A stretch of 64,000 bases of DNA from Candidatus Yanofskybacteria bacterium RIFCSPLOWO2_02_FULL_44_18. GTDB taxonomy: Bacteria > Patescibacteriota > Minisyncoccia > 2-02-FULL-40-12 > GWA2-44-9. The number at the start of each line of letters is the position of its first letter. The stretch's first letter is position 1. A program made the translations under genes and the position numbers. Of the stretch, positions 1 to 64,000 are shown piece by piece. The stretch lies in assembly GCA_001794755.1 (NCBI GenBank), contig MGKT01000008.1, positions 11,491 to 75,490 of the forward strand, in the 5' to 3' direction. The notes beneath the pieces are model-generated. The model was not told the DNA's origin, did no database searches, and worked only from the letters and a program-made list of their open reading frames with translations.

Positions 1-888
1 TCCGATGGGATTTTTCTTTTTTCCCAGTGAAAATTCCGCAGGAATGATTTTTGGCACTTCTTCAACCGCTTCAACGGCTTTGGCCACGGACTTTTCCTTG
101 GATTTAGAATCAGCCAATCTGGGAGTCATTTCAGTCATGTCCGGAGCAGTAGCTGGCGGCGCATCTAATTCCCGCGGCTGGGGCCGGGCTTTGACGGCTG
201 ATTCCTTGACCTCTCGCATGTTTATATACAGCGCCGTGCAGGCGAAATTTTCTTTATTCCCTTTAATTTCGTTTATTTTATCGGCGAATTCTTCCGGTTT
301 TGACTTGGCCAAGTACTCTTTTATGGTTTTTTCTCTGGCGGTTATGGATCGGTTTGGATAAAACGCGAACAGTCTGTCGTCAAGGCAAAGTTTGCCGGAT
401 ATCACGCTGGAAAATTCTTTTTCTTCGACGTGCTCTTTTTTAAATAGCTCAATGTTGTTTAAAATATCAATATTTTTTCCGGCTCGGGAAAGAATGACTT
501 TGAACTTTCCTAGCTTGGATATGTATACCTGATCTCCGGCAATGGCAAAAACCCCGATGTTTATTTTCGCGTCTTTCTTGGTGAAGAATTCGTCAACTAC
601 GTCGTTTACTTTCCGAAGGGCATTCGTAAACGCGTCGCGGGGCGATATTCCGGAATTTGAATAATATTCGCGCTTGGCCAATGACGCGACGAGGTTCGTG
701 GCATAAGCCAAGTCATTCCCGTTGCTGTCTTCACCGCCGGATATGTTGCCGAGAACAAAGAGGTTGCCCAAACCTCTTCTGTCATCGTCGTTTTCGTAGT
801 CATAAATAAAAGTATCGCTATGTCCTTCCTGGGCCGCGCCTTTAATCAATATTTCCTGGGCTGCTGGTTTTGTATAGACTCTTTCCAT
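1..888 (-). CDS. Hypothetical protein, partial (runs off window start); weak PP2C/SpoIIE-like fold pattern
   Basis: Minus-strand frame open from ATG at 888..886 to the window edge with no stop. It is absent from the ORF track because it has no in-window stop. Translation MERVYTKPAAQEILIKGAAQEGHSDTFIYDYENDDDRRGLGNLFVLGNISGGEDSNG...IGVFAIAGDQVYISKLGKFKVILSRAGK resembles a PP2C layout, but the canonical metal-binding Asp residues are not evident. The listed +5..361 and -606..803 ORFs are antisense or off-frame to it. Confidence 0.5.
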   Translation of the reverse strand, partial: MERVYTKPAAQEILIKGAAQEGHSDTFIYDYENDDDRRGLGNLFVLGNISGGEDSNGNDLAYATNLVASLAKREYYSNSGISPRDAFTNALRKVNDVVDEFFTKKDAKINIGVFAIAGDQVYISKLGKFKVILSRAGKNIDILNNIELFKKEHVEEKEFSSVISGKLCLDDRLFAFYPNRSITAREKTIKEYLAKSKPEEFADKINEIKGNKENFACTALYINMREVKESAVKARPQPRELDAPPATAPDMTEMTPRLADSKSKEKSVAKAVEAVEEVPKIIPAEFSLGKKKNPIG

Positions 889-929
889 GGTTTAGCGGAG
901 AAGTTTTTTAATCGCCTAATTTCTGTGTG

Positions 930-958
930 TTGCAAAAATCAATCGAGTTCTGTAATAT
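930..958 (+). promoter_or_regulatory. Sigma70-like promoter TTGCAA-N17-TAATAT
   Basis: TTGCAA at 930-935, a 17-nt spacer, then TAATAT at 953-958, about 20 nt upstream of the 978 ORF. Confidence 0.45.
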
Positions 959-977
959 ACCACCATTCTAAATTCAC

Positions 978-1175
978 GTGACGCATATGTCAAAGCCAAC
1001 TCTTGATAACCTGTTCGGATCAAAGCTTCGGGTTAAAGTTTTAAAGTTCCTGTTCCGCAATTATCCCAACGATTTTAGCATCCGCGATGTGGCCAAATTT
1101 GTCCAGGAATCGTATGACGCCACCAAGATGGAGATAGAATCCCTGAAAGAAATCGGATTGGTCAGGAAAAAATAA
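978..1175 (+). CDS. Small hypothetical protein (65 aa), possible winged-helix DNA-binding
   Basis: ORF follows the promoter. Basic/helical sequence (KVLKFLFRNYPNDFSIRDVAKFVQ). Stop/start coupled to the next ORF (TAA-c-ATG). Confidence 0.45.
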   Translation: MTHMSKPTLDNLFGSKLRVKVLKFLFRNYPNDFSIRDVAKFVQESYDATKMEIESLKEIGLVRKK

Positions 1176-1176
1176 C

Positions 1177-1632
1177 ATGAAAAAGAAAACCAAAAAGAAA
1201 AATGCCGTCCGAAGAGTTAAAACTCGATCCACAAGCGAGAGATTTGTTTTAAATCCCAATTACGAATTCTACAACGAATTAAGAAGCCTGGTTTTGAAAG
1301 CTTCTCCGGCCGAGAAAGATAAATTAATAAAAAGAATTTCCAATTTGGGCCGAATCAGACTGGCGATAATATCGGGTATCTTTTTATCAACCGGAGATGA
1401 CAATTCCGGAAACGGAAATTCGGTGGCTGATTTGTTTATCGTCGGGGACGATATAAACAGAAAAAGATTGAGAACATTTCTGGCCAGTCTTGAAGCGGAA
1501 GTGGGAAGAGAAGTTCGATTCAGTCTCATGGATAAAGAAGAATTTGAATATCGGTTCGGAATGTTTGACCGCTTTGTCCGGGTTATGCTTGAGAATCCCC
1601 ATGAGAAAATAATTAACCGGCTGGGGATCTAA
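1177..1632 (+). CDS. Hypothetical protein (151 aa)
   Basis: ORF translationally coupled to the 978 ORF. Lys-rich N-terminus. No family recognised. Confidence 0.5.
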   Translation: MKKKTKKKNAVRRVKTRSTSERFVLNPNYEFYNELRSLVLKASPAEKDKLIKRISNLGRIRLAIISGIFLSTGDDNSGNGNSVADLFIVGDDINRKRLRTFLASLEAEVGREVRFSLMDKEEFEYRFGMFDRFVRVMLENPHEKIINRLGI

Positions 1633-1801
1633 ACGCTCAACCGAATCACTTTTGACGCACCAGTCGCTCGCCCCAGCGAGGCTCGCTCCCTACGGTGCTC
1701 GGTCTGGCTTTTGTCAAGATATTCGCTTCGCTCAATCATTGACAAAACCGTGCAGCCAGATTCGCAGGTTGGTCAAAAGCGATTCGGTTTCGGTTCATTC
1801 T

Positions 1802-2665
1802 ATGCATACTCCTGTTTTATTAAATGAGGTTTTGGATTATTTAAATCTTGCTTCCGGCAAGAAATTTATTGATTGCACATTAAACGGCGGGGGGCATACG
1901 AAAGCTGTTCTGGAAAAATTTTCGGGCGTGGAAATTTTGGGAATTGAATACGATCCGGTCATTGCCGCCCAAGTCTCCAAGGAACTGTCCGTCAAAGTTG
2001 TTAACGACTCGTATATAAATCTGCGCGCGATTGCGGAGGCCGGCAGTTTTTATCCCGATGCCGTATTATTCGATCTCGGTCTTTCTTCATGGCATTATGA
2101 ATCAAGCGGCCGCGGTTTCAGTTTCCAGAAAAATGAGCCCTTGGATATGCGTTTTAATCCCATGGCTAATTCCTTAACCGCGGCGGAAATAATCAACATG
2201 CAGCCGGAAAATGATATTTGCGAAATTCTTAAAGAATATGGCGAAGAGCAATTCGCGGAATCAATATCCAGGGCGATTATAAAAGCAAGGCAGATAAAGC
2301 CGATTCGAACGACTCTTGAATTGGCTGAAATTATATCCAACAGCGTTCCCGGCTGGTATAAGAAAAGAAAAATTAATCCGGCCACAAAAACATTCCAAGC
2401 GTTAAGGATTGCCGTCAATGATGAGTTGGAGAACGTAAAAAGGGGAGTAGCGGCGGCGATTGATGTTTTAAACCCCGGCGGCCGGCTGGTTGTCATTTCA
2501 TTTCAGGGTCTGGAGGACAAGATTGTCAGGGAAATATTCAAAGAAAAAGCAAAAGAGGGTATATTAAAATATGTCGTCAGAGGAACCATAAGGCCGACAT
2601 GGACCGAACAGCAATCCAATCCTCGTTCCCGATCGGCCAAAATGAAGGTGGCAGAAAAGACATAG
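1802..2665 (+). CDS. rsmH: 16S rRNA (cytosine1402-N4)-methyltransferase RsmH (MraW)
   Basis: Translation from the ATG at 1802 begins MHTPVLLNEVLDYL..., typical of RsmH, and contains the SAM-MTase body. The upstream in-frame extension to 1652 lies in a GC-rich structured leader and is probably not coding. Confidence 0.85.
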   Translation: MHTPVLLNEVLDYLNLASGKKFIDCTLNGGGHTKAVLEKFSGVEILGIEYDPVIAAQVSKELSVKVVNDSYINLRAIAEAGSFYPDAVLFDLGLSSWHYESSGRGFSFQKNEPLDMRFNPMANSLTAAEIINMQPENDICEILKEYGEEQFAESISRAIIKARQIKPIRTTLELAEIISNSVPGWYKKRKINPATKTFQALRIAVNDELENVKRGVAAAIDVLNPGGRLVVISFQGLEDKIVREIFKEKAKEGILKYVVRGTIRPTWTEQQSNPRSRSAKMKVAEKT

Positions 2666-2736
2666 GGCGGTTAGTTCAGTGGTAGAACGTCCGATTCACA
2701 TTCGGAAGGTCGCAGGTTCAATCCCTGCACCGCCCA
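2665..2736 (+). tRNA. tRNA-Val (anticodon CAC)
   Basis: Cloverleaf read by eye: acceptor GGGCGGT/ACCGCCC, D-arm GTTC-AGTGGTA-GAAC, anticodon stem TCCGA/TCGGA with loop TTCACAT, T-arm GCAGG-TTCAATC-CCTGC, discriminator A. No encoded CCA. Confidence 0.85.
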
Positions 2737-2790
2737 CTTGCGAAAATATAAATTCGTGGTATTGTTTATAAAGTTTTTTTGGGAGGACAA

Positions 2791-3075
2791 ATGAAGGTGA
2801 GACTTTACCCGAAATCGCCTGACCGGCTGATAAATGATAATGATTCGTGCCGCGGCTTCATGAGTGGGCTGATGCGCGATCATAATCTTTCGTTTGCTGA
2901 CGTTTCAAAGATTGATAATGCGAATCTCAAACAGGTGAACATGATTGGGAGTGAAGGAAAACCTATCCTGGAATCGTGGTGGCAAGTGATAAAAGATAAT
3001 CCCAATTGCATTCTGGTGCTGAATGTGTTTTTTACAACAATAATGTTATTTCTCATCATACTTCTCTTCATATAG
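2791..3075 (+). CDS. Small hypothetical membrane protein (94 aa)
   Basis: SD-like GGGAGGA at 2781-2787 before the ATG at 2791. Hydrophobic C-terminus. Ends at the terminator. Confidence 0.45.
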   Translation: MKVRLYPKSPDRLINDNDSCRGFMSGLMRDHNLSFADVSKIDNANLKQVNMIGSEGKPILESWWQVIKDNPNCILVLNVFFTTIMLFLIILLFI

Positions 3076-3098
3076 CGGCCATGGCCGCTTTTTGTTTC
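3075..3098 (+). terminator. Rho-independent terminator
   Basis: Perfect palindrome GCGGCCATGGCCGC followed by TTTTTGTTTC. Confidence 0.6.
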
Positions 3099-3148
3099 TA
3101 GTTATCCACATTGTATCTTCATAATCCATCTGATAATATGACTTTGAA

Positions 3149-3188
3149 GTGGAAAGAAGTGGGAGAGAGTGGATAATTTTGTGGATAA
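3149..3188 (+). promoter_or_regulatory. Putative MraZ operator: four direct GTGG repeats at ~10-bp periodicity
   Basis: GTGG at 3149, 3159, 3169 and 3181 (GTGGAAAG, GTGGGAGA, GTGGATAA, GTGGATAA), immediately upstream of the mraZ ATG at 3195. TTATCCACA (3102-3110) and its reverse complement TGTGGATAA (3180-3188) are DnaA-box-like 9-mers. A TAATAT -10-like hexamer lies at ~3133. Confidence 0.5.
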
Positions 3189-3194
3189 CTAAAT

Positions 3195-3629
3195 ATGTTA
3201 ATAGGCGAGTTTAAACACAACCTAGATGCCAAGAAAAGACTCGCCATACCTTCAAAACTCAGAAAAGAGCTTGGCGAAGGCGCGGTTCTAACCAGGGGAT
3301 TGGATAATTGTCTTTTTGTCTTTCCGTCTTCCGCTTGGAACGAGTTTACCGCCAAAGTCGGGAACTTATCTTTTGCCCAGCAAAGCGCAAGGGCATTCAG
3401 CCGATTGATGCTCTCTGGTGCAGTTGAAGTCGAATTTGATTCATTGGGCCGAATATTGATTCCGGATTATTTAAAAACGTACGCCGGCTTGAACAAAACG
3501 GCCATAATTACCGGCATATACAACCGTTTGGAAATATGGGATGAGCCCAAATGGAGTGCTTACAAGGAAAATATTGAAAAAAATTCAGACGCCATTGCCG
3601 AAAGATTGGGCGAGTTGGGCATAATGTAG
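3195..3629 (+). CDS. mraZ: Transcriptional regulator MraZ
   Basis: MLIGEFKHNLDAKKRLAIPSKLRKELG..., a duplicated SpoVT/AbrB-like MraZ fold, in a division/cell-wall (dcw) gene context. Confidence 0.9.
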   Translation: MLIGEFKHNLDAKKRLAIPSKLRKELGEGAVLTRGLDNCLFVFPSSAWNEFTAKVGNLSFAQQSARAFSRLMLSGAVEVEFDSLGRILIPDYLKTYAGLNKTAIITGIYNRLEIWDEPKWSAYKENIEKNSDAIAERLGELGIM

Positions 3630-3634
3630 CGTCC

Positions 3635-3710
3635 GGAAGGTGGTTAGCGAGGAGTTGGGCTTAACATGGTAGGGGGTACCTCAAAAAGCCGCCTCGCTAT
3701 TCACCTTTTG
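3635..3710 (+). other. Long imperfect inverted repeat/hairpin with trailing T-run between mraZ and the ftsL-like gene
   Basis: GGAAGGTGGTTAGCGAGG (3635-3652) pairs with CCTCGCTATTCACCTT (3692-3707) around a ~40-nt loop, followed by TTTTGG. Possible attenuator or processing structure. Confidence 0.4.
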
Positions 3711-3732
3711 GACGTAACCGGGTGGGGAAGGA

Positions 3733-4083
3733 ATGCCTCTGCCGGACCGATTGACCGTAAATAACAATACATTATCAAAGTCGGATCTCGCGCCGCGCGT
3801 CAATGGTATTATTTTTATTAATTTTCTCCTTCTGGGAATTTTTATTTCTCTCATTTTCGGTTACGTAGTTTTCAGCAATAAAATAACCGCAGACAGCTAC
3901 CAGGTTAAGATTTTAAATGACCGCATCTTGAATTTAACAGAAGACCACGGCGCATTAACCGCTCATCAGGCCGAATTGGAAGATGAATCTCTTCTAGCCG
4001 ACTACGCGCAGACCCACAATATGGTTGAAGCCGCGGATATAAGCTATTTGTTTGAAAACGGCGATGTCGCTTTGAGGAGATAG
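3733..4083 (+). CDS. FtsL-like cell division protein (single TM + coiled coil)
   Basis: 116 aa with N-terminal TM helix IIFINFLLLGIFISLIFGYVVF followed by a helical region. Sits between mraZ and ftsI, as ftsL does in dcw clusters. RBS GGGGAAGGA. Confidence 0.5.
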   Translation: MPLPDRLTVNNNTLSKSDLAPRVNGIIFINFLLLGIFISLIFGYVVFSNKITADSYQVKILNDRILNLTEDHGALTAHQAELEDESLLADYAQTHNMVEAADISYLFENGDVALRR

Positions 4084-4098
4084 TAGTATAATTGAAAA

Positions 4099-5850
4099 AT
4101 GAGCCGTCATGAAACCTTAAGAGTCAATATATTTTTCGGCTGCATTATCCTTGTCTCAAGCCTAATTCTTTACAGGCTTTTTATTTTATCTTACATCAAA
4201 CACACGGCGTATTCTTTGAGCGCCGCCGCCCAAAGCGACAATATAAATAACGTGCTGGCCAGAGGGAACATATATTTCAAAGATCCGCTGTCGGAGGAGA
4301 CGAATAATTTGTTTCTGGCGGCGACAAATAAAAAATTTCCGACGGCGCACGTCGTGCCGAATAAAATTCCACCTGATTCCAGAAATGAGATTGCCGAAAA
4401 ATTAAGCGGCATAGTGGCGGCGGATAAAGAAGCGGTGCTGAAAATTTTAAATTCTAATTCCTCAAACTTAAAAGTGCTCGCCCGCAAAATATCAAACGAA
4501 CAAGTCAACGCCGTTAAGGGCATGGGTCTTAAGGGTGTCGGTGTATCTTATGAAATGGACAGATTTTACCCCGGTGGGAACACGGGCGCAGATGTTTTAG
4601 GGTTTTTGGGCTATGACTCTTCGGGCCGATCGGGCCAATATGGAGTCGAGGCTTATTACGATTCGGATTTATTCGGAAGAGTGGACGATCCGTCCAAAGC
4701 GCCAATCGAATCAGCAAAAGGCCTGATATCGTCGGCCAAAGGCCTTTTTTCCAAAGACTATAAACCTATTCCCAGTCCCGATATTAAGATTAACCGTCCG
4801 GCCGATTTGGTTTTAACCATAGATAAGAACATCCAGGCGTATATCGAAGACAAAGCCGAGGAGTTGATGGCCAAATGGAGCGCGACCGGCGTGACGATTA
4901 TCGTCCAAGACCCGGCCACGGGCAAAATATTAAGTATCGTAGATCGGCCGACATTTAATCCCAACTCGTACAGTACGGCCAAGCCGGAGATGTTTTTGAA
5001 CAGAAGCACCCAAGAAATTTTTGAGCCGGGCTCGTCATTTAAGCCGTTCACCATGGCCGCGGGACTGGATTTGGCCAAAATAACGCCGCAATCATTTTTT
5101 CACGATACGGGCTCGGTGACCGTGGCCGGTTATACGATAAAAAATTTCAGCGACAAAATATTCGGTTCAGTAACCATGAGTCAAGTTTTGGAGAAATCAA
5201 TCAATACCGGCGTCATGCATGTCGAAAATTTGGTGGGGGATGATAATTTTTTGAATTACGTGGTCAATATGGGATTCGGACAGAAAACGGGCATAGACAT
5301 GCCCGGAGAATTGCACGGAGACATAACAAATTTGTATTCCGGCCGAAAAATTAATTATCTGACGGCTTCTTTCGGCCAAGGCATAGCCGTAACGCCGATG
5401 CAATTAATCAACGCTTACTCCGCCATCGCCAACGGCGGCAAACTGATGCGTCCGTATGTCGTGGAAAAAATAATAAAGGAAAATGGAAAAGAAGAAATAA
5501 CAAAACCGGAAATCGTGGCTATACCGATAGGGGACAAAACATCCCAGAAATTAAAATCAATGCTTGTAAGCGTCGTCGATAACGGTTTTGACAAAGCTCG
5601 GATTGCCGGATACGATGTTGCCGGTAAAACGGGAACAGCTCAAATCCCGGATGGCAAAGGCGGATATCTGGAAAACGAATTTATACACGACTTTGTCGGA
5701 TTCGCGCCGGCCTATAATCCTAAATTCGTAGTGTTGATTAAGATGGACAAGCCCCAAGGCATAACGTTTGCCGCCGACAGCTTGTCACCGACGTTCAAAG
5801 ATATCGCCAACTATCTTATCCGCTATTTTAATATCCCGCCGACAAGATAA
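4099..5850 (+). CDS. ftsI: Peptidoglycan D,D-transpeptidase FtsI (PBP, class B)
   Basis: N-terminal TM, then SxxK (SSFKPF), SxN (SINTG) and KTG (AGKTGTAQ) motifs in order. Confidence 0.85.
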   Translation: MSRHETLRVNIFFGCIILVSSLILYRLFILSYIKHTAYSLSAAAQSDNINNVLARGNIYFKDPLSEETNNLFLAATNKKFPTAHVVPNKIPPDSRNEIAEKLSGIVAADKEAVLKILNSNSSNLKVLARKISNEQVNAVKGMGLKGVGVSYEMDRFYPGGNTGADVLGFLGYDSSGRSGQYGVEAYYDSDLFGRVDDPSKAPIESAKGLISSAKGLFSKDYKPIPSPDIKINRPADLVLTIDKNIQAYIEDKAEELMAKWSATGVTIIVQDPATGKILSIVDRPTFNPNSYSTAKPEMFLNRSTQEIFEPGSSFKPFTMAAGLDLAKITPQSFFHDTGSVTVAGYTIKNFSDKIFGSVTMSQVLEKSINTGVMHVENLVGDDNFLNYVVNMGFGQKTGIDMPGELHGDITNLYSGRKINYLTASFGQGIAVTPMQLINAYSAIANGGKLMRPYVVEKIIKENGKEEITKPEIVAIPIGDKTSQKLKSMLVSVVDNGFDKARIAGYDVAGKTGTAQIPDGKGGYLENEFIHDFVGFAPAYNPKFVVLIKMDKPQGITFAADSLSPTFKDIANYLIRYFNIPPTR

Positions 5851-7136
5851 TGCTGGAATCAATTCTAAAATTCAAACTGAATATATTGGCCCACATGTAT
5901 TTGCGCCGTTTTAATCCCATGATTATCGCCGTAACCGGCAATGTCGGCAAAACTTCGACGAAGGAAGCCATCGGAGTTGTTGTTGCCAAGATTAAGAAAA
6001 CAAGAATCAGTGGGGGCAATTTGAATAACGAACTCGGAATCCCGATGACAATATTGGGGGATTGGGAAAAAGAATATTATGACAAAGGCCCGTCATTGTT
6101 TTTCTGGATTAAGGTGCTGATGGCCGGTTTTTTTAAATATTTTTTTCCTCAATCGTATCCCGAGGTATTGCTTTTGGAATACGGCGCCGATAAGCCTGGA
6201 GATATCGCCAGGCTGGCGCGGAAGTACCGGCCCCATATTTCGGTGGTTACATCGGTGGGCGACATACCCGTTCATGTCGAAAATTTTGCCAATCCTGAGG
6301 CTGTGGCCCATGAAAAATCTAATCTCGTAAAGATTCTCGATGTTCGGGACTATGCCGTTCTGTCGTATGATGACATGTCGGTGCGGGAAATGAAGAATGT
6401 GACCAAGGCTCACGTCCAAACTTTCGGATTTGAACAAGGAGCCACAGTCGTCGTTTCTGATTTCAAATTAATTTCCGCCCAAAGGCCTATCGGCGTTGAG
6501 TTCAACTTGGTTCATGAGGGGGAAAATGATCCAGTGAGCATAAAAGGAAGCCTCGGGAAGGCGATTGGCCAGTCAGCGGCGGCTGCCGCTTGTGTTGGCG
6601 TTATACTGGGTTTGGATATGCGCGATATCGCCGCTGCTTTAAACGGATGTACCGGGCCCAAGGGCAGATTGAAGATAATAGAGGGAATAAAAAAATCATG
6701 GATAATCGACGATACGTATAACGCGGCGCCGGCTTCCACGCGTTTAGCCCTTGAGACGTTAAGAGATATTCCCGCAAAAAGAAAGATCGCGGTTTTAGGG
6801 GATATGCTGGAATTGGGCTCATACTCCGTAGACGCTCATAAAACTATCGGCGATTTAGTTGGAAATGCGGCCGATGTTCTCGTAACCGTGGGCATGAAAT
6901 CCAAATTCATCGCCGACGCGGCCGGTAATCAGATGATGAAAGAAAATATTTTTTCATTTCAAACATCAGAGGAAGCCAAGTTAAAAGTTCAGGATTTGAT
7001 GCAAGAGGGGGACTTAGTGCTGGTTAAGGGTTCGCAGGGTATGCGGATGGAGAAAATAGTCGAAGAAATCATGGCCGAACCGGATAAGGCGAAAGATTTG
7101 CTTGTCAGGCAATCTCAAAGCTGGAAGAAGAAATAA
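5850..7136 (+). CDS. murF: Mur ligase family, probably UDP-MurNAc-tripeptide D-Ala-D-Ala ligase MurF
   Basis: Mur ligase P-loop AVTGNVGKTSTKE, DDTYNAAPAS and KGSQGMRMEKIV motifs. Overlaps the ftsI stop (TAATG). Confidence 0.7.
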   Translation: MLESILKFKLNILAHMYLRRFNPMIIAVTGNVGKTSTKEAIGVVVAKIKKTRISGGNLNNELGIPMTILGDWEKEYYDKGPSLFFWIKVLMAGFFKYFFPQSYPEVLLLEYGADKPGDIARLARKYRPHISVVTSVGDIPVHVENFANPEAVAHEKSNLVKILDVRDYAVLSYDDMSVREMKNVTKAHVQTFGFEQGATVVVSDFKLISAQRPIGVEFNLVHEGENDPVSIKGSLGKAIGQSAAAAACVGVILGLDMRDIAAALNGCTGPKGRLKIIEGIKKSWIIDDTYNAAPASTRLALETLRDIPAKRKIAVLGDMLELGSYSVDAHKTIGDLVGNAADVLVTVGMKSKFIADAAGNQMMKENIFSFQTSEEAKLKVQDLMQEGDLVLVKGSQGMRMEKIVEEIMAEPDKAKDLLVRQSQSWKKK

Positions 7137-7179
7137 GATGGTTTTTTATCAAGGAAAATGTTATGATGCATTGATTTTT

Positions 7180-7251
7180 GGCCTCATCGTCTAGCGGTTA
7201 GGACACGTGATTCTCATTCACGTAACAGGGGTTCGACTCCCCTTGAGGCTG
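7180..7251 (+). tRNA. tRNA-Glu (anticodon CTC)
   Basis: Acceptor GGCCTCA/TGAGGCT, D-arm GTCT-AGCGGTTA-GGAC, anticodon stem CGTGA/TCACG with loop TTCTCAT, 4-nt variable loop, T-arm AGGGG-TTCGACT-CCCCT, discriminator G. Confidence 0.85.
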
Positions 7252-8838
7252 CATTAGTGGATTTTTATCGTAGAGACGCTCATAATCCTTTTGTTTTACA
7301 ACGGTTTTACGAGGTTCTAGCCGTTTGTGTATCTTAGAAACTTCAGCAGATATGGTTTTCATTGGGAATAGCGATTTTTCTAAATCAATTTGCAGTATTC
7401 GGTCTTTTAGTAACAGGTTCTGACCAAGTGCCGATAAAATGCCTTTTCGAATTGCAATACTGCCGTTGTTGAATTTTCCAACCGCATCTTTAACGAATGC
7501 CAACATTTCATCAGCGACACTAAGCCATCTGTTTATTCGGTCGCCTGTATCACCAAGCAACTCCTCAAGTTGAGCCTTTTCCTTCTTTAACGGGGCCATT
7601 TTGGCGTTATACTCGTCATCTCCAATGAGTTGAGCGGCACGCATATCCATATAGCCATCAATCTTCTTTAGACAAAGCGTGTAACCTGCTTGCTGGGTCT
7701 TTAAGACAGCATTTCTGCTCCCAGCCTCTTTCTCATTCTCTTGCCGAAACCATTTCATAGCATAGGTTTGAAATTCAGGCGGTATCTGTAACTCCTCAAT
7801 CTTCTTATTGATTTGTTTCTTGAGCTCCGTAACTTCAATGGAGCCTTGGCTACAGGTAGGAGTTATTCTTTTTGAGCAGTGATAATAAACATAGTGATGG
7901 ACATTGCCATTATTTTGATGCTTCCACTTCTCTTCAATGACAATTGTGCCCTTGCACTCTCCGCATTTCATCATACCTGGAAAATCAAAAATATGATTTT
8001 TTGGTCTCGGCCGTCCTTTTCTGCCAAGTAGATATTGTATCTGGTCATATTCTTCTTCGGTAATCATCGGCTTATAGTTGCCCTTAATCCAATCTCCGCT
8101 TCCCATAGGATATTCAAAAGAACCATAGTAAAAAGGATTGCTAAAAATCTTATAGAGCGTGCTTCGGCCTATGGGTGTGCCTTGTCGTGTTTTGAACTTC
8201 CATTCTTTGGTTACTATCCTGAAAATCTCTACGACAGTGTAGTTCCCCGTGAGCATCAAATCAAACATTCGCCTGACCGTATCAAAGCGTTCGGGGTCAA
8301 CGAGGTTTTTCTTAGCTCCTCGTTCTGTATATTTATCGCTCATATAACCAATAGGGCCACGGCCAGGGAATACGCCAGCTTGTAATCGGGCCCGAAGCCC
8401 TCGTTTTACATCCTCGCCTTTATTATCATTCTCTAATTTGGCCTGACTACAGAATAGGTTGAGTAAGAATTTATCGTTAGGGGTGTTACGAAATACTTGG
8501 CTTGGCGTTCGCACTTCCACAAGCTTTTCAATATCAAAGAGATAGATAATCTTGCCTGTATCAATTGAGTTTCTTGAAATACGGCTGGCATTCCAGACCA
8601 ATAGGGCATTAGCTTCACCTTTCTCAATCTTCTCAATCATCTTATTAAAAATAGGTCGGCCTGGATGCTTAGCAGAATGGGACTCCTCTAAAGTAGCAAC
8701 GACAGAGAGCTTATCTTTTTTTGCTACGTCATCCAGTTCTCTAATTTGAGAATCAATTGAAGCTACCTGTCTATCTTCTTGTTCCGAAGACTTACGAGGG
8801 TAGATAAAGTATTTAATTTTTGTATTATCGTTTTTCAT
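7198..8838 (-). CDS. Large serine recombinase (resolvase domain + recombinase domain + zinc ribbon)
   Basis: N-terminal YPRKSSEQEDRQ (YxRxSSxxQ catalytic serine motif). Resolvase-like core. C-terminal CGECKG...C...C zinc ribbon. The last ~17 codons overlap tRNA-Glu on the opposite strand. Confidence 0.85.
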   Translation of the reverse strand: MKNDNTKIKYFIYPRKSSEQEDRQVASIDSQIRELDDVAKKDKLSVVATLEESHSAKHPGRPIFNKMIEKIEKGEANALLVWNASRISRNSIDTGKIIYLFDIEKLVEVRTPSQVFRNTPNDKFLLNLFCSQAKLENDNKGEDVKRGLRARLQAGVFPGRGPIGYMSDKYTERGAKKNLVDPERFDTVRRMFDLMLTGNYTVVEIFRIVTKEWKFKTRQGTPIGRSTLYKIFSNPFYYGSFEYPMGSGDWIKGNYKPMITEEEYDQIQYLLGRKGRPRPKNHIFDFPGMMKCGECKGTIVIEEKWKHQNNGNVHHYVYYHCSKRITPTCSQGSIEVTELKKQINKKIEELQIPPEFQTYAMKWFRQENEKEAGSRNAVLKTQQAGYTLCLKKIDGYMDMRAAQLIGDDEYNAKMAPLKKEKAQLEELLGDTGDRINRWLSVADEMLAFVKDAVGKFNNGSIAIRKGILSALGQNLLLKDRILQIDLEKSLFPMKTISAEVSKIHKRLEPRKTVVKQKDYERLYDKNPLMQPQGESNPCYVNENHVS

Positions 8839-9004
8839 AAACTAAAGGGGACAGTCTGGTTCCCCAATTCAGTTCTCCGAAGATTACCTCATTGGCAGAC
8901 TACCCCCTTTAGGGGACGAGGTAATAAAAAACGGAGCTATAAATTGGGGAACAAGTCCATTATACCATTTTGGTTAGGGTTGCCAATCATACTTTTCAAG
9001 CTAT

Positions 9005-10129
9005 TCAATCTTTTGATTTATTAATCAATTCTGCAATTTGCTCAATATCTTTTGGGCCTATGACATATTTAATGTCTTTCTTCTGGCCACCATAATCAAT
9101 GTTTCTTATTATTTCTGTCTGTCTGTTCTCTTCAATTTTTCCGTAACCATAAGAACCAAAAGTTGTTCCAACATTTTCGTGCCCCAAGCTCTGACTAAAA
9201 GCTTTTTTCTCTTCTTCAGTTAAGGGTAGTTTTGATATTTCCTTAACCAATAAATGTCTTAGGGCGTGCGGATGATAGTGTTTAACCCCAGCTTGCTCAA
9301 ATCTTTTCTCAAATATCTTTCTTGGAGAAGACGAACTTTTCCAGAAAATCGGTTCAACTTCACCCGTATTATAGTAGCTCATATTTTCTTTACCGTTTTC
9401 AATTTTGGTTGCTGGAAATATGGGGTTCTCTGGCTTAAACCCTTTTTTATTCTCCAGATAATCAAACCACTTAAGAAAATAGTCCAGAGGCTCTTTGTAT
9501 GAAAATGGAATTAAAGACGAAACAATCCTTTTACGAAATTTTGTTTCTACTCCTAACGCTGGGTCTTGGTCTATAATTAAATTACTCTTATCAAAACATC
9601 TCATACTAAGGGATTTAACAGCCGAGATTCTTGCCCCAGTTAGCAGGATTAGGGAAATTAAAGCTTTATCCCTTTTTTCAATTTCAGAGTCGCCCTTGAT
9701 GTTCTCAATTACAGTTTTAACTTCTTCTAAGCTTGGGAACCCTACACTTTTGGGCTGGGTGGCAATTTTGACTTCAGCCCTTGATAGCCTTAGATAATCT
9801 ACGGCTGTTTGGTTAATTTTTGACTTAAAACCAGGCTGTCTGGATAACCAGTCAAAAAATACTTTCAAATACCGTAACATATCATAGCTGTAAGATAGGC
9901 TTATGGTTTCTTCAGAATTAGCCTTCTTCTTGGTCTTGAGCCAATCCTTGAACGATTCCGCCAGTGTTTGATTAAAACTACCTAAATCGGCTTTATGCGA
10001 AAAATCTTCCCAAAGCCAAATTGCCTTTTCATAACACTCAATTGACTTTCCAGAAAATCCTTTAGAGTTTTTGAGATAGTCATAAAACCTCCTTTTTGTC
10101 TGTTCGTTTTTGTAGGTTGTTGAAGTCAT
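9005..10129 (-). CDS. Tyrosine recombinase / phage-type integrase
   Basis: GARISAV (box I Arg), HPHALRHL (HxxR) and GHENVGTTFGSYGY (catalytic Tyr region). Confidence 0.8.
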   Translation of the reverse strand: MTSTTYKNEQTKRRFYDYLKNSKGFSGKSIECYEKAIWLWEDFSHKADLGSFNQTLAESFKDWLKTKKKANSEETISLSYSYDMLRYLKVFFDWLSRQPGFKSKINQTAVDYLRLSRAEVKIATQPKSVGFPSLEEVKTVIENIKGDSEIEKRDKALISLILLTGARISAVKSLSMRCFDKSNLIIDQDPALGVETKFRKRIVSSLIPFSYKEPLDYFLKWFDYLENKKGFKPENPIFPATKIENGKENMSYYNTGEVEPIFWKSSSSPRKIFEKRFEQAGVKHYHPHALRHLLVKEISKLPLTEEEKKAFSQSLGHENVGTTFGSYGYGKIEENRQTEIIRNIDYGGQKKDIKYVIGPKDIEQIAELINKSKD

Positions 10130-10193
10130 ATTTTTACTTTTAGTTAGTTAATGGTATTAAATGGGACATTTACGAGTAGTGATAAATAACCTA

Positions 10194-10595
10194 TCAATCT
10201 TGTTGGGATACCCCTATAAATCTATTGACCCGTGTATTGCACACCTCACAATTGCCCACCTTTTTATACTGGTCCGAATTGCTTTTACCTATTTTTTTAC
10301 CTGTTTTTATGGTCTCCTCGCTTCCTGCTTTTGCCCTAACTGATTTGTGGCATTTGAAGCAAAAAAATTGACCCTCATTTAGGCCGATTCTTCTCTTGGC
10401 CCGTTTCTTATTAAGGAAATCAATTAAATCTGCCCCAATAACTAATATCGGATTTACGTTTTGTTCAATCGGTCTCAACCCTTCTTTTTTTAACCAGCAA
10501 CGACAAGTTTTTCTATCTATTTTCAAAAGAGAGACTATCTGGGTCATAGAATAACTTCTTTTGGATTTAATTAACCGTATGTTATGTTTGGCCAT
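10194..10595 (-). CDS. DNA-binding protein with HTH plus C-terminal C4 zinc ribbon (possible recombination directionality or regulatory factor)
   Basis: SYSMTQIVSLLKIDRKTCRCWLKK HTH-like segment. CFKCH...CEVCN zinc ribbon. Lies downstream of the integrase on the same strand. Confidence 0.45.
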   Translation of the reverse strand: MAKHNIRLIKSKRSYSMTQIVSLLKIDRKTCRCWLKKEGLRPIEQNVNPILVIGADLIDFLNKKRAKRRIGLNEGQFFCFKCHKSVRAKAGSEETIKTGKKIGKSNSDQYKKVGNCEVCNTRVNRFIGVSQQD

Positions 10596-10609
10596 ATTCC
10601 ACAGCTTCT

Positions 10610-10798
10610 TTAATGATTTTGTTGGTCTTCAGGTTCAGATTTTGTTATTGGGCCAGGTTCAGATTCCCCATATACAAATTTGTAAAGGTTGACCAAGTTA
10701 TTGGCACGAAAAGAAGCCTCTGCGTCTGTTAGCTGGACCTTGAACCTTTGCAGGTATAGTTTCTTGAACTCTTCAATTGCTTCTTTTGGTAGCATCAT
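10610..10798 (-). CDS. Small hypothetical protein (62 aa), paralog of the 17816..18001 ORF
   Basis: Shares M-L-x-KEA-[IL]-EEFK-x-[IL]-Y ... D-x-[ED]-A ... A-x-NL-[VL]-N ... Y with the 61-aa ORF at 17816. Confidence 0.45.
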   Translation of the reverse strand: MMLPKEAIEEFKKLYLQRFKVQLTDAEASFRANNLVNLYKFVYGESEPGPITKSEPEDQQNH

Positions 10799-10941
10799 TC
10801 AATTATGGCAGGGTAGCTACTTCAAAGTTTGGGGGCAAAAATTTGCCCCTTTACGGTCTGTTAAATTGCTGATAATACAATGCTAAACAAAAACACTCCT
10901 TTTTATTGGAGCGTTTTTTGTTGCCTTTTTAGCACCACTGG

Positions 10942-12234
10942 CTATTTTTCTATAATCACAAGTTGGATGCCATTCTTTCTTTCTATTTTGGCTGGGAATC
11001 CTTTGTCTTTTAGTATCCTGTTGATTCCTTTTATGATGCCAAAAAACCTGTTTTTAGCAGTTTCATTGCGACTAAAGGTAGTAGCGTTTTCTGTTATATT
11101 TAGTTGAACAGCGAGAAACTCTGGTGGATGGGTTTTGCCTTTAACTTTTTCTACGCCATTCTTAATATACCGCCTTTCGTCCCACAATTTTTTGAACAAT
11201 AAAATTCTATCTTTTTCTCCCCTCGTTCCTCTTTGAAATTTATGAATAATATCTCCAAAACCTATGATACCCGTTTGGCGATTAAATGACATTTTCTGTT
11301 TTATGTTGTCGTTAGCTATCGGCTCCGATTTTTCTTCCGCCTCAATCTTGGATAGTAAGAAGTTGTGCAATCGGGGTATGGATTTTTTGAACTTATCCAG
11401 ATTGAGGGCTAATAAATTTTTATCTTCTTCGCCATCACGAACGAGCGATGGGTGGTATTGGTTTTGTTTCTTAATCTCTGCTATATCACTTGCCATTATG
11501 GAAACTCTTACTCTTCTTTTGGTTTCTTGTAAGCTACAATTCTCAACATATTTTTCTGGGTCAGTGTCTATGTTCCTATAGTTTTTCCACGCATCGTGAA
11601 AATTTAGAACCTTATCTACAATTCCCCAGATTTCCTCACTTTCCAGCTCTTTGATTTTGTTCCACTGTTGCCTTCTAATTGCTATTGTTTTTGAGAAAAC
11701 GAAATTCCCATAAGTGTTGCTATCTGCACCGCTATGTTTTCTATACTCTTTGTTGGAAACAAGAAACTCATTCAGAGCTTCTCTCTGTCCCATTTCTGAC
11801 ACAACAGAAGCGGCAGAAAAAAGTAAAGACGACCGAGCACCAGAGTCAAAATTGTTGTCTGTATATAACTGAAGTTTTCCGCTTTCATAATCTTTAATTT
11901 CTTTTAGAGCATATGTTAGTCGGCTTGATTGTATGTGTTTATTTTCAGTAATTTCAAAAAATCTTTTCTTTGCTGACTTCATCTCTTTTATTGCCTTATT
12001 TTCCAATTGGTCTAACAGTGCATATTCAATATCTCGGCCCTTGAGAGTTTCCTGCATTACCGACACTAAAAATGTAATACTTTTTATATAATCCAAGTAG
12101 TCATTAAGCCCCAAAAAAAAGTTATACTGATTGGTTTCATCAACAAACAATCCGTAGTGTCGCTGGAGAGCTTCTATTGTTGAGTTAGTTAATAACATAG
12201 TTGTCTGTGAGGTTAATTTTTTACAATCTACCAA
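10942..12234 (-). CDS. Hypothetical protein (430 aa), orphan island cargo
   Basis: Long AT-rich ORF transcribed divergently from the Mod gene. No recognisable motifs. Confidence 0.55.
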   Translation of the reverse strand: MVDCKKLTSQTTMLLTNSTIEALQRHYGLFVDETNQYNFFLGLNDYLDYIKSITFLVSVMQETLKGRDIEYALLDQLENKAIKEMKSAKKRFFEITENKHIQSSRLTYALKEIKDYESGKLQLYTDNNFDSGARSSLLFSAASVVSEMGQREALNEFLVSNKEYRKHSGADSNTYGNFVFSKTIAIRRQQWNKIKELESEEIWGIVDKVLNFHDAWKNYRNIDTDPEKYVENCSLQETKRRVRVSIMASDIAEIKKQNQYHPSLVRDGEEDKNLLALNLDKFKKSIPRLHNFLLSKIEAEEKSEPIANDNIKQKMSFNRQTGIIGFGDIIHKFQRGTRGEKDRILLFKKLWDERRYIKNGVEKVKGKTHPPEFLAVQLNITENATTFSRNETAKNRFFGIIKGINRILKDKGFPAKIERKNGIQLVIIEK

Positions 12235-12483
12235 TTTTTTCTTAATTTCTCAATGTTGTCCCCTAAAACACATCAAGGGCTTTATTCTTAGCTCAATTTA
12301 GGGTATCTTATTTATGTTCACCTATAACGACTTTTCCTAAAGGGAGGTCATCCTTTTTTATCCAATTATGGGTAGAGATGGGTGGCCGAGTTCCGTAATT
12401 GGACTCCCTTTGGGAAGTTCCGTTATGGGTGAACACTCGGCTGCCCTTTTTTGTTTAGGGTGATTGAGGCATAACGTTCACCT

Positions 12484-14418
12484 ATGCCCCGAAAGCGGAA
12501 AAATGACAATAAGGAAGAGTTAAAAATACAAAGCCAATCAAATGGTGATTTTGTAAATCCAGAACCTGAAGAAGTAGAAATTCCCGTTCAAGAAGAGTTT
12601 TATCAGATGCCGACAAGATTCGGCAATGTGCCAGTAGATAAAGCTCCTCTTGGCTGGGATGAGCAGAGAAGATTTGAAAAAGTTTATCCCAGAGTATCTC
12701 TTCCGTTTCAGCAAATAGAAAGGGTTTCTTTTGGGCATTCAGAGCTTGAACCCAACAAGCTGTTTTTTGGCGACAACTTACACATAATGCGTCTGTTGCC
12801 ATCTAAATCCATTGACCTTATTTATATTGACCCACCATTTTTCTCTGGCAAGAATTACAACATTTTATATGGCGACAAAAACGAACTTCGTTCTTTTCAG
12901 GATATTTGGGAAGGTGGTATGCCTGGCTACCTAATTTGGCTCAACGCTCGTCTTTATGAGATGAAGCGATTACTTAAAGATACCGGCTCTATCTATGTTC
13001 ACCTGGATTGGCACGCAAGTCATTATGTAAAGGTAGAAATGGATAAAATCTTTGGGTATGAAAATTTCTTAAATGATATTTCCTGGTGTTATAGAGGGTA
13101 TGAACACAATAAAAGCTATTTTAATAGAAAACACGATTCTATACTATTTTATGCTAAAAATATAAAAAGTAAGAGTGCTTTTAATTACGATAAAATAAGA
13201 GAGGAGTTATCAGATGTTACAAAAAAGAAATATAAACATAAGGATGAAAACGGTTTTTATCGTATTCGTGGAAGAAATATAAAAGGTAGCCCCGTTAAAC
13301 AACAGACCGACCTAACTCACGAACAAGAAGAAAAATATTCAGGATTAACATATAGACAATATCTAACAGAGGGCACCTTACCAAGAGATTGGTTTGTTTT
13401 AGATTTTATCAATCAAGCTTCAAATGAAAAGATTGGTTATCCCACACAAAAACCAGAAGAATTATTAGAAAAATTGATATTAGCAGCATCAAATGATGGT
13501 GATGTGGTCGCAGATTTTTTCTGTGGTGGTGGCACAACACCAGTTACTGCTCAAGAACTTGGACGCAAATGGATTGCTTCTGATATATCTCGTATTGCTG
13601 TCGCACTTACAGCAGACAGGATATCTGTAGAGGCAGAAGAAAATAAGGACAGAAAAGTGCAGACCACTCTTTCTGGAATTAGCGACATATCAGATTTTAT
13701 TATTGAGCACTGGGGAATATACGAGATTCAAAAACTTAGTAAGATGAAATCGGCTCAATTCAGAAAGTTTATCATTGAAGCATATAATGGCCGTCCCGAC
13801 ACAACCTCTGACAATATACACGGGTATAAAAATGGCGAACCTCTTTTTGTCGGAGACCCGGAACCAGATGACAGAATTTCCAAAGAAGAAGTTGTTGCTT
13901 TTGCTAAGATAATTCTCACCAAAAAGGGTATACATAGAGGCACAATGCTTGGTTGGGCATTTAGTCCAGATGCCAGGGTTGTCGCTGAAAAATTAGTGGC
14001 CAGAGAAGGCATTACTTTGGACTTCGTTAAACTCAATTTAATTCCAGTAGATTCTCCAGAATTTAAGAGCCACATAACCGATAAACACCCCTCTTATGTT
14101 GATTTGGTTTCTTTTATTTTACCGCCTTTAATAAGGTTTGGTTTTAACAAAACTGGCGATTTGAAATACGAATTTGATGTTACCGAGTCAACTTCTATGA
14201 ACTCCGGCAGTAAGATAATCAATGTTCAGTGGGACTTTGATTATAGGAACAGGTTTAGTTCAACTCGTGGCTACTCATTTCTGCGAGGCAAAAAGAACGA
14301 ATCTTTGTTGAAAGTTGAATATACTTTTCCATCGGCAGGAAAAAGAAAAATAGCTTGCCGAGTCCAAGACGATAAGGGTGGCGAGGCAACACTCATAAAA
14401 GAGATTGGGATTGAATAA
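12484..14418 (+). CDS. Type III-like restriction-modification Mod subunit (beta-class N6A/N4C DNA methyltransferase)
   Basis: Motif IV DPPF (LIYIDPPFFSG) precedes motif I FxGxG (ADFFCGGGTT), the beta-class order, with TQKP in between. The stop is coupled to the Res start (TAA-at-ATG). Confidence 0.8.
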   Translation: MPRKRKNDNKEELKIQSQSNGDFVNPEPEEVEIPVQEEFYQMPTRFGNVPVDKAPLGWDEQRRFEKVYPRVSLPFQQIERVSFGHSELEPNKLFFGDNLHIMRLLPSKSIDLIYIDPPFFSGKNYNILYGDKNELRSFQDIWEGGMPGYLIWLNARLYEMKRLLKDTGSIYVHLDWHASHYVKVEMDKIFGYENFLNDISWCYRGYEHNKSYFNRKHDSILFYAKNIKSKSAFNYDKIREELSDVTKKKYKHKDENGFYRIRGRNIKGSPVKQQTDLTHEQEEKYSGLTYRQYLTEGTLPRDWFVLDFINQASNEKIGYPTQKPEELLEKLILAASNDGDVVADFFCGGGTTPVTAQELGRKWIASDISRIAVALTADRISVEAEENKDRKVQTTLSGISDISDFIIEHWGIYEIQKLSKMKSAQFRKFIIEAYNGRPDTTSDNIHGYKNGEPLFVGDPEPDDRISKEEVVAFAKIILTKKGIHRGTMLGWAFSPDARVVAEKLVAREGITLDFVKLNLIPVDSPEFKSHITDKHPSYVDLVSFILPPLIRFGFNKTGDLKYEFDVTESTSMNSGSKIINVQWDFDYRNRFSSTRGYSFLRGKKNESLLKVEYTFPSAGKRKIACRVQDDKGGEATLIKEIGIE

Positions 14419-14420
14419 AT

Positions 14421-16409
14421 ATGTTTAATTCTTTCTTACCTTACGAAAAGAAGTTTCAAGATTGGATAAACAACCGTTTTGAACACGAGAAAATGAAGCC
14501 CGAAACGAAGGAGTTTATTTTGCATATCTTAAATCCAGAAAGAGAAAGAAAACTCTGGCGAAATCAGCAGGAAGGAATTTTAAGAGCTATCTATGCCTAT
14601 GAAGTTTTAGGTAAGAAAAGTATATTACTCAACATAGTTACTGGTGGGGGTAAAACGGCAATAATCGCAGGTGTGATTGCTTGGTTGAGAATGGCCCATC
14701 AAATAAGACATTTTATTATTCTTAATCCCAATGTCATTGTCCGAGACAGATTACAGCAGGACTTTACCAAAGCCAAGATATTCAGGGACTTTAAGTTTTT
14801 CCCAGCCGTTTATTCTAATCTGTTAGATGACCTTGATTTACATATTCTTGGCGATAAACAAGCACCGCAAGGAATGCTTGAGTCAGGTGTTGTTCTGGGT
14901 AATATACAACAGCTTTACAGCAGAGGCGGTAAGGTAAGCCGCAATCTGGCCTATATTATGAACTTTCTCGGCGACTTGGCAGTTTTCAATGACGAAGCTC
15001 ATAATACGCCAGCACAAGAATATACAAATATCCTGATGCAATTAGCCAAGAAATCTAAGTTCCGTTTGGATACAACGGCAACGCCTGACAGGGCTGACAA
15101 TCAAAATCCCGATTCTGAAATGATTTACGAATACGGCATTCAAGATGCCCTGACCGATGACTTAATAAAATCGGTTGTCGTTTATCAGCCAGATATTAAA
15201 AGAGTTGAGCTTACTTACACGGATGTTGATACTGGCAAACAAGCCAAAGTTGAAGAAATTGATTGGGATGAGATAGACAGAAAAGGCATCAGTGCAACTC
15301 AATGGGTTACTGATGACAAGCCGTTAAAACAGCAAATCAAAATTGCTCTGGGCAGATTGGCAGAGCAAAAAGAGCGTGCCAAAGGACGCTATAAGCCAGT
15401 TCTGTTTGTGGTAGCTGTTTGTATCAGAGATGCCAAAAATGTCGTTAGTGTAATGGAGAAGAAATTTAACCTGAAGACCCTTTTGGTTACCGAGGAATCA
15501 GAAGAAGCACATCGCAGGGAAGCAGCCCACATAGGCCATCTGGATAGCCCCTACGATGCCGTTGTGAGCGTTTTAATGCTCCGTGAGGGCTGGGATGTGC
15601 CAGAGGTGGGGATTATTATGCTTTTACGCAAGTTCTCATCAAAGGTCTATGGCCAGCAGGTTATTGGCCGAGGATTGAGAAAGGTTATCAGAGACGATGG
15701 CGAAAGAGAGATACTGGCTGTTGTAGACCATCCAAAACTTGAACACGGCTGGCTTTGGAAGTTGGTTGGGGCAAAGATTAAAAAAGATGTCTCGGTAGAC
15801 GATAAATTTGATGTTGAAGAAGACCTGCCTGAAATACAACAGAAACAGGAACTTATTGACCCAGAAAAATTGATTGAAGTTCCAGAAATTGAAGGTGAAA
15901 TAGAACCTGATTTTGAAACAATTTTTGAAGGGTTAAAAGAAGTTCCAGTTACCGAAGATTGGCAGAAAATACTTGATGCAATCAACTACCCAAGAAATAA
16001 AGTTGAGATAACAGGTCTCAAATTACGGGGCATTAGAAAAATTGATTTAAGCGGCAAGCAGTATGTTGAGTATGAGCCGACAGAAGAAGACGAAGAAAAA
16101 CCAGCAGAGAAAGAGCAATCTGAAACCACATATTCCATAGATGACCTGCGAGAAGAATTAAAAGATGAGGTATTAGAACTAAGTTCCGAACTGCTTTTTA
16201 TGATGGGCTTCGGCTCAATCTACAAAGAGCTTATTTACAATACGGTTATGAACCATATTGATAAAAAACTTTTTAACGGCAAAACGCTTGGCCTGGCTGA
16301 ACAAAAGGACTTGGAATTTGCTTTGTATAAATTATCAGAAATAAGACGGGTATTTATGAAGCCTGGCTTAGTGCCAAGTATTATCCGCTATCCTAATGCA
16401 ACAGAGTGA
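14421..16409 (+). CDS. Type III-like Res subunit, SF2 helicase/ATPase part
   Basis: Walker A VTGGGKTAI, DEAH box FNDEAHN, TATP, and motif VI QQVIGRGLRK. Acidic C-terminal tail. No nuclease motif within this ORF. Confidence 0.75.
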   Translation: MFNSFLPYEKKFQDWINNRFEHEKMKPETKEFILHILNPERERKLWRNQQEGILRAIYAYEVLGKKSILLNIVTGGGKTAIIAGVIAWLRMAHQIRHFIILNPNVIVRDRLQQDFTKAKIFRDFKFFPAVYSNLLDDLDLHILGDKQAPQGMLESGVVLGNIQQLYSRGGKVSRNLAYIMNFLGDLAVFNDEAHNTPAQEYTNILMQLAKKSKFRLDTTATPDRADNQNPDSEMIYEYGIQDALTDDLIKSVVVYQPDIKRVELTYTDVDTGKQAKVEEIDWDEIDRKGISATQWVTDDKPLKQQIKIALGRLAEQKERAKGRYKPVLFVVAVCIRDAKNVVSVMEKKFNLKTLLVTEESEEAHRREAAHIGHLDSPYDAVVSVLMLREGWDVPEVGIIMLLRKFSSKVYGQQVIGRGLRKVIRDDGEREILAVVDHPKLEHGWLWKLVGAKIKKDVSVDDKFDVEEDLPEIQQKQELIDPEKLIEVPEIEGEIEPDFETIFEGLKEVPVTEDWQKILDAINYPRNKVEITGLKLRGIRKIDLSGKQYVEYEPTEEDEEKPAEKEQSETTYSIDDLREELKDEVLELSSELLFMMGFGSIYKELIYNTVMNHIDKKLFNGKTLGLAEQKDLEFALYKLSEIRRVFMKPGLVPSIIRYPNATE

Positions 16410-16746
16410 AAGAGGTGTATTTGAACATCCAACTAAAAGCCCATTCTCTTTGGAAAAATATGACTCTCGCTGGGAACGAGAGTATATGGAAGAATTGGAA
16501 ATGTATTCGGATATTGCTAAATGGACTAAAAACCATAGAATCAGAATACCCTATGTAGATGACGCTGGATATAAAAAGTATTTTGAACCTGATTTTTTGA
16601 TTGAAAAGATTGACGGAACAAAAGAAATACACGAAGTTAAAGGTGGCCACCTAATGAACCGAGAAGTTGAACTAAAAATGAATGCCGCTAAGTTGTTTTG
16701 CGAAGCCCGTAAAATGACCTTTCGGCTTATCACCAAATCAAGATGA
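16396..16746 (+). CDS. PD-(D/E)xK endonuclease domain protein (candidate detached Res nuclease domain)
   Basis: YFEPDFLIEKIDGTKEIHEVKG gives the D ... E-x-K signature. Overlaps the helicase ORF by 14 nt in the +1 frame. No SD. The nuclease frame is open only from 16372. Confidence 0.6.
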   Translation: MQQSERGVFEHPTKSPFSLEKYDSRWEREYMEELEMYSDIAKWTKNHRIRIPYVDDAGYKKYFEPDFLIEKIDGTKEIHEVKGGHLMNREVELKMNAAKLFCEARKMTFRLITKSR

Positions 16747-16788
16747 GATGACTTCAAGAGAGCGTTAGAAAAATTAAGGCGATTTATT

Positions 16789-17043
16789 ATGAAAACTTTT
16801 GCTGAAAAACTAAAGGAACACACAAACTATTGTAATAAAATAATGAAGCAAACCAGTAAGTTTATCTTGTTATCAAAAGAAGCTAAAAAAGAGGGTAATG
16901 ATAAAAATTATGTTGAGTTCATGGAGCAAGCTGAAAAATCCATAAAGTTAGCTGACGAAACTATGCGAGAGTTTGAAACAAATCACGGTAAAGAGTTGAA
17001 GATTTTAGAAGAATGGTATCAAAATAAATATAATGAGCAGTGA
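16789..17043 (+). CDS. Hypothetical coiled-coil protein (84 aa)
   Basis: Short Lys/Glu-rich ORF within the island. Confidence 0.4.
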   Translation: MKTFAEKLKEHTNYCNKIMKQTSKFILLSKEAKKEGNDKNYVEFMEQAEKSIKLADETMREFETNHGKELKILEEWYQNKYNEQ

Positions 17044-17056
17044 AGTGAGGTAAAAT

Positions 17057-17803
17057 ATGAACTGGCTAAAACAAAACTGGATAAAAATATGGATTGTCGC
17101 AATAATTGCTGGTGTTTTATTAGTTGGCTGGCTTTTGCTTAACTCAAAAAACGACACTCTTTCTTTCAAATGCCCTGACGAATATACAAATTTAGATGAG
17201 TATGTAGAAATAGTCGCTATGTGGGCCAGTGATTATCTTAAAGAAAACCCAGGAGCGACAAATGAAGAAGTTGCCGATGCAAGAGTTGTTTTTTTGAAAG
17301 AACAGGGGTGCGAAAACCACTTTCCAGGACTTGATAGTAAAATGGTTAGCGAGTTAGAAGAGGAAGCTAATAAGCAGATAGACACTGAAAAACTAATGGC
17401 GGGAATAAAATATGCCGAATCTCAAAGAAAAGATGAAGATGCCGATTCTTTAATTAAGTCTACAAATGAAAAAGAGCTTTACGATAATCACTACATTAAA
17501 CACCTCCGCACGGCTTTTAACGGCTATCTGGATGGCACAAATAACGGAGTAGAAGAAGGCACATCAGAAAAGAGCGAATTAGAAAGTGGTCTTAGGTGTG
17601 GTTTAGATAGTTTTGATAAAAATTACTTCAAGAGCGAGTTTAATGTTATCAAGACAGAAAAGAATGACTATGGCGGAATAGTGGCTTATATTGCCTTTTT
17701 GAACAATCACGACAGAGTATTTTGGACTTGGGTTTATCAATATGCTGGTGGCGAATTTACCCTTAGAGGATTTTGCGAATATGCCGCACTAATTGAGCAA
17801 TAA
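17057..17803 (+). CDS. Hypothetical membrane-anchored protein (248 aa)
   Basis: N-terminal TM WIKIWIVAIIAGVLLVGWLLL followed by a soluble domain. RBS GAGGTAAAAT before the ATG. Confidence 0.5.
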   Translation: MNWLKQNWIKIWIVAIIAGVLLVGWLLLNSKNDTLSFKCPDEYTNLDEYVEIVAMWASDYLKENPGATNEEVADARVVFLKEQGCENHFPGLDSKMVSELEEEANKQIDTEKLMAGIKYAESQRKDEDADSLIKSTNEKELYDNHYIKHLRTAFNGYLDGTNNGVEEGTSEKSELESGLRCGLDSFDKNYFKSEFNVIKTEKNDYGGIVAYIAFLNNHDRVFWTWVYQYAGGEFTLRGFCEYAALIEQ

Positions 17804-17815
17804 AATAATTTTAAT

Positions 17816-18001
17816 ATGTTATCAAAAGAAGCCCTTGAAGAATTCAAGGCAATTTACAAAAAAGAATATAACGAGGATATTTCAGACGAAGATGCCCTTG
17901 AAATGGCCGTGAACCTTTTGAATATGATGAACGCAATTTATCGGCCAATCCCAAAGAAATGGCTTGATGAATTAGAAGAAAAAGATGGCTTGGTTAAGTA
18001 A
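17816..18001 (+). CDS. Small hypothetical protein (61 aa), paralog of the 10610..10798 ORF
   Basis: MLSKEALEEFKAIYKKEYNEDISDEDALEMAVNLLNMMNAIY aligns with the 62-aa ORF on the minus strand. Confidence 0.45.
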   Translation: MLSKEALEEFKAIYKKEYNEDISDEDALEMAVNLLNMMNAIYRPIPKKWLDELEEKDGLVK

Positions 18002-18033
18002 AATTTGCTATAACTTACTTGGAATAGCGAGAG

Positions 18034-19014
18034 TTGGTATTCTTTGGCATTTTGCTAAAGACAGCATTGTTCAATAAGTCGGACTTGTTCCGTAAAAAGC
18101 AATTACTGGCTTACGGGTCTACCAAGAGCTTGGCCGAGCATCATTGGAGCAACTATGAGGGTCAAGGAGTGAACGAAGACCAACACAAGCGACGAAATCT
18201 TGTTTTCCTTCAAGTAGCTCGCTACTCCCACAAAGAACTCCCTTACGGGAGCTTTTTGTTGAGAAAGATAACAAAAACTGATAAATTGAGAATTATGAGC
18301 CAGGGCATTGCATATAACATTTATTGCGACGAATCCAGAGTAGAAAACCCAGAGTCCGACAAGATGGTAGTCGGGGCTATTTCGTTACCTCGTAATATCA
18401 AAGAAAAAACCACTAAAGAGCTAAAAAACATTTACAAGAAACATAACTTTTCAGGTGAATTAAAATGGACAAAAGTCAATAAAAATTATTCAAGCTTTTA
18501 CAAAGGCATAATGGATTTTGTCTTAAAGACCGAAGACCTAAACTTTCGGTGCATAATCGTGGATAAGAGTAAGGTTGATTATTCAAAATATCACGAGAAT
18601 GATACGGAATTGGCGTTCTTTAAGTTTTACTATCTGATGTTGCGGAGCAGGCTCTTAGATAATAATAGTTACTACATTTTTCTTGATAAAAAGCCCACCA
18701 GAGATAAAAATAGAGCAAGAGCACTGCTATCATTTTTAAGTTCTTATGTATTACTTCGTCGCAAAGAATGTAACATAGAGCATCTACAAGCTTATGACTC
18801 AAAAGATAATATACACATACAGCTCGCTGATTTTTTAACAGGATTAGTTGCTTATGGCGTTAACACAGAAGCTGGAAATAATATAAAAATGCAGATGGTG
18901 AATTATTTTAAGGATGTTTTCTTAATAGAAGACTTGCTCAAAACAACGCCATTAACCAGTAACAAGATTAATATACTTGCCTGGAATCCAAATTTTTATG
19001 AAAAAGGTCGTTGA
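18034..19014 (+). CDS. DUF3800-family protein (alternative shorter start ATG at 18295)
   Basis: YNIYCDES (the N-terminal DES motif) and the C-terminal QLADFLTG motif characteristic of DUF3800. The 87 in-frame codons upstream (TTG at 18034) may be an extension or a leader. Confidence 0.65.
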   Translation: MVFFGILLKTALFNKSDLFRKKQLLAYGSTKSLAEHHWSNYEGQGVNEDQHKRRNLVFLQVARYSHKELPYGSFLLRKITKTDKLRIMSQGIAYNIYCDESRVENPESDKMVVGAISLPRNIKEKTTKELKNIYKKHNFSGELKWTKVNKNYSSFYKGIMDFVLKTEDLNFRCIIVDKSKVDYSKYHENDTELAFFKFYYLMLRSRLLDNNSYYIFLDKKPTRDKNRARALLSFLSSYVLLRRKECNIEHLQAYDSKDNIHIQLADFLTGLVAYGVNTEAGNNIKMQMVNYFKDVFLIEDLLKTTPLTSNKINILAWNPNFYEKGR

Positions 19015-27670: not shown

Positions 27671-28104
27671 CAGAAGATATATTAAAATTAAAAAAAGAAG
27701 CCGCCGAATATTTGAATAACTGGAAAAGAGAAAGAGCCGACTTAATCAATTATAAAAAAGATGAGGCGCGAAGAGTAGAGGAGATTATTAGATTCGCGAA
27801 TGAAGGGCTGGCCTTGGAGATAATAGATATACTGGACAATCTGGAAATCGCGATGCGGAACTTGCCCGAAGAGATGAAAGAAAAACATGACGATTGGCTG
27901 GATGGCATAGAAAAAGCAGTATCAGATTTTCAGAGGGTACTGGCCAGATATGATATAAGCCGGATTCCCGTGGAGAAATTTGACCCGGCTCTCCATGAGG
28001 CGGTCCACACCGAAAGAGACGGGGATAGAGTCGAAGAAGTGCGGGCCGGGTATACGATGCAGGGCCGGGTTATCCGGCCGTCAAGGGTGAAAATTGTAAA
28101 ATAA
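27667..28104 (+). CDS. grpE: Nucleotide exchange factor GrpE
   Basis: Position between hrcA and dnaK. Coiled-coil N-terminus and a GrpE-like C-terminal beta domain. Confidence 0.8.
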   Translation: MTEDILKLKKEAAEYLNNWKRERADLINYKKDEARRVEEIIRFANEGLALEIIDILDNLEIAMRNLPEEMKEKHDDWLDGIEKAVSDFQRVLARYDISRIPVEKFDPALHEAVHTERDGDRVEEVRAGYTMQGRVIRPSRVKIVK

Positions 28105-28198
28105 ATAAACTTATTCCAGTCGCTCTGCCATCTCGCCTCGCATGATTATTGCAGTACGCTACTAAAATCAAAAAAGTTTAAAAAATATCAAATAAACA

Positions 28199-28306
28199 CG
28201 TCGCCGGATAGTCTCATCGGGCACGCATAAAAAGTCTGCTGACTTTTTTGCTCGGACTCGTCGTCAGACCACTCCTCATGGTCCCTCTGAGACTATGCCG
28301 GCGCCG
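28199..28306 (+). repeat. Conserved ~105-nt palindromic element, copy A (15 nt upstream of the dnaK ATG)
   Basis: Core ~77 nt matches the reverse complement of 48421..48519 with 3 mismatches. Terminal arms CGCCGGATAGTCTCA / TGAGACTATGCCGGCG differ from copy B but stay self-complementary. Internal AAAAAGTC-TGCT-GACTTTTTT hairpin. Confidence 0.6.
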
Positions 28307-28320
28307 CTTCATAAGAATAA

Positions 28321-30189
28321 ATGAGTAAAATATTAGGAATCGATTTGGGAACAACAAACAGCGCCATGGCCGTTGTTGAAATAGGCCAGCCGCGGATATT
28401 GGAAAATAAGGAAGGGATGCGGACGACGCCATCCGTAGTTGCCATGGGCAAGAATGGCGAGAGGTATACTGGGGTAACGGCGAAAAGACAGGCTGTCACC
28501 AATCCTCGAAACACCATATTCTCCGTCAAAAGATTAATTGGCCGAAGGTTTTCCGACCCAGAAATCCAAAAGGACAAGTCTCTCCTGCCGTATGAAATAA
28601 AAGAGGGCCAACACGGGGATGTGGAAGTAAAAATAGGCGATGAATGGAAAAAACCGGCCGAAATTTCGGCCATGATACTGCAGAAGCTAAAGGCCGACGC
28701 AGAAGATAAATTGGGAGAAAAAATAACCGAGGCCATAATCACGGTGCCGGCGTATTTTGACGATTCCCAAAGAAAGGCCACAAAGGATGCCGGCGAGATT
28801 GCCGGGCTGACCGTCAAGAGGGTCATAAACGAACCCACAGCGGCGGCTTTGGCCTATGGTTTGAATAAAAAGAAAGATGAAAAAATTGTCGTTTATGACT
28901 TCGGCGGCGGAACATTTGACGTTTCCATACTGGAAATCGGCGACGATACGATTGAGGTTAGAGGTACCGGCGGCGATACCCATCTGGGTGGCGATGACAT
29001 CGATCAAAGAATAATTAAATTTCTAATCGAAGAATTTAAAAAAGATCAGGGCGTTGACATATCGTCCGATCAGCTGGCCGTCCAGAGATTAAAGGACGCC
29101 GCTGAAAAGGCCAAGCACGAACTTTCCTCGACTCTCCAGACGGAAGTCAATATACCGTTTTTAACTGCCGATCAATCGGGAGCCAAACATTTTAGCTTGA
29201 CATTTACTCGAGCTAAGCTCGAGGAGTTGATAAAGGACCTGATTGACCGATCCATCGAATTGACAAAGGAAACGCTGGATAAGACGGGATTCAAGGTCGG
29301 GGATATAAACGAAGTTATATTGGTAGGCGGCCAGACTAGAATGCCTCTGATTGTTGAAGAAGTGAAAAAACTTTTCGGCAAAGAGCCGCACAAAGACGTA
29401 AATCCGGATGAAGTCGTAGCCATAGGCGCGGCTATACAGGGCGGAATAATGCAGGGGGAAATAAGAGACGTCCTGCTTCTTGATGTCACTCCGTTATCTC
29501 TGGGAATAGAAACGCTGGGGGCCGTCTTCACAAAAATGATAGAAAAGAATACTACAGTTCCGGTAGCCAAGACGCAGATTTTTTCCACGGCTGCCGATAA
29601 TCAGCCGTCGGTGGAAATTCATGTTCTGCAGGGAGAGAGGCCGATGGCCCATGATAACAAGACTCTCGGCCGATTTATTCTTGACGGCATTCCGCCGGCT
29701 CCCCGAGGCGTACCCCAGATTGAAGTTTCTTTTGACATTGACGCCAATGGAATCCTGAATGTAAAGGCCAAAGACAAGGCGACGAACAAGGAGCAGTCAA
29801 TCAGAATCGAAGGCTCTTCCGGTTTAACCGATGATGAGAAAAAGAGGATGATGGCTGATGCCGAAAAATTTGCGGCCGACGACGCCAAACGCAAAGAGGC
29901 GGCTGAATCCAAAAATATGGCTGAAACGCTTATCTACACATCGGAGAAGCTCATCAAAGACAACGGTGATAAGATAAAGGAAGAAGACAAAAAAGAACTG
30001 CAGGAAAAAATAGATGTGGTCAAAAAAGCTCTGGTTTCGAAAAACGATGATGAAATAAAAAAAGCTCTGGAAGAGCTGTCAAAATCGGCCCAAAAAATCG
30101 GCGGCGCGCTGTATCAGCAATCTCAAGCACAGGAAGAAAAACCCAAGGAAGAGCCTAAAAATAAGGAACCGAAAGAAGAAAAGAAGTAA
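28321..30189 (+). CDS. dnaK: Chaperone DnaK (Hsp70)
   Basis: [18 protein letters not shown]... Full Hsp70 ATPase and substrate-binding domains. Confidence 0.95.
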
Positions 30190-30978
30190 ATGACACGCAA
30201 CATAAAATTAGCCGTTTGGCATGGACTCGTCGCTTTATTCGCCTGGCGGTTGTGGCTTTTCAGCGGAACGGTTTCTTTTAATTCCGTAATCGGTTTTGAT
30301 TTAAGCTTGCCGGCCGTTCTGATATTTATTCTTCTTTGTTCTTTTATTGCTACCGGTTATGTTTTATTTCAGGAAAAAAGATGGGCCTTGGCCGTGTCCG
30401 CCGCCGTCGGCCTGACATTTCTGGCCTATCTGGGCTGGACGTGGCTTAACATATTGGCCGTCATCGGCTTTTGGCTTTTTAACGTGTATGCTGTATCGAA
30501 CGCGAAGTCGAACATGCACGGCCGGATACGTCTTAACGTGAGATTGGCCCTGCTCTCATCTCTTTACCCGGTGGTTATAGGTTTTTTCCTTATGTTCTCA
30601 TTCGCCGCGTATCAAAGCGATATCTTGAACGACATTAAAAAATCTCAAAGACTGCCGTCCCAGGCCCAGGAGGCGATAAGGCAGTTCGCAAAGGAATTCG
30701 TGGGGCCAAGGATAGAGGGAACGCAAAAAGAAAAAGAAACCGCCATCAATCAAGTCTCAAACGAAACGTTCAATGAAATTAACAGATTTCTAAAACCGTT
30801 TTTCACCTCAGCTCCGCCGGTTCTTGCTTTTACTCTCTTTTTAATCCTGCTGGGTGTGTCTTGGATATTTGTCTGGCTGTCCATGCTCACCGGTCTTCTC
30901 ATTTTCTTCATTCTGAAGAAATCTAATTTTATCAGAGTCGAAAAGAAGCAAGTCGAGGCCGAAACGATTATTATTTAA
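30190..30978 (+). CDS. Hypothetical polytopic membrane protein (262 aa)
   Basis: ATG immediately after the dnaK stop. Multiple TM segments. Confidence 0.5.
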   Translation: MTRNIKLAVWHGLVALFAWRLWLFSGTVSFNSVIGFDLSLPAVLIFILLCSFIATGYVLFQEKRWALAVSAAVGLTFLAYLGWTWLNILAVIGFWLFNVYAVSNAKSNMHGRIRLNVRLALLSSLYPVVIGFFLMFSFAAYQSDILNDIKKSQRLPSQAQEAIRQFAKEFVGPRIEGTQKEKETAINQVSNETFNEINRFLKPFFTSAPPVLAFTLFLILLGVSWIFVWLSMLTGLLIFFILKKSNFIRVEKKQVEAETIII

Positions 30979-30981
30979 AAA

Positions 30982-31770
30982 ATGGCGAATCGCGACTATT
31001 ACAATATTCTCGGCGTGCCTCGCACGGCGACGCCCGAGGACATAAAAAGGGCCTATCGTAAGCTGGCCCATCAATATCATCCTGATAAACAAGGCGGGGA
31101 TGATATTAAATTTAAAGAAATAAACGAGGCATACCAGATTCTTTCTAATCCCAACAAAAGATCCAATTATGATAACTTTGGTTACGCCTACAGCGAAGGC
31201 GGATTTCAGGGCGGCGGAGGTGGCGGATATGAATATGATTTCAGCAATTTCTGGGATATGTTCGGCGGCCGCCAAAAAGGAGGTTTCGAAGATATATTTG
31301 ATTTCTTTTCCGACATGGGCGGCGGCCAGTACCGCCAGGCAACTAAAGGCGAGGATTTATATTTGGAAATAAGCATATCAAAGAAGGATTTGGGGACGAC
31401 TAAATATTATGAATACGAAATCCAGGATTATTGCCCTGAATGCGTCGGGTCAGGCATCGCTAAAGGCTACTCCGTAAAAACATGCTCTGCCTGCAATGGC
31501 TTGGGTCAGGTTCAAAAGACGACACGAGGCGGCTTCGGATTTTTTTCTCAAATATCAATTTGCCGCGCCTGCGGCGGCAAAGGAAAAGTTTCCGAAAAAG
31601 AATGTCCGCATTGCAGAGCATCGGGCCGCGTAAAAATGAAAAAAAACATTGAAATCAGAATCCCTCGGGACGTCGAAAGGGAATATACGATTATCGTGCC
31701 CAAAGGCGGCAATGCCGGCCGCGAAGGACAACCGCCCGGAGATATCGTAATCTCCCTCAAACTAAAATAA
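30982..31770 (+). CDS. dnaJ: Chaperone DnaJ, short form (J domain, G/F region, four CxxCxGxG zinc motifs, truncated C-terminal domain)
   Basis: DYYNILGV...HPDK J domain. G/F-rich linker. CPECVGSG, CSACNGLG, CRACGGKG, CPHCRASG. Only ~45 aa after the zinc finger. Confidence 0.8.
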   Translation: MANRDYYNILGVPRTATPEDIKRAYRKLAHQYHPDKQGGDDIKFKEINEAYQILSNPNKRSNYDNFGYAYSEGGFQGGGGGGYEYDFSNFWDMFGGRQKGGFEDIFDFFSDMGGGQYRQATKGEDLYLEISISKKDLGTTKYYEYEIQDYCPECVGSGIAKGYSVKTCSACNGLGQVQKTTRGGFGFFSQISICRACGGKGKVSEKECPHCRASGRVKMKKNIEIRIPRDVEREYTIIVPKGGNAGREGQPPGDIVISLKLK

Positions 31771-31891
31771 CACCGCTTTATGCGGTGTTATTAGTCACAG
31801 AATGCCAACTTTTTCATTTGACTCTGGACGCATATTCGCATAAATAATAATCAGTCCTTTTACATGAGGCATAGACATATGGGAGAAGTAT

Positions 31892-34552
31892 ATGGAAACT
31901 GATGTTAACGTTACCGTTCAAGATATTCAAAGCATTGAATCAGCCTCGCCTGCATTTCGAATGTGGCTGGCTGATATGTACTCGAGGCATTTTTTGGACG
32001 ATATTATCCATATTCTTGTCCACCGCATCGGCGCCGCCGATGATAAAAAAGGCGCTCTTGAGTTCCTGTCCGATATCAGCCGCGATTCCTTGAATCCCCA
32101 CATTACAATCGGCGATTTCCATGGCGACGGATATTTCCAAACGAGACTATTCAAAGAACTGAAACAAAGAACATCCGGTCTAAACGGCGATATCAGAAAC
32201 GATAATACATTCATGGTTCACGGCATTGTCGGGCACGCGGCGATGGGCGAGCTGTCAATCGGCGCTCTTCCGCCGACGGTTCTTCAGCGGCACGCGCATC
32301 GCCAGATTGAATTCTGGCAGAATAGACATTTTCAAGAGTCATTTGAATTCGAGAGATGGTTAATTCCGCATCCGACACTGATAAGAAACGGCAAAGTAAC
32401 GAAAGAATTTGAAAAGCAACTGGCCAGCATATGGGACACGCTGAAAAGCGTGCCCGTCACGCCGATTTCACAAGCATATAACTGGCTGGCGAGGACTGAA
32501 TCGGAAAGGCGGCGCTTGCGCAGCCTGATTGCTCAGTTTTTTGGATCGGCTTACGTTTACCAGCTTGAGGAATACGACAGCGCCGGATATTTGACCGCCA
32601 TGACATTAATGAGCTGGGCCGGGGCGATTTTGGATTATCTGGATAAGGGGCACAGGCCATTAATATTGGAAACAAACGTAATCGGCCGGAATCACGGGTA
32701 TAACGCAGGCAGAATTGATGCTTTTGAAGTATCGGAACTGGATGAGAGGCCGTTACGGCCGAGCGAACTCAAAATCATGGGTGAGATTGTTTCAAAGCGA
32801 GCCAGATTTGAATCGCTGGAGAATTTCGTAAGATCTGTTTCGCGCCTGTTCAACGTCAAAAGAGTGACTCTATCTGTTTTTGATTTTAAGATGGCAATCG
32901 GAGACGGCGGTCCCAATCATGTTTTAACGGAGTCTGGAATAAAAGACGTGTCGGTAAGGCATACCCGGCAAGTTCAAAGGTATCTGTGCCATCTGTCTTT
33001 GGTCCATCAGCGAAATTCGGACACAACCCCAAACGGACAAATATCTCCGCTTCTGTGGGATTCCGGAGGCTACGGAGAGATTTGGTATGTGCTTCATTCA
33101 ACGCTGCCTAAGCGGATTCCAATTCAGCTTAATTCAGCTGAATTGGAGAATGCGTACATTAAAGAAATAGCCGCTCGATGGCAAAAGGCCCAGGGTTTAG
33201 CCGATGTCAGACAGATGTCAAACCGCATATACAATCGGCTCTTTTACTTGATTGACAGCACATTACCTCGAAAATCCTTTAAGGCAGGAACAAAATCCTC
33301 TCTGTTTCAAATCAGCGAAACCCAAACGCATATACGAAAAATTGTTGACGCGTACAGATTCAAGGGTCCTCTGGATATGTTCGAATTAATCGGCATAAAA
33401 AACGACAAGCCCGAGTATGGCTTGCATCTTGACCGTCTCCTGGAGGCAATCAGGAGGGGATTGGTTAAAACAAGAATGTTCCACCCGTTCCGTGGCGGTA
33501 AAATCGCTTGCCCCTTCCACGGCGAAGAGGGCCCGTCGCTTCACGTGTATCTTGCGGACGGCCATTATCATTGCTTCGCCTGCGAACAACGAGGGAATAT
33601 TATTCCCGGTTCTGTGCCCGACAATATGGCGGACATTGTCTCCAATTCAGCGAGCGGAGGAGACAACAAATGGGACGGCAATGTATCTCGCGAACATAGT
33701 CTGCTAATGACAAGAGTTCAGCAATTCTTGAGTTCCAGTTTCTGGAAAAGTCCGGTTCCAGCCTATCTCAAAGATCAAAGAAAAATCGATCCTGACTTGG
33801 CTTTTAGCCTCGAAATCGGATACGGATCCGATGAATTGATAATTCATCTTTTGGAATGCGGATACAATATCGCCGTTTTGGAAAGATATGGAGTAATCAG
33901 TTTTTCAACCCGCGGCAGTTCGTCGTACCGTTTGCCCCAAATGCTGAAAAGATACGGATTAAACGTCGCGGAAAGGCAGAGAACAGTGCCAGATCCTGAT
34001 AGCGGAAAAGATGCCGTGGCACATCCATACACGATGTTGCGCGGACGGCTGACCGCCCCGTTATACACCGGCCAAGAAATTACTAATTTTTACGGCCGTG
34101 ACTTGTTAAGACGATCGCATATCAAGCTGTCAACAGGCGTACCCTACGAAGGTTACCACGTCTGGGTTGCTTCATATCCCGGTGATGAAGTATTGGTTGC
34201 CGAAGGCGTAATCGAGGTCTTAACGCTGATTCATATGGGATACTCCAACAGTATCGCCATCGTCGGAGTGAATAACCCCATCGCGGATAAGCTCCTTATC
34301 GCCTCAGGCAAAAAAATCGGCCTCGGATTCAACATCGATTCCAATCTTACCGGCCAGACAAACACCGAAAAGTGGCGCCAGAGATTGAGCGTCGGAGGAA
34401 TTCCGCCGGAAAAAATACGGAACTTTACAAATGAATTCGCGATGGCCCATAAAGGGAAATTCCCAAATGACTTCAACGATTGGTGGCGGCAATATGGTAA
34501 TTGGCAAGAGTTGTTTGAAAATATATCGCGTCAAAAATCATTAGTCGCATAG
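31892..34552 (+). CDS. Large protein: ~530-aa unknown N-terminal domain fused to a DnaG-primase-like CHC2 zinc finger + Toprim core
   Basis: CPFHGEEGPSLHVYLADGHYHCFACEQRGN matches the DnaG zinc finger CPFHxExxPSFxV...CFxC. The downstream LVAEGVIEVLTLIHMGYSNSIAIVG is Toprim-like (Glu motif). The second acidic motif is degenerate (IDSN instead of DxD). No helicase-interaction C-terminal domain evident. Confidence 0.6.
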   Translation: METDVNVTVQDIQSIESASPAFRMWLADMYSRHFLDDIIHILVHRIGAADDKKGALEFLSDISRDSLNPHITIGDFHGDGYFQTRLFKELKQRTSGLNGDIRNDNTFMVHGIVGHAAMGELSIGALPPTVLQRHAHRQIEFWQNRHFQESFEFERWLIPHPTLIRNGKVTKEFEKQLASIWDTLKSVPVTPISQAYNWLARTESERRRLRSLIAQFFGSAYVYQLEEYDSAGYLTAMTLMSWAGAILDYLDKGHRPLILETNVIGRNHGYNAGRIDAFEVSELDERPLRPSELKIMGEIVSKRARFESLENFVRSVSRLFNVKRVTLSVFDFKMAIGDGGPNHVLTESGIKDVSVRHTRQVQRYLCHLSLVHQRNSDTTPNGQISPLLWDSGGYGEIWYVLHSTLPKRIPIQLNSAELENAYIKEIAARWQKAQGLADVRQMSNRIYNRLFYLIDSTLPRKSFKAGTKSSLFQISETQTHIRKIVDAYRFKGPLDMFELIGIKNDKPEYGLHLDRLLEAIRRGLVKTRMFHPFRGGKIACPFHGEEGPSLHVYLADGHYHCFACEQRGNIIPGSVPDNMADIVSNSASGGDNKWDGNVSREHSLLMTRVQQFLSSSFWKSPVPAYLKDQRKIDPDLAFSLEIGYGSDELIIHLLECGYNIAVLERYGVISFSTRGSSSYRLPQMLKRYGLNVAERQRTVPDPDSGKDAVAHPYTMLRGRLTAPLYTGQEITNFYGRDLLRRSHIKLSTGVPYEGYHVWVASYPGDEVLVAEGVIEVLTLIHMGYSNSIAIVGVNNPIADKLLIASGKKIGLGFNIDSNLTGQTNTEKWRQRLSVGGIPPEKIRNFTNEFAMAHKGKFPNDFNDWWRQYGNWQELFENISRQKSLVA

Positions 34553-34600
34553 CCCCAGACATGGGGCTTTTTTGTAAACAAAAAGCCCTTTCGGGCTATG
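34553..34600. terminator. Bidirectional terminator pair between convergent genes
   Basis: CCCCAGACATGGGG followed by CTTTTTT, then AGCCCTTTCGGGCT. Confidence 0.55.
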
Positions 34601-35582
34601 CGGATATAAAATCCATTTGAGCCGTCATCAAACTGTGAGGATGGATTTCAACGGTAAAACAATCTCTGGATTCGGATGTCACACGGGCATCGAATCCGTT
34701 GAGTCTTTCTTCAATACCCGGCAGGGGATTCGGCATGGCGTCATAATACTTTCTCTTGTGAATAGTTCGAAGAATTTTTTGAAGATCTTCACCATATCTG
34801 CCTCTATGGTATTGGCCCAAAAAATCAAGGCATTTTCTGTTAAGATTTAGAGATAATTTCTCCTTGGAAAACATCAGGAATAAATCCCACGACGTCTTGG
34901 TTTTCGTGAATTCAAACTGTGAATTTCCTTTTATACGGCTAAGACCGCGGGAAATATATTTGGCCATTCCTCTTATTTTTCCGGTATTGATTGAGCTGAT
35001 CAGTTCTCGGGCATAAATATCGGCAGTCAGATGCGTATCGTGGAAACTCATGGAAAATCTGACCCCTCGGCTGACTTCTATTTTCATAACCGGTCTTGAA
35101 AATCTCAATCGTCCCGTTCTCTTGGGGCGGCGCGGGTTTCGCATTGTGAAATATCCCGATGTTTTGCGATTGCGCATCTGATCGGAGGCCTTGTCGAGAA
35201 TTTGTTCAAAAATAATCGGCGCCACAAAAGAATATTGTTCCGGGGTTAATGAAAACCACTTCCTCCTTTTATGATTGCAAAAACCGTTTCTCCAGTTATA
35301 TGACCTTTGGTAGGGCCGTGTTCGCCACAATCCGACCTCACAAAGCACGACACGCAAAAAGGCAAGTCCCTCGGCCGACGTTCCGGGCAGTCCGACACCG
35401 GGGCCGATTACCGCAATCACATTTAATTTGGGATTAAGATTGATTTTAACCCTGACCGGAACCGTGCCGTCCAGCTGGGCCGGAACCTCGATGCATACGG
35501 CGGCGTTGTGCATTACCAATGCCACATCTTGATTTACGAATTTTGCTACAAATGGGGGAGAATAATTCCATTCTCTGGGCAT
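34596..35582 (-). CDS. Hypothetical protein (328 aa)
   Basis: Strong SD AAGGAGAGG before the ATG at 35582 (the ORF track extends to 35630). No family recognised. Confidence 0.55.
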   Translation of the reverse strand: MPREWNYSPPFVAKFVNQDVALVMHNAAVCIEVPAQLDGTVPVRVKINLNPKLNVIAVIGPGVGLPGTSAEGLAFLRVVLCEVGLWRTRPYQRSYNWRNGFCNHKRRKWFSLTPEQYSFVAPIIFEQILDKASDQMRNRKTSGYFTMRNPRRPKRTGRLRFSRPVMKIEVSRGVRFSMSFHDTHLTADIYARELISSINTGKIRGMAKYISRGLSRIKGNSQFEFTKTKTSWDLFLMFSKEKLSLNLNRKCLDFLGQYHRGRYGEDLQKILRTIHKRKYYDAMPNPLPGIEERLNGFDARVTSESRDCFTVEIHPHSLMTAQMDFISA

Positions 35583-35636
35583 ACCTCTCCTTGTCAATGA
35601 AGCTGATATGAAATTACAGCAAATGTACAAAAAAGT

Positions 35637-36212
35637 CTATTTCCCTTTTTCAACTCTTTCCGTGTATTCCCCAGTTTCGGTGTTTATTCGTATAATATCC
35701 CCCTCCTCCACAAACAGGGGAGCGTTAATCATCGCTCCCGTCTCGATTTTAATCTGCTTGACTCCTCCTTGGGCCGTATTACCCCGAATCGCGGGCGGAG
35801 CCTCGACGACTTTAAATTCCATTTTTACAGGCAGTTCCGCGGTTATGATTTTATCTTTAAATAGAATTACATCCAGAATAATATTGGGTTTTAAGTAGCG
35901 AGCCGAGTCGCCTAATATATCATTGTTTAATTCAAATCTGGCCGACGGGTTGTTTTCTTCAGAAAACCAGAACTGATCTCGATGGGAATACAGGTATTTT
36001 ACTTTTTTTCTTTGGACGTCCGCTTCCTCAAACACATCGGATTGGGCGAAATTTCTTTCCAGAACCTTGCCGTTAATCAGGTTGCGCATCCGCGTCTGAA
36101 CCGTCGGCCGGCGCTGCTGCATTTTCAAATGATGAGTTTCCAAAACAACATAGGGCTGGCCCTCGTATATGAAAAAAATCTTCGGTTTAAGCTCGTTTAC
36201 AGATAATGACAT
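35637..36212 (-). CDS. efp: Elongation factor P
   Basis: MSLSVNELKPKIFFIYEGQPYVV... with KOW-like and OB domains typical of EF-P. Start at the internal ATG at 36212 (the ORF track extends to a TTG at 36248). Confidence 0.85.
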   Translation of the reverse strand: MSLSVNELKPKIFFIYEGQPYVVLETHHLKMQQRRPTVQTRMRNLINGKVLERNFAQSDVFEEADVQRKKVKYLYSHRDQFWFSEENNPSARFELNNDILGDSARYLKPNIILDVILFKDKIITAELPVKMEFKVVEAPPAIRGNTAQGGVKQIKIETGAMINAPLFVEEGDIIRINTETGEYTERVEKGK

Positions 36213-36258
36213 ATGTAAAAATATAGCAAAAGAGCCCAAAAATGGCAACGGGAAGGGA

Positions 36259-36288
36259 TTGACAGCGCACCATCAGAAATGGTATAAT
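36259..36288 (+). promoter_or_regulatory. Sigma70 promoter with extended -10, predicting a leaderless transcript
   Basis: TTGACA at 36259-36264, an 18-nt spacer, then TGgTATAAT (TATAAT at 36283-36288). The ATG of the downstream ORF lies at 36295, 7 nt after the -10. Confidence 0.5.
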
Positions 36289-36294
36289 ATATAC

Positions 36295-37065
36295 ATGAAT
36301 AATCGCGCTATATATATTAAATCAATTGCGGGCCTTTTGGCTGTTTTGGCTATTTTCTCGGCTATGCCAGCCAATGCCGCCACATTTTCCTACGACCCTT
36401 TTGGGAAATACTCAAACGGCGACATGAACGGCTTCGTCTGCGACATTATCGGTTCAATAGGCCTAGGTTGTTTTTTCAGCTCTAGCACTCAAGCCCAGTC
36501 AACCGCAGATGCGGAACCGAATGCCACGTACACCGGCGTTATTTCTCGCAAATATACAAACACGAAAATAAGTTTGGTGAGAGTGCCGGGAAGCAATCAG
36601 GTTTATGAAATTATCAAGGGCCAGAAGCATCTAATCCCGACCGCGGAAATATTCTTTGATTACGGTTTCACCAGTGAGATGATACAAAATATTGATGCCT
36701 ATCAGCTCGCTAAGTATCCTCGGGCCGCTTTGGTTAGGGCGTATAACGACAAAGACAAAATATATTATCTGACCGAAGGCGGAATGTTGAGATTTATGCC
36801 GAATAAAAAGGTCTATGAGTCATACGGCGGCAGGGAAGAGGATATCATTGAATTGAGCCAAAAGGAATTTAATTATTACCCGAAGGTAAAGTACGTCTAT
36901 TTGGCCCAGCCGATAAATCGGGACGTCTTCCTGATTGACGGCAATACAAAAAAATACCTCACGCCCATGGCCGTGATGAGATTGGACATAACCACTGATC
37001 AGGTCACGCCCGTCAACCAATACGAATTTGATTTCTACAAAACCGGAAGCCCCATTATTTACTAA
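36295..37065 (+). CDS. Hypothetical secreted protein with signal peptide (256 aa)
   Basis: MNNRAIYIKSIAGLLAVLAIFSAMPANA signal peptide. The ORF track start at 36169 would overlap efp and is rejected. Confidence 0.5.
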   Translation: MNNRAIYIKSIAGLLAVLAIFSAMPANAATFSYDPFGKYSNGDMNGFVCDIIGSIGLGCFFSSSTQAQSTADAEPNATYTGVISRKYTNTKISLVRVPGSNQVYEIIKGQKHLIPTAEIFFDYGFTSEMIQNIDAYQLAKYPRAALVRAYNDKDKIYYLTEGGMLRFMPNKKVYESYGGREEDIIELSQKEFNYYPKVKYVYLAQPINRDVFLIDGNTKKYLTPMAVMRLDITTDQVTPVNQYEFDFYKTGSPIIY

Positions 37066-37988
37066 TTGAGTCTGGAACCCAAGAAATCGGAATGGCCGTT
37101 AAGGAAGTCCTTGGCGGTCATTTCTTTTTTTCCGGCAAGCTGGATTATCTCTAGAATCAAAATCGAGCCGTCGCATGCGACAGCGATATCGTTTTCAAAT
37201 CTTTTAACCGTTCCTTTTTCGTCCGACAGGTTGTGCTTCAAATGATTTGCCTTTTTGATATTTAAAATTTTGCCGTTCCAAGTCGTCCATGTGCCCGGTT
37301 CGGGATTTAAAGCCTGGATTTGATTGTAAATTTTGTCAGCCGGCATTTGCCAATTTACACGCCCGTCCTTTCGCGCCAGCATCTTTGTGACAGTTGCTTG
37401 GGAATGGTCTTGTTCCTGCGGTTTATACGCGCCGGAAATATATTTAGGCAATGCTTTAATCATCAGTTTCGCACCGAGCTTTGCAAGCTCATCGTGTATT
37501 TCTGGAAAATATGCGCCGCTTGGTATTTGATGCTTTTTAACCGCGATAATGGGACCGTGGTCCATTTCCGCGTCTACCAGCATGATTGTCACTCCCGTTT
37601 CAGTTTCACCATTCATTATCGCCGTCTGAATTGGCGATGGCCCGCGGTATTTAGGCAGAAGAGAAGGATGGATATTGACGAATCCATATTTCGGAATTTC
37701 AAGATATTTCTTCGGAATTATTTTTCCGTACGCGGCGACGACGCATAAGTCCGGGGAAAGCGCTTTGAATTTATCAAAAAAAAATTCGTCTTTCAGTGTT
37801 TCGGGTTTCAATATTTCAATGCCCCTGGCGGATGCAAAAACGGCGAGCGGGGTGGGGGACAGTATTCTGTCCCGCCCGATGGGCTTGTCCGGCTGGGTCA
37901 CGACAACCAAAATTTCATAATCATTTTGTACCAGCTCATTAAGAGCGGGAATTGCAAATTCAGACGAGCCGAAGAAAATGATTTTCAT
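37062..37988 (-). CDS. fmt: Methionyl-tRNA formyltransferase
   Basis: MKIIFFGSSEFAIPAL..., HPSLLPKYRGPSPIQ and a C-terminal Fmt domain. Confidence 0.9.
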   Translation of the reverse strand: MKIIFFGSSEFAIPALNELVQNDYEILVVVTQPDKPIGRDRILSPTPLAVFASARGIEILKPETLKDEFFFDKFKALSPDLCVVAAYGKIIPKKYLEIPKYGFVNIHPSLLPKYRGPSPIQTAIMNGETETGVTIMLVDAEMDHGPIIAVKKHQIPSGAYFPEIHDELAKLGAKLMIKALPKYISGAYKPQEQDHSQATVTKMLARKDGRVNWQMPADKIYNQIQALNPEPGTWTTWNGKILNIKKANHLKHNLSDEKGTVKRFENDIAVACDGSILILEIIQLAGKKEMTAKDFLNGHSDFLGSRLN

Positions 37989-38434
37989 TTATCCTTGATT
38001 GTTAGTCCGTTCAAATGATCCGTTTCGTGTTGAAGCACACGCGCGAGAAATCCCCGCGCCTTAAATTTTATTTTATTTCCGTTTTCATCGATTGCCTTTA
38101 GTTTTATTTTTTTTGCGCGCAAAACAGGGATATAATAATCCGGGATCGATAGGCATCCTTCTTCAAGCTCATCCCGTTCAGTTGAATACTCCGTAATTTC
38201 GGAATTAAAATATGCATCAGGCACGTTGTGTTCATTAGCCAGTTTGGAATCAATGACAAAGAGACTTAAATCGATTCCGATTTGGTTGGCCGCAAGACCG
38301 ACGCCGTTATTGGCTTTCATGGCTTTCTTCATGTCCAAAATAAGCTCGGCATATTTACCGTCTTTAATATCCTGAACGGGAATATCCCTTGTTTTATTTC
38401 CCAATATTGCGTGCGGAAGTTTTGTTATTTCCAT
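37985..38434 (-). CDS. def: Peptide deformylase
   Basis: GVGLAANQIG, EGCLSIP and QHETDHLNG motifs. Confidence 0.9.
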   Translation of the reverse strand: MEITKLPHAILGNKTRDIPVQDIKDGKYAELILDMKKAMKANNGVGLAANQIGIDLSLFVIDSKLANEHNVPDAYFNSEITEYSTERDELEEGCLSIPDYYIPVLRAKKIKLKAIDENGNKIKFKARGFLARVLQHETDHLNGLTIKDK

Positions 38435-38492
38435 AATCCAATAATATTAATGCAAACTGCGAGCCAGGACCCCGAAGGTTGTAATATAAAAA

Positions 38493-40388
38493 TCATATCA
38501 AATTGACAGGATTGACGCTAATTTTCCATTGATTCGGTACGTATTTCAGAAATTCACGTATATTCTCAAACTCCGGTTTCACCTTTATCAGGATATGATA
38601 GCGATACAGCCCTTTTTCTTTTGAAATATACGCCGGAGAAGATTCGCTTAGCCGCACAATGTCTTGGATTCTGGAATGAGCCAGTGCCATCTTAAGCTTT
38701 TCATTTAATATTCTGGCGTTGGTGGATGCTTTTTTCCAATCGCGATGAGAATATGAAAGAAGGATGAGTTTTGAATACGGCGGATACATAAATCGGGACC
38801 TAAGTATAAGAGATTCCAAATAGAATTTTTCGTAGTTTCCGTCCGGGAGCAAATCAAGCAGGGGATTATCTCTGTGATACGCTTGCAGTATTATTTTTTT
38901 AGGGTTAAAATCCGATATTTTTTCAAACACGTGTATGAATTTTTCTTCGCTCCTATAGTCCGGCATATTCATTAAGGAGTCCCCGTTAATAACGCCCGCG
39001 CAATCAAAATTAAGATATGGCAGAAAACTGAAAATTCCCTGGGTTGCGACGCACACGGCCGGTCCGGGCTTTAAGAGTGTTTCAATGACTTCTTTTTCTT
39101 CAGTTTCATTTTGGGTAACATCAGCATCGATGACAACCACGGGCGCATCTCTTATTTTCCCTTCTTCTTTTAACGCGTATATTTCCTCATATATTCTCTG
39201 GCTTCCGGCCGGTCCGGCCGGTTTAAGCTTAGCGCTGTTGCAGTTTGCGCAATGACCGGGTAAGCTCTTAACACTCATACAGTGGTGGCAGACAAGAGTT
39301 AAATTTATTGATTGATGGACTCGCATCGGCACGTCACAATTTGAGCACTTAACGCTTGCACCGCAGTTCCCGCAGACTAGAAGCCCCATATATCCTTTTC
39401 TGGGGGAAAATAATAGTATTTTTTCATTGGCATTTAGCGTGTCAATGATAGCCTTTCTCAAGGCATTCGATATGCTCCAGAAATTTCCCGACTGCAATTC
39501 TCGAACCATGTCAACGGCGACGACTTCTCTGTCGCGTTTTCTTTTGTCGTCAAGGCTTCGGGCCGCATGATAATTAATTACGCCTTCAAATACGTCGGCA
39601 TATATGAGTTTCGCTCTGTTTATTCCGGCGACATATGATGCCAATTCGGCCGCATGAAATTTAGGCGCCATATCCGAAGCGTACATTTCATTATGGCTGT
39701 CTACGACAATGATTAATTTGAGGTTTTTAAATTGAGCCAAAAGGGCGCTTCTGGTGCCTATTAATATTTGAGTTCTGCCGTCTGATACCGATTGCCAGGA
39801 ATTAAAATATTCCTGGTTAGTGAGGCCTGATTGAATGACCGCCGTAATGCCGACCCGGGATAACCGCTCGACATATGCCGGAATGTATTCCTTGTCAGGC
39901 AAAATTATCATGGCTTGACCATCGTCTACCGCGTCCCTAATCATGGGTTCAATTCTGGCGGGAACGTCTTTCGTATTCGCCAGAATTATATGAAACCCGT
40001 TTTCCGAATCCTTATTCACGGAATTGACCGGTTCCGACGGATATTTATTTTTCCCCCAAAAAGGAGGTAGAACATGTTTCAGGGACAGTCCTAACGGTGC
40101 GTAATATGTTTTTGCAATCCATAGGGCGATTTTAAATTGGTTTTCGCCGACGAGGGGAGAGGCTGACACTATGTTTGTGATTTTTTTAAGCTGATAAAGA
40201 GATTTCTTCAAGGCGGCCTTTTCTTTTTCAAGGGGATTGGACGAGATAACGACGCCTTTAATTTTACGGTTATTAACGGCAATTCCGACAACCGATCCCT
40301 TGGGCATTTCTCCGTCGGAAAAATAGCTAAGGATTTGCGGCCCGTTCTGGGGAAGATTAGTTAGCGGTATTACTTCCAAGATGTACAT
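38493..40388 (-). CDS. priA: Primosomal protein N-prime (PriA)-like, with apparently degenerate helicase motifs
   Basis: Cys-rich PriA zinc-binding region CGNCGASVKCSNCDVPMRVH...CHHCMSV...CANCNS. Overall PriA architecture. No canonical GxGKT or DExH recognisable by eye (LANTKDVP, VVDSHNEMY). Confidence 0.65.
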   Translation of the reverse strand: MYILEVIPLTNLPQNGPQILSYFSDGEMPKGSVVGIAVNNRKIKGVVISSNPLEKEKAALKKSLYQLKKITNIVSASPLVGENQFKIALWIAKTYYAPLGLSLKHVLPPFWGKNKYPSEPVNSVNKDSENGFHIILANTKDVPARIEPMIRDAVDDGQAMIILPDKEYIPAYVERLSRVGITAVIQSGLTNQEYFNSWQSVSDGRTQILIGTRSALLAQFKNLKLIIVVDSHNEMYASDMAPKFHAAELASYVAGINRAKLIYADVFEGVINYHAARSLDDKRKRDREVVAVDMVRELQSGNFWSISNALRKAIIDTLNANEKILLFSPRKGYMGLLVCGNCGASVKCSNCDVPMRVHQSINLTLVCHHCMSVKSLPGHCANCNSAKLKPAGPAGSQRIYEEIYALKEEGKIRDAPVVVIDADVTQNETEEKEVIETLLKPGPAVCVATQGIFSFLPYLNFDCAGVINGDSLMNMPDYRSEEKFIHVFEKISDFNPKKIILQAYHRDNPLLDLLPDGNYEKFYLESLILRSRFMYPPYSKLILLSYSHRDWKKASTNARILNEKLKMALAHSRIQDIVRLSESSPAYISKEKGLYRYHILIKVKPEFENIREFLKYVPNQWKISVNPVNLI

Positions 40389-40416
40389 CTTTGGGTTATA
40401 ATAGCGAATATATTGA

Positions 40417-41775
40417 ATGAATAAAAGCTCCCAAATTAAAGTCCGCGTGGCGCCTTCTCCGACGGGTTTGCTTCACGTCGGAACGGCTCAAAGCGCCGTT
40501 TTTAATTATCTCTTTGCCCGAAAGAATGGGGGAGAGTTTCATGTCAGGATTGAAGACACTGATGAGGAAAGATCAACGAAAGAATTTGAAAAGGATATTT
40601 TGGCTGGTTTTGAGTGGCTCGGGATTAGGCCTGACGGCCAAATAAGGCGCTCTAGTGACAATAAGCAAAATTATAGGAAATTTTTAGAACAGCTTTTAGA
40701 AAGCGGCCATGCTTTCTGGTGCGGCCATTCCAAAGAAGAGCTTGAAGATGAGAATAAAAGACAAATCGAAAATAAAGAGGCGCCTCGGCATGTCTGCGGT
40801 CATCGAGATGAGGAGCGAAAGGAGGGGCAAGTCATTCGCCTGAAAACAGATTCTTCTAGCACTCGAGAAATTGTTTTTAACGACCTTATTCGCGGCGAGG
40901 TTAGGTTCAGAGAATCACTTTTGGGCGACATTTCCATCGCGCGCAATCTCGATAGCCCGTTGTATCATTTTGCCGTTGTGATTGATGATATTGAGCTTGG
41001 CGCAACTCACATACTAAGGGGCGAGGATCATATATCAAATACGCCCAAGCACATTCTGATATACGAGGCGCTGGGTCGGCCGGCTCCGACATATGCCCAT
41101 CTTCCTCTTTTACTTGCGCCGGACAGATCAAAGCTCTCAAAGAGACATGGCATCGTTTCACTGAATGAATATAAAAAGGATTATCTTTCCGACGCCGTGC
41201 TCAATTATCTTGCGGCAATAAGCCATTCATACGATAAAGATGTCCTTTCCAGCGAAGAATTAATTGAGGGGTTTGACATCTCTAAAGTTCATAAATCAGG
41301 CGCGGTTTTTGATATCAAAAAGCTGAACTGGCTTAATTCGCAATATGTTAAAATGCTCACACCCGATGAGTTAAGAGCGGCAACTAAAATTTCTGAAATT
41401 CCTGATGCCGCCGTGGCGTTAATTACGGAACGGCTTGAAAAATTATCGGAGGCGGGGGAGTATGATTACCTATGGAGGGAACCGGAATACGATAAATCAT
41501 TATTGATATGGAAGGACAGTTCAGTTGATGCAGTTTTAAAATCGCTAAAAGAGACCAAGGAATTAATTGAAAGTTTTAATTATGAAGATGGAAAAGAAAG
41601 ATTCAGAAAGGTGCTTGATAGTTTAAGCGAGAAGACGGGGGATAGGGGGTTGGTATATTGGCCGTTGCGCGTTGCCCTATCGGGCAAACAAAAATCCCCC
41701 GACCCGGTAGATATTGCATTTGTTATCGGAAAAGAGAAAACGCTTGAGAGAATAGATTCCGCATTGAGAAAATAA
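40417..41775 (+). CDS. gltX: Glutamyl-tRNA synthetase
   Basis: VRVAPSPTGLLHVGTAQSA (HIGH-class motif) and KLSKR (KMSKS variant). Confidence 0.9.
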   Translation: MNKSSQIKVRVAPSPTGLLHVGTAQSAVFNYLFARKNGGEFHVRIEDTDEERSTKEFEKDILAGFEWLGIRPDGQIRRSSDNKQNYRKFLEQLLESGHAFWCGHSKEELEDENKRQIENKEAPRHVCGHRDEERKEGQVIRLKTDSSSTREIVFNDLIRGEVRFRESLLGDISIARNLDSPLYHFAVVIDDIELGATHILRGEDHISNTPKHILIYEALGRPAPTYAHLPLLLAPDRSKLSKRHGIVSLNEYKKDYLSDAVLNYLAAISHSYDKDVLSSEELIEGFDISKVHKSGAVFDIKKLNWLNSQYVKMLTPDELRAATKISEIPDAAVALITERLEKLSEAGEYDYLWREPEYDKSLLIWKDSSVDAVLKSLKETKELIESFNYEDGKERFRKVLDSLSEKTGDRGLVYWPLRVALSGKQKSPDPVDIAFVIGKEKTLERIDSALRK

Positions 41776-41984
41776 AAAAGGCGGCCGATGTTCTGGCCGC
41801 CGAGTGGGTACTTCGTCTCGTAAAAGCCGACCATGGCGCCAACGAGTACGAGAGCGACTCCCACCACCATCATTGCGAACGCCATGTCCCCCCATTGCTG
41901 TCGCCAAGTCCCAACGAGGAGACCAACGAACGCAATGATAACACCAACAATCATCACCCACGCGAACATCGGCAGTACAGGCAT
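41580..41984 (-). CDS. GC-rich small hydrophobic ORF (two predicted TM helices in the first ~57 aa); functional extent uncertain
   Basis: GAGGTG SD 6 nt before the ATG at 41984. MPVLPMFAWVMIVGVIIAFVGLLVGTWRQQWGDMAFAMMVVGVALVLVGAMVGFYETKYP. The frame reads through the terminator hairpin and antisense into gltX with no stop until 41580. Region 41802-41984 is ~57% GC. Confidence 0.35.
   Translation of the reverse strand: MPVLPMFAWVMIVGVIIAFVGLLVGTWRQQWGDMAFAMMVVGVALVLVGAMVGFYETKYPLGGQNIGRLFYFLNAESILSSVFSFPITNAISTGSGDFCLPDRATRNGQYTNPLSPVFSLKLSSTFLNLSFPSS
41780..41801 (-). terminator. Rho-independent terminator, minus-strand oriented (U-tract on the minus strand)
   Basis: GGCGGCC-gatgttct-GGCCGCC with an A-run on the plus strand 5-prime side, giving a T-run on the minus strand. 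Confidence 0.55.
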
Positions 41985-42025
41985 TCTAGCACCTCATTCT
42001 TCAATTATATCACAATACACCAATA

Positions 42026-43297
42026 ATGTCAAATAAGCTATTTAAATCAATAATTGCAATAATCATCACGTTTTCCCTTGTCTTCCCGGGGGGTGATTTT
42101 ATTTCTGCCGCCACAGACCAGGAGCGTATTGCCGAACTTCAGCGCCAAATCCGTGAACTTGAAGAGCAAGCCGAACAATACCGCGATGCTATCGGCGAAC
42201 AGCAGGAACAAGCTAAAACTCTTCAGGGAAAGATTTCGAGCTTGAAGAACCAAATAAATCAAATACAGGTCCAGATACAGCTGACCGGTAAGAATATTGA
42301 TAAGACTAGAATACAAATCGGAGATTTGGGGGAGGATATATTCGAGACCGAAAAAAGGATTGATTCCCAAAAAAGAACAATATCGGAGATAATAATATAC
42401 TTGAATGAGCAGGACGACGAGAATATCGTCGAAACTCTCATAAAGAACAAAAATTTGTCCGATTTTCTTAGGCAGGAGCAATATGCCCGCACCGTCAATT
42501 CCAACCTCCTTTCGTTGGTTAATGATCTTAAGGATGCCAGGGATAAATTGCAGACCGACAAATCTTCGCTTGAGGGGAAGAAAATAAACCTGGAGCAGCT
42601 GAAGGAACAGCAAACGGTGCAAAAAGCATCCTTAGACGAAGTTAAAAGCGACACGGATCAGCTTCTGAAGAGAACGAAAAGCCAGGAAGCGGCTTACCAG
42701 AAACTTTTGGCGGAAACTGAAGCCAAACGAGCTCTTTTCTTTTCTGAACTTCTGGAATTGGAAACGCAGATTATCCAGGGCGGCCTTTACATCGTGCGCG
42801 TGAAGGCCGATTCCTTGCCCAGAAAGGGTACAAAACTTTTTCAGTGGCCCTCCGCATCCCGCCGGGTTACCCAAGGATATGGTTGCACAAGATATGCCAG
42901 ATGCGGCAATAAAAGGGGAGCGTACGGTGGAGCGCCCCATAACGGAGTAGATATCGCATCGGGCATGAGCACGCCGATTAAGTCTGTGGCTGACGGGATT
43001 ATTGTCGCCAACGGAAAAAACGACGGATGGGGGAATTGGGTCGCGATTCAGCATCCCGGGGCACATAACCTGGTAAGCGTCTACGGCCATATGAGCGCCT
43101 TGTCGTTTTTAAGGGTCGGTACAAACGTTTCAGCGGGCCAAGTAATCGGATACGAGGGGAGTACCGGAAATTCCAGCGGCTCCCATCTGCACCTTTCTAT
43201 ATATAAAGAATTCTTTACATTCGTTAACGAGGCCAGGAAGGGTCAGCTGTACTTCAACTATTTTGACGGAACAATCAATCCTATGGATTATTTGTAA
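42026..43297 (+). CDS. M23 family peptidase (LytM domain) with N-terminal coiled coil
   Basis: Signal/TM N-terminus, long coiled coil, and a C-terminal GHMSALSFLRVGTNVSAGQVIGYEGSTGNSSGSHLHLSIY LytM signature. Confidence 0.8.
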   Translation: MSNKLFKSIIAIIITFSLVFPGGDFISAATDQERIAELQRQIRELEEQAEQYRDAIGEQQEQAKTLQGKISSLKNQINQIQVQIQLTGKNIDKTRIQIGDLGEDIFETEKRIDSQKRTISEIIIYLNEQDDENIVETLIKNKNLSDFLRQEQYARTVNSNLLSLVNDLKDARDKLQTDKSSLEGKKINLEQLKEQQTVQKASLDEVKSDTDQLLKRTKSQEAAYQKLLAETEAKRALFFSELLELETQIIQGGLYIVRVKADSLPRKGTKLFQWPSASRRVTQGYGCTRYARCGNKRGAYGGAPHNGVDIASGMSTPIKSVADGIIVANGKNDGWGNWVAIQHPGAHNLVSVYGHMSALSFLRVGTNVSAGQVIGYEGSTGNSSGSHLHLSIYKEFFTFVNEARKGQLYFNYFDGTINPMDYL

Positions 43298-43349
43298 TTT
43301 AAAAATTCCCCGACTGCCCTACTCGCATGGCGGGGGAGACCCTAATCGT

Positions 43350-43388
43350 TAGCAATATTTTTTTTAGCAATATTTTTTTTCGCAATAG
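43350..43388 (+). repeat. Tandem direct repeat (T)AGCAATAT-T7 x2 followed by CGCAATAG
   Basis: Seen directly at 43350-43388 in the 450-nt intergenic region. Confidence 0.5.
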
Positions 43389-43552
43389 TTATAAGTCTAC
43401 CCTTATCAGCCTCCTCGATGATAGGCTAGGCTAGGCGACAGTATTTTTGGGATAAATAAATTATTTATAATTATTTAATTAAATTTAAAAATATACTCCA
43501 ACGTCGCAAAAGAGATATTTCGCGACTCAACATATTGCGATTTCCCCTGTTT

Positions 43553-43640
43553 TTCCCCTCGGGAGGAGGTATAAAACCTCCTCCCAGATATCAAGCATAA
43601 AAGCTGCTTGGGGGATCACATCCCCTCCCGAGGAGAAAAC
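43553..43640 (+). other. Candidate structured RNA with mutually exclusive helices
   Basis: CCTCGGGAGGAGG (43557-43569) can pair either with CCTCCTCCC (43577-43585) or with CCTCCCGAGG (43622-43631). Additional hairpins CAAGC-ataaaagct-GCTTG and GGGGA-tcaca-TCCCC. Lies ~140 nt upstream of the 43774 ORF. Confidence 0.3.
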
Positions 43641-43773
43641 CTATGACCAATAAATCGTTTCATTGATTCTCACGATGCCCATATAATATATCCAAAAAAT
43701 TAATTTTTGATGAACGACATCCCTATCATTTTAGTTTCTTGAACGTTTGCTTCGTGTATAGTATAAATAATGA

Positions 43774-44472
43774 ATGCCCAAATTAGTATTCGACATTGAG
43801 ACTGTAGGAGTGGAATTTGATTCTTTGGACGAAATATCCAAGAATCATCTTTTGGAATTCGCTGAAAATGAGGAGGAAAGAAAAAATATCCGGAATGAAC
43901 TTGGGTTCTCTCCTCTCACCGGCCGCGTTATCGCCGTGGGTATATTGAATCCGGATACGGAAAAAGGGGCGGTATATTTTCAATCGCATGATAATACCCC
44001 TGCCGGCGGAGAAATAAAGTTGGACAAGAAGACGGCATCGGACGAAGAAGTTCAATATGTCCCCTGCTCCGATGAAAAAGAAATACTGAAAAATTTTTGG
44101 GATGCGGCTCAACATTATCGCCAATTTGTTTCGTTCAACGGCCATTCTTTTGATTGTCCCTATCTCATGATTCGTTCGGCCGTCAACGAAATTAAGCCAA
44201 GCGTCAGTTTGATGCACAATCGCTATGCCCCGGGCCCGCATATTGACATACTTGATAGATTGACCAATTTTGGCGCCGTCAGGGGCAAAAGAAATTTGCA
44301 TCTATGGTGCCAGGCTTTTGGCATTGAGAGCCCGAAAGACAAGGGAATATCAGGAGAGGAGGTTGCCCGATATTTCAATGAAGGCAAAATACTGGACATT
44401 GCCAAATATTGCTATGGTGACATCAAATCAACGGCAAAATTATTTGAATATTGGGAAAAATTCATTAAATGA
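43774..44472 (+). CDS. RNase H-like 3-prime to 5-prime exonuclease (DEDD / PolB-exonuclease-like)
   Basis: VFDIETVG (Exo I DxE), FNGHSFDCPYL (Exo II) and YCYGD (Exo III YxxxD). Confidence 0.65.
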   Translation: MPKLVFDIETVGVEFDSLDEISKNHLLEFAENEEERKNIRNELGFSPLTGRVIAVGILNPDTEKGAVYFQSHDNTPAGGEIKLDKKTASDEEVQYVPCSDEKEILKNFWDAAQHYRQFVSFNGHSFDCPYLMIRSAVNEIKPSVSLMHNRYAPGPHIDILDRLTNFGAVRGKRNLHLWCQAFGIESPKDKGISGEEVARYFNEGKILDIAKYCYGDIKSTAKLFEYWEKFIK

Positions 44473-45206
44473 CTTGGTACAAAAGCGCGTCTGAATTTAA
44501 AGAGCAGAATGGATACACGATAGATGATGTTTGGTATCCGAGGGTAACCGCAATCGTCTCGATTAAGGCCAAACCGGCACTGTATGCTTTTTACGCGTCG
44601 ATGCCCAATTTTAAGGCCGCCGAAGCCATGAAGAATAAATCGGCCGATGAAGGCACATTGATTCATGATACGATTGAAGCGATATTAAAGAATGAGAAGG
44701 TTGAGATTCCTGAAAATATCAAACCGGCGATTTCGGCGTTTCTGGATTTCAGGAGCCGCAACGATATCGACGTCCATAAAGTCGAGGAGAGAATATTAAG
44801 CAAGAAGCACGGATATTCCGGCACGATGGACGTGCTGGCCGAAGTTAATGGCCATTTGGGAGTTTTGGACATAAAAACATCGATGGCCATATATCGCGAT
44901 TACAATATGCAGACATCGGCCTATGTCGAAGCTCTGGTTGAAAACGCGGACATTCCTCCCCTATCCCGCTGGATATTGAGAATTGATCAGAACAAAAAAT
45001 GCGTGAGATGCGGAGCGTCATTAAGAAGCAAAGGCGGAAGGGATAAAATACGGGGCGACAAATACCCCTGTGAACATGAATGGTCGGAAATGAGAGGAGA
45101 ATATGAATTCAAGGAATTGCCGAATTTCGATCACGACATCAAGGCGTTTCTGGCTTGTAAAACTCTTTGGGAATGGGAGCATGACTATTGGCTGAGGCAT
45201 GTATGA
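44469..45206 (+). CDS. PD-(D/E)xK nuclease, RecB/Cas4-like
   Basis: GTMDVLAEVNGHLGVLDIKTS (D ... D-x-K) and YNMQTSAY (QxxxY). Cys residues near the C-terminus. ATGA start/stop overlap with the upstream exonuclease gene. Confidence 0.6.
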   Translation: MTWYKSASEFKEQNGYTIDDVWYPRVTAIVSIKAKPALYAFYASMPNFKAAEAMKNKSADEGTLIHDTIEAILKNEKVEIPENIKPAISAFLDFRSRNDIDVHKVEERILSKKHGYSGTMDVLAEVNGHLGVLDIKTSMAIYRDYNMQTSAYVEALVENADIPPLSRWILRIDQNKKCVRCGASLRSKGGRDKIRGDKYPCEHEWSEMRGEYEFKELPNFDHDIKAFLACKTLWEWEHDYWLRHV

Positions 45207-45219
45207 TTAAATCCGGCGG

Positions 45220-45609
45220 TTATTTTCGGCAGTTTCCGGATAATTTGTAACCGGCTCCAATCGCCTCTTCCTCCGAACTAAACCATAGTTTATTTTCCTC
45301 TTTTATGCTTTTGGCCCCCGAACACCATGTAAAATGATATAATCTGGAGCTTGATTTTTTCGAGGCCACTACCCTCTTGTCGATTGGTGTCGGAGTGACC
45401 CTGTCTTCTATCTGGTAGGAATTAATTTGGGCCGCTTCTCTATCTTTTGTCGATGATATCCGGCCGATATTGTATCCGATGATTATAATCAAAATAATGC
45501 AAACTCCCAAAAAAACAGACTGTTCATATTTCTTGACCAATTTCACTATTTTTGCTAATATGTCATTCACTGGTATCGTAATCTGAATATTATTACATGG
45601 CGCATACAA
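45220..45609 (-). CDS. Membrane-anchored protein with Ada-like zinc-binding domain
   Basis: TM FLGVCIILIIIIGYNIG. C-terminal YHFTWCSGAKSIKEENKLWFSSEEEAIGAGYKLSGNC resembles the Ada N-terminal metal-binding fold. The start overlaps the rpmA start by 13 nt on the opposite strand. Confidence 0.45.
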   Translation of the reverse strand: MYAPCNNIQITIPVNDILAKIVKLVKKYEQSVFLGVCIILIIIIGYNIGRISSTKDREAAQINSYQIEDRVTPTPIDKRVVASKKSSSRLYHFTWCSGAKSIKEENKLWFSSEEEAIGAGYKLSGNCRK

Positions 45610-45869
45610 AAGCTATAGGATCTACGCAACTTGGAAGAGATTCACAGCCCAAATACCGTGGGGTGAAACTTTACGACGGAGAAGTCGCCAAACCCGGCAG
45701 TATAATCGTCCGCCAGATGGGAAATAAGATTCTGGCCGGCAAAGGCGTCCGCACCGGTTCCGATTACACGCTCTACGCCGTTAATTCCGGAAAGGTGAAA
45801 TTTCAGACAATCCGTAAAAAGAATTTTGACGGATCTCGAAGACTGGCGAAGGTAGTGAACGTAATATAA
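45597..45869 (+). CDS. rpmA: 50S ribosomal protein L27
   Basis: MAHTKAIGSTQLGRDSQPKYRGVK... is a canonical L27 without an N-terminal propeptide. Confidence 0.9.
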   Translation: MAHTKAIGSTQLGRDSQPKYRGVKLYDGEVAKPGSIIVRQMGNKILAGKGVRTGSDYTLYAVNSGKVKFQTIRKKNFDGSRRLAKVVNVI

Positions 45870-45870
45870 T

Positions 45871-45892
45871 AAATCCGCCGAGAGGCGGATTT
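45871..45892. terminator. Bidirectional terminator between rpmA and rplI
   Basis: AAATCCGCC-gaga-GGCGGATTT with A/T runs on both sides. Confidence 0.6.
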
Positions 45893-45919
45893 ATTATATT
45901 TTCACTTTCCGGCAGACTT

Positions 45920-46384
45920 TTATTCCTCCAATGCTTTTGCTAAAGGTTTGACTGATAATTTCATGCTCGACTTAACTTCCGGCAGAATTTCTATTTCAAT
46001 AACATAATCCCCCGTTTTTTTGATGTGATTCGTGAGCTGAATCATATTCTCGGAAATTTCAATTTGAAACGCGGATTTGATGGCCTCGGCGATGTCTTTT
46101 TTCTCGATGCCGTCATATAATGTTCCCGTCTTACTCGCCCTACGGACGATTTCTATGCTTTTATCTTCTAATTGCGCGGCCACAGACTCGGCGTTCTTGC
46201 GTTCAATTTCTTGCATGCCGGCCAGTTTTTGCTTTAGCACCGATGCTTGCCGAAGACCGTCGGCAGTCGCTAATCGGGCCAATTTATTGGGTAACAGAAA
46301 ATTCCGGCCATAGCCATCAGCCACATTTTTAATGTCCCCCATCTGGCCGATATTTTTTATATTCTCAAGCAGTATGACTTTCAT
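45920..46384 (-). CDS. rplI: 50S ribosomal protein L9
   Basis: MKVILLENIKNIGQMGDIKNVADGYGRNFLLP... Confidence 0.85.
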   Translation of the reverse strand: MKVILLENIKNIGQMGDIKNVADGYGRNFLLPNKLARLATADGLRQASVLKQKLAGMQEIERKNAESVAAQLEDKSIEIVRRASKTGTLYDGIEKKDIAEAIKSAFQIEISENMIQLTNHIKKTGDYVIEIEILPEVKSSMKLSVKPLAKALEE

Positions 46385-46405
46385 GGAGAATAAATAATAT
46401 ATGAT

Positions 46406-47656
46406 TTATCGCAATATTTCAAGAGCCTTGTCTAACTGCGGATCTTTGCCCGGTTCGCCGATTGTGACGGTTTCTGGATCGGCGTCTTTAGGAATTACAA
46501 TTTTAATGTCAGGTTCAAGGCCGGTTTTTGATATGTTAACGCCGTTTGGCGTCAACCAGCGCGCGACGGTGACCTTCAGTGACGAATCGTCTGAATATTT
46601 TTGAAGCTCCTGCACCAGGCCCTTGCCGAAGGTTTTATCCCCCACCAATTTAATTCCCCGGTTATCATGCAAGGCTCCAGCCAGGATTTCTGAAGCTGAA
46701 GCTGATCCCCCGTTTACCAAAATGACTACCGGATACGATTTCAAAGCCGAACCGCCCATTGCCAGAAAATCATTCGTTTTTCCGTCTCCAAATTCCTCCT
46801 TTGTTACAAGCGCGTTGGAGTCAAGAAAATATCCGGCGATGTCAACCGCCGCATCCAAAAGGCCTCCGGGGTTGTTTCTTAAATCTAATACGATTGCGGA
46901 CGGGTTGTTCTTCAGAATGTCCTGGCTGTTCTTCCTAAATTCGGAAACTACGTTTTGGTTAAACATGTGTATCTGAAGATATGCGATTTTATTGTTATTG
47001 TTGTCGATATATTTCAAATTCGTGGCCGGGATGCGGATGTTTTCCCTTATGAGAGAAAACTCCAACATATCTTCCTTGCCGTTACGGATAATTCCGAGCG
47101 TAACCTTGGTTCCCGGCCGGCCGCGGATAAGTTTAACCGCTTCATCGATTGATAAATCTTGTGTGGATTTTCCGTCAATTTCGAGTATTTTGTCTCCTGC
47201 CAATATACCCGCCTTAAAGGCCGGTGTATCTCTAATAGGTGCGACGACCATTAAAACATCATTTCTTTTATCGATTTCGATGCCGACGCCGCCGAATGAA
47301 CCAGCTATCTCGGATTCAAATTTTTTGCTTGATTCAGGCTCAAGAAATACCGTGTACGGATCCCCCACGCTGTCAACCATGCCCTTTATTGCGCCGTATA
47401 CCATTGTTTTGGGATCAAGCTGGGCAGGCTCCACATATTTTTTTTGAAGGTCATCCCAGACTTTCCAGAATAGTGAAAAATCAACGTCTTCGACGGTTTG
47501 GGAATCCTTATTTACCAATCTGTAAACGGGATTGCCGCCGTCAAAAGCTGCGCTGACTAAAAAGCCGCCCAAAAAAGCGATTGCAATTACGGCGATTAAA
47601 ACGCGTTTAGAAAACGACTTGCGTTCCGGAGTATTTTCGGAAGTATTTAATTCCAT
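46406..47656 (-). CDS. Carboxyl-terminal processing protease (S41 family, PDZ domain)
   Basis: N-terminal TM, PDZ domain, and a GGLLDAAVDIAGYFL S41 core. Confidence 0.8.
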   Translation of the reverse strand: MELNTSENTPERKSFSKRVLIAVIAIAFLGGFLVSAAFDGGNPVYRLVNKDSQTVEDVDFSLFWKVWDDLQKKYVEPAQLDPKTMVYGAIKGMVDSVGDPYTVFLEPESSKKFESEIAGSFGGVGIEIDKRNDVLMVVAPIRDTPAFKAGILAGDKILEIDGKSTQDLSIDEAVKLIRGRPGTKVTLGIIRNGKEDMLEFSLIRENIRIPATNLKYIDNNNNKIAYLQIHMFNQNVVSEFRKNSQDILKNNPSAIVLDLRNNPGGLLDAAVDIAGYFLDSNALVTKEEFGDGKTNDFLAMGGSALKSYPVVILVNGGSASASEILAGALHDNRGIKLVGDKTFGKGLVQELQKYSDDSSLKVTVARWLTPNGVNISKTGLEPDIKIVIPKDADPETVTIGEPGKDPQLDKALEILR

Positions 47657-48404
47657 CTCTTATATGCCATCTGGTTTGCTTGTTAAAAATCGGGCCCAGG
47701 AGGCCGAACCTTCTTGAACCCGGTTTTTGATAATGATACATGGAAACCAAAGGATAATACACGACTTCAAATCCATTTTCCCAAAACATTTGAGCCCAGT
47801 CAACATCGTTAAAATAGTGGAAGAATGATTCATCCATCGGCCCGACTTTTTCGTAGGCTTCCCGGGATATTAAAATCGCCGATCCCATAAGCCAGTCCAC
47901 GGGTTGAGTTTGCTTCAAATCCGCGTCGGCGTATCTGAATCTGCTAAGCTCCCTCTTCATGAATGGCAGTTTAAACGGCAGGCGCCGATAAATAATTGTC
48001 CAAGGAGAATAGAAGCGAAAACATGAATCCTGGTGCGTACCGTCGAAGTTCAGGAGTTCCGGCCCGAGCATGCCTATTTGGGGTCTGTTGTTCATGTAAT
48101 GGGACATTTTCTCGATTGATCCAGCCAGAGGTGCGATGTCAACATTCAGAATCAGCAGCTGGTCCCCTATCGCCTCCTTCAGCCCGATGTTGTTGGCTCG
48201 TGTATAACCGAGATTTTCTTTCAGCGGGATTAATTTAACTGACGGAAATTCTTCAGTGATTACGGATCTGGTTTCATATTCAGAGGCATTATCAACGGCG
48301 ATAATCTCGTATTTAAAATCTCTCGATATGCTCGCCGTGACCGATTTCAGACAGAGCCGTAAAAGCGGCGGATTTTTGTAGTTCAGGATAATAATAGAAA
48401 GCAT
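47607..48404 (-). CDS. Glycosyltransferase family 2
   Basis: MLSIIILNYKNPPLL...IAVDNAS GT2 N-terminus and a DxD region. Confidence 0.7.
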   Translation of the reverse strand: MLSIIILNYKNPPLLRLCLKSVTASISRDFKYEIIAVDNASEYETRSVITEEFPSVKLIPLKENLGYTRANNIGLKEAIGDQLLILNVDIAPLAGSIEKMSHYMNNRPQIGMLGPELLNFDGTHQDSCFRFYSPWTIIYRRLPFKLPFMKRELSRFRYADADLKQTQPVDWLMGSAILISREAYEKVGPMDESFFHYFNDVDWAQMFWENGFEVVYYPLVSMYHYQKPGSRRFGLLGPIFNKQTRWHIRDGIKYFRKYSGTQVVF

Positions 48405-48420
48405 TGATATATGTTAAAAC

Positions 48421-48519
48421 GCGGAATGGTATCAGAGGGACCACGAGGAGTGGCCTGACGACGAGTCCGAGCAAAAAAGTCAGCAGACTTTTTATGCGCG
48501 CCCGATGAGGCCATTCCGC
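48421..48519 (-). repeat. Conserved ~100-nt palindromic element, copy B (16 nt upstream of the GT2 start, same orientation relative to transcription as copy A)
   Basis: Matches the reverse complement of copy A over ~77 nt with 3 mismatches. Closing arms GCGGAATGG / CCATTCCGC differ from copy A but remain complementary. Confidence 0.6.
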
Positions 48520-48523
48520 GTGA

Positions 48524-49531
48524 TTACTCTACAATTTCCTTAAACATTTTTCTTATATCGCCATAGTCGTCGCCCTTAGGCAATAAAATATAGACCTTAT
48601 TCTCAATGCTCTGATAAAGCAGATTTTCAGTGGACATTACAAATTGAGCGGGCTGGGAATTATTTACCTGCTTGGCTAAATTAATTATCGTTTTTGAGTC
48701 AAATATATTTAAATCAGTGGTAATGTTCTTTCTTATGGAGTTTATTATCTCCAGCGTCTTAATCGGATCGGATATGTAATTCAGCTTCATGACCTTGTCT
48801 TTAATGGCCATGATGACCTGCTGCTGGCGGCGGGAGCGGTCAAAGTCGTTCGTCGAGTAGCGGGAGCGGACGTAGTAAAGGGCGGTCTCGCCATTAAGAT
48901 GATTTTCGCCGGCCGGGATATAGAAACTATTTCCCCATTGATCATTTTCCTCAAAGGGCTTTTCAAGATGGATATCAATGCCGCCTAAGTCGTCGATGAT
49001 GGTTTTGAATGAGGAAAAATCAAAAACAACAACGTTGTCAATGTGAACGCCTGTCAGGTTTGAGAAAATTCTCCTACTGTATCCAAGCCCGTCTTTTTTG
49101 GCCAGCCCCTTTTCGTAACCGGTATTGGCTTTATCCATCTTTCCGCCGATATTAATGTACAGATCCCTGGGGATGGAAACGATGGCTGACTTGTTTGTCT
49201 GTTTGTTATGACTGAAAAGAAGAATAGTATCGGTCAAAAGACCGCCCTGTTCCGCATCGGGATCATCCAGTCCTCTCATGCCTAAAACCAAAATATCCGT
49301 CCTGTTTTCTTCCGGAGTTGGCGTCGGTTCTTCTTGAGCTTGACTAAACGTAAGTATCGTCGCTACCCGATTCCAGAACCCGTTCTCCTTGGCCGTGTTT
49401 ACTTCGATTGTATTGTAAGCCAGGCCCAATTTAACGGCTCCCCAGCCCAAAAGGATAAAGAGAAACAATAATCCCAAAAGAGCCAATTTTCTTTTGGATT
49501 TTTTTTCTTGTAATGTGTTTAATTCATCCAC
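48524..49531 (-). CDS. LytR-CpsA-Psr (LCP) family protein
   Basis: N-terminal TM and an LCP core ILVLGMRGLDD...TDTILL...SIPRDLY...GETALYYVRSR. Confidence 0.8.
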   Translation of the reverse strand: MDELNTLQEKKSKRKLALLGLLFLFILLGWGAVKLGLAYNTIEVNTAKENGFWNRVATILTFSQAQEEPTPTPEENRTDILVLGMRGLDDPDAEQGGLLTDTILLFSHNKQTNKSAIVSIPRDLYINIGGKMDKANTGYEKGLAKKDGLGYSRRIFSNLTGVHIDNVVVFDFSSFKTIIDDLGGIDIHLEKPFEENDQWGNSFYIPAGENHLNGETALYYVRSRYSTNDFDRSRRQQQVIMAIKDKVMKLNYISDPIKTLEIINSIRKNITTDLNIFDSKTIINLAKQVNNSQPAQFVMSTENLLYQSIENKVYILLPKGDDYGDIRKMFKEIVE

Positions 49532-50550
49532 TTTCTCATTTCACGAGAAGTTCTTCTGGCTCGCCTCATAACTTCCTTCCTTGTTTTTAATATCGTCGGC
49601 AATCCTGATATGAAGCCCGGAATGGCCATTAGCACTTTCGGTTCAAATAAAACGGCGTATCCCAATACCTGGATTTCTCTCAATAGTATCCTCGGCAGGT
49701 CTTTTAAGATATTGATTATATAATCATTTTTAATGATTGTCCATCTGACATTCCGCCAATCCAACCGCCTCTTTTCAATGTCAATCCGGCTTCTTTCTGA
49801 CCGTCTTGAGAAATACTGAAGCCATTTTTTGGCGTATCCTTTTGTCGTCGACCGGTCATGATAGGCAATTACGTTAGGGGCGTAGATTTGCTTCCAGCCG
49901 AACATGTTCATGCGCCAGGCTAAATCTAAATCATCGCCGTATCCCAACGGCCCCACCCTATATATTGGATCTATGAAGTGTCCGTTAATTTTGCAATCTT
50001 CAAGTGTTTTCTTTCTGAATATCGGTACAGCCCCCTCGACGCCGAAAATTTCTTTAACTTCTCCAAATTGGCCATTATTAACTTCACCTTGGCCGTCATT
50101 TATGATTTTTCTCGAGTGAAATATTTTAAACCCGACGCAGTCAATGACATTTGTTTTTTCCGGCTCATTATTTGAATATAAATTCATCTGATAGATTTTT
50201 GCCTGAACGGCCCCGATTTTATCATCGTACTCCATAATGCTTACCGCGTTTTCGATGAAATACGGATCGAGGATGACGTCCGTAAGGGCGACGATATATT
50301 TGCCGTTTGAAATATCAAATAATTTTTCTTGGGCCGCCCAGATGCCGATGTTTTCACCGCTTCGCGTCAATTTATATTCAGGAAATTCGGTTGTCACGAT
50401 TTCGACAGTTTCGTCATTAGAATTATTGTCAAAAACATTAATCTCCATATTTCCGTATGTTTGGCTTTTGACCGAATTCAAAGTGTGGCGGATAAATTTA
50501 GCGCCGTTTCGGACAGCCAGGTTAATTGTTACCGGAGGATTGTGGGACAT
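49519..50550 (-). CDS. Glycosyltransferase family 2
   Basis: GT2 N-terminal fold with VFDNNSNDETVEIV. Confidence 0.7.
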   Translation of the reverse strand: MSHNPPVTINLAVRNGAKFIRHTLNSVKSQTYGNMEINVFDNNSNDETVEIVTTEFPEYKLTRSGENIGIWAAQEKLFDISNGKYIVALTDVILDPYFIENAVSIMEYDDKIGAVQAKIYQMNLYSNNEPEKTNVIDCVGFKIFHSRKIINDGQGEVNNGQFGEVKEIFGVEGAVPIFRKKTLEDCKINGHFIDPIYRVGPLGYGDDLDLAWRMNMFGWKQIYAPNVIAYHDRSTTKGYAKKWLQYFSRRSERSRIDIEKRRLDWRNVRWTIIKNDYIINILKDLPRILLREIQVLGYAVLFEPKVLMAIPGFISGLPTILKTRKEVMRRARRTSREMRKWMN

Positions 50551-52072
50551 GATATTTTTTTATTAATATACCTGCCGTTATTGCAAGCATTAAAAACGCC
50601 CTCTCATCGAACACGGCGACATCAGTCAAAAGATAAAGCAAAACCCAGGGAAAATATAATAGCGACGCGCCATAAAATACAATCAAAAAAGGATCATCCG
50701 ATGACGCGTATTTCTTGAATGCGTTGAATAATATTTTTAGCATAAGCCAAATCGCCAATATCAAGGCTGGTATTCCCATCTCGGCGGCGACATGAAGATA
50801 TAAATTATGCGCCGATGATCCGGCCTTGGCTAACTTGAGATCCTGGCTCAAGACTATCGGATAATTTCCGATGCCGATTCCCAATATCGGATGCTTGATT
50901 ATGGAATCCGTCGTTTTTTTCCATATTTCAATTCTTTGGGCGTTTGACGTCTCGCCGAAATCAATAATTGATCGCACGCGTTTTTGAAGCAGCAGATTAT
51001 CTCCCTTTGAAACAAGAAACTGGGGCGAAGCGAATATGGGAAAAGCGACGAAAAAAAGAAGGAAAAATATGGATATGTACGACGCGAGGTACATGAATAT
51101 TTTTCTGCGGCTGTCTTTAAGAAAATATATGACAATCAAACCAAAAAGAATAACCCCGATACTGCCCGCCCATATCCCCCGGGTGCCGCTTAAGATTAGC
51201 ATTAGATAGACAAGGGGCGCCCATAATATATGCAAGCCAGATCGAGTTTGGAATAAGTTCTTAATTTTTCTCCCCGGTTCCGCGATGTATCGGGCAATTT
51301 TATTTTTGAGAGATATGGCGAATATTGCCGGCAAGCCCAGAAGCATGAATATGGGGTAGGAATGGGAATCGGGGAAAAGAGAAAACGTTCTAAGCGACAA
51401 CTGCTCGCCGAAGTACGCAAACCATGTATTCCCGACATTGACCGCGATATCACACCACTGATTGCCGAATTGATTGCATTGTACATTTTCGCCCCATATT
51501 CTCATGAACTGGTATATGTCCATAAAATATGTGGAAACAACTTGGCCCAGGCCGACAATCGCCACGATTATTGTCGGAACGGCGGTGTTTTTTATGAGAT
51601 TCCTTAAAATTCCAGTATTCCGATTCGCCAGATCATAGGCCACGATGCCGATTAAGCTAAGATTTAAAAAATAGATGACCCTTTTTACCGCCATTATTTT
51701 GTCGCCGGCCGGCAATATCGAGAGCAGAGCCATAATCAGGAGGCCGGCTAAAATTTTTGTTTCCGCCGACAATCTGGGGGTAATTGATAAAAAAGTCCGG
51801 ATGGAGTATTTTTGAAACCACCATTTTAAAAAAATGGCGATTGACATAACGCGCCAAGTGTTAAAATTATCGAACGAGGACGTCAGGGGCAACGCCAGAA
51901 AGAACGGTATGGAACGAAGAAAAAGAATTGTGGAATTTTCAACTGACGCAAACAGGGCGTAAATAATTAAAACTAAAGCCAAAACATTGGCAAAAGACCT
52001 AGGGATAAGCCCCGAGACGATGAGAAAGAATAAGATTAGCTCAAAAATAAAAATGATATTCAGCTTTTTCAT
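50522..52072 (-). CDS. O-antigen ligase/polymerase-like polytopic membrane protein
   Basis: More than 10 TM segments with a large periplasmic loop (Wzy_C-like), in glycosyltransferase cluster context. Confidence 0.5.
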   Translation of the reverse strand: MKKLNIIFIFELILFFLIVSGLIPRSFANVLALVLIIYALFASVENSTILFLRSIPFFLALPLTSSFDNFNTWRVMSIAIFLKWWFQKYSIRTFLSITPRLSAETKILAGLLIMALLSILPAGDKIMAVKRVIYFLNLSLIGIVAYDLANRNTGILRNLIKNTAVPTIIVAIVGLGQVVSTYFMDIYQFMRIWGENVQCNQFGNQWCDIAVNVGNTWFAYFGEQLSLRTFSLFPDSHSYPIFMLLGLPAIFAISLKNKIARYIAEPGRKIKNLFQTRSGLHILWAPLVYLMLILSGTRGIWAGSIGVILFGLIVIYFLKDSRRKIFMYLASYISIFFLLFFVAFPIFASPQFLVSKGDNLLLQKRVRSIIDFGETSNAQRIEIWKKTTDSIIKHPILGIGIGNYPIVLSQDLKLAKAGSSAHNLYLHVAAEMGIPALILAIWLMLKILFNAFKKYASSDDPFLIVFYGASLLYFPWVLLYLLTDVAVFDERAFLMLAITAGILIKKYHVPQSSGNN

Positions 52073-53196
52073 TTGACCATGCTTCTTATAATATTCAGCC
52101 AGTTGTCAGCGAACCTTTTCCATGAATATCGGCCGGCGAATTGAGGTCCGTCGGTTTTTATTTTTTCCCGTCGGCTACTGTCAGTCAACGATTGAACGAT
52201 AGCACCTGCTATGCCATCAACCGTGTTATTGGCTGCATAAAACGCGTAATCCTCAAAAAGCTCATGGCCAAGTTCGTTGTCGGCGACAACGGGCGCCACG
52301 CCGAATGACAAGGCTTCCATCGGCGGCAAACCGAACGCTTCACGGTCGGAAACGTATATCAGTGAAGAGGCGCCGACATACAACTTCAGCAGCTCGCCGT
52401 CGGATACGTAGTTGGCATGGCTGATTGCTTCGCAGCCTATTCTTGAATTAACGTCCTTCGCGAGTTGAGCTATTGTTTTAGCGTCATATTTATCGGGTCC
52501 GACGGCGATTAATTTTAAATCCGGAAACTGGCCGTGTATTTTTTCAAATGCCAGCATTGTTTCTTTCAGATGCCGTCTAGGAAAAGCCTGGCCGACGTAC
52601 AAAATATATTTTTCAGTGGGCTGTACAAAATTGATATTTTCGCGGACATCAATCCCGAGATGATTAACCGATATTCGTTTCTCGTCTATTTTAAACAGCT
52701 TGGAAACGTTTCTTTTCGATGTTTCAGATATGACCATGATTTTTTTCGCGAAAACAGCCGCCCATCGGGAAAATATCGCGTATGACAATCTATACCGAAA
52801 TGGAAGATTTCCCTCAAACGTTTCGTAATATACATCCTCGGTCAATACAACCAGAGAATTTTCTAATGATATTACGGGAAGCATGTACTTGGGCCAGTAC
52901 ATGGCATCCAGTTTTTCGAACCACAGTCTGACAGGTAAAAGTGCGAAATAATATATCGGGAAAAGTCGGTGTGGAAAAAACGGAACCGGAGTCGTTTTCT
53001 TTTCGAAGACGGGCGAGTTCAAGTACGGCAGATCCGGTATTGAATCCTTGAAGTACAAAATGAATTTGAATTGATCCTCCAGCTCCTTTTTCTTTGAAAT
53101 TTCCTCAAGCAATCTGGACAGCATTTTCCCGACCCCCCAGGAGGGATTCTTAGACTCGATTTCCTCGCATTCGATTCCGATTCTATATTTTGCCAT
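52069..53196 (-). CDS. Glycosyltransferase family 1/4
   Basis: C-terminal EAFGLPPMEALSFGVAPVV, a GT4 E-x7-E-like motif. Confidence 0.7.
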   Translation of the reverse strand: MAKYRIGIECEEIESKNPSWGVGKMLSRLLEEISKKKELEDQFKFILYFKDSIPDLPYLNSPVFEKKTTPVPFFPHRLFPIYYFALLPVRLWFEKLDAMYWPKYMLPVISLENSLVVLTEDVYYETFEGNLPFRYRLSYAIFSRWAAVFAKKIMVISETSKRNVSKLFKIDEKRISVNHLGIDVRENINFVQPTEKYILYVGQAFPRRHLKETMLAFEKIHGQFPDLKLIAVGPDKYDAKTIAQLAKDVNSRIGCEAISHANYVSDGELLKLYVGASSLIYVSDREAFGLPPMEALSFGVAPVVADNELGHELFEDYAFYAANNTVDGIAGAIVQSLTDSSRREKIKTDGPQFAGRYSWKRFADNWLNIIRSMVK

Positions 53197-54067
53197 AGCG
53201 CTGGTAATAAAAATCCAATACCCCTTTGATTATTGCTTTTGATTCTTCGACATGATAATTAAAAACAATTTTTATCGCCTGCTTCGTTAATATCAGCCAG
53301 CTCCACGGCAAAAGCATGAATTGAACCCAAACCGGCCCGTGCTTCATATTGAAATATAAGGCATTGCGATAATGGAGCCTTAATAAAGTCGGCGAACCAA
53401 GCTTCGCAGCCGATGAGGATTGGGCGTGTTTCACAATCGGGAGACGCAGGTATTCAATCGGCACGTTGGCCTTCCAGGCTCTGAATGAAAAGTCAGCGTC
53501 CTCAAAATAGAGAAAATAATTTTCATCAAAAACCCCTATCTTTCTAAACACGTCTTTCGATACGGCCATTCCCCCGCCGATTGCGTATTTAAAATTTACT
53601 TTTGTAGTCTTTTCGCCTTTGACGTACCCATGGCCGTGAGTCAGTGTCGGCTTAAGCCATTGCAAGCACCCGCCGAATGATATGTGCCCGTCCCCTTCAT
53701 CCAGCGGCAGGCCGATGATGCCCTCCTTGTGCTCTAATTCCGGCTTCAGGCGTTCGATAAAATCACTTTCGACCCAGGTATCATTATTGAGCAATACCAC
53801 CCAGTCAGCGCCGGCTTTCAGGGCTTTGTTGATTCCGTAATTTGATCCGCCCGCGAATCCCGAATTGACCGCGTTTTTGAATAAAAAAACATCTGGCGAA
53901 TTATTAAGAATCCAGTTTTCCAACCGGGCATAATCGTATTTATCGGAATTATTATCAACGACAATCATCTGGAAATCCTTTACGGATTGATTTTTTAAAC
54001 TATCGAGCAGTATGATTGTTTTTTCCGCGCCGTTGAAATTTATTGTGGCGATTGATATTCTATCCAT
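53183..54067 (-). CDS. Glycosyltransferase family 2
   Basis: ISIATINFNGAEKTIILLDSLKNQ...MIVVDNNS. Confidence 0.7.
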   Translation of the reverse strand: MDRISIATINFNGAEKTIILLDSLKNQSVKDFQMIVVDNNSDKYDYARLENWILNNSPDVFLFKNAVNSGFAGGSNYGINKALKAGADWVVLLNNDTWVESDFIERLKPELEHKEGIIGLPLDEGDGHISFGGCLQWLKPTLTHGHGYVKGEKTTKVNFKYAIGGGMAVSKDVFRKIGVFDENYFLYFEDADFSFRAWKANVPIEYLRLPIVKHAQSSSAAKLGSPTLLRLHYRNALYFNMKHGPVWVQFMLLPWSWLILTKQAIKIVFNYHVEESKAIIKGVLDFYYQRYGKI

Positions 54068-55118
54068 TTATTAATTCCAGTATATCATTTCTGAATTTTT
54101 CTCTTGAAAATATTTTGACTGATTTTTTGATTTTCTCCGGATTATAATTCGGATAATTCGCGTCTAACCGGCGTATTCCATCAACAAGGCACTCCGTAAT
54201 GGGGTCATCAAAAAATTCGCCGTTGACGCCCTTCTCTATGATTTCCAAAGCGCCGCCTTTTTTTAAGGCCAAGACCGGCTTTCCAAAACTCATGGCCTCG
54301 ACGGGGGTCAGTCCGAAATCTTCTTCCTGGGGCATTACAAAAGCCCGGCATGATGCATAATATTCGGCTATTTTATCATCACTCAAATGGCCCGTAAACT
54401 TAATGTTGGATTTTGCTATACGACTTAATTTCATCCGATTCGGTCCATCGCCGACAATTACCAGCGGCTTTTTTATTTTGTTAAAAGCATCAATGGCAAT
54501 TGATATGTTCTTGTAATCATAAAGGCGAGAAACGATTAAATAGAAGTCGCCCTGCGAAATCGGAGCATTAGATTTTAATGTTAATGGCGGATATATTACC
54601 TTGGCTTCCCGGCCGTAATATTTGGCGATTCTATTCTTAACATTTTTGGATATAGCAGCGAATTCATCAACTCTGCCAGCCGCCTGTTTGTCCCAGATTC
54701 TCAAAAAGTGCGTTATTAATCGGCCGGCAAGGAACCTTGAATAATTATTATGCATATCCCAAAGCTGGCGGCTGGGACTGTAGCAATAGCATATATGCCT
54801 GGTCCCGGGGCTTACAATAACTCCTTTTGAGAAGACGGCCGATGAGGATATGACTGTGTCATATCCGGAAAAATCGAACGACTCAACCGCCGAAGGCATT
54901 AAAGGAACGTATGTTTTTTGCAGCGGGGAGCATATTAGCGGGAATTTTTGTAGAAAGCTCGCTCTGACATCGGCGTCCGGAAAATGCTTCTTTAAAAAAT
55001 CCGGATTGTAAAAAAGCGTGAAAATCGGAGCGTTAGGAAACATGTCATGCAGTTCCATCAAAACTCTTTCAGAGCCGCTGAGTCTGTATATCCAGTCATG
55101 GACAATGGCAATCTTCAT
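54060..55118 (-). CDS. Glycosyltransferase family 1/4
   Basis: EDFGLTPVEAMSFGKPVLA motif. Confidence 0.75.
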   Translation of the reverse strand: MKIAIVHDWIYRLSGSERVLMELHDMFPNAPIFTLFYNPDFLKKHFPDADVRASFLQKFPLICSPLQKTYVPLMPSAVESFDFSGYDTVISSSAVFSKGVIVSPGTRHICYCYSPSRQLWDMHNNYSRFLAGRLITHFLRIWDKQAAGRVDEFAAISKNVKNRIAKYYGREAKVIYPPLTLKSNAPISQGDFYLIVSRLYDYKNISIAIDAFNKIKKPLVIVGDGPNRMKLSRIAKSNIKFTGHLSDDKIAEYYASCRAFVMPQEEDFGLTPVEAMSFGKPVLALKKGGALEIIEKGVNGEFFDDPITECLVDGIRRLDANYPNYNPEKIKKSVKIFSREKFRNDILELING

Positions 55119-56116
55119 CTTTTGGCAACCACGTTTTTCTTATACGCTTCCAGATTATCCAAAACAATTCCAGTTCCTCGGGCCACGCAGAAAAGCGGGT
55201 CGTCGGCGATTGCGGCCGGAACGCCGGTTATTTTTGTAATAAGCGCGTCAATATTTTTTAATAATGCGCCTCCGCCGGATATTATAATTCCCCTGTCCAT
55301 TATGTCCGCGCAAAGTTCCGGCGGCGTGACTTCCAGCACATTTTTTATAATCTGGACTATCTCTCTCAATTGTTCGCCCATTGCCTCGGTTATTTCATTT
55401 GATGAAATTTCTATGGTCTTGGGATAGCCGGAGGATAAATCTCGTCCCTTGATATTTATTTTTTCTTCGTTGGCCTGTTTAACGGCGCTGCCGATTGATA
55501 TTTTTATCAATTCCGCCGTTCTCTCGCCTATGGCCAGGCCATGTTTGTGTTTTATGTAATCAACAATGGAGGCATCAAGCTTATTCCCACCAACCCGTAT
55601 TGACGCGCAGCTGACTATGCCGCCCAGAGAAATAACGGCCAATTCGGTGGTTCCGCCGCCGATATTCAAAATCATATTTCCGGTAGGATTATTTATCGGA
55701 ATCTTCGCTCCGATTGCCGCCAGCACGGGCTCCTTTACTAGATAAACAGCTTTAGCTCCGGCGTTTAATGTTGATTCGATTACTGCTCTTTTTTCCGTTG
55801 ACGTAATGCCCGCCGGAACTGAAATTAAAACCTCCGGTTTTATAAAGCTTAAAAAACCGCCGGCTTTACGGATGAAATAGCGGAGCATGGCTCCGGTTAC
55901 CTTGAAATCAGCAATAGCGCCGTTGACCAGCGGTTTTGACACGACAATGCTGTCGGGAGTCCGGCCGATCATTTCTTTGGCCAGATTCCCCACGGCCAGA
56001 ACTTTATTGTCTATTACGGAAATTGCAACGACAGAGGGCTCGTTTATCACGATTCCTTTTTTAGGCATAAAAACAACGGTGTTTGTAGTTCCCAGATCGA
56101 TACCTATCTTTTTCAT
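55115..56116 (-). CDS. mreB: Rod shape-determining protein MreB
   Basis: [15 protein letters not shown]... and an actin-like ATPase fold throughout. Confidence 0.85.
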   Translation of the reverse strand: MKKIGIDLGTTNTVVFMPKKGIVINEPSVVAISVIDNKVLAVGNLAKEMIGRTPDSIVVSKPLVNGAIADFKVTGAMLRYFIRKAGGFLSFIKPEVLISVPAGITSTEKRAVIESTLNAGAKAVYLVKEPVLAAIGAKIPINNPTGNMILNIGGGTTELAVISLGGIVSCASIRVGGNKLDASIVDYIKHKHGLAIGERTAELIKISIGSAVKQANEEKINIKGRDLSSGYPKTIEISSNEITEAMGEQLREIVQIIKNVLEVTPPELCADIMDRGIIISGGGALLKNIDALITKITGVPAAIADDPLFCVARGTGIVLDNLEAYKKNVVAKR

Positions 56117-56201
56117 GGCGCAATGATTATAGCCCCTGTTTCAGCGACTGGCAATCGATTTGACGAAAGCGATGAAATATGTGAAAATATAAAATCATTA
56201 T

Positions 56202-57035
56202 ATGACCAGACTTACCCGACGGATTATTTTTTATATTGCCATTTTCTTGTTTTTAAGCGTTGGATATGTCGCCGTCTTGTATGCTCAGGGATATAAGTAT
56301 GACTTTGAAGAGGGTGAATTTTTAAAAACAGGGGCTTTTTATCTGAAATCAAACACCAGCGCCGAAGTTTACGTTGACGGAGAATTTGCCGGCAAGACCT
56401 CGTTTTTGACTAGTTCATTCAGTCAGGACAGGTTATTGCCGGGCCAATACACGGTGCAGGTCAAAAAGGATGGATACTCAACGTGGCAAAAAAATATCGG
56501 TGTTGACGAAGGCATGGTAACTGACTTTCCAAGGGTGATGATACTTCCGATTGATGGTGAAGATGCCAATGATCTCATTGTCGAAATTGAAACTCTGTTT
56601 TTGCCTCTGGTGACGCCTATCCCATCACCAATCAAAAAGTCGCCACAGCCTACGCCGATGATTATTAAATCCGGTGACTATCAGATGCTGAATAAGACAC
56701 TGATTGATGCTCGAATTGAGGATCAGCCCAAGATATTAGCCACTAATGTCCTTGGTTTTTCCCTATCGGAAGATAAAAGCAAAATAGTTTGGTGGGATGA
56801 TAGACAAGTTTGGCTGATGCATTTAAAAGATCAGGACTATCAGCCTTATATGAAGACCGGCGAAAGAGATTTGGTACTTCGCCTGAACAAAACAATCAAA
56901 AACGCTGCCTGGTTTAGAGACAGCGATCATGTAGTTCTTGATATGGGTAGCGTTGCCAGCGGCTCAACCGTTAAGCATGAGTATCAGATTGTGGAAATCG
57001 ACAGAAGAGGCGGCCAGAATGTTATAAAAATATAA
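56202..57035 (+). CDS. PEGA domain-containing membrane protein
   Basis: N-terminal TM, then AEVYVDGEFAGKT...LLPGQYTVQVKKDGY, a PEGA signature. Confidence 0.6.
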   Translation: MTRLTRRIIFYIAIFLFLSVGYVAVLYAQGYKYDFEEGEFLKTGAFYLKSNTSAEVYVDGEFAGKTSFLTSSFSQDRLLPGQYTVQVKKDGYSTWQKNIGVDEGMVTDFPRVMILPIDGEDANDLIVEIETLFLPLVTPIPSPIKKSPQPTPMIIKSGDYQMLNKTLIDARIEDQPKILATNVLGFSLSEDKSKIVWWDDRQVWLMHLKDQDYQPYMKTGERDLVLRLNKTIKNAAWFRDSDHVVLDMGSVASGSTVKHEYQIVEIDRRGGQNVIKI

Positions 57036-57054
57036 AATCAATCGAGATTTTATA

Positions 57055-57585
57055 CTATCTCTTGCTCCATTGCGGCGATTTTCTGGCTTTTTTCTTTCCG
57101 TACTTGCGTCTTTCCTTGACCCTCGGATCTCGAGTCAGAAATCCGGCCTTTTTGAGCTTTTTCTTGAAGTTAACGTCGAATAGTATTAACGCTCTGGCCA
57201 TTCCGTGCCTGATAGATTCGGCCTGGCCTGACAGTCCCCCCCCGCTCACGACTACGGTTGCCTTGAATCTGTTTAATGATTTTAGTTTTCTTAGCGCTGA
57301 TTCGACAACTAATTTTAAATTTGAGTCCGTAAAATAATCCGAATAATTCTTATCGTTTACGGTTATTAAGGCCTGATCACTTTTAACCTGATCAGTCGAT
57401 TTCTTGGTGAAGAGCCTGATTCGAGCAATCGAATTTTTGCGTCGTCCGACGGCCTGATAAAATTTCTCCTCGCCTTCCTTTACTTCTCCCTCCTCTGGGA
57501 AAAGAACATTTTCATCGTCAACTGAATCCGCAATTATTTCCGCGGTTTCGGCCTGATTTTCGATTTTTTGTTTTTCTGTCGCCAT
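57055..57585 (-). CDS. rpsI: 30S ribosomal protein S9 with ~45-aa acidic N-terminal extension
   Basis: YQAVGRRKNSIARIRL...GGGLSGQAESIRHGMARAL...RDPRVKERRKYG. Confidence 0.85.
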   Translation of the reverse strand: MATEKQKIENQAETAEIIADSVDDENVLFPEEGEVKEGEEKFYQAVGRRKNSIARIRLFTKKSTDQVKSDQALITVNDKNYSDYFTDSNLKLVVESALRKLKSLNRFKATVVVSGGGLSGQAESIRHGMARALILFDVNFKKKLKKAGFLTRDPRVKERRKYGKKKARKSPQWSKR

Positions 57586-57923
57586 TATGCGAATTTAAGA
57601 TTTTTGATTAATTTATCTCTCATTTTGTTTTTCGGCAACATTCGATACACGCTCATACGTATCACTTCAGTCGGTCTTGAAATCCAGAGCTCTCCCAATT
57701 TTCGAGTCTTTAGGCCGCTGTGATATCCGGAATAGTGATAGTACTCTTTCTGGCGGAGCTTCTGGCCGGTGAATCGTATTTTATCGTAGTTGGTTATTTT
57801 AACGATAATTCCGGGCATTTGATTCGGCTCAAAGCTGGCCAGATGTTTTCCTCTTAATGTCGTAGCAATTTTCGTGGCCAGTCTGCCCAGCGTTTGATTT
57901 GTCGCGTCGATTATTATTTCCAT
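57585..57923 (-). CDS. rplM: 50S ribosomal protein L13
   Basis: DATNQTLGRLATKIATTLRGKH...YYHYSGY. Confidence 0.8.
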   Translation of the reverse strand: MEIIIDATNQTLGRLATKIATTLRGKHLASFEPNQMPGIIVKITNYDKIRFTGQKLRQKEYYHYSGYHSGLKTRKLGELWISRPTEVIRMSVYRMLPKNKMRDKLIKNLKFA

Positions 57924-58270
57924 GATTTTGTAAATTCAACCATTACCATGGCCGAACCGTCAGAGATTCTTCTGCCCAATTTGGTAATCCGTGTGTATCC
58001 GCTTTTAACGTCGGCAAAAAGAGGGGCGATATTTTTGGTTAATGTCGACACTGCCTTAGTTCCCAGTCCGGTTGACAATTCACGGCGGACGGCCACATCG
58101 GCATTTTTGGATTTTGTAACGAGCTTTTCGACATAAGAAGCGACGGCCTTGCCTTTAGCGGCGGTTGTTTTGATTTTGCCATGCTCAATCAGAGCGGTCG
58201 CCAGCGCTTTATGAAGCGCCTTGCGTTTGCTCCGAACTCTGCCGAATTTTCTAACGTTGCCTCTTTTCAT
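57914..58270 (-). CDS. rplQ: 50S ribosomal protein L17
   Basis: MKRGNVRKFGRVRSKRKALHKALATALIEHGKIKTT... Confidence 0.85.
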   Translation of the reverse strand: MKRGNVRKFGRVRSKRKALHKALATALIEHGKIKTTAAKGKAVASYVEKLVTKSKNADVAVRRELSTGLGTKAVSTLTKNIAPLFADVKSGYTRITKLGRRISDGSAMVMVEFTKSWK

Positions 58271-58272
58271 GA

Positions 58273-59001
58273 TTATTCCTTTTTCTTTTTGGTTTTAGTT
58301 TTCTTTTCAACGGGTTCCGGCACCTCAATCTCGGCTACGACTTTAAAATGATCGTTTAGGATATTGGCTGCGTCTCTCAATGCTTGCTCAGGTTCAATCG
58401 ATCCGTCAGTTTCGATTTCCATGGTAATCTTGTTATAGTCAATCCTTTGTCCGACACGAACGTCTTCGATGTTGAAATTGACCGTTTTCACCGGTGAAAA
58501 CATGGCATCGATGGCAATAACACCGATGGCCAATTTTTCTTTCTGTCTTTGTTCGACGGGGACATAACCGACGCCTTTTTCCACGTCCAATTCAATGGTC
58601 AAATCTGATTTCTTGTCTGTTAACGTGGCGATGTGCTGATTGGGATTAATCAACTCCACCTCTGTCGGCAGTTTTATGTCTTCTCCAGTGACGGCGCCCT
58701 CGCCCTTGGCTTGGAGAGAAACTTTAACCGGTACGTCGGAGTGGATTTTAAATTTCAATTTCTTAACATTTAGAATTATTTGGATTAAATCTTCAAGGAC
58801 TCCGCTGACGGTCGAAAATTCATGATCAACGCCTTTTATTTTGATGGCCGTGACCGCTCCGCCTTCCAATGAAGAAAGCAAAACTCGACGCAAGGGATTG
58901 GCTATTGTTGCTCCGTAGCCGGGCATTAATGGGGATATTTCGAATTTCGCCTTACTCCCGTCCTTTGACACCAGCTTGATTTGTTCCGGTAGTGTTAACA
59001 T
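58273..59001 (-). CDS. rpoA: DNA-directed RNA polymerase alpha subunit, N-terminal domain only (no alpha-CTD evident)
   Basis: ANPLRRVLLSSLEGGAVTAIKIKGVDHEFSTVSGVLEDL alpha-NTD signature. The protein ends after ~240 aa with a Lys-rich tail. Start at the ATG at 59001 (a GTG alternative at 59034). Confidence 0.8.
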   Translation of the reverse strand: MLTLPEQIKLVSKDGSKAKFEISPLMPGYGATIANPLRRVLLSSLEGGAVTAIKIKGVDHEFSTVSGVLEDLIQIILNVKKLKFKIHSDVPVKVSLQAKGEGAVTGEDIKLPTEVELINPNQHIATLTDKKSDLTIELDVEKGVGYVPVEQRQKEKLAIGVIAIDAMFSPVKTVNFNIEDVRVGQRIDYNKITMEIETDGSIEPEQALRDAANILNDHFKVVAEIEVPEPVEKKTKTKKKKE

Positions 59002-59050
59002 TTTATTTGCGACGATGCGGATTAATAATCTCACGCATGGCCGCGGTTAT

Positions 59051-59686
59051 TTATCTTGAATAATATTCAATAATGGCCTGAAGGTCGCTGACCCTTAGAC
59101 CGCTTTCTTCAACCGACGGCGAGCTTTTTACCCGGGCCGACATTTTAGATTTATCCACTTCCAGCCACGACGGTCCTTCATGCTTTGGAAACCATTGGGG
59201 CACTAATGTTGAAAAGAAGGGCATCTTCATACTTCCTTCTCGAATACTGACAATGTCGTTATGCCTGACATGAGAAGAAACGATGGAATTTTTACGCCCG
59301 TTGACCAAAATGTGGCCATGGTTAACCAACTGCCGCGCCTGATCACGCGATTGGGCCAAACCCATCCGATATACGACGTTATCCAGCCTGTACTCGAGCT
59401 GATGGATTATTCCGTCATACGGATCCTTTTTTGAAGCCAGTGTCGATTTAACATAGCCCTTGAACTGACGCTCCAAAAGACGATACGTATTTCTTACTTT
59501 CTGTTTAGACTGCAATTGGCTCGCGTATTCTGACATTTTGCGAGTCCCCTTTCGGCCGTGCATACCCGGCGGATACGGCCGCTTGGTCAAAGCCGATTTA
59601 GGTGAAAGCGAACGCTCGCCTTTTAAATTAAGACGCTCACCTAATCTTCTTTCTATTCTTTCTTTTGGTCCTCTGTATCTTGCCAT
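59051..59686 (-). CDS. rpsD: 30S ribosomal protein S4
   Basis: MARYRGPKERIERRLGERL... Confidence 0.9.
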   Translation of the reverse strand: MARYRGPKERIERRLGERLNLKGERSLSPKSALTKRPYPPGMHGRKGTRKMSEYASQLQSKQKVRNTYRLLERQFKGYVKSTLASKKDPYDGIIHQLEYRLDNVVYRMGLAQSRDQARQLVNHGHILVNGRKNSIVSSHVRHNDIVSIREGSMKMPFFSTLVPQWFPKHEGPSWLEVDKSKMSARVKSSPSVEESGLRVSDLQAIIEYYSR

Positions 59687-59690
59687 GTTA

Positions 59691-60128
59691 TTAAACTCGT
59701 CTTGGTTTAGGTTTTCTAACGCCGTTATGGGCGATTGGCGTGTTGTCTTGGATGGATATCACATTCAGGCCGGTTCCGGCTAAACCCCGGATAGCTGACT
59801 CGCGACCCGGACCGATGCCTTTCACAATCACTTTAATGTTTGTAAGGTTGAATTTAGCCGCCTTTTCCAAAACAGTCTTAGCCACCAGATTGGCGGCATA
59901 AGGGGTCGATTTTTTTGTTCCCTTAAAGCCCAGTGATCCGGCAGAAGCCCAAGACACGACTTCTCCTTTTGTATCAGATATGCAAATTATAGTGTTGTTG
60001 TATGAAACACTGACATGGGCAACTCCATTTATTACGTTTCGTTTGACTGACTTTTTGGGAGCCGAAGCTGCCTGCTCCGCGGGCTTGTTATCCGTTTCCG
60101 AATTGGTTATAACTTTTTTCTTACCCAT
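59691..60128 (-). CDS. rpsK: 30S ribosomal protein S11
   Basis: GVAHVSVSYNNTIICISDTKGEVVSWASAGSLGFKGTKKSTPYAA... Confidence 0.9.
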   Translation of the reverse strand: MGKKKVITNSETDNKPAEQAASAPKKSVKRNVINGVAHVSVSYNNTIICISDTKGEVVSWASAGSLGFKGTKKSTPYAANLVAKTVLEKAAKFNLTNIKVIVKGIGPGRESAIRGLAGTGLNVISIQDNTPIAHNGVRKPKPRRV

Positions 60129-60130
60129 GA

Positions 60131-60517
60131 TTATGTTTTTTCAGAGGAAGGCTTGCGACCGGAACCCATGGTTTTTCTGACGTTGCCTCTGATGGTTCGC
60201 GAATTTGTTTTTGTGCGGCCGTGAATGGGCAATCTTCGAGCATGACGCACGCCTCTCCAGGCGCCGATTTCCTTCAGCCGCTTTACATTCTGGCCGATTT
60301 CTTTTCGCAAATCACCCTCTGTTTTATACGCCGCCTCGATAATTTTCTGAATTTTATTCAACTCCTCGGTTGTTAATTCCTTTGCCCTCTTGTTCTCATC
60401 GATGTTGGCCGATCTCAAAATTATCTTACTGGCCGACAACCCTACGCCATATATGTATGGAAGTGAATATAATATTTTTTTATTGTCCGGTATGTCTATA
60501 CCTAAAATTCGCGGCAT
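60131..60517 (-). CDS. rpsM: 30S ribosomal protein S13
   Basis: MPRILGIDIPDNKKILYSLPYIYGVG... Confidence 0.9.
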   Translation of the reverse strand: MPRILGIDIPDNKKILYSLPYIYGVGLSASKIILRSANIDENKRAKELTTEELNKIQKIIEAAYKTEGDLRKEIGQNVKRLKEIGAWRGVRHARRLPIHGRTKTNSRTIRGNVRKTMGSGRKPSSEKT

Positions 60518-60520
60518 ATA

Positions 60521-60634
60521 TTAACCTTGTCTTTGTTTGTGTTTAGGGTTTTTGCAAATGCAGTATACCCGGCCTTTGCGCCTGACCAGTTTACAGCTTG
60601 CGCACATTGTTTTGACTGATGCTCTTACTTTCAT
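60521..60634 (-). CDS. rpmJ: 50S ribosomal protein L36
   Basis: 37-aa ORF not in the ORF track. Translated by hand from the minus strand as [37 protein letters not shown], in the expected slot between infA and rpsM. Confidence 0.8.
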
Positions 60635-60636
60635 AA

Positions 60637-60852
60637 TTAATATCTATACACGATTCTTCCCTTCATTTTGTCGGGGCTAAGCTCGAGAGCGACCTTGTCT
60701 CCGATCATGACTTTTATGTAATGAAGCCGCATCTTGCCGGCTAAATACGCCAGGATAACAGAACCGTCTTCGAGCTGGACTCTAAATTTTGTGTCCGGCA
60801 AGGATTCTATAACTTGGCCATTTACCCTGTCTTTTTTTTGCTGGTCAATCAT
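60637..60852 (-). CDS. infA: Translation initiation factor IF-1
   Basis: S1-like OB fold. [41 protein letters not shown]. Confidence 0.85.
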
Positions 60853-60931
60853 GCAAAGAACGGGACTAAAGCCCGTTTTAGCTTAGTAATATTAACAAAA
60901 CAGCCGTTCGATGTCAATTCCGTAGTAAACA

Positions 60932-62719
60932 TTACCTATATTCCAGTTCCAGGCTTATTTTGTCTTTGTTTTTCGGTATTTTACTTACCCAGAACGGAGA
61001 CAGCAAAACTCGTGCAGAATCGACCCCAGAAGCTGTTCCCAGATATGTCTTTATTTGAGCTTCGCTTTTTCCCGCCAGATCGGAAACTATTTTATCTTTG
61101 TTTATTTTCACATATCCCGGCCCCTTTACTGTTACATTAAAATCCATGATGTTCCCTGTACCCTGCGAAGAGATATTCGGAGATGAGTAGGATATTTCAA
61201 GCTTTTCGGGAACAACAGTAAGTCCATTATTTTTATCAACGTAAGCTGCAATAATCAGATGCAGGTCGGAATCTCTAAATGCGACGGTTTTGATAGAACC
61301 GGTGATGCTTACCGTGAACTTGTCTACGGGCTCGTCAATTTTTGCCGTTGATTCGCTTTTAATAATGCCAATGTCAGACGAGTTAACCACTCTAAGGCCC
61401 GCCGTTTCTGATCCGAGATCTTTATCGATCGCTTCTTTTAATAATTTTTTAATTTCATCGTTGGCCTTGGATATGTCGATTTCAGCTACAACTTTGGCTT
61501 TTCCGTTTGTTCCGCCGTACATTGCTTGGTTGGATTGGCCGTATACTTTAGAAGCTCTCAAGGTATCCCCTTTTTCCTGAAAAGCGGTAACGGTGAATTT
61601 GCCGGCTGAGACATTATATTCCGATCCGGATTTATCGGCGATGACTTCAACGTCAATCTTCCCCGGCGTACTTCCTTTCGAGGCCGGCACCGTTATGGAT
61701 TTAAGAGTTCTAAAAACATGTCCGTCAGCCGACGAAAAACGCGTTGTCGCCACTAAAGGCTGAACTTGTCCCAGCTCATTGTATACTGTAAGTGTGCCTC
61801 TGGCCTTCTGGGCCACATCTTTTTCTCCGGTAGCCGCAAATTCCTTGCTGATTGTTTTTTCAACAGTAAAGTATTGGCCCGGAATTTTATTAAATACAGT
61901 GTCAACCGAAGAAAAATTGTCTGACGCTGTGACTTTAATCTGGGAGTTAATATCTTTCTTGTTTGGTGCCACGATTACCTTGGCGCTTCCCGTCGTCACA
62001 TAGATGATTAATCCGATTACTATTAACGCGCCGAGGCCGAGCGTTGCATACATCGTCTTTCTTCCTTTTGGAAACGAAAAACCAAATGAATGCTTTGAAG
62101 GCCGCCGCGCCCACGTACCTTCTTTTTTCCAGACTTCTTTAAGTTCTTTAAACGAGTCAGTCACATCATCCGCGATTTGTATGCCGACGTCAGCTTCTTT
62201 TTCTTTTCTGTTTGGAAGTTTGATATTTTTCGATTCTTTTCCGGCCGGATGAACAATATCACTTCGCGCCGCCGCCGTTATGATTTCATACTCTTGATTA
62301 GAAGTTGAGACTGTATCCGCTTCATCATCCTCGAGCTCTTCATCCTCAATCTCGTTATCAACGCCATAGTCAACCACCGGATTCATTGGATCCTCATCGG
62401 GTTCTTCATCGGTCTTATCCGGAACCTGATTCACGGCAGTTATTTTTGATTTCCTGGCTGGGCTCTTCGTCAGAAGAACGTCGAATCCGTATTTGCGAGC
62501 ATAGATGTTTGTATTTTCATTGGAACAAAGAATTGAAACGGCCTTATCGGAATTTCGGGCCTCATGGCTCAAGACCATGAAATGCTGCTCGTCATTGAAG
62601 GATTTGCATTTTTTGGGCAAAACGAATATCACCTCCTTGGCTGGAGATTGCCTGAATATATTTAATATTTCCTCGAATTTGTCGTCCTTCAGGACGTTTA
62701 TTATCTTCGTCGAAGACAT
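60932..62719 (-). CDS. Hypothetical protein (595 aa): cytoplasmic N-domain, acidic linker, TM, large beta-rich exported domain
   Basis: TM LGLGALIVIGLIIYV mid-protein. No family recognised. Occupies the slot upstream of infA where map/adk/secY are usually found. Confidence 0.5.
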   Translation of the reverse strand: MSSTKIINVLKDDKFEEILNIFRQSPAKEVIFVLPKKCKSFNDEQHFMVLSHEARNSDKAVSILCSNENTNIYARKYGFDVLLTKSPARKSKITAVNQVPDKTDEEPDEDPMNPVVDYGVDNEIEDEELEDDEADTVSTSNQEYEIITAAARSDIVHPAGKESKNIKLPNRKEKEADVGIQIADDVTDSFKELKEVWKKEGTWARRPSKHSFGFSFPKGRKTMYATLGLGALIVIGLIIYVTTGSAKVIVAPNKKDINSQIKVTASDNFSSVDTVFNKIPGQYFTVEKTISKEFAATGEKDVAQKARGTLTVYNELGQVQPLVATTRFSSADGHVFRTLKSITVPASKGSTPGKIDVEVIADKSGSEYNVSAGKFTVTAFQEKGDTLRASKVYGQSNQAMYGGTNGKAKVVAEIDISKANDEIKKLLKEAIDKDLGSETAGLRVVNSSDIGIIKSESTAKIDEPVDKFTVSITGSIKTVAFRDSDLHLIIAAYVDKNNGLTVVPEKLEISYSSPNISSQGTGNIMDFNVTVKGPGYVKINKDKIVSDLAGKSEAQIKTYLGTASGVDSARVLLSPFWVSKIPKNKDKISLELEYR

Positions 62720-62732
62720 TTAATAAAAATTA

Positions 62733-63704
62733 TCACAATATTCCCGATTCGTACATATCAGATTCCAACAACTCGAGAGCCCCAGCGGCTGTTTTTGTTT
62801 CCATCAATTTTTCCCTTAGCTTTTTCGCTCCCTCCCAGCCGGAAATATAAATCTTTACGAATCTCTTCATGACATTGAAATTTTTATCAGTTCCCCAAAG
62901 TTCCAAAAAATTATTGATATGTTTTATCAGCAATTCTTTTCTCGCTTTCGGCGTTCGTTCCACAGCATTAGCGTTCATATTAAATATCCAGGGATTGTGA
63001 AAAATTCCCCGGCCAATCATAATGCCGTCTAAGTCATAATCATTGGCTTTCTGGATTGCTTCTTCTCTGGACAGGACATCTCCGTTGCCGATAGCTGTGA
63101 TGCCGGCCTTATGGCACAATGCCGCCGCTTTACCGATTTCATCCCAATGGGCCGGAACTTTTGACATTTCTTTCATCGTTCGGCCGTGGATGGTAATGGC
63201 CGCCGGTTCAGCTTCAATTAATTTTGAAATCCAATTCTCGGTTTCGATTTTATCGTAGCCTATGCGGGTTTTAACCGAGACCGGTAATGTTTTCGCGCCA
63301 CGTTTAGTCTGACGGATTATTTCTTGGGCAAGTTCCGGATTTTTGATCAAACCGGCCCCGCTGTCATGCTTGACAACTTTTCCGGCTGGACAGCCCATAT
63401 TGATATCTATGCCGTCAAAGCCAAGCTCGACGGCCAGACCGGCGCACTCATAAAAATTTTCTGGGCGGGAACCGAAAAACTGGGCCACAATCGGCCGCTC
63501 ATTTTCTTCGAGTTTAAGGTAGGGCAGTAGTCTGGGCCGGCCTTTTTCAGAACACAGCCCATCAGCTGAAATAAATTCTGTATAAAAAACATCCGGTTGG
63601 CCGGTTATAACGATAACTTGCCGAAAAGCCCAATCGGTCACATCCGCCATCGGCGCCAACACAAAAAACGGCTTATTTAATTTTCGCCAAAAATTGCTCT
63701 CCAT
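62733..63704 (-). CDS. tRNA-dihydrouridine synthase
   Basis: FVLAPMADVTDWAFRQV... and a TIM-barrel Dus signature. Start at the ATG at 63704 (the ORF track extends to 63917, overlapping alaS). Confidence 0.8.
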   Translation of the reverse strand: MESNFWRKLNKPFFVLAPMADVTDWAFRQVIVITGQPDVFYTEFISADGLCSEKGRPRLLPYLKLEENERPIVAQFFGSRPENFYECAGLAVELGFDGIDINMGCPAGKVVKHDSGAGLIKNPELAQEIIRQTKRGAKTLPVSVKTRIGYDKIETENWISKLIEAEPAAITIHGRTMKEMSKVPAHWDEIGKAAALCHKAGITAIGNGDVLSREEAIQKANDYDLDGIMIGRGIFHNPWIFNMNANAVERTPKARKELLIKHINNFLELWGTDKNFNVMKRFVKIYISGWEGAKKLREKLMETKTAAGALELLESDMYESGIL

Positions 63705-63705
63705 A

Positions 63706-64000
63706 TTATTCGATGACGGCCCGAATGCGGCGATTACCGCCGGAGACCGATTCTTCTTTGGTAATTTTAATACGGCCGATTTCGGCGGTGCGAGAAACAT
63801 GCGGACCCCCGCATATCTCCCGGCTGAAATATCCGGTATCGGGCCCAATCGTAAAGACTTTGACCATTGGCGGGTATTTGAGTTTAAAAAAGCCCGCCGC
63901 GCCGGATTTAATCGCATCCTCGTAAGGCATTTCGGTTTTTGTCACTACTACATCTTGCTCAACGATTTGATTGGCGATTTTTTCGGCTTCGCGCAATTCA
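63706..64000 (-). CDS. alaS: Alanyl-tRNA synthetase, 3-prime end (gene continues beyond window end)
   Basis: C-terminal editing-associated motif REICGGPHVSRTAEIG (CGGTHV-type) with the stop at 63706. The frame is open to the window edge. Confidence 0.75.
   Translation of the reverse strand, partial: ELREAEKIANQIVEQDVVVTKTEMPYEDAIKSGAAGFFKLKYPPMVKVFTIGPDTGYFSREICGGPHVSRTAEIGRIKITKEESVSGGNRRIRAVIE

Follow-up and report, generated by a model that had tools for sequence, protein, structure and literature searches.

A probable two-subunit Res in a Type III-like restriction-modification operon of a Candidatus Yanofskybacteria island

The window analyzed here is a 64,000-nt stretch of the genome of Candidatus Yanofskybacteria bacterium RIFCSPLOWO2_02_FULL_44_18 (MGKT01000008.1:11491-75490). 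It contains an operon of three genes for a methyltransferase (Mod), an SF2 helicase and a small PD-(D/E)xK protein (Table 1), and everything that the first-pass annotation had read directly from the sequence about these three ORFs and their motifs holds. Two nucleotides separate the mod stop from the helicase start (TAAatATG). The operon is carried as cargo on an island of low GC content that also bears an integrase, and the host is a reduced-genome Patescibacteria (CPR) bacterium.

Table 1. Features of the operon; positions are counted from the first nucleotide of the window.
Feature	Position	Strand	Size	Basis
mod	12484..14418	+	644 aa	ORF call, Pfam, motifs
Putative motor subunit of split Res (SF2 ATPase)	14421..16409	+	662 aa	ORF call, Pfam, motifs
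Putative nuclease subunit of split Res (TnsA-like PD-(D/E)xK)	16396..16746	+	116 aa	ORF call, Pfam, AF2
Hypervariable centre of Mod, probable target-recognition region	13096..13383	+		Alignment of 51 Mod homologues
Helicase/nuclease gene overlap, putative fission junction, probable translational coupling site	16396..16409	+	14 nt	

Mod harbors DPPF at residue 116 (motif IV, nt 12829-12840) and FCGGG, of the form FxGxG, at residue 346 (motif I, nt 13519-13533), and the order of motif IV before motif I is that of a beta-class amino-methyltransferase (N6A/N4C). It matches Pfam PF01555 (N6_N4_Mtase) at 4.5e-43, while its best PDB match by sequence is CcrM (1e-22), followed by the Type III Mods Mbo45V, 6k0w and EcoP15I (1e-13 to 1e-16). 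In PADLOC it is recognized by MTase_II (6e-53) and MTase_III (2e-43), the Type II models scoring slightly better. Across 51 aligned Mod homologues, column conservation falls to 0.05-0.5, with indels, at residues ~205-300, against 0.8-0.9 in the catalytic blocks on either side; from its position between motifs IV and I, this segment is probably the target-recognition region. The C-terminal domain of ~245 aa, which has no assigned function, is conserved as well (0.5-0.7 in the same alignment). In nearly all related loci, the helicase gene is preceded by one for a homologous Mod.

The helicase bears GGGKT at residue 75 (motif I, 14643-14657), DEAH at 191 (motif II, 14991-15002), TATP at 219 and QVIGRGLR at 413 (motif VI, 15657-15680). 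It matches Pfam ResIII above threshold (2e-16) and, partially, the NCBIfam model of the BPTD_3080 restriction endonuclease (NF046055, 64 bits). In its AF2 model, two RecA-like domains are followed by an acidic stretch that is disordered (467-570) and by a small bundle of helices (573-656), and Foldseek returned generic SF2 matches to it, among them EcoP15I Res and an HsdR fragment. Residues 441-662 matched no Pfam family and hold no nuclease domain; the earlier claim that the helicase lacks any nuclease motif was thereby borne out by Pfam as well as by the AF2 model.

The PD-(D/E)xK signature that had been assigned to the 116-aa ORF was confirmed by the motif, by Pfam and by homologues. The motif reads PDF...EIHEVKG, with the catalytic PD66...E80-V-K82 at nt 16588-16641, and E27 is probably the third acidic catalytic residue. 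The protein matches Pfam PF08722 (TnsA-like endonuclease N) at 2.2e-8 and 35 bits against a gathering threshold of 26.5, Pfam PF19778 (RE_endonuc) at 0.012, and model positions 849-941 of the 970 of NF046055 at 1e-10 and 40 bits. The best PDB fold for its AF2 model (pLDDT 92) is TnsA (1t0f, 1f1z; TM 0.73). Homologues number 44, with identity down to 40%, and all are stand-alone proteins of 84-128 aa, several of which share contigs with helicase matches; E20, E27, P65, D66, F67, E80 and K82 are invariant across 30 nuclease sequences. By these scores, the match level of the ORF is far beyond chance. Purifying selection acts on the nuclease gene, whose pN is 0.14-0.18 vs. a pS of 0.8-1.1, with synonymous sites that are saturated; values for the helicase are similar. 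A protein identical over all 116 aa is found in 38 contigs, and separate assemblies of Yanofskybacteria contribute three NCBI accessions for it, which argues against an assembly indel.

The nuclease ATG at 16396 lies in the +1 frame, 14 nt before the end of the helicase TGA (16407-16409), and the overlap of the two genes reads ATGCAACAGAGTGA. The nuclease frame is closed by a TAG at 16369-16371 and hence is open from 16372, and no purine-rich Shine-Dalgarno (SD) sequence was found upstream of the ATG in the window copy (ccgctatcctaATG). The first-pass annotation had described the overlap, the open frame and the lack of an SD correctly and had drawn two possible readings from them, namely a recently frameshifted res gene, inactivated or phase-variable, and a genuine two-polypeptide restriction subunit. 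As regards the former, no homopolymer, SSR or slippery run was detected at the junction or elsewhere in the operon.

A GTDB scan combined with contig look-ups yielded 68 split loci, the window included, of which L002 and L003 carry identical genes. The order is mod, helicase, nuclease, the identity of the helicase to that of the window ranges from 35 to 83%, and not one of the 68 loci is fused. They are hosted by Chloroflexota, Verrucomicrobiota, Planctomycetota, Bacteroidota, Patescibacteria, Nitrospirota, Pseudomonadota and others, as well as by the archaea Nitrosotalea and Woesearchaeota. When a fused query of 775 aa was used, the 120 best listed matches were all of helicase length (501-675 aa, query cover <=86%, identity about 48-100%), and none of these 120 helicase homologues contained the nuclease domain. 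The nuclease ORF is initiated by ATG in 68/68 loci. Its start relative to the helicase stop is offset by -13 in 27/68 loci, -10 in 21, -3 in 7, +2 in 7 and -7 in 2, with one locus each at -16, -37, 0 and +105; the junctions comprise overlaps of 14 nt (the +1-frame geometry of the window, 27/68), 11 nt (21/68), 8 nt and 4 nt, 1-nt gaps and a 105-nt gap. Strong SD cores (AGGAGG, GGAGG or AGGAG) stand 5' of the nuclease ATG in 13 loci; GGAGG or AGGAGG is placed 5-7 nt upstream in L013, L015, L020 and L037, and AGGAG is present in L029. In homologous systems such as L013 and L029, the small nuclease is accordingly a separate gene product with a ribosome-binding site of its own, a finding that speaks against a frameshifted or phase-variable res. 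One related locus (L001) has the helicase and lacks the nuclease gene, and 6 of the 80 scanned loci were flagged for a disrupted helicase, no tblastn match there reaching the helicase C-terminus. Of the two readings offered at first, the recent frameshift does not stand against 68 conserved split loci with no fused member, while the two-polypeptide restriction subunit is supported by the comparative data; both halves of Res are conserved and intact and evolve under purifying selection.

Fused counterparts are found at a greater distance. In eight relatives (L074-L081; identity ~28%), one ORF of 847-912 aa encodes the ResIII, RE_endonuc and TnsA-like domains together. By hhalign, helicase residues 11-427 align onto 31-491 of these relatives (E = 7e-47) and nuclease residues 9-106 onto 717-815 (E = 1e-13); the helicase linker and C-terminal region (428-662) gave no alignment to their equivalent part. 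The junction falls between the helicase and nuclease domains of these colinear proteins, and the split point, as aligned, is the exact N-terminal boundary of their nuclease domain. Three of the fused relatives (L074, L078, L080) score 280-292 bits against NF046055, whose equivalog cutoff is 800 bits, and the window helicase (64 bits) and nuclease (40 bits) also stay below it; by this measure the window proteins and the fused relatives are related to the BPTD_3080 family and lie outside it. The fused Res relatives of the BPTD_3080 type (NF046055) and the proteins of L074-L081 have in common with the window a conserved PDF...E-x-KG and a homologous Mod upstream, but each is one polypeptide, the motor is only ~28% identical and the linkers cannot be aligned.

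Type III enzymes are Mod2Res1 complexes that methylate one strand of their site and, in an ATP-dependent reaction requiring two inversely oriented unmethylated sites, cut ~25-27 bp away. The canonical representatives EcoP1I and EcoP15I resemble the window in the order mod then res, in a beta-class Mod with a variable region between motifs IV and I, in an SF2 DEAH motor of the ResIII type, and in a PD-(D/E)xK nuclease C-terminal to that motor. They differ in that Res is one polypeptide of ~970 aa, whereas it would be two in the window (662 and 116 aa) and in 67 related split loci, and the window Mod has the extra conserved C-terminal domain. Similarity to Type III Res proteins is marginal: EcoP15I Res relates to the window helicase with E = 2e-3 by sequence and at rank 23 by fold, and the helicase reaches 25 bits with the NCBIfam type III Res model PRK15483, for which the cutoff is 564. 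The PADLOC model REase_III (PDLC03648) matches the helicase (3.8e-16) and the nuclease (8.7e-4) in colinear order. The label "Type III-like" seems reasonable from gene and domain order, while a canonical EcoP15I-type affiliation is weak; the definition of Type III follows a published account (PMC8259958), where some Type III systems with an atypical division of labour are also mentioned.

Separation of an SF2 ATPase from its nuclease has a precedent in CglI and NgoAVII, three-gene restriction-modification (R-M) systems (M, R, H) in which the two proteins must assemble into an R2H2 complex in order to cleave (PMC4267653, PMC5737866). In CglI, R combines a PLD-family nuclease with a B3-like DNA-binding domain and recognizes the site itself, and H is composed of DEAD and Z1 domains (PMC5737866). 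The window shares with these systems only the distribution of helicase and nuclease over two proteins, and homology is not implied; no match to PLD, B3 or Z1 domains was obtained for the window proteins in Pfam or PADLOC. Unlike CglI R, the window nuclease is a bare PD-(D/E)xK domain without a DNA-binding domain, so site recognition presumably resides in Mod. TnsA, the endonuclease of the Tn7 transposase, is the best structural and Pfam match of the nuclease and has the same type of catalytic core. The core of TnsA follows the pattern E...D...(Q/E)xK. With ~270 aa TnsA is much longer than the 116-aa nuclease, which corresponds to its catalytic N-terminal domain only; neither the TnsA C-terminal domain in the nuclease, nor tnsB or tnsC genes, nor a transposon context was found, the neighbours being the helicase and small ORFs of unknown function.

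Taken together, we consider it probable that the three genes constitute a Type III-like R-M operon whose ancestral Res, an SF2 ATPase followed by a C-terminal PD-(D/E)xK nuclease, underwent an old fission at the N-terminal boundary of the nuclease into a motor and a nuclease subunit. Mod would recognize and methylate the target through its variable central region, and the 662-aa ATPase would provide an ATP-dependent switch or translocation. Since the window copy has no SD, coupled translation is assumed for the nuclease, with termination-reinitiation at the 14-nt overlap keeping its synthesis in step with that of the motor. Bound non-covalently to the motor, perhaps at the helical bundle (573-656), the nuclease would restore a Res-like helicase-nuclease able to cut unmethylated DNA. 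Where it docks is a guess, because helicase residues 428-662 cannot be aligned with the fused relatives.

Among the other explanations, the one which survives best is that the genes form a defence or DNA-processing system other than methylation-protected restriction, with an ATPase-nuclease that is triggered otherwise or a methylase that is needed for activity. The weak similarity to characterized Type III enzymes, the unexplained conserved ~245-aa domain of Mod and the atypical division of labour in some Type III systems, according to PMC8259958, would fit such a system; nevertheless, a Type III-like R-M would be expected to show this gene order, this domain order and a variable centre of Mod, restriction-endonuclease models recognize the fused relatives, and we regard this explanation as improbable. 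It is quite unlikely that the small ORF is an independent nuclease which happens to stand beside a helicase-methylase pair, such as a TnsA-type mobile-element remnant, a Vsr-like nickase or a separate effector. In favour of this, TnsA is the top match of the ORF in both Pfam and the PDB, thousands of proteins that the profile detects carry the domain in other architectures, and the locus is situated inside an integrase island. However, strict synteny and tight coupling to the helicase are kept in 68 loci, the nuclease aligns with the C-terminal domain of the fused Res relatives and with positions 849-941 of the BPTD_3080 model, and both the TnsA C-terminal domain and nearby TnsB/TnsC genes are missing.

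Programmed +1 ribosomal frameshifting, with the 14-nt overlap as a recoding site yielding a fused helicase-nuclease, possibly beside the separate products, appears very unlikely. Overlaps of 11 or 14 nt in the +1 frame do recur across phyla (48/68 loci), and the lack of an SD in the window copy would agree with recoding. Other loci, however, use the +2 frame (ATGA), 1-nt gaps (TAAnATG), an 11-nt gap or a 105-nt gap containing stops, always with an ATG; a stop in the nuclease frame one codon 5' of the ATG leaves few codons for a shift in many loci; and no conserved slippery or rare-codon motif was seen at the junction. Conservation of the overlap is accounted for by dual coding, since the N-terminus of the nuclease (M-x-x-S-E/K-R/H-G) is encoded there with the helicase stop embedded in it. 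Finally, a recent frameshift, in which a pseudogene, a phase-variable gene or an assembly indel would leave two halves of a broken res, is scarcely credible and was rejected: the colinearity of both ORFs with one NCBIfam Res model, their overlap in different frames without an SD in the window copy and the fact that one indel within 16372-16409 would join them are outweighed by the absence of any fused form, down to 35% identity, from both the 120 best listed homologues and the 68 split loci, by an own ATG that is always kept despite varied junction geometry, by purifying selection on the nuclease with saturated synonymous sites, by the absence of repeats and homopolymers in the operon, and by the identical sequence in 38 contigs and three assemblies.

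Within the preferred reading of an anciently split Res, there is a low chance that the 116-aa nuclease is a dissociable, trans-acting subunit and that this widespread clade follows a cleavage logic unlike that of Type III. The nuclease could, for example, await the meeting of two motor complexes before it is recruited or dimerizes; in another variant, Mod and the motor could together patrol or methylate without the nuclease, whose dosage would be set by translational coupling. In either case, if true, the clade would represent a distinct class of ATP-dependent restriction enzymes in bacteria and archaea. The overlapping helicase and small-nuclease ORFs of the clade resemble frameshifted res pseudogenes. 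Otherwise they go by generic names, "DEAD/DEAH box helicase" and "TnsA endonuclease N-terminal domain-containing protein", with "hypothetical protein" in the window genome. Recognition of a conserved split Res would keep such systems from being called dead and allow R-M and defence finders to count them. Apart from that, the natural separation of motor and nuclease may help to study how Type III-like enzymes couple ATPase switching to activation of the nuclease, in parallel to CglI but with a Type III domain set, and the locus would present a clean, datable gene fission at a domain boundary, kept across many phyla and both prokaryotic domains.

The window holds three conserved genes under selection in a tight operon, encoding a restriction-modification (R-M) system of Type III-like appearance in which the restriction subunit (Res) is divided between an SF2 helicase, the motor, and a small nuclease. 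Mod carries DPPF at residue 116 followed by FCGGG at residue 346, the beta-class order, and matches the Pfam family N6_N4_Mtase (4.5e-43). Alignment of 51 Mod homologues revealed a hypervariable segment at residues ~205-300 (13096-13383), located between motifs IV and I and flanked by well-conserved catalytic blocks. The C-terminal domain formed by residues 400-644 (~245 aa) is moderately conserved and could not be assigned to a family, its sole hit being PKD_4 below threshold (E = 0.063); contact with the motor is one possibility for it. The helicase ATG follows the mod stop after 2 nt. All SF2 motifs are present in the helicase (GGGKT, DEAH, TATP and QVIGRGLR), which also matches Pfam ResIII. 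The first-pass annotation, made from the sequence alone, had described it as devoid of any nuclease motif, and this agrees with the absence of a Pfam match in its final 222 residues and with the layout of the AF2 model (of only moderate confidence, pLDDT 69), in which two RecA-like domains are followed by an acidic, disordered stretch (467-570) and a short bundle of helices (573-656). The nuclease ORF is in the +1 frame and overlaps the 3' end of the helicase gene, stop codon included, by 14 nt; its frame is closed by a TAG at 16369-16371, and no SD-like sequence was seen upstream of its ATG. The ORF positions, the overlap and its frame, the motifs, the missing SD and the frame open only from 16372 had all been read correctly in the first-pass annotation.

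Features of the R-M operon and its surroundings in the window
Feature	Position	Strand	Remarks
tRNA-Glu	7180-7252
62-aa gene			island left edge
Integrase gene	9005-10129	-	island left end
HTH gene	10194-10595	-	island left end
430-aa ORF	10942-12234	-	upstream of and divergent from mod
Imperfect hairpin	12316-12452	+	~125 nt, then T6; between 430-aa ORF and mod
mod	12484-14418	+	644 aa; beta-class methyltransferase
SF2 ATPase (helicase) gene	14421-16409	+	662 aa
Small nuclease ORF	16396-16746	+	116 aa
PDC-M04A candidate (DUF3800 protein)	18034-19014	+	PADLOC 4e-59
PDC-M04B candidate (159-aa ORF)	18977-19456	+	overlaps DUF3800 gene; PADLOC 9e-12

The small ORF does bear the PD-(D/E)xK signature originally ascribed to it (PDF...EIHEVKG), and its product matches the Pfam TnsA-like endonuclease N family above threshold (35 bits, 2.2e-8) and RE_endonuc weakly. 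An AlphaFold model built on an alignment of 30 homologues is confident (pLDDT 92) and has TnsA (1t0f and 1f1z; TM 0.73 normalised to the query) as its best solved-structure matches; a PDB sequence search with the nuclease returned nothing. Invariant residues of the alignment are E20, W26, E27, W43, I51, P65, D66, F67, E80, K82, K94 and R105, and the active site predicted from sequence, E...PD...ExK, is intact. The catalytic core makes up the whole protein, DNA-binding and other domains being absent. This nuclease domain is widespread, as a profile search of the representative library gave 4899 hits at E <= 0.001, mostly small or 200-460-aa proteins; the best 150 of these added no fused Res beyond one 1147-aa protein. 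Additionally, the 116-aa protein matches positions 849-941 of the NCBIfam BPTD_3080-family restriction endonuclease model (970 positions) and the helicase matches the motif VI region of the same model, so that both ORFs are colinear with one Res-type protein.

A conceptual 775-aa helicase-nuclease fusion was searched against 5.8 billion proteins. The 120 matches listed, from 100% down to 48% identity, are all 501-675 aa long and cover at most 86% of the query, namely the helicase part only, and homologues of the 116-aa ORF are likewise stand-alone in 44 of 44 cases (84-128 aa, those of 84-88 aa having been called from an internal Met). One genome per GTDB species was then scanned with the helicase alignment, giving 80 loci, to which six were added through contig look-ups; Mod, helicase and nuclease were placed by tblastn in each and the ORF geometry was reconstructed. 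Sixty-eight loci are split, the window counted and two of them (L002 and L003) carrying the same genes, and the other 67 have helicases 35-83% identical to that of the window. They occur in Chloroflexota, Verrucomicrobiota, Planctomycetota, Armatimonadota, Bacteroidota, Patescibacteria, Nitrospirota, Nitrospinota, Pseudomonadota and Actinomycetota, as well as in the archaeal Nitrosotalea and Woesearchaeota. Split loci share the gene order mod, helicase, nuclease, and the nuclease ORF begins with ATG in all of them. Concerning mobile replicons, helicase tblastn against plasmid and phage collections gave no match.

The mod-helicase junction tolerates insertion of unrelated cargo genes in some related loci: in L010 (1862-3699) these are an HD-domain protein plus a weak SocA/Panacea-like match that misses the Pfam cutoff (E = 0.0024), and L029 has a Schlafen AlbA_2/HATPase_c_4 protein at 2343-3707. 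Locus L001 (4814-8300 of a 987-kb contig) bears a helicase identical to P0038 and a Mod of 395 aa with no downstream nuclease ORF, and on a second contig this helicase is accompanied by a Mod of at least 566 aa and a nuclease of 115 aa; L001 represents either degradation of the locus or chimeric assembly. In a minority of related loci (L046, L047, L052, L060, L064, L069, L071 and L073) the helicase seems disrupted, the nuclease is truncated (to 42 aa in L046) or its ATG is missing from the expected place (L052). These may be decaying copies or MAG assembly errors, and in divergent ones the tblastn match may simply stop short of the helicase C-terminus.

Junction geometry varies among the 68 split loci. 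Counted from the final base of the helicase stop, the nuclease ATG sits at -13 in 27 loci (the 14-nt overlap of the window), -10 in 21 (11-nt overlap), -3 in seven (ATGA), +2 in seven (TAAnATG) and -7 in two (8-nt overlap), while -16, -37, 0 and +105 occur in one locus each. Both alternative frames relative to the helicase are used by the nuclease genes, and in many loci a nuclease-frame stop stands one codon 5' of the ATG. A strong SD core precedes the ATG in 13 loci: L020, for instance, has AGGAGG at a distance of 6 nt, and L013, L015 and L037 have GGAGG at 5-6 nt. Programmed +1 frameshifting at the overlap, by which the two ORFs would be read as one product, is unlikely, as both this variety of junctions and the stops adjoining the ATG argue against it. 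The conserved 11- or 14-nt overlap is instead explained by dual coding of the nuclease N-terminus, since the helicase stop is embedded in its conserved motif M-x-x-S-(E/K)-(R/H)-G. Among close relatives in Patescibacteria (69-83% identity), the overlap measures 11 nt in L084, 17 nt in L085 and 14 nt in L086, showing that indels occurred at the junction with both helicase stop and nuclease ATG kept. Across these three and the window, synonymous sites are saturated (pS 0.8-1.1), and the nuclease shows non-synonymous differences of 0.14-0.18 and the helicase of 0.10-0.22, which indicates comparable purifying selection on the two genes.

The first-pass annotation had weighed a recently frameshifted or phase-variable res gene against a genuine two-polypeptide Res. 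The former, together with the pseudogene reading, is refuted: the split is conserved with no fused form within the 35-83% identity range among the loci examined, both genes are under purifying selection, the operon contains no homopolymers, tandem repeats or dinucleotide runs (the slippery sites that had been proposed for checking), and the identical protein is present in several assemblies. An assembly artefact is equally refuted, as the exact 116-aa protein occurs on 38 contigs and under three NCBI accessions, which come from different Yanofskybacteria assemblies and annotate it as a separate gene beside the helicase (locus tags A3G02_00400, _00405 and _00410). The two-polypeptide Res is supported by the split loci, each with its own nuclease ATG, and by the separate nucleases, with a strong ribosome-binding site of their own in 13 loci, an arrangement that the first-pass annotation had named as evidence against a frameshift.

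Fused relatives do exist at a greater distance. In eight loci (L074-L081), whose motor is ~28% identical, a single ORF of 847-912 aa covers both helicase and nuclease, with a Mod homologue upstream; the fused proteins contain the Pfam domains ResIII, RE_endonuc and TnsA-like, and reach 280-292 bits on the BPTD_3080 model, short of the 800-bit cutoff. Profile-profile alignment matched helicase residues 11-427 to residues 31-491 of the fused proteins (E = 7e-47) and nuclease residues 9-106 to 717-815 (E = 1e-13, with PDF...E-x-KG aligned). The split therefore falls right at the N-terminal edge of the nuclease domain, answering the question of where the junction maps in Res homologues. The intervening segments are similar in length (~235 residues in the split form vs ~225 in the fused), and helicase 430-662 shows no significant similarity to the fused middle region 492-716 (hhalign E = 0.4-0.85), for which reason a docking surface is not mappable. 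The simplest history would be a single old fission in a lineage of Type III-like Res proteins.

The operon lies in a low-GC stretch of ~11 kb (~9000-20000; 36-38% GC vs 43-48% in the flanks). The integrase, HTH and 62-aa genes recur beside the R-M module in the close relatives L084 and L085, and the system thus travels as integrative-element cargo in Patescibacteria; no att-type direct repeats of at least 16 nt bounding the island were found. The PDC-M04A/PDC-M04B pair directly downstream of the operon is a putative second defence module of the island. The divergent 430-aa ORF has no Pfam, NCBIfam or PADLOC match and no counterpart in the related loci compared. The hairpin next to it (RNA MFE of 12300-12483 = -83 kcal/mol, z = -8.8 vs shuffles) matches no Rfam family; a MITE-like repeat, an operator and a terminator serving some unannotated transcript are possible identities.

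Concerning known systems, the operon agrees with Type III in gene order, Mod class and Res domain order (PMC8259958), but differs in having two polypeptides in place of the defining single Res. By sequence, the closest match of Mod is CcrM, followed by Type III Mods. Affinity of the helicase to EcoP15I Res is marginal in sequence and fold: the PDB sequence search gave only weak hits (7clg, RadD and EcoP15I Res), and the Foldseek matches of the model are generic SF2 proteins that point to no specific kinship with EcoP15I Res. Owing to this and to the divided Res, the system is named Type III-like and is not filed as a canonical family member. By homology it stands nearest to the fused Res proteins related to BPTD_3080, while CglI/NgoAVII, in which a helicase-like H and a nuclease R form an R2H2 enzyme (PMC5737866), is the nearest precedent for the subunit layout. 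However, the CglI/NgoAVII nuclease is PLD-type with its own B3-like DNA-binding domain (PMC5737866), unlike the bare PD-(D/E)xK core of the window, and TnsA shares only the fold. A literature search of incomplete coverage, REBASE left out, found no described split Type III Res and nothing on BPTD_3080.

As a working model, Mod would recognise and methylate an asymmetric target and the motor would bind Mod, spending ATP on a Type III-style switch or sliding, or on translocation. The nuclease would be made by reinitiation, by ribosomes terminating at the helicase stop 11 nt 3' of its ATG; such coupling would account for the missing SD in the window copy and would hold nuclease output in step with the motor. 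Non-covalent docking of the nuclease on the motor would then reconstitute a Res-like helicase-nuclease. The system, widespread and previously unnamed, is a form of Type III-like R-M with a split Res and not a new principle; its recognition helps annotation, and the split Res is a natural separation-of-function system.

Follow-up and report, generated by a model that had tools for sequence, protein, structure and literature searches.

A probable family of RPE/ERIC-like interspersed palindromic repeats with a structured core in Candidatus Yanofskybacteria

The window analysed here is a stretch of 64,000 nucleotides from a Candidatus Yanofskybacteria genome, and it holds two copies of a structured element, each in the spacer between two genes. 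Copy A is flanked by grpE and dnaK. It begins 95 nucleotides after the grpE stop at 28104, and its closing stem ends at 28304-28306, which leaves 14-16 nucleotides before the dnaK ATG at 28321. Copy B lies on the minus strand and fills the 119-nucleotide spacer between a LytR_cpsA_psr gene (stop codon 48524-48526) and a GT2 gene (ATG at 48404), with its stem ending at 48419-48421. The features of the two copies are as follows.

28199..28310, plus strand: the whole of copy A, between grpE and dnaK and sense to the latter
28199..28216, plus strand: 5' strand of the closing stem P1 of copy A (CGTCGCCGGATAGTCTCA), from the MFE and centroid folds and pair covariation in the family
28225..28251, plus strand: central hairpin P2 of copy A, GCA-U-AAAAAGUC / UGCU loop / GACUUUUU-UGC, from the fold
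28288..28306, plus strand: 3' strand of P1 of copy A (TGAGACTATGCCGGCGCCG), with one bulged G, from the fold
48416..48523, minus strand: copy B of the repeat, in the LytR_cpsA_psr-GT2 spacer, sense to both genes
48506..48521, minus strand: 5' strand of P1 of copy B (ACGCGGAATGGCCTCA), from the fold and the alignment to copy A
48471..48497, minus strand: central hairpin P2 of copy B, with the same sequence as in copy A, from the fold and the alignment
48419..48434, minus strand: 3' strand of P1 of copy B (TGATACCATTCCGCGT), with two internal mismatches, from the fold

The initial annotation had described two structured copies and given their coordinates, orientation and distance to the ATG; alignment, pattern search and folding show all of these to be correct. 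The copies are inverted relative to each other, 20,121 nucleotides apart, and share a core of 78 nucleotides with 96% identity, in which the three mismatches are all A-G transitions. A 55-nucleotide pattern taken from the core, with up to three mismatches allowed, matches only copies A and B in the window (0.00 matches expected from 100 shuffles), and neither repeat finding nor an exhaustive covariance-model scan gave a third copy there. In the predicted fold of both copies a long stem encloses an internal multiloop, at -48 kcal/mol for copy A (z = -5.35 against shuffles) and -46.2 kcal/mol for copy B (z = -5.87). The module of A-run, hairpin and U-run that had been noticed in the core is present in both, at 28229-28249 in A and 48493-48473 in B. 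The arms that form the closing stem had been reported to differ in sequence. They have indeed diverged; however, they are homologous and not unrelated, at ~26% divergence compared with 4% for the core, and several of the substitutions are compensated (e.g. A-T to G-C). On the 3' side of P1, copy A carries a semi-conserved tail, CCGCTT, that reaches 28310. A 21-amino-acid antisense open reading frame is present in copy A, and its ATG is missing in copy B.

A 20-mer scan of metagenome contigs and two covariance models brought together 15 distinct members of the family, from three species of Candidatus Yanofskybacteria. The scan yielded three new copies. C1 and C2 stand in inverted orientation on either side of a release-factor gene (contig L069), and C3 lies inside gatA (contigs L074 and L075). 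Model R1, which was built from copies including C1-C3 and scores copies A and B at 115.8 and 103.9 bits, added D1 (contig L087), E1 and E2 in Yanofskybacteria RIFCSPLOWO2_01_FULL_39_28 (contig L014), and seven copies, F1-F7, in a third, syntenic species from Rifle. Five of the F copies share one contig of 10.4 kb (L091), and density reaches up to one copy per 2 kb. With model R2 all 15 members score between 38 and 106 bits (77.8 bits for copy A and 78.6 for copy B). The unit is non-coding and 105-112 bp long.

Model R2 found nothing comparable in ~0.9 Mb of other Parcubacteria loci, and only generic hairpins when its filters were off. In a collection of genome contigs that seems to lack the window's own genome, the 22-mer GACTTTTTTGCTCGGACTCGTC, a string specific to the A/B subfamily, had no match. 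The search of Rfam that the initial annotation had proposed gave no match for the element: nothing reached gathering score in the whole window, and searches of copy A (E <= 10) and contig L091 (E <= 1) gave nothing relevant. Five core patterns run against viral contigs gave at most 18-mer matches in high-GC contigs, of the kind expected by chance, and no sign of a phage origin. The open frames of the element, translated and concatenated, matched no protein at E <= 0.01 in a search insensitive enough to miss an insert-bearing GatA (see below) that is in the database. Other Yanofskybacteria carry repeat families of their own, of 100-160 nucleotides.

Proteins of the window are matched exactly in Rifle aquifer metagenomes and in the metagenome-assembled genomes GCA_001794175.1 and GCA_001794715.1, and the relatives of its GrpE are from Candidatus Yanofskybacteria (Parcubacteria, CPR). 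Copies C1-C3 and D1 probably come from the organism of the window, an assignment made from composition, shared samples and homology and not from physical linkage. The tetranucleotide correlation of their contigs with the window is 0.975-0.98, compared with 0.80-0.95 for other Yanofskybacteria loci; window and copies occur together in two samples (JGI 3300002105 and 3300025317); and there is no closer homologue of GatA or GrpE, the next best in the protein collection being 70% and 75% identical, respectively.

Folded singly, each of the 15 members has a closing stem (P1) that leads to a three-way junction; the other arms of the junction are a hairpin, P2, with a UGCU or UACU loop, and a two-tier hairpin, P3. 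P1 contains 10-23 bp, with a sequence specific to each copy, and the core includes conserved junction bases, ACG and CUC. Stabilities range from -34 to -55 kcal/mol in most copies. Consensus structures were taken from RNAalifold and from model-based alignments. In the model-based alignment of the 15 members, which leans towards the model, double changes are found at 30 of 36 pairs, and 86.8% of cells are paired as opposed to 61% when shuffled and 35-49% with slid partners. An alignment made by MAFFT, which is blind to structure, recovers the outer part of P1 and also P2, with covariation at each of the six core pairs of P2. Among the E and F copies the pairs of P2 covary and the loop (YUGCUR/CUACUG) is kept. 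The earlier proposal that the arms stay self-complementary while their sequence diverges, so that the stem covaries, is thus strongly upheld across the family. G-U pairs occur in P3/P4 on the sense strand. However, in A, B, C3 and D1 the fold of the antisense strand equals or betters that of the sense strand, and therefore no RNA-specific strand is shown.

Two known classes of structured element were tried and rejected. An intrinsic terminator, or a SPRITE-like element, does not fit because a terminator scan calls nothing at A or B, P2 is mostly A-U, and the E and F members have lost the U-run that follows P2. A known self-cleaving ribozyme does not fit either, as the CUGAUG-like strings lie inside P1 and no Rfam ribozyme matches.

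In every close pair of copies the arms have diverged much faster than the core. Identity in the arms is 63% between A and B, 53% between C1 and C2 and 57% between F1 and F2, versus 96%, 94% and 90% in the respective cores. The arms of A, B, C1, C3 and D1 are nonetheless homologous, with a common pattern (CGCCGG-ATGGCATCA) and the same bulge. A tail motif, TSCRCTT, recurs in C1, C3, D1, E1 and E2, and ...TTC precedes the stem; these semi-conserved flanking motifs suggest that the unit reaches a few bases past the stem. The persistence of pairing in the closing stem had been offered as an argument for a functional RNA and against a transposase-recognised MITE end. Covariation is nevertheless compatible with a mobile palindromic element, since correction of one arm by the other can give paired changes without selection on an RNA, and the stems of REP, ERIC and RPE repeats are reported to covary too. 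The core, P2 and P3 are constrained in both sequence and covariation, which would be unexpected of a neutral parasite unless the constraint serves its own propagation.

The genomic contexts of the copies are varied.

A, B, C2 and E1: sense, 10-24 nucleotides before an ATG
F1, F6 and F7: sense, 18-22 nucleotides past the upstream stop codon and ~80-120 nucleotides before the next ATG
C1, F3 and F4: antisense, between co-directional genes
E2 and F5: between convergent genes
C3 and D1: antisense, in frame inside gatA

The element nearly fills the spacers in which B, C2 and E1 lie (119, 114 and 133 nucleotides), and the distance of ~15 nucleotides to the ATG can be accounted for by insertion into operon spacers that are only about 10-30 nucleotides long. 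Spacers between grpE and dnaK measure 3-40 nucleotides in relatives. In the closest relative found (L089; GrpE 75% identical) this spacer is five nucleotides, CAAAT, with no element. In another relative (L013) it holds a palindrome from that genome's own repeat family, and further Yanofskybacteria have different palindromes there. Three species do carry a member of the present family between grpE and dnaK in the same orientation, which could reflect old vertical inheritance and a retained function instead of repeated insertion. Copy A shares only 49-54% core identity with E1 or F1, its counterparts between grpE and dnaK in the other species, while pairs within a genome are close to identical in the core (96% for A/B and C1/C3, 91% for E1/E2, 98% for F3/F4). 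Presence/absence polymorphism within a species was not found, the element being on every contig that spans A, B or C3. Contigs L003 and L005 begin inside the element, assembly behaviour that is typical of repeats. In scaffold L088, which is 598 nucleotides long and has junction errors, gatA and C3 run into the flank of copy A; the simplest account of it is a chimera made in assembly.

The GatA that hosts copy C3 (491 amino acids, OGN14683.1, GCA_001794485.1) aligns end to end with a solved GatA structure (E = 1e-162), and its linker from LNAYLSVF to LFGIPCAIKDN is longer by 35 residues, VGMASEGPRRVAGEESEQKSQQTFYARPMMPSD. These residues are encoded by the antisense strand of C3, and would give the tryptic peptides VAGEESEQK and SQQTFYARPMMPSDK. 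A homologous insert at this position is absent from all 119 of the best homologues, whose identity is no higher than 70% and whose length is mostly 465-475 amino acids; their linkers are mostly 8-15 amino acids, and a few contain unrelated insertions there. The insert-bearing gatA is intact on at least 20 contigs. In a strain variant (L087) the gatA DNA is 98-100% identical except for ~130 nucleotides at the insert site, where D1, a 40%-diverged member, occupies the same site in a partly different frame with no stop codon. The codons beside D1 are synonymously recoded (TTAAGC versus CTTTCA, both Leu-Ser), which points to an old, diverged orthologous allele brought in by recombination and not to a new insertion. 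In the AlphaFold model of the insert-bearing protein, whose mean pLDDT is a mediocre 68, the insert (residues 51-78) has pLDDT below 50 and no secondary structure, and parts of the catalytic core also have low pLDDT; the insert may thus form a disordered surface loop.

Based on these observations, it is probable that the element is an RPE/ERIC-like family of non-autonomous interspersed palindromic repeats in Candidatus Yanofskybacteria. Full-text searches of the literature returned nothing that ties MITE- or RPE-like repeats to CPR or Patescibacteria, and going by that literature the family is new, in a lineage where no such elements have been described. The initial annotation had proposed a cis-regulatory leader, an uncharacterised small non-coding RNA or a REP-like element, and it is the last that the evidence favours. 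The occurrence of copies in both orientations, between convergent genes and within gatA, together with the empty site in the closest relative, favours a selfish repeat over any one cis function. Such a family would multiply within a genome and so give rise to genome-specific subfamilies and near-identical pairs, would settle in the very short spacers of compact genomes, and would sometimes be tolerated in frame in a surface-variable protein linker such as that of GatA. Spread may depend on a trans-acting enzyme, or on recombination, that recognises the conserved core, in which case the stem would only have to pair and could drift through compensated changes or arm-to-arm correction. Once co-transcribed, the hairpin may alter the folding, processing or stability of the mRNA; judging from ERIC, Correia and REP elements this is probably no more than a side effect, and the element would not be a dedicated regulator of dnaK or GT2.

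The flanks of 14 copies, aligned at the outermost base pair, show neither a target-site duplication nor a fixed target motif. No transposase, RAYT, Y1 or other mobilising gene was found among the Pfam-annotated genes in ~110 kb of this organism. The initial annotation had named many additional copies, conserved terminal inverted repeats and target-site duplications as signs of a MITE. The additional copies are there, and the unit is small and non-coding like a classical MITE, but the sequence of its terminal inverted repeats is not conserved and target-site duplications are absent.

A more specific proposal is that the core is the functional module of a new CPR mobile element, read as folded single-stranded DNA or RNA by an enzyme, or itself catalytic or guide-like. 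We regard this as speculative, with a small chance of being right. If true, repeats in ultra-small genomes, which are largely without IS elements, would have a new way to propagate.

Alternatively, the core may be a structured RNA or single-stranded DNA module that serves the host, either as an mRNA processing or stability element at operon junctions or as a protein-bound, multi-copy small RNA, with its spread being secondary. Several features are consistent with such a role. P1, P2 and P3 covary and the junction and loop bases are invariant across ~50% divergence; the core is far better conserved than the arms; copies favour positions 0-30 nucleotides past stop codons within operons; and the G-U pairs in P3/P4 lie on the sense strand. 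However, copies are found in both orientations and the fold shows no clear strand preference, the antisense strand doing as well in A, B, C3 and D1. It is hard to see an RNA role for the in-frame copy in gatA, the number of copies varies sharply from species to species, the corresponding spacer of the closest relative is empty, and unrelated repeat families fill the same spacers elsewhere. A host function of this kind is therefore considered unlikely.

The reading first suggested by copies A and B, a cis-regulatory leader (an RNA thermometer, attenuator or translational operator) for the downstream dnaK, GT2 and RF1 genes, fares considerably worse. In its favour, A, B, C2 and E1 are in sense orientation and end 10-24 nucleotides before an ATG, the grpE-dnaK spacer is occupied in three species, and the fold is stable and conserved. 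However, the ATG and the 14-16 bases upstream of it lie outside the structure, and there is no Shine-Dalgarno sequence to mask; motifs resembling one are rare in this genome in any case, at 9 of 48 genes. RNA thermometers such as ROSE and FourU sequester the Shine-Dalgarno sequence or ATG and keep a fixed sense orientation at orthologous loci, and neither feature is seen here. In the F species the element stands 82 nucleotides from the dnaK ATG (F1), other copies are antisense, at 3' ends, between convergent genes or within gatA, and the closest relative manages with a grpE-dnaK spacer of five nucleotides. The operon already has a CIRCE element (one mismatch) at 26899-26925, upstream of hrcA. 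As for attenuation, the E and F subfamilies have not kept the U-run after P2, and the terminator scan is blank at A and B. Rfam contains no leader that matches. On this evidence regulation of the downstream genes by a dedicated leader is very improbable.

No more credible is the idea that only the short core is mobile and enters the loops of hairpins that are already in place, for example terminators, so that the arms represent target DNA. The far faster divergence of the arms, the lack of a target-site duplication and the many copies just past stop codons would all agree with this. However, the arms of A, B, C1, C3 and D1 are homologous to one another and have the same bulge, and the gatA copy carried those same arms into a linker where homologues have no hairpin. 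Least probable of all is a recombination substrate, whether for the 20-kb inversion between A and B that had been suggested or as an attC- or dif-like recombinase site: although A and B are inverted, 20.1 kb apart and 96% identical over a 78-nucleotide core, one scaffold (L088) joins two different copies and a single-base bulge is conserved in the stem as in attC sites, every contig that spans copy A (L001, L002 and L004) or copy B (L006-L009, with 20 further similar places) has the arrangement of the window and none is recombinant, the scaffold is most simply chimeric, the ends by inspection do not follow the attC order R''(RYYYAAC)...R'(GTTRRRY), and attC core sites, a nearby integrase and cassette genes are all missing, the flanking genes being housekeeping genes.

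The interpretation as an RPE/ERIC-like palindromic repeat can be compared with several described families. REP sequences are hairpins of 20-40 nucleotides with a conserved 5' tetranucleotide, and REPINs are symmetric doublets of them. The present repeat resembles the REP/REPIN-RAYT system in that its hairpins are defined by structure, its stems change in a compensatory manner and it has no target-site duplication, and in that a single-copy enzyme acting in trans, which recognises the hairpin and a short motif, is presumed to mobilise it. It differs in being a single, asymmetric unit of 110 nucleotides with a three-way junction, and no RAYT or Y1 gene lies in the annotated neighbourhoods. Correia elements, which are classical bacterial MITEs, duplicate a TA target. 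Like the present repeat they are short and non-coding and often lie directly upstream of genes; however, Correia elements have terminal inverted repeats of conserved sequence as well as target-site duplications, whereas here the sequence of the inverted repeats is not conserved and no duplication was detected. In Neisseria the long terminal hairpins of Correia/NEMIS elements form in mRNA and are cut by RNase III (PMC10969869).

ERIC sequences are imperfect palindromes of ~127 bp that occupy transcribed operon spacers in either orientation, with occasional intragenic copies; their copy number varies widely between species, and orientation-dependent effects on mRNA stability have been reported (PMC10969869). 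The Yanofskybacteria repeat shares the palindromic form, the position in operon spacers in either orientation, the variable copy number and the occasional intragenic copy. ERIC sequences, in contrast, have a conserved central inverted repeat and are confined to Enterobacteriaceae and Vibrionaceae. The RPE of Rickettsia are palindromes of ~100-150 bp in several subfamilies that occur between genes and also in frame in housekeeping genes, where they add a peptide without destroying the protein, and no transposase has been recognised for them (PMC10969869). The in-frame copy in gatA is a hallmark of RPE (PMC10969869), and it is this copy that favours a reading of the RPE type. Further points of likeness are the small genome of a host-associated organism, the similar size, the subfamilies, the combination of intergenic and in-frame copies and the lack of a recognised transposase. 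The likeness is one of form and placement, and membership in RPE is not claimed: the hosts here belong to the CPR and not to the Alphaproteobacteria, one in-frame site (gatA, with two alleles) is known as opposed to dozens in Rickettsia, and the core is an asymmetric three-way junction within very fast-evolving arms.

At a practical level, the repeat accounts for contig breaks and chimeras in metagenome assemblies of CPR bacteria, and the covariance model can be reused for a census of the family. The case also calls for caution, in that a conserved, covarying hairpin upstream of dnaK need not be a regulator. The genomes of CPR/Patescibacteria are usually described as poor in mobile DNA. They are tiny and tightly packed; in the species studied here a structured repeat family has nonetheless colonised operon spacers and entered an essential translation gene in frame. 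If the interpretation given here is correct, such repeats could supply proteins of CPR bacteria with new loops, as other GatA linkers hold other insertions, and the link between genome reduction and tolerated palindromic parasites would extend beyond Rickettsia to a second, unrelated lineage.

Several other Yanofskybacteria and Parcubacteria loci each carry an interspersed repeat family of their own, with units of 100–160 nt that are unrelated in sequence to the family of the window:

L013: 6193–6297, 9834–9943, 10432–10563 and 13967–14098
L014 (Yanofskybacteria RIFCSPLOWO2_01_FULL_39_28): 6331–6493 and 13215–13376
L017: 100–211 and 9329–9438
L019: several copies
L022: 8869–8981 and 13432–13545

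The grpE-dnaK spacer, which holds copy A in the window, is filled by the locus's own family in L013, and imperfect palindromes are found in many other grpE-dnaK spacers. In L090 (GCA_964528185.1), from a relative whose GrpE is 63% identical, an HSP20 gene (1706–2119) separates grpE from dnaK, which also points to evolutionary plasticity of this junction.

The linker of GatA, where copy C3 lies in frame, carries unrelated in-frame insertions of 10–30 aa in other Yanofskybacteria (P0013, P0024, P0010/P0026, P0044, P0027, P0009 and P0101). The insertion encoding that of P0013 (L095, 10121–10270) is itself a palindrome of ~85 nt, with an outer stem GATAGCGGGG/CCCACGCTATGG and an inner hairpin CCCCAAAGG.../...CCTTTGGGG. 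The linker therefore seems to be a place where palindromic DNA repeatedly lands or is tolerated. The gatA alleles of L087 (1170–1300), which holds the diverged copy D1, and L077 (10120–10255) are 98–100% identical outside a mosaic segment of ~130 nt, consisting of the element and ~20 nt of flanking codons that are recoded synonymously. This segment seems to be a short stretch brought in by recombination from a diverged lineage, with the repeat at its centre.

On L069, the inverted copies C1 and C2 stand on either side of a gene located downstream of rpmE:

L069 2097–2855, minus strand: RF1-type release factor with PAT and GGQ motifs

The encoded protein is only 252 aa long and is without the N-terminal domain; this shortness may be usual for RF1 in the lineage or may result from the C2 insertion.

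The repeat also breaks up and mis-joins metagenome assemblies of the window's organism, as seen from one chimeric scaffold and two contigs (L003 and L005) whose starts fall inside copy A. In the chimera (L088, 598 nt, ENA ERZ28563808), gatC and the 5' part of gatA are followed by a hybrid element and then by the reverse-complemented sequence that precedes copy A.

A near-perfect operator lies ~20 nt 5' of hrcA (26945) in the window:

26899–26925, plus strand: CIRCE operator, TTGGCACTC-N9-GAGTGCTAA, one mismatch

It seems, therefore, that HrcA/CIRCE controls the hrcA-grpE-dnaK-dnaJ operon in the canonical way in this CPR bacterium. Shine-Dalgarno-like motifs are rare in the window (9 of the 48 long ORFs), and the ATG of many genes is preceded, at a distance of only ~6–12 nt, by a TATAAT-like hexamer (gene starts at, for example, 4098, 21779–23168, 26944, 40416, 43773 and 55114–56116). 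Such close spacing suggests that leaderless or very-short-leader mRNAs are widespread.

What the first reader, a model, noticed from the sequence alone, without database searches (positions are those of the whole stretch)
31892..34552. 886-aa protein: 530-aa unknown N-terminal domain fused to a DnaG-like zinc finger and Toprim core
Residues ~535-565 (CPFHGEEGPSLHVYLADGHYHCFACEQRGN) match the DnaG CHC2 zinc finger, and ~770-800 (LVAEGVIEVLTLIHMGYSNSIAIVG) match the Toprim glutamate motif. In every canonical DnaG the zinc finger is at the extreme N-terminus, with no large preceding domain. The Toprim DxD motif appears degenerate (IDSN), and no C-terminal DnaB-binding domain is evident. The gene sits directly after dnaJ, and no other dnaG is in this window. 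It could be the organism's divergent replicative primase with a novel regulatory N-domain, or a primase-like protein recruited for another function.
Basis: partly seen in the sequence, partly recalled or inferred. Interest (0 to 1): 0.65.

Follow-up and report, generated by a model that had tools for sequence, protein, structure and literature searches.

The report
RecB-like nuclease fused to DnaG-type primase
This gene from a tiny-genome groundwater bacterium (Candidatus Yanofskybacteria) joins a DNA-cutting enzyme of the RecB/Cas4/MGME1 type to a DnaG-type primase that lacks the part that docks onto the replication helicase, and it most likely serves as an accessory repair or restart enzyme rather than the cell's main primase.

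Summary
The 886-aa ORF (31892-34552, +) is real and intact. Its C-terminal part (residues ~478-880) is a DnaG-type zinc-binding domain plus RNA-polymerase/Toprim core. This rests on a Pfam hit, a family-profile match to Aquifex DnaG (E=4e-22), and an AlphaFold model (pLDDT 89) whose top PDB matches are all DnaG.

The "unknown" N-terminal module (1-457) is not a regulatory domain. It carries a near-invariant RecB-type PD-(D/E)xK motif set (G111xxxH115, E260, GRxD276, D331xK333, Q360xxxY364). Its model's best structural matches are MGME1, Cas4-like ACE1, EXO5 and phage RecB/RecE-type exonucleases, though each match is statistically weak.

The protein is not a one-off. At least 118 sequence clusters share the architecture at 25-39% identity, and every one that could be named comes from Parcubacteria-type CPR bacteria.

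Family-wide the Toprim acidic residues are kept. The window's N-I-D in place of D-x-D is a minority variant (14 of 112). No member has a DnaB-binding domain.

In one genome (L009) a canonical dnaG-rpoD pair lies 4 kb from the family gene, which argues against a role as sole replicative primase. No canonical dnaG was found in about 81 kb around this gene, so this organism remains untested.

Verdict: a new architecture built from two known enzyme superfamilies; function inferred, not shown.

The parts
31892..34552 (+). Whole gene: 886-aa nuclease-primase fusion protein
   Evidence: Intact ORF. Identical to P0001, and 25-39% identical over its full length to about 112 relatives.
31881..31885 (+). 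Shine-Dalgarno-like GGGAG, 6 nt upstream of the ATG
   Evidence: Read directly from the sequence.
31892..32647 (+). Residues 1-252: helical N-terminal region of the nuclease module. It carries invariant D75, G111 and H115 (a GxxxH 'motif I' helix at 32222-32236) and a disordered insert at 129-159.
   Evidence: AF2 models. G111 and H115 are conserved in 112 of 112 members. The GxxxH pairs with the GTLIH of a Cas4-like protein in a non-significant hhalign alignment.
32648..33262 (+). Residues 253-457: PD-(D/E)xK (RecB/Cas4/MGME1-like) nuclease core. Key residues are E260, G273-R274-x-D276, D331-x-K333, G337-D338, H357 and Q360xxxY364.
   Evidence: Residues are 96-100% conserved in 112 members. 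The strand/helix order is beta(258-262)-beta(274-283)-alpha-alpha-beta(325-334)-alpha(350-375)-beta-beta. The best Foldseek hits are MGME1, ACE1 (Cas4 family) and EXO5, and about half of the top 50 BFVD hits are PD-(D/E)XK/RecB/RecE exonucleases. All of these have weak E-values (0.03-4). No Pfam hit in any member.
33263..33322 (+). Residues 458-477: flexible linker between the two modules
   Evidence: pLDDT falls to 51-69 for residues 461-480 and below 50 at 466-469, with no secondary structure.
33323..33661 (+). Residues 478-590: DnaG-type zinc-binding domain. The CHC2 ligands C540, H543, C561 and C564 lie at 33509-33583.
   Evidence: Pfam PF01807 E=4.8e-9 and TIGR01391 matched over residues 539-571. 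The three Cys are conserved in 112 of 112 members and the His in 105 of 112. Alignment with E. coli DnaG starts at about residue 478.
33683..34171 (+). Residues 598-760: N-terminal subdomain of the DnaG RNA-polymerase domain. It has R630 (= E. coli R146), R719/T721/P723, Y734-G735-R736 (= E. coli R221), H743-x-K745, and a family-specific insertion of about 35 aa (668-705).
   Evidence: Alignment with E. coli and CPR DnaG. 11 of 57 members hit Pfam DNAG_N. phrog_47 DNA primase matches residues 532-807 with E=6e-16.
34184..34486 (+). Residues 765-865: Toprim fold. It has E771, E775 (family D), N814-I-D816 (family D-x-D), G821 and D860-F-N862.
   Evidence: Mapping to E. coli E265, D269, D309, D311, D345 and D347. 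Family patterns. Foldseek hits to DnaG RNA-polymerase domains with TM(target) 0.45-0.57.
34551..34578 (+). Terminator-like hairpin (AGCCCCAGACATGGGGCT) plus T-run, directly after the stop codon
   Evidence: This is a consensus match only.

Best explanation
The gene encodes a single polypeptide with two enzyme modules joined by a flexible linker.

Module 1 (residues 1-457) is a RecB/Cas4/MGME1-type PD-(D/E)xK nuclease without an iron-sulfur cluster. Module 2 (residues 478-880) is a DnaG-type primase: a CHC2 zinc-binding domain plus an RNA-polymerase/Toprim core. It stops right after the Toprim fold and so has no DnaB-helicase-binding domain.

The protein belongs to a small, previously unnamed family restricted to Parcubacteria-type CPR bacteria. 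It is an accessory paralogue of DnaG, not the fork primase.

Proposed mechanism (inferred):
1. DnaG-type primases are poorly active unless something tethers them to single-stranded DNA. Here the nuclease module replaces the helicase as that tether.
2. The nuclease module engages or trims a free ssDNA end, flap or resected break, as MGME1, EXO5 and Cas4 do.
3. The attached primase then lays an RNA primer on the exposed single strand.
4. A DNA polymerase can then fill in or restart synthesis without DnaB. This would be end or gap processing coupled to re-priming, in repair or replication restart.

Shown here: the domain identities, the conservation of catalytic residues in both modules, the absence of a helicase-binding domain, coexistence with a canonical dnaG in one genome, and chromosomal housekeeping or repair-flavoured neighbourhoods.

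Inferred only: both enzymatic activities, the substrates, the coupling between the modules, and the pathway.
For: Family: an exhaustive HMMER search found 374 relatives, 118 of them at E<=1e-30, mostly 840-990 aa with the same architecture. All named sources are Yanofsky-, Nomura- or Campbellbacteria, Paceibacterota or Parcubacteria.

Primase module:
- Pfam zinc ribbon and phrog_47 primase over residues 532-807.
- Family profile against PDB sequences: Aquifex DnaG E=3.9e-22; P. aeruginosa, S. aureus, B. subtilis and E. coli DnaG at 1e-8 to 1e-12.
- AF2 model with pLDDT 89.4 and pTM 0.81; all 19 significant Foldseek PDB hits are DnaG.
- Residue mapping shows R146, R221, E265, D311 and D345 equivalents kept; the family pattern is EDDDDN in 73 of 112 members.

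Nuclease module:
- G111, H115 and D276 are 100% conserved; E260, K333, D338 and Y364 are 98-99%; Q360 is 96%; position 331 is D or E in 110 of 112.
- The secondary-structure order fits the PD-(D/E)xK core.
- The top structural matches are MGME1, ACE1 (Cas4 family) and EXO5, plus many phage PD-(D/E)XK/RecB/RecE exonucleases.
- Stand-alone versions exist (L017, L019, and P0116/P0123 etc.).

Not the fork primase:
- L009 has canonical dnaG (601 aa, including DnaB_bind) plus rpoD about 4 kb upstream of its family gene.
- No DnaB_bind domain in any of 57 members.
- Rare in GTDB.

Context:
- No relatives of the N-module were found in IMG/VR contigs, GenBank phages or PLSDB plasmids.
- No recurrent defence gene among 70 neighbours.
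- Local synteny with priA/gltX/M23 peptidase in 3-6 loci.
- A GIY-YIG protein lies immediately downstream in 5 loci. An MGMT-like gene occurs upstream in 4 loci, directly adjacent in 3. A Cas4-like PD-(D/E)xK gene is adjacent in 2 loci.
Against: - No activity has been measured.
- Coexistence with canonical dnaG was seen in only one genome. For the window's own organism only about 81 kb could be inspected.
- The window protein has N814 in place of the first Toprim aspartate and E775 for D, so its primase could be weakened.
- Neighbourhood associations with repair genes are lineage-limited (2-5 of 40 loci each) and could simply reflect shared ancestry.
Confidence: 0.5

Rival explanations
1. It is the organism's only, divergent replicative primase. 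Yanofskybacteria have lost canonical DnaG, and the nuclease module adds a replication function such as primer or flap removal, or takes over recruitment to the fork.
For: - No canonical dnaG in the 64-kb window or in about 8.8 kb beyond each end.
- The gene lies in a core chromosomal region, 9 kb from dnaB and 4 kb from priA.
- The primase motifs are largely intact.
- MGME1, the best structural match, processes replication flaps in mitochondria (its function is from general knowledge).
Against: - A relative coexists with a complete dnaG-rpoD pair.
- No helicase-binding domain is present, although the window's DnaB keeps its N-terminal primase-docking domain (PF00772).
- The family is rare among CPR species.
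- Stand-alone N-modules without a primase half exist.
- The window protein carries substitutions at two Toprim acidic positions, which is odd for an essential primase.
- Only about 10% of a typical genome of this kind was inspected, so failing to find dnaG is weak evidence.
Confidence: 0.12
2. It is a defence or mobile-element protein. The primase-like module would sense or bind foreign ssDNA, or prime element replication, and the nuclease would be the effector. This would be comparable to the Toprim or PD-(D/E)xK nucleases of OLD/Gabija, PARIS or Shedu, or to conjugative DnaG-like primases.
For: - The patchy, rare distribution.
- PADLOC models of DRT-associated DnaG-like proteins hit the zinc finger.
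- L009 has a Pycsar-effector-like TM gene immediately upstream.
- The P0002 locus has LexA-methylase, endonuclease VII and HTH genes nearby.
- A mobile island lies 12 kb away in the window.
Against: - The PADLOC hits cover only the roughly 35-residue zinc ribbon.
- No defence family recurs among 70 neighbours.
- Neighbours are mostly housekeeping genes: dnaK/J, trxB, ftsZ, ftsH, smpB, infC, priA.
- No relatives in IMG/VR, phage or plasmid collections.
- GC content matches the flanking DNA.
- Synteny is shared between the window, L011 and L017.
- The gene lies outside the 7253-19684 island.
Confidence: 0.13
3. In this particular organism only the nuclease is catalytic. The DnaG-like half, with N814 and E775, would be a non-catalytic ssDNA-binding or targeting module.
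For: - The nuclease residues are intact in all 112 members, whereas Toprim positions vary.
- The window protein has D309->N and D269->E equivalents, and it alone scores only 13 bits on Toprim_2.
- 3 of 112 members have clearly degenerate Toprim sites yet keep the nuclease.
Against: - Asn and Glu can still bind metal ions.
- The E-E-N-D-D-N or E-D-N-D-D-N patterns recur in 12 of 112 members, with all other primase residues (zinc ligands, R630, R736, K745, E771, D816, D860) kept under apparent selection.
- 14 of 112 members share N814.
Confidence: 0.15

Closest known systems
Bacterial replicative primase DnaG (TIGR01391; Pfam PF01807 + PF08275 + PF13155 + PF10410)
   Same: It has the CHC2 zinc-binding domain, the N-subdomain of the RNA-polymerase domain with equivalents of E. 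coli R146, R221 and K229/Y230, and a Toprim fold with equivalents of E265, D311 and D345. DnaG is the best sequence and structure match.
   Different: - About 475 extra residues precede the zinc finger.
- There is no helical subdomain after Toprim and no DnaB-binding C-terminal domain.
- There is an insertion of about 35 aa at 668-705.
- The D347 equivalent is Asn family-wide. In the window protein the D309 equivalent is Asn and the D269 equivalent is Glu.
- TIGR01391 scores 50.5 bits against a cutoff of 283.6.
- It coexists with a canonical dnaG in L009.
MGME1 / EXO5 / Cas4 / RecB-AddB nuclease domains (RecB-type PD-(D/E)xK nucleases)
   Same: It has the same motif set: a GxxxH helix, an acidic residue in beta-1, GxxD, (D/E)xK and QxxxY. 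These nucleases are also the best structural matches to the N-module.
   Different: - No Pfam or profile match.
- No conserved cysteines for an Fe-S cluster, unlike Cas4, EXO5 and AddB.
- About 140 residues of extra helices and a disordered loop lie between the GxxxH helix and the core sheet.
- It is fused to a primase.
Phage T7 gp4 and mitochondrial Twinkle (DnaG-type primase fused to a helicase)
   Same: A DnaG-type zinc-binding domain plus Toprim primase is covalently joined to a second DNA-processing enzyme that can hold it on ssDNA. They appear as lower-ranked structural hits.
   Different: Their partner is a C-terminal DnaB-like helicase. Here the partner is an N-terminal nuclease, and no helicase is fused or consistently adjacent.
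Bacterial LigD (NHEJ enzyme: primase-polymerase + phosphoesterase nuclease + ligase)
   Same: It follows the same functional logic of putting an end-processing nuclease and a primase-type polymerase in one repair polypeptide. This analogy comes from general knowledge and was not tested here.
   Different: The folds are unrelated: LigD uses an AEP primase and a phosphoesterase rather than Toprim and PD-(D/E)xK. This protein has no ligase module, and no Ku partner was established. A single Mu Gam-like neighbour was seen in 1 of 70 genes.
Toprim nucleases of defence systems (OLD/GajA, AriB) and DRT-associated DnaG-like proteins
   Same: They show a Toprim and/or CHC2 finger used outside the replisome. 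PADLOC's RTasDnaG-like model hits the zinc ribbon.
   Different: Those proteins lack the DnaG RNA-polymerase N-subdomain and/or carry ATPase or RT partners. The match here covers the zinc ribbon only, and the neighbourhood shows no defence context.

Membership tests
Replicative primase DnaG (TIGR01391 equivalog) | CHC2 zinc-binding domain | tested here: met
   PF01807 at E=4.8e-9, above its cutoff. C540, C561 and C564 are conserved in 112 of 112 members and H543 in 105 of 112.
Replicative primase DnaG (TIGR01391 equivalog) | RNA-polymerase domain: N-subdomain with conserved basic residues, plus the Toprim fold | tested here: met
   Family profile against 2au3 at E=3.9e-22. Foldseek hits to DnaG RNA-polymerase domains at E=1e-5 to 1e-9. 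R630=R146 and R736=R221.
Replicative primase DnaG (TIGR01391 equivalog) | Full set of Toprim acidic residues (E. coli E265, D269, D309, D311, D345, D347) | tested here: inconclusive
   The window protein has E, E, N, D, D, N at these positions. The family consensus is E, D, D, D, D, N. Three are identical, one is a conservative change, and two are Asn.
Replicative primase DnaG (TIGR01391 equivalog) | C-terminal DnaB-helicase-binding domain | tested here: not met
   The protein ends at about E. coli residue 365. DnaB_bind is absent in 57 of 57 members but present in L009's canonical DnaG.
Replicative primase DnaG (TIGR01391 equivalog) | Whole-protein score above the curated cutoff | tested here: not met
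   TIGR01391 scores 50.5 bits against a cutoff of 283.6, and only residues 539-571 match.
Replicative primase DnaG (TIGR01391 equivalog) | Being the genome's (single) fork primase | tested here: inconclusive
   A relative coexists with canonical dnaG-rpoD in L009. The window organism's full genome could not be searched, and about 81 kb around the gene has no dnaG.
RecB-type PD-(D/E)xK nuclease (RecB/AddB/Cas4/MGME1/EXO5) | Catalytic D ... (D/E)xK on consecutive beta-strands of an alpha-beta-beta-beta-alpha-beta core | tested here: met
   D276 lies at the start of strand 274-283 and D331-x-K333 at the end of strand 325-334. Conservation is 98-100%.
RecB-type PD-(D/E)xK nuclease (RecB/AddB/Cas4/MGME1/EXO5) | QxxxY motif in the helix after the (D/E)xK strand, and a GxxxH N-terminal helix motif | tested here: met
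   Q360 (96%) and Y364 (98%) lie in helix 350-375. G111 and H115 are 100% conserved.
RecB-type PD-(D/E)xK nuclease (RecB/AddB/Cas4/MGME1/EXO5) | Significant fold or profile similarity to known members | tested here: inconclusive
RecB-type PD-(D/E)xK nuclease (RecB/AddB/Cas4/MGME1/EXO5) | Four-cysteine Fe-S cluster (Cas4/AddB/EXO5 subgroup only) | tested here: not met
   No conserved cysteine appears among the conserved N-module columns. The module therefore resembles the cluster-free MGME1/RecB subgroup.
RecB-type PD-(D/E)xK nuclease (RecB/AddB/Cas4/MGME1/EXO5) | Metal-dependent nuclease activity | not testable with these tools
   Requires biochemistry.
Known anti-phage defence systems (PADLOC) | Match to a defence protein model beyond a shared generic domain, and defence-gene neighbours | tested here: not met
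   Only the zinc ribbon matches the DRT-associated models. No defence family recurs among 70 neighbours.

The most novel reading that the evidence does not exclude
The family is a self-contained, helicase-independent 'resect-and-prime' enzyme. Its RecB/MGME1-like nuclease loads on and trims a DNA end, flap or imported single strand, and thereby positions its own DnaG-type primase to start complementary-strand synthesis. That would be a previously unknown repair, restart or DNA-uptake pathway specific to CPR bacteria, which lack much of the standard recombination machinery.
Probability: 0.3. Interest if true: 0.8.

Novelty: new variant of a known kind. Interest (0 to 1): 0.6.

Why it matters
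DnaG-type primases are known as replisome parts coupled to a hexameric helicase, either through a docking domain (bacteria) or by fusion (T7 gp4, Twinkle). A conserved DnaG-type primase that swaps the helicase link for a RecB/MGME1-type nuclease would be a new way of recruiting a primase to DNA.

It would also point to a priming step in repair, restart or DNA uptake in CPR bacteria, whose DNA metabolism is almost unstudied. The N-module additionally defines an unannotated branch of PD-(D/E)xK nucleases: it has no Pfam or NCBIfam model, and public records call it 'hypothetical' or 'CHC2 zinc finger protein'.

The hypothesis is directly testable with one recombinant protein and four point mutants.

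Tried and rejected
- The word-indexed protein search found only P0001 and P0002, even when queried with a 111-sequence profile. The exhaustive representative search was what revealed the family.
- Pfam, NCBIfam, PHROGs and PADLOC on the N-module gave nothing. Profile searches of PDB sequences hit nothing for the N-module.
- hhalign of the N-module profile against the E. coli RecB nuclease domain and against a 3-sequence Cas4-like profile from the window was not significant. Both templates had almost no sequence diversity.
- The convergent downstream genes of the window and of the P0002 locus are not homologous, so there is no conserved two-gene module.
- The IMG/VR, GenBank phage and PLSDB plasmid collections hold no relatives of the N-module.
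- Five literature searches found no description of a DnaG/PD-(D/E)xK fusion or of primases in Parcubacteria.
- I walked out from the window ends. The lookup on the Dus gene failed. The other lookups extended the view by about 8.8 kb on each side, with no dnaG.
- The 24 metagenome loci added no further cases of dnaG co-occurrence, because most of those contigs are short.
- I considered that the N-terminal helices might be a relocated DnaB-binding domain. No DnaG-C or DnaB-N structure appeared among the fold hits, so I dropped the idea for lack of evidence.
Full report
**1.

Window 31892-34552 (+) is an intact 886-aa ORF.
- It has a GGGAG ribosome-binding site 6 nt upstream of the ATG.
- A hairpin separates it from dnaJ.
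- A hairpin plus T-run follows its stop codon directly.

Pfam places a DnaG CHC2 zinc ribbon at residues 539-571 (E=4.8e-9, above the curated cutoff). The window protein alone gives only a sub-threshold Toprim_2 match at 769-836. TIGR01391 (dnaG) matches just the zinc ribbon, at 50.5 bits against a cutoff of 283.6. The PHROG primase family phrog_47 aligns over residues 532-807 (E=6e-16).

The neighbourhood runs grpE, dnaK, a membrane protein, a short dnaJ, this gene, an unknown convergent ORF, efp, fmt, def, priA, gltX. dnaB lies 9 kb upstream. No other dnaG-like sequence is present in the window.

**2. It is a family, not an accident**

The word-indexed search found only an identical copy (P0001) and one relative, P0002 (25% identity over the full length). 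The exhaustive HMMER search of 1.84 billion representatives found 374 relatives, 118 of them at E<=1e-30. Most are 840-990 aa and align end to end.

The family was then located in DNA collections:
- Scans with two family peptide patterns found it in 15 GTDB species genomes and 24 metagenome contigs.
- Every named source is a Parcubacteria-type CPR organism: Yanofskybacteria, Nomurabacteria, Campbellbacteria, Paceibacterota, and some labelled "uncultured Saccharibacteria".
- The window's own protein cluster is annotated in GenBank/UniRef as a Candidatus Yanofskybacteria "hypothetical protein" or "Zinc finger CHC2-type domain-containing protein".
- The two patterns match only 42 of 113 known full-length members. 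The true number of GTDB species is therefore perhaps about 40, still a small fraction of CPR diversity.

**3. The C-terminal part is a DnaG-type primase without a helicase-binding domain**

- A profile of the family hits the PDB sequences of Aquifex DnaG (E=3.9e-22) and of P. aeruginosa, S. aureus, B. subtilis, E. coli and M. tuberculosis DnaG.
- An AlphaFold2 model built on 111 family sequences is confident (mean pLDDT 89.4, pTM 0.81). All of its significant Foldseek PDB hits are DnaG structures, followed by T7 gp4 and Twinkle.
- Across 57 members, 43 hit Zn_ribbon_DnaG, 40 Toprim_2 and 11 DNAG_N. None hits DnaB_bind.

Alignment with E. coli DnaG and three canonical DnaGs, one of them from a CPR genome, gives this residue mapping:

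| E. coli DnaG | Window protein | Family |
|---|---|---|
| R146 | R630 | conserved |
| R221 | R736 | conserved |
| K229/Y230 | about K745 | conserved |
| E265 | E771 | E |
| D269 | E775 | D in 84% |
| D309 | N814 | D in 86%, N in 14 of 112 |
| D311 | D816 | D |
| D345 | D860 | D |
| D347 | N862 | N |

The homologous region begins at about residue 478 and ends at about E. coli residue 365. Both the helical subdomain and the helicase-binding domain are therefore missing.

The commonest family pattern at the six acidic positions is E-D-D-D-D-N (73 of 112). The window's E-E-N-D-D-N is shared by 4 members. Only 3 of 112 members have a clearly degenerate site.

**4. The N-terminal module is most likely a RecB-type PD-(D/E)xK nuclease**

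The family alignment shows these near-invariant residues:
- G111, H115 and D276 in 112 of 112 members.
- E260 in 110.
- R274 in 101.
- D or E at position 331 in 110.
- K333, G337 and D338 in 111.
- Q360 in 108.
- Y364 in 110.

This is the classic RecB/Cas4 motif series: GxxxH helix, acidic residue, GxxD, (D/E)xK, QxxxY. In both AF2 models (full length, and residues 1-465 alone with pLDDT 88.4 and pTM 0.87) these residues fall where the fold requires. D276 is at the start of one strand, D331-x-K333 is at the end of the next core strand, and Q360/Y364 lie in the following long helix.

The structural matches point the same way:
- Foldseek with the N-module alone returns human MGME1 as the top four PDB hits (probability 0.66-0.80). 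Argonaute-associated Cas4-family ACE1 and human EXO5 rank further down.
- In the viral structure library, about half of the top 50 hits are annotated PD-(D/E)XK, RecB-family or RecE-type exonucleases.

Three further points:
- There are no conserved cysteines, so this is the Fe-S-free (MGME1/RecB-like) kind.
- Residues 1-252 are extra helices around the GxxxH helix, with a disordered loop at 129-159.
- The module also exists as a stand-alone gene of about 500 aa (L017, L019; P0116, P0123, P0134, P0138, P0144, P0145), so it is an autonomous unit.

**5. Is it the replicative primase?**

The one direct test available says no for the family. On a 262-kb Patescibacteria contig (L009), a 601-aa canonical dnaG (Zn ribbon, DNAG_N, Toprim, DnaB_bind) followed by rpoD lies about 4 kb upstream of the 964-aa family member.

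Supporting points:
- No member has a helicase-binding domain.
- The window's DnaB keeps its N-terminal domain (PF00772). That this domain docks the primase is general knowledge, not tested here.
- The family is rare.
- Some genomes have only the nuclease half.

Against this, I could not search the window organism's whole genome. About 81 kb (the window plus about 8.8 kb on each side, taken from identical contigs) contains no dnaG. The replicative-primase reading keeps about 12%.

**6. Context and rivals**

The gene does not look mobile or defence-related:
- GC content matches the flanks.
- It lies outside the 12.4-kb island at 7253-19684.
- No relatives of the N-module were found in IMG/VR, GenBank phages or PLSDB plasmids.
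- PADLOC hits are confined to the zinc ribbon.
- No defence family recurs among 70 neighbouring genes.

Neighbours are mostly housekeeping genes. Local synteny (priA, gltX, M23 peptidase) is shared by the window, L011 and L017, which suggests vertical inheritance.

Some sub-lineages place DNA-repair-type genes next to it:
- A GIY-YIG protein immediately downstream in 5 loci.
- An MGMT-like DNA-binding protein upstream in 4 loci, directly adjacent in 3.
- A Cas4-like PD-(D/E)xK protein adjacent in 2 loci. Its orthologue is window 44469-45206.
- priA within 4-8 kb in 5 loci.

These associations suggest a link to repair but are not decisive.

**7. Most likely mechanism**

Two things are established knowledge. 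DnaG-type primases have little activity unless a partner holds them on ssDNA, which is DnaB via the C-terminal domain in bacteria and the fused helicase in T7 gp4. MGME1, EXO5 and Cas4 act on free ssDNA ends and flaps.

From this I infer that the nuclease module supplies the DNA engagement in this protein. It would bind or trim an end, flap or resected break, and the tethered primase would lay an RNA primer on the exposed strand for fill-in or restart, independently of DnaB. Confidence in this accessory nuclease-primase reading is 0.5.

The domain identities, residue conservation, missing helicase-binding domain and one case of coexistence with dnaG are shown. The activities, the substrates and the coupling are inferred. 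A variant reading (0.15) is that in this organism the primase half, with N814 and E775, only binds DNA.

**8. Novelty**

Both superfamilies are well known. I found no description of them joined in one protein in five literature searches. The N-module has no Pfam or NCBIfam model, and public annotations are "hypothetical".

This is a new architectural variant of known kinds, confined to CPR bacteria. Interest is 0.6. It would be higher (about 0.8) if coupled resection and priming were demonstrated.

Noticed in passing
window 7253-19684: A 12.4-kb low-GC (0.36-0.40) insertion sits directly after tRNA-Glu (7180-7252). Otherwise identical contigs (L049 = GCA_001001195.1 LCKD01000003.1, and L047) run from window 7252 straight to 19685. 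The island carries a serine recombinase (7198-8838, -), a tyrosine integrase (9005-10129, -), an N6/N4 DNA methylase (12484-14418) and a ResIII helicase/restriction subunit (14421-16409).
   Followed up: partly
window 44469-45206 (+): A 245-aa Cas4/RecB-like PD-(D/E)xK protein with motifs GTLIH, GTMD, LDIKTS and QTSAY plus a C-terminal Cys/His cluster. PDDEXK_1 matches at E=6e-4, below its cutoff. Its orthologues lie immediately beside the nuclease-primase gene in L011 and L017.
   Followed up: partly
L017 220-1746 and L019 9610-11145: Stand-alone genes of about 510 aa encode only the nuclease module, with no primase half in the surrounding 10-18 kb. C-terminal-only relatives also exist (P0114, P0117, P0122). 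Whether these are genuine split systems or truncations is unknown.
   Followed up: partly
window 34596-35630 (-): A 344-aa ORF (328 aa as called by JGI) convergent with the target gene has no hit in Pfam, NCBIfam, PHROGs or PADLOC. It is not homologous to the gene at the same position in the P0002 locus.
   Followed up: partly
window 30190-31770: A 262-aa multi-pass membrane protein with no Pfam family is wedged between dnaK and dnaJ, starting at the base after the dnaK ORF ends. The dnaJ itself is unusually short at 262 aa, with only a weak DnaJ_C match.
   Followed up: no
L015 6557-7471, L016 8807-9655, L028 2740-3624, L036 2166-2792, L043 2520-3377: In five loci a protein of about 300 aa with a C-terminal GIY-YIG nuclease domain follows the family gene on the same strand after a short gap of about 100-140 bp (L036 is not a clean case). 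This may be an operon in one sub-lineage.
   Followed up: partly
L009 9365-9826: A 153-aa protein matching the Pycsar effector TM domain (PycTM, E=6.5e-7) lies immediately upstream of the family gene in the one genome where canonical dnaG-rpoD is also nearby.
   Followed up: no
L046 374-1972 (about 8 kb left of the window start): A 532-aa product with an intein-splicing domain, and a Fic/HTH protein, lie just outside the window in identical contigs.
   Followed up: no
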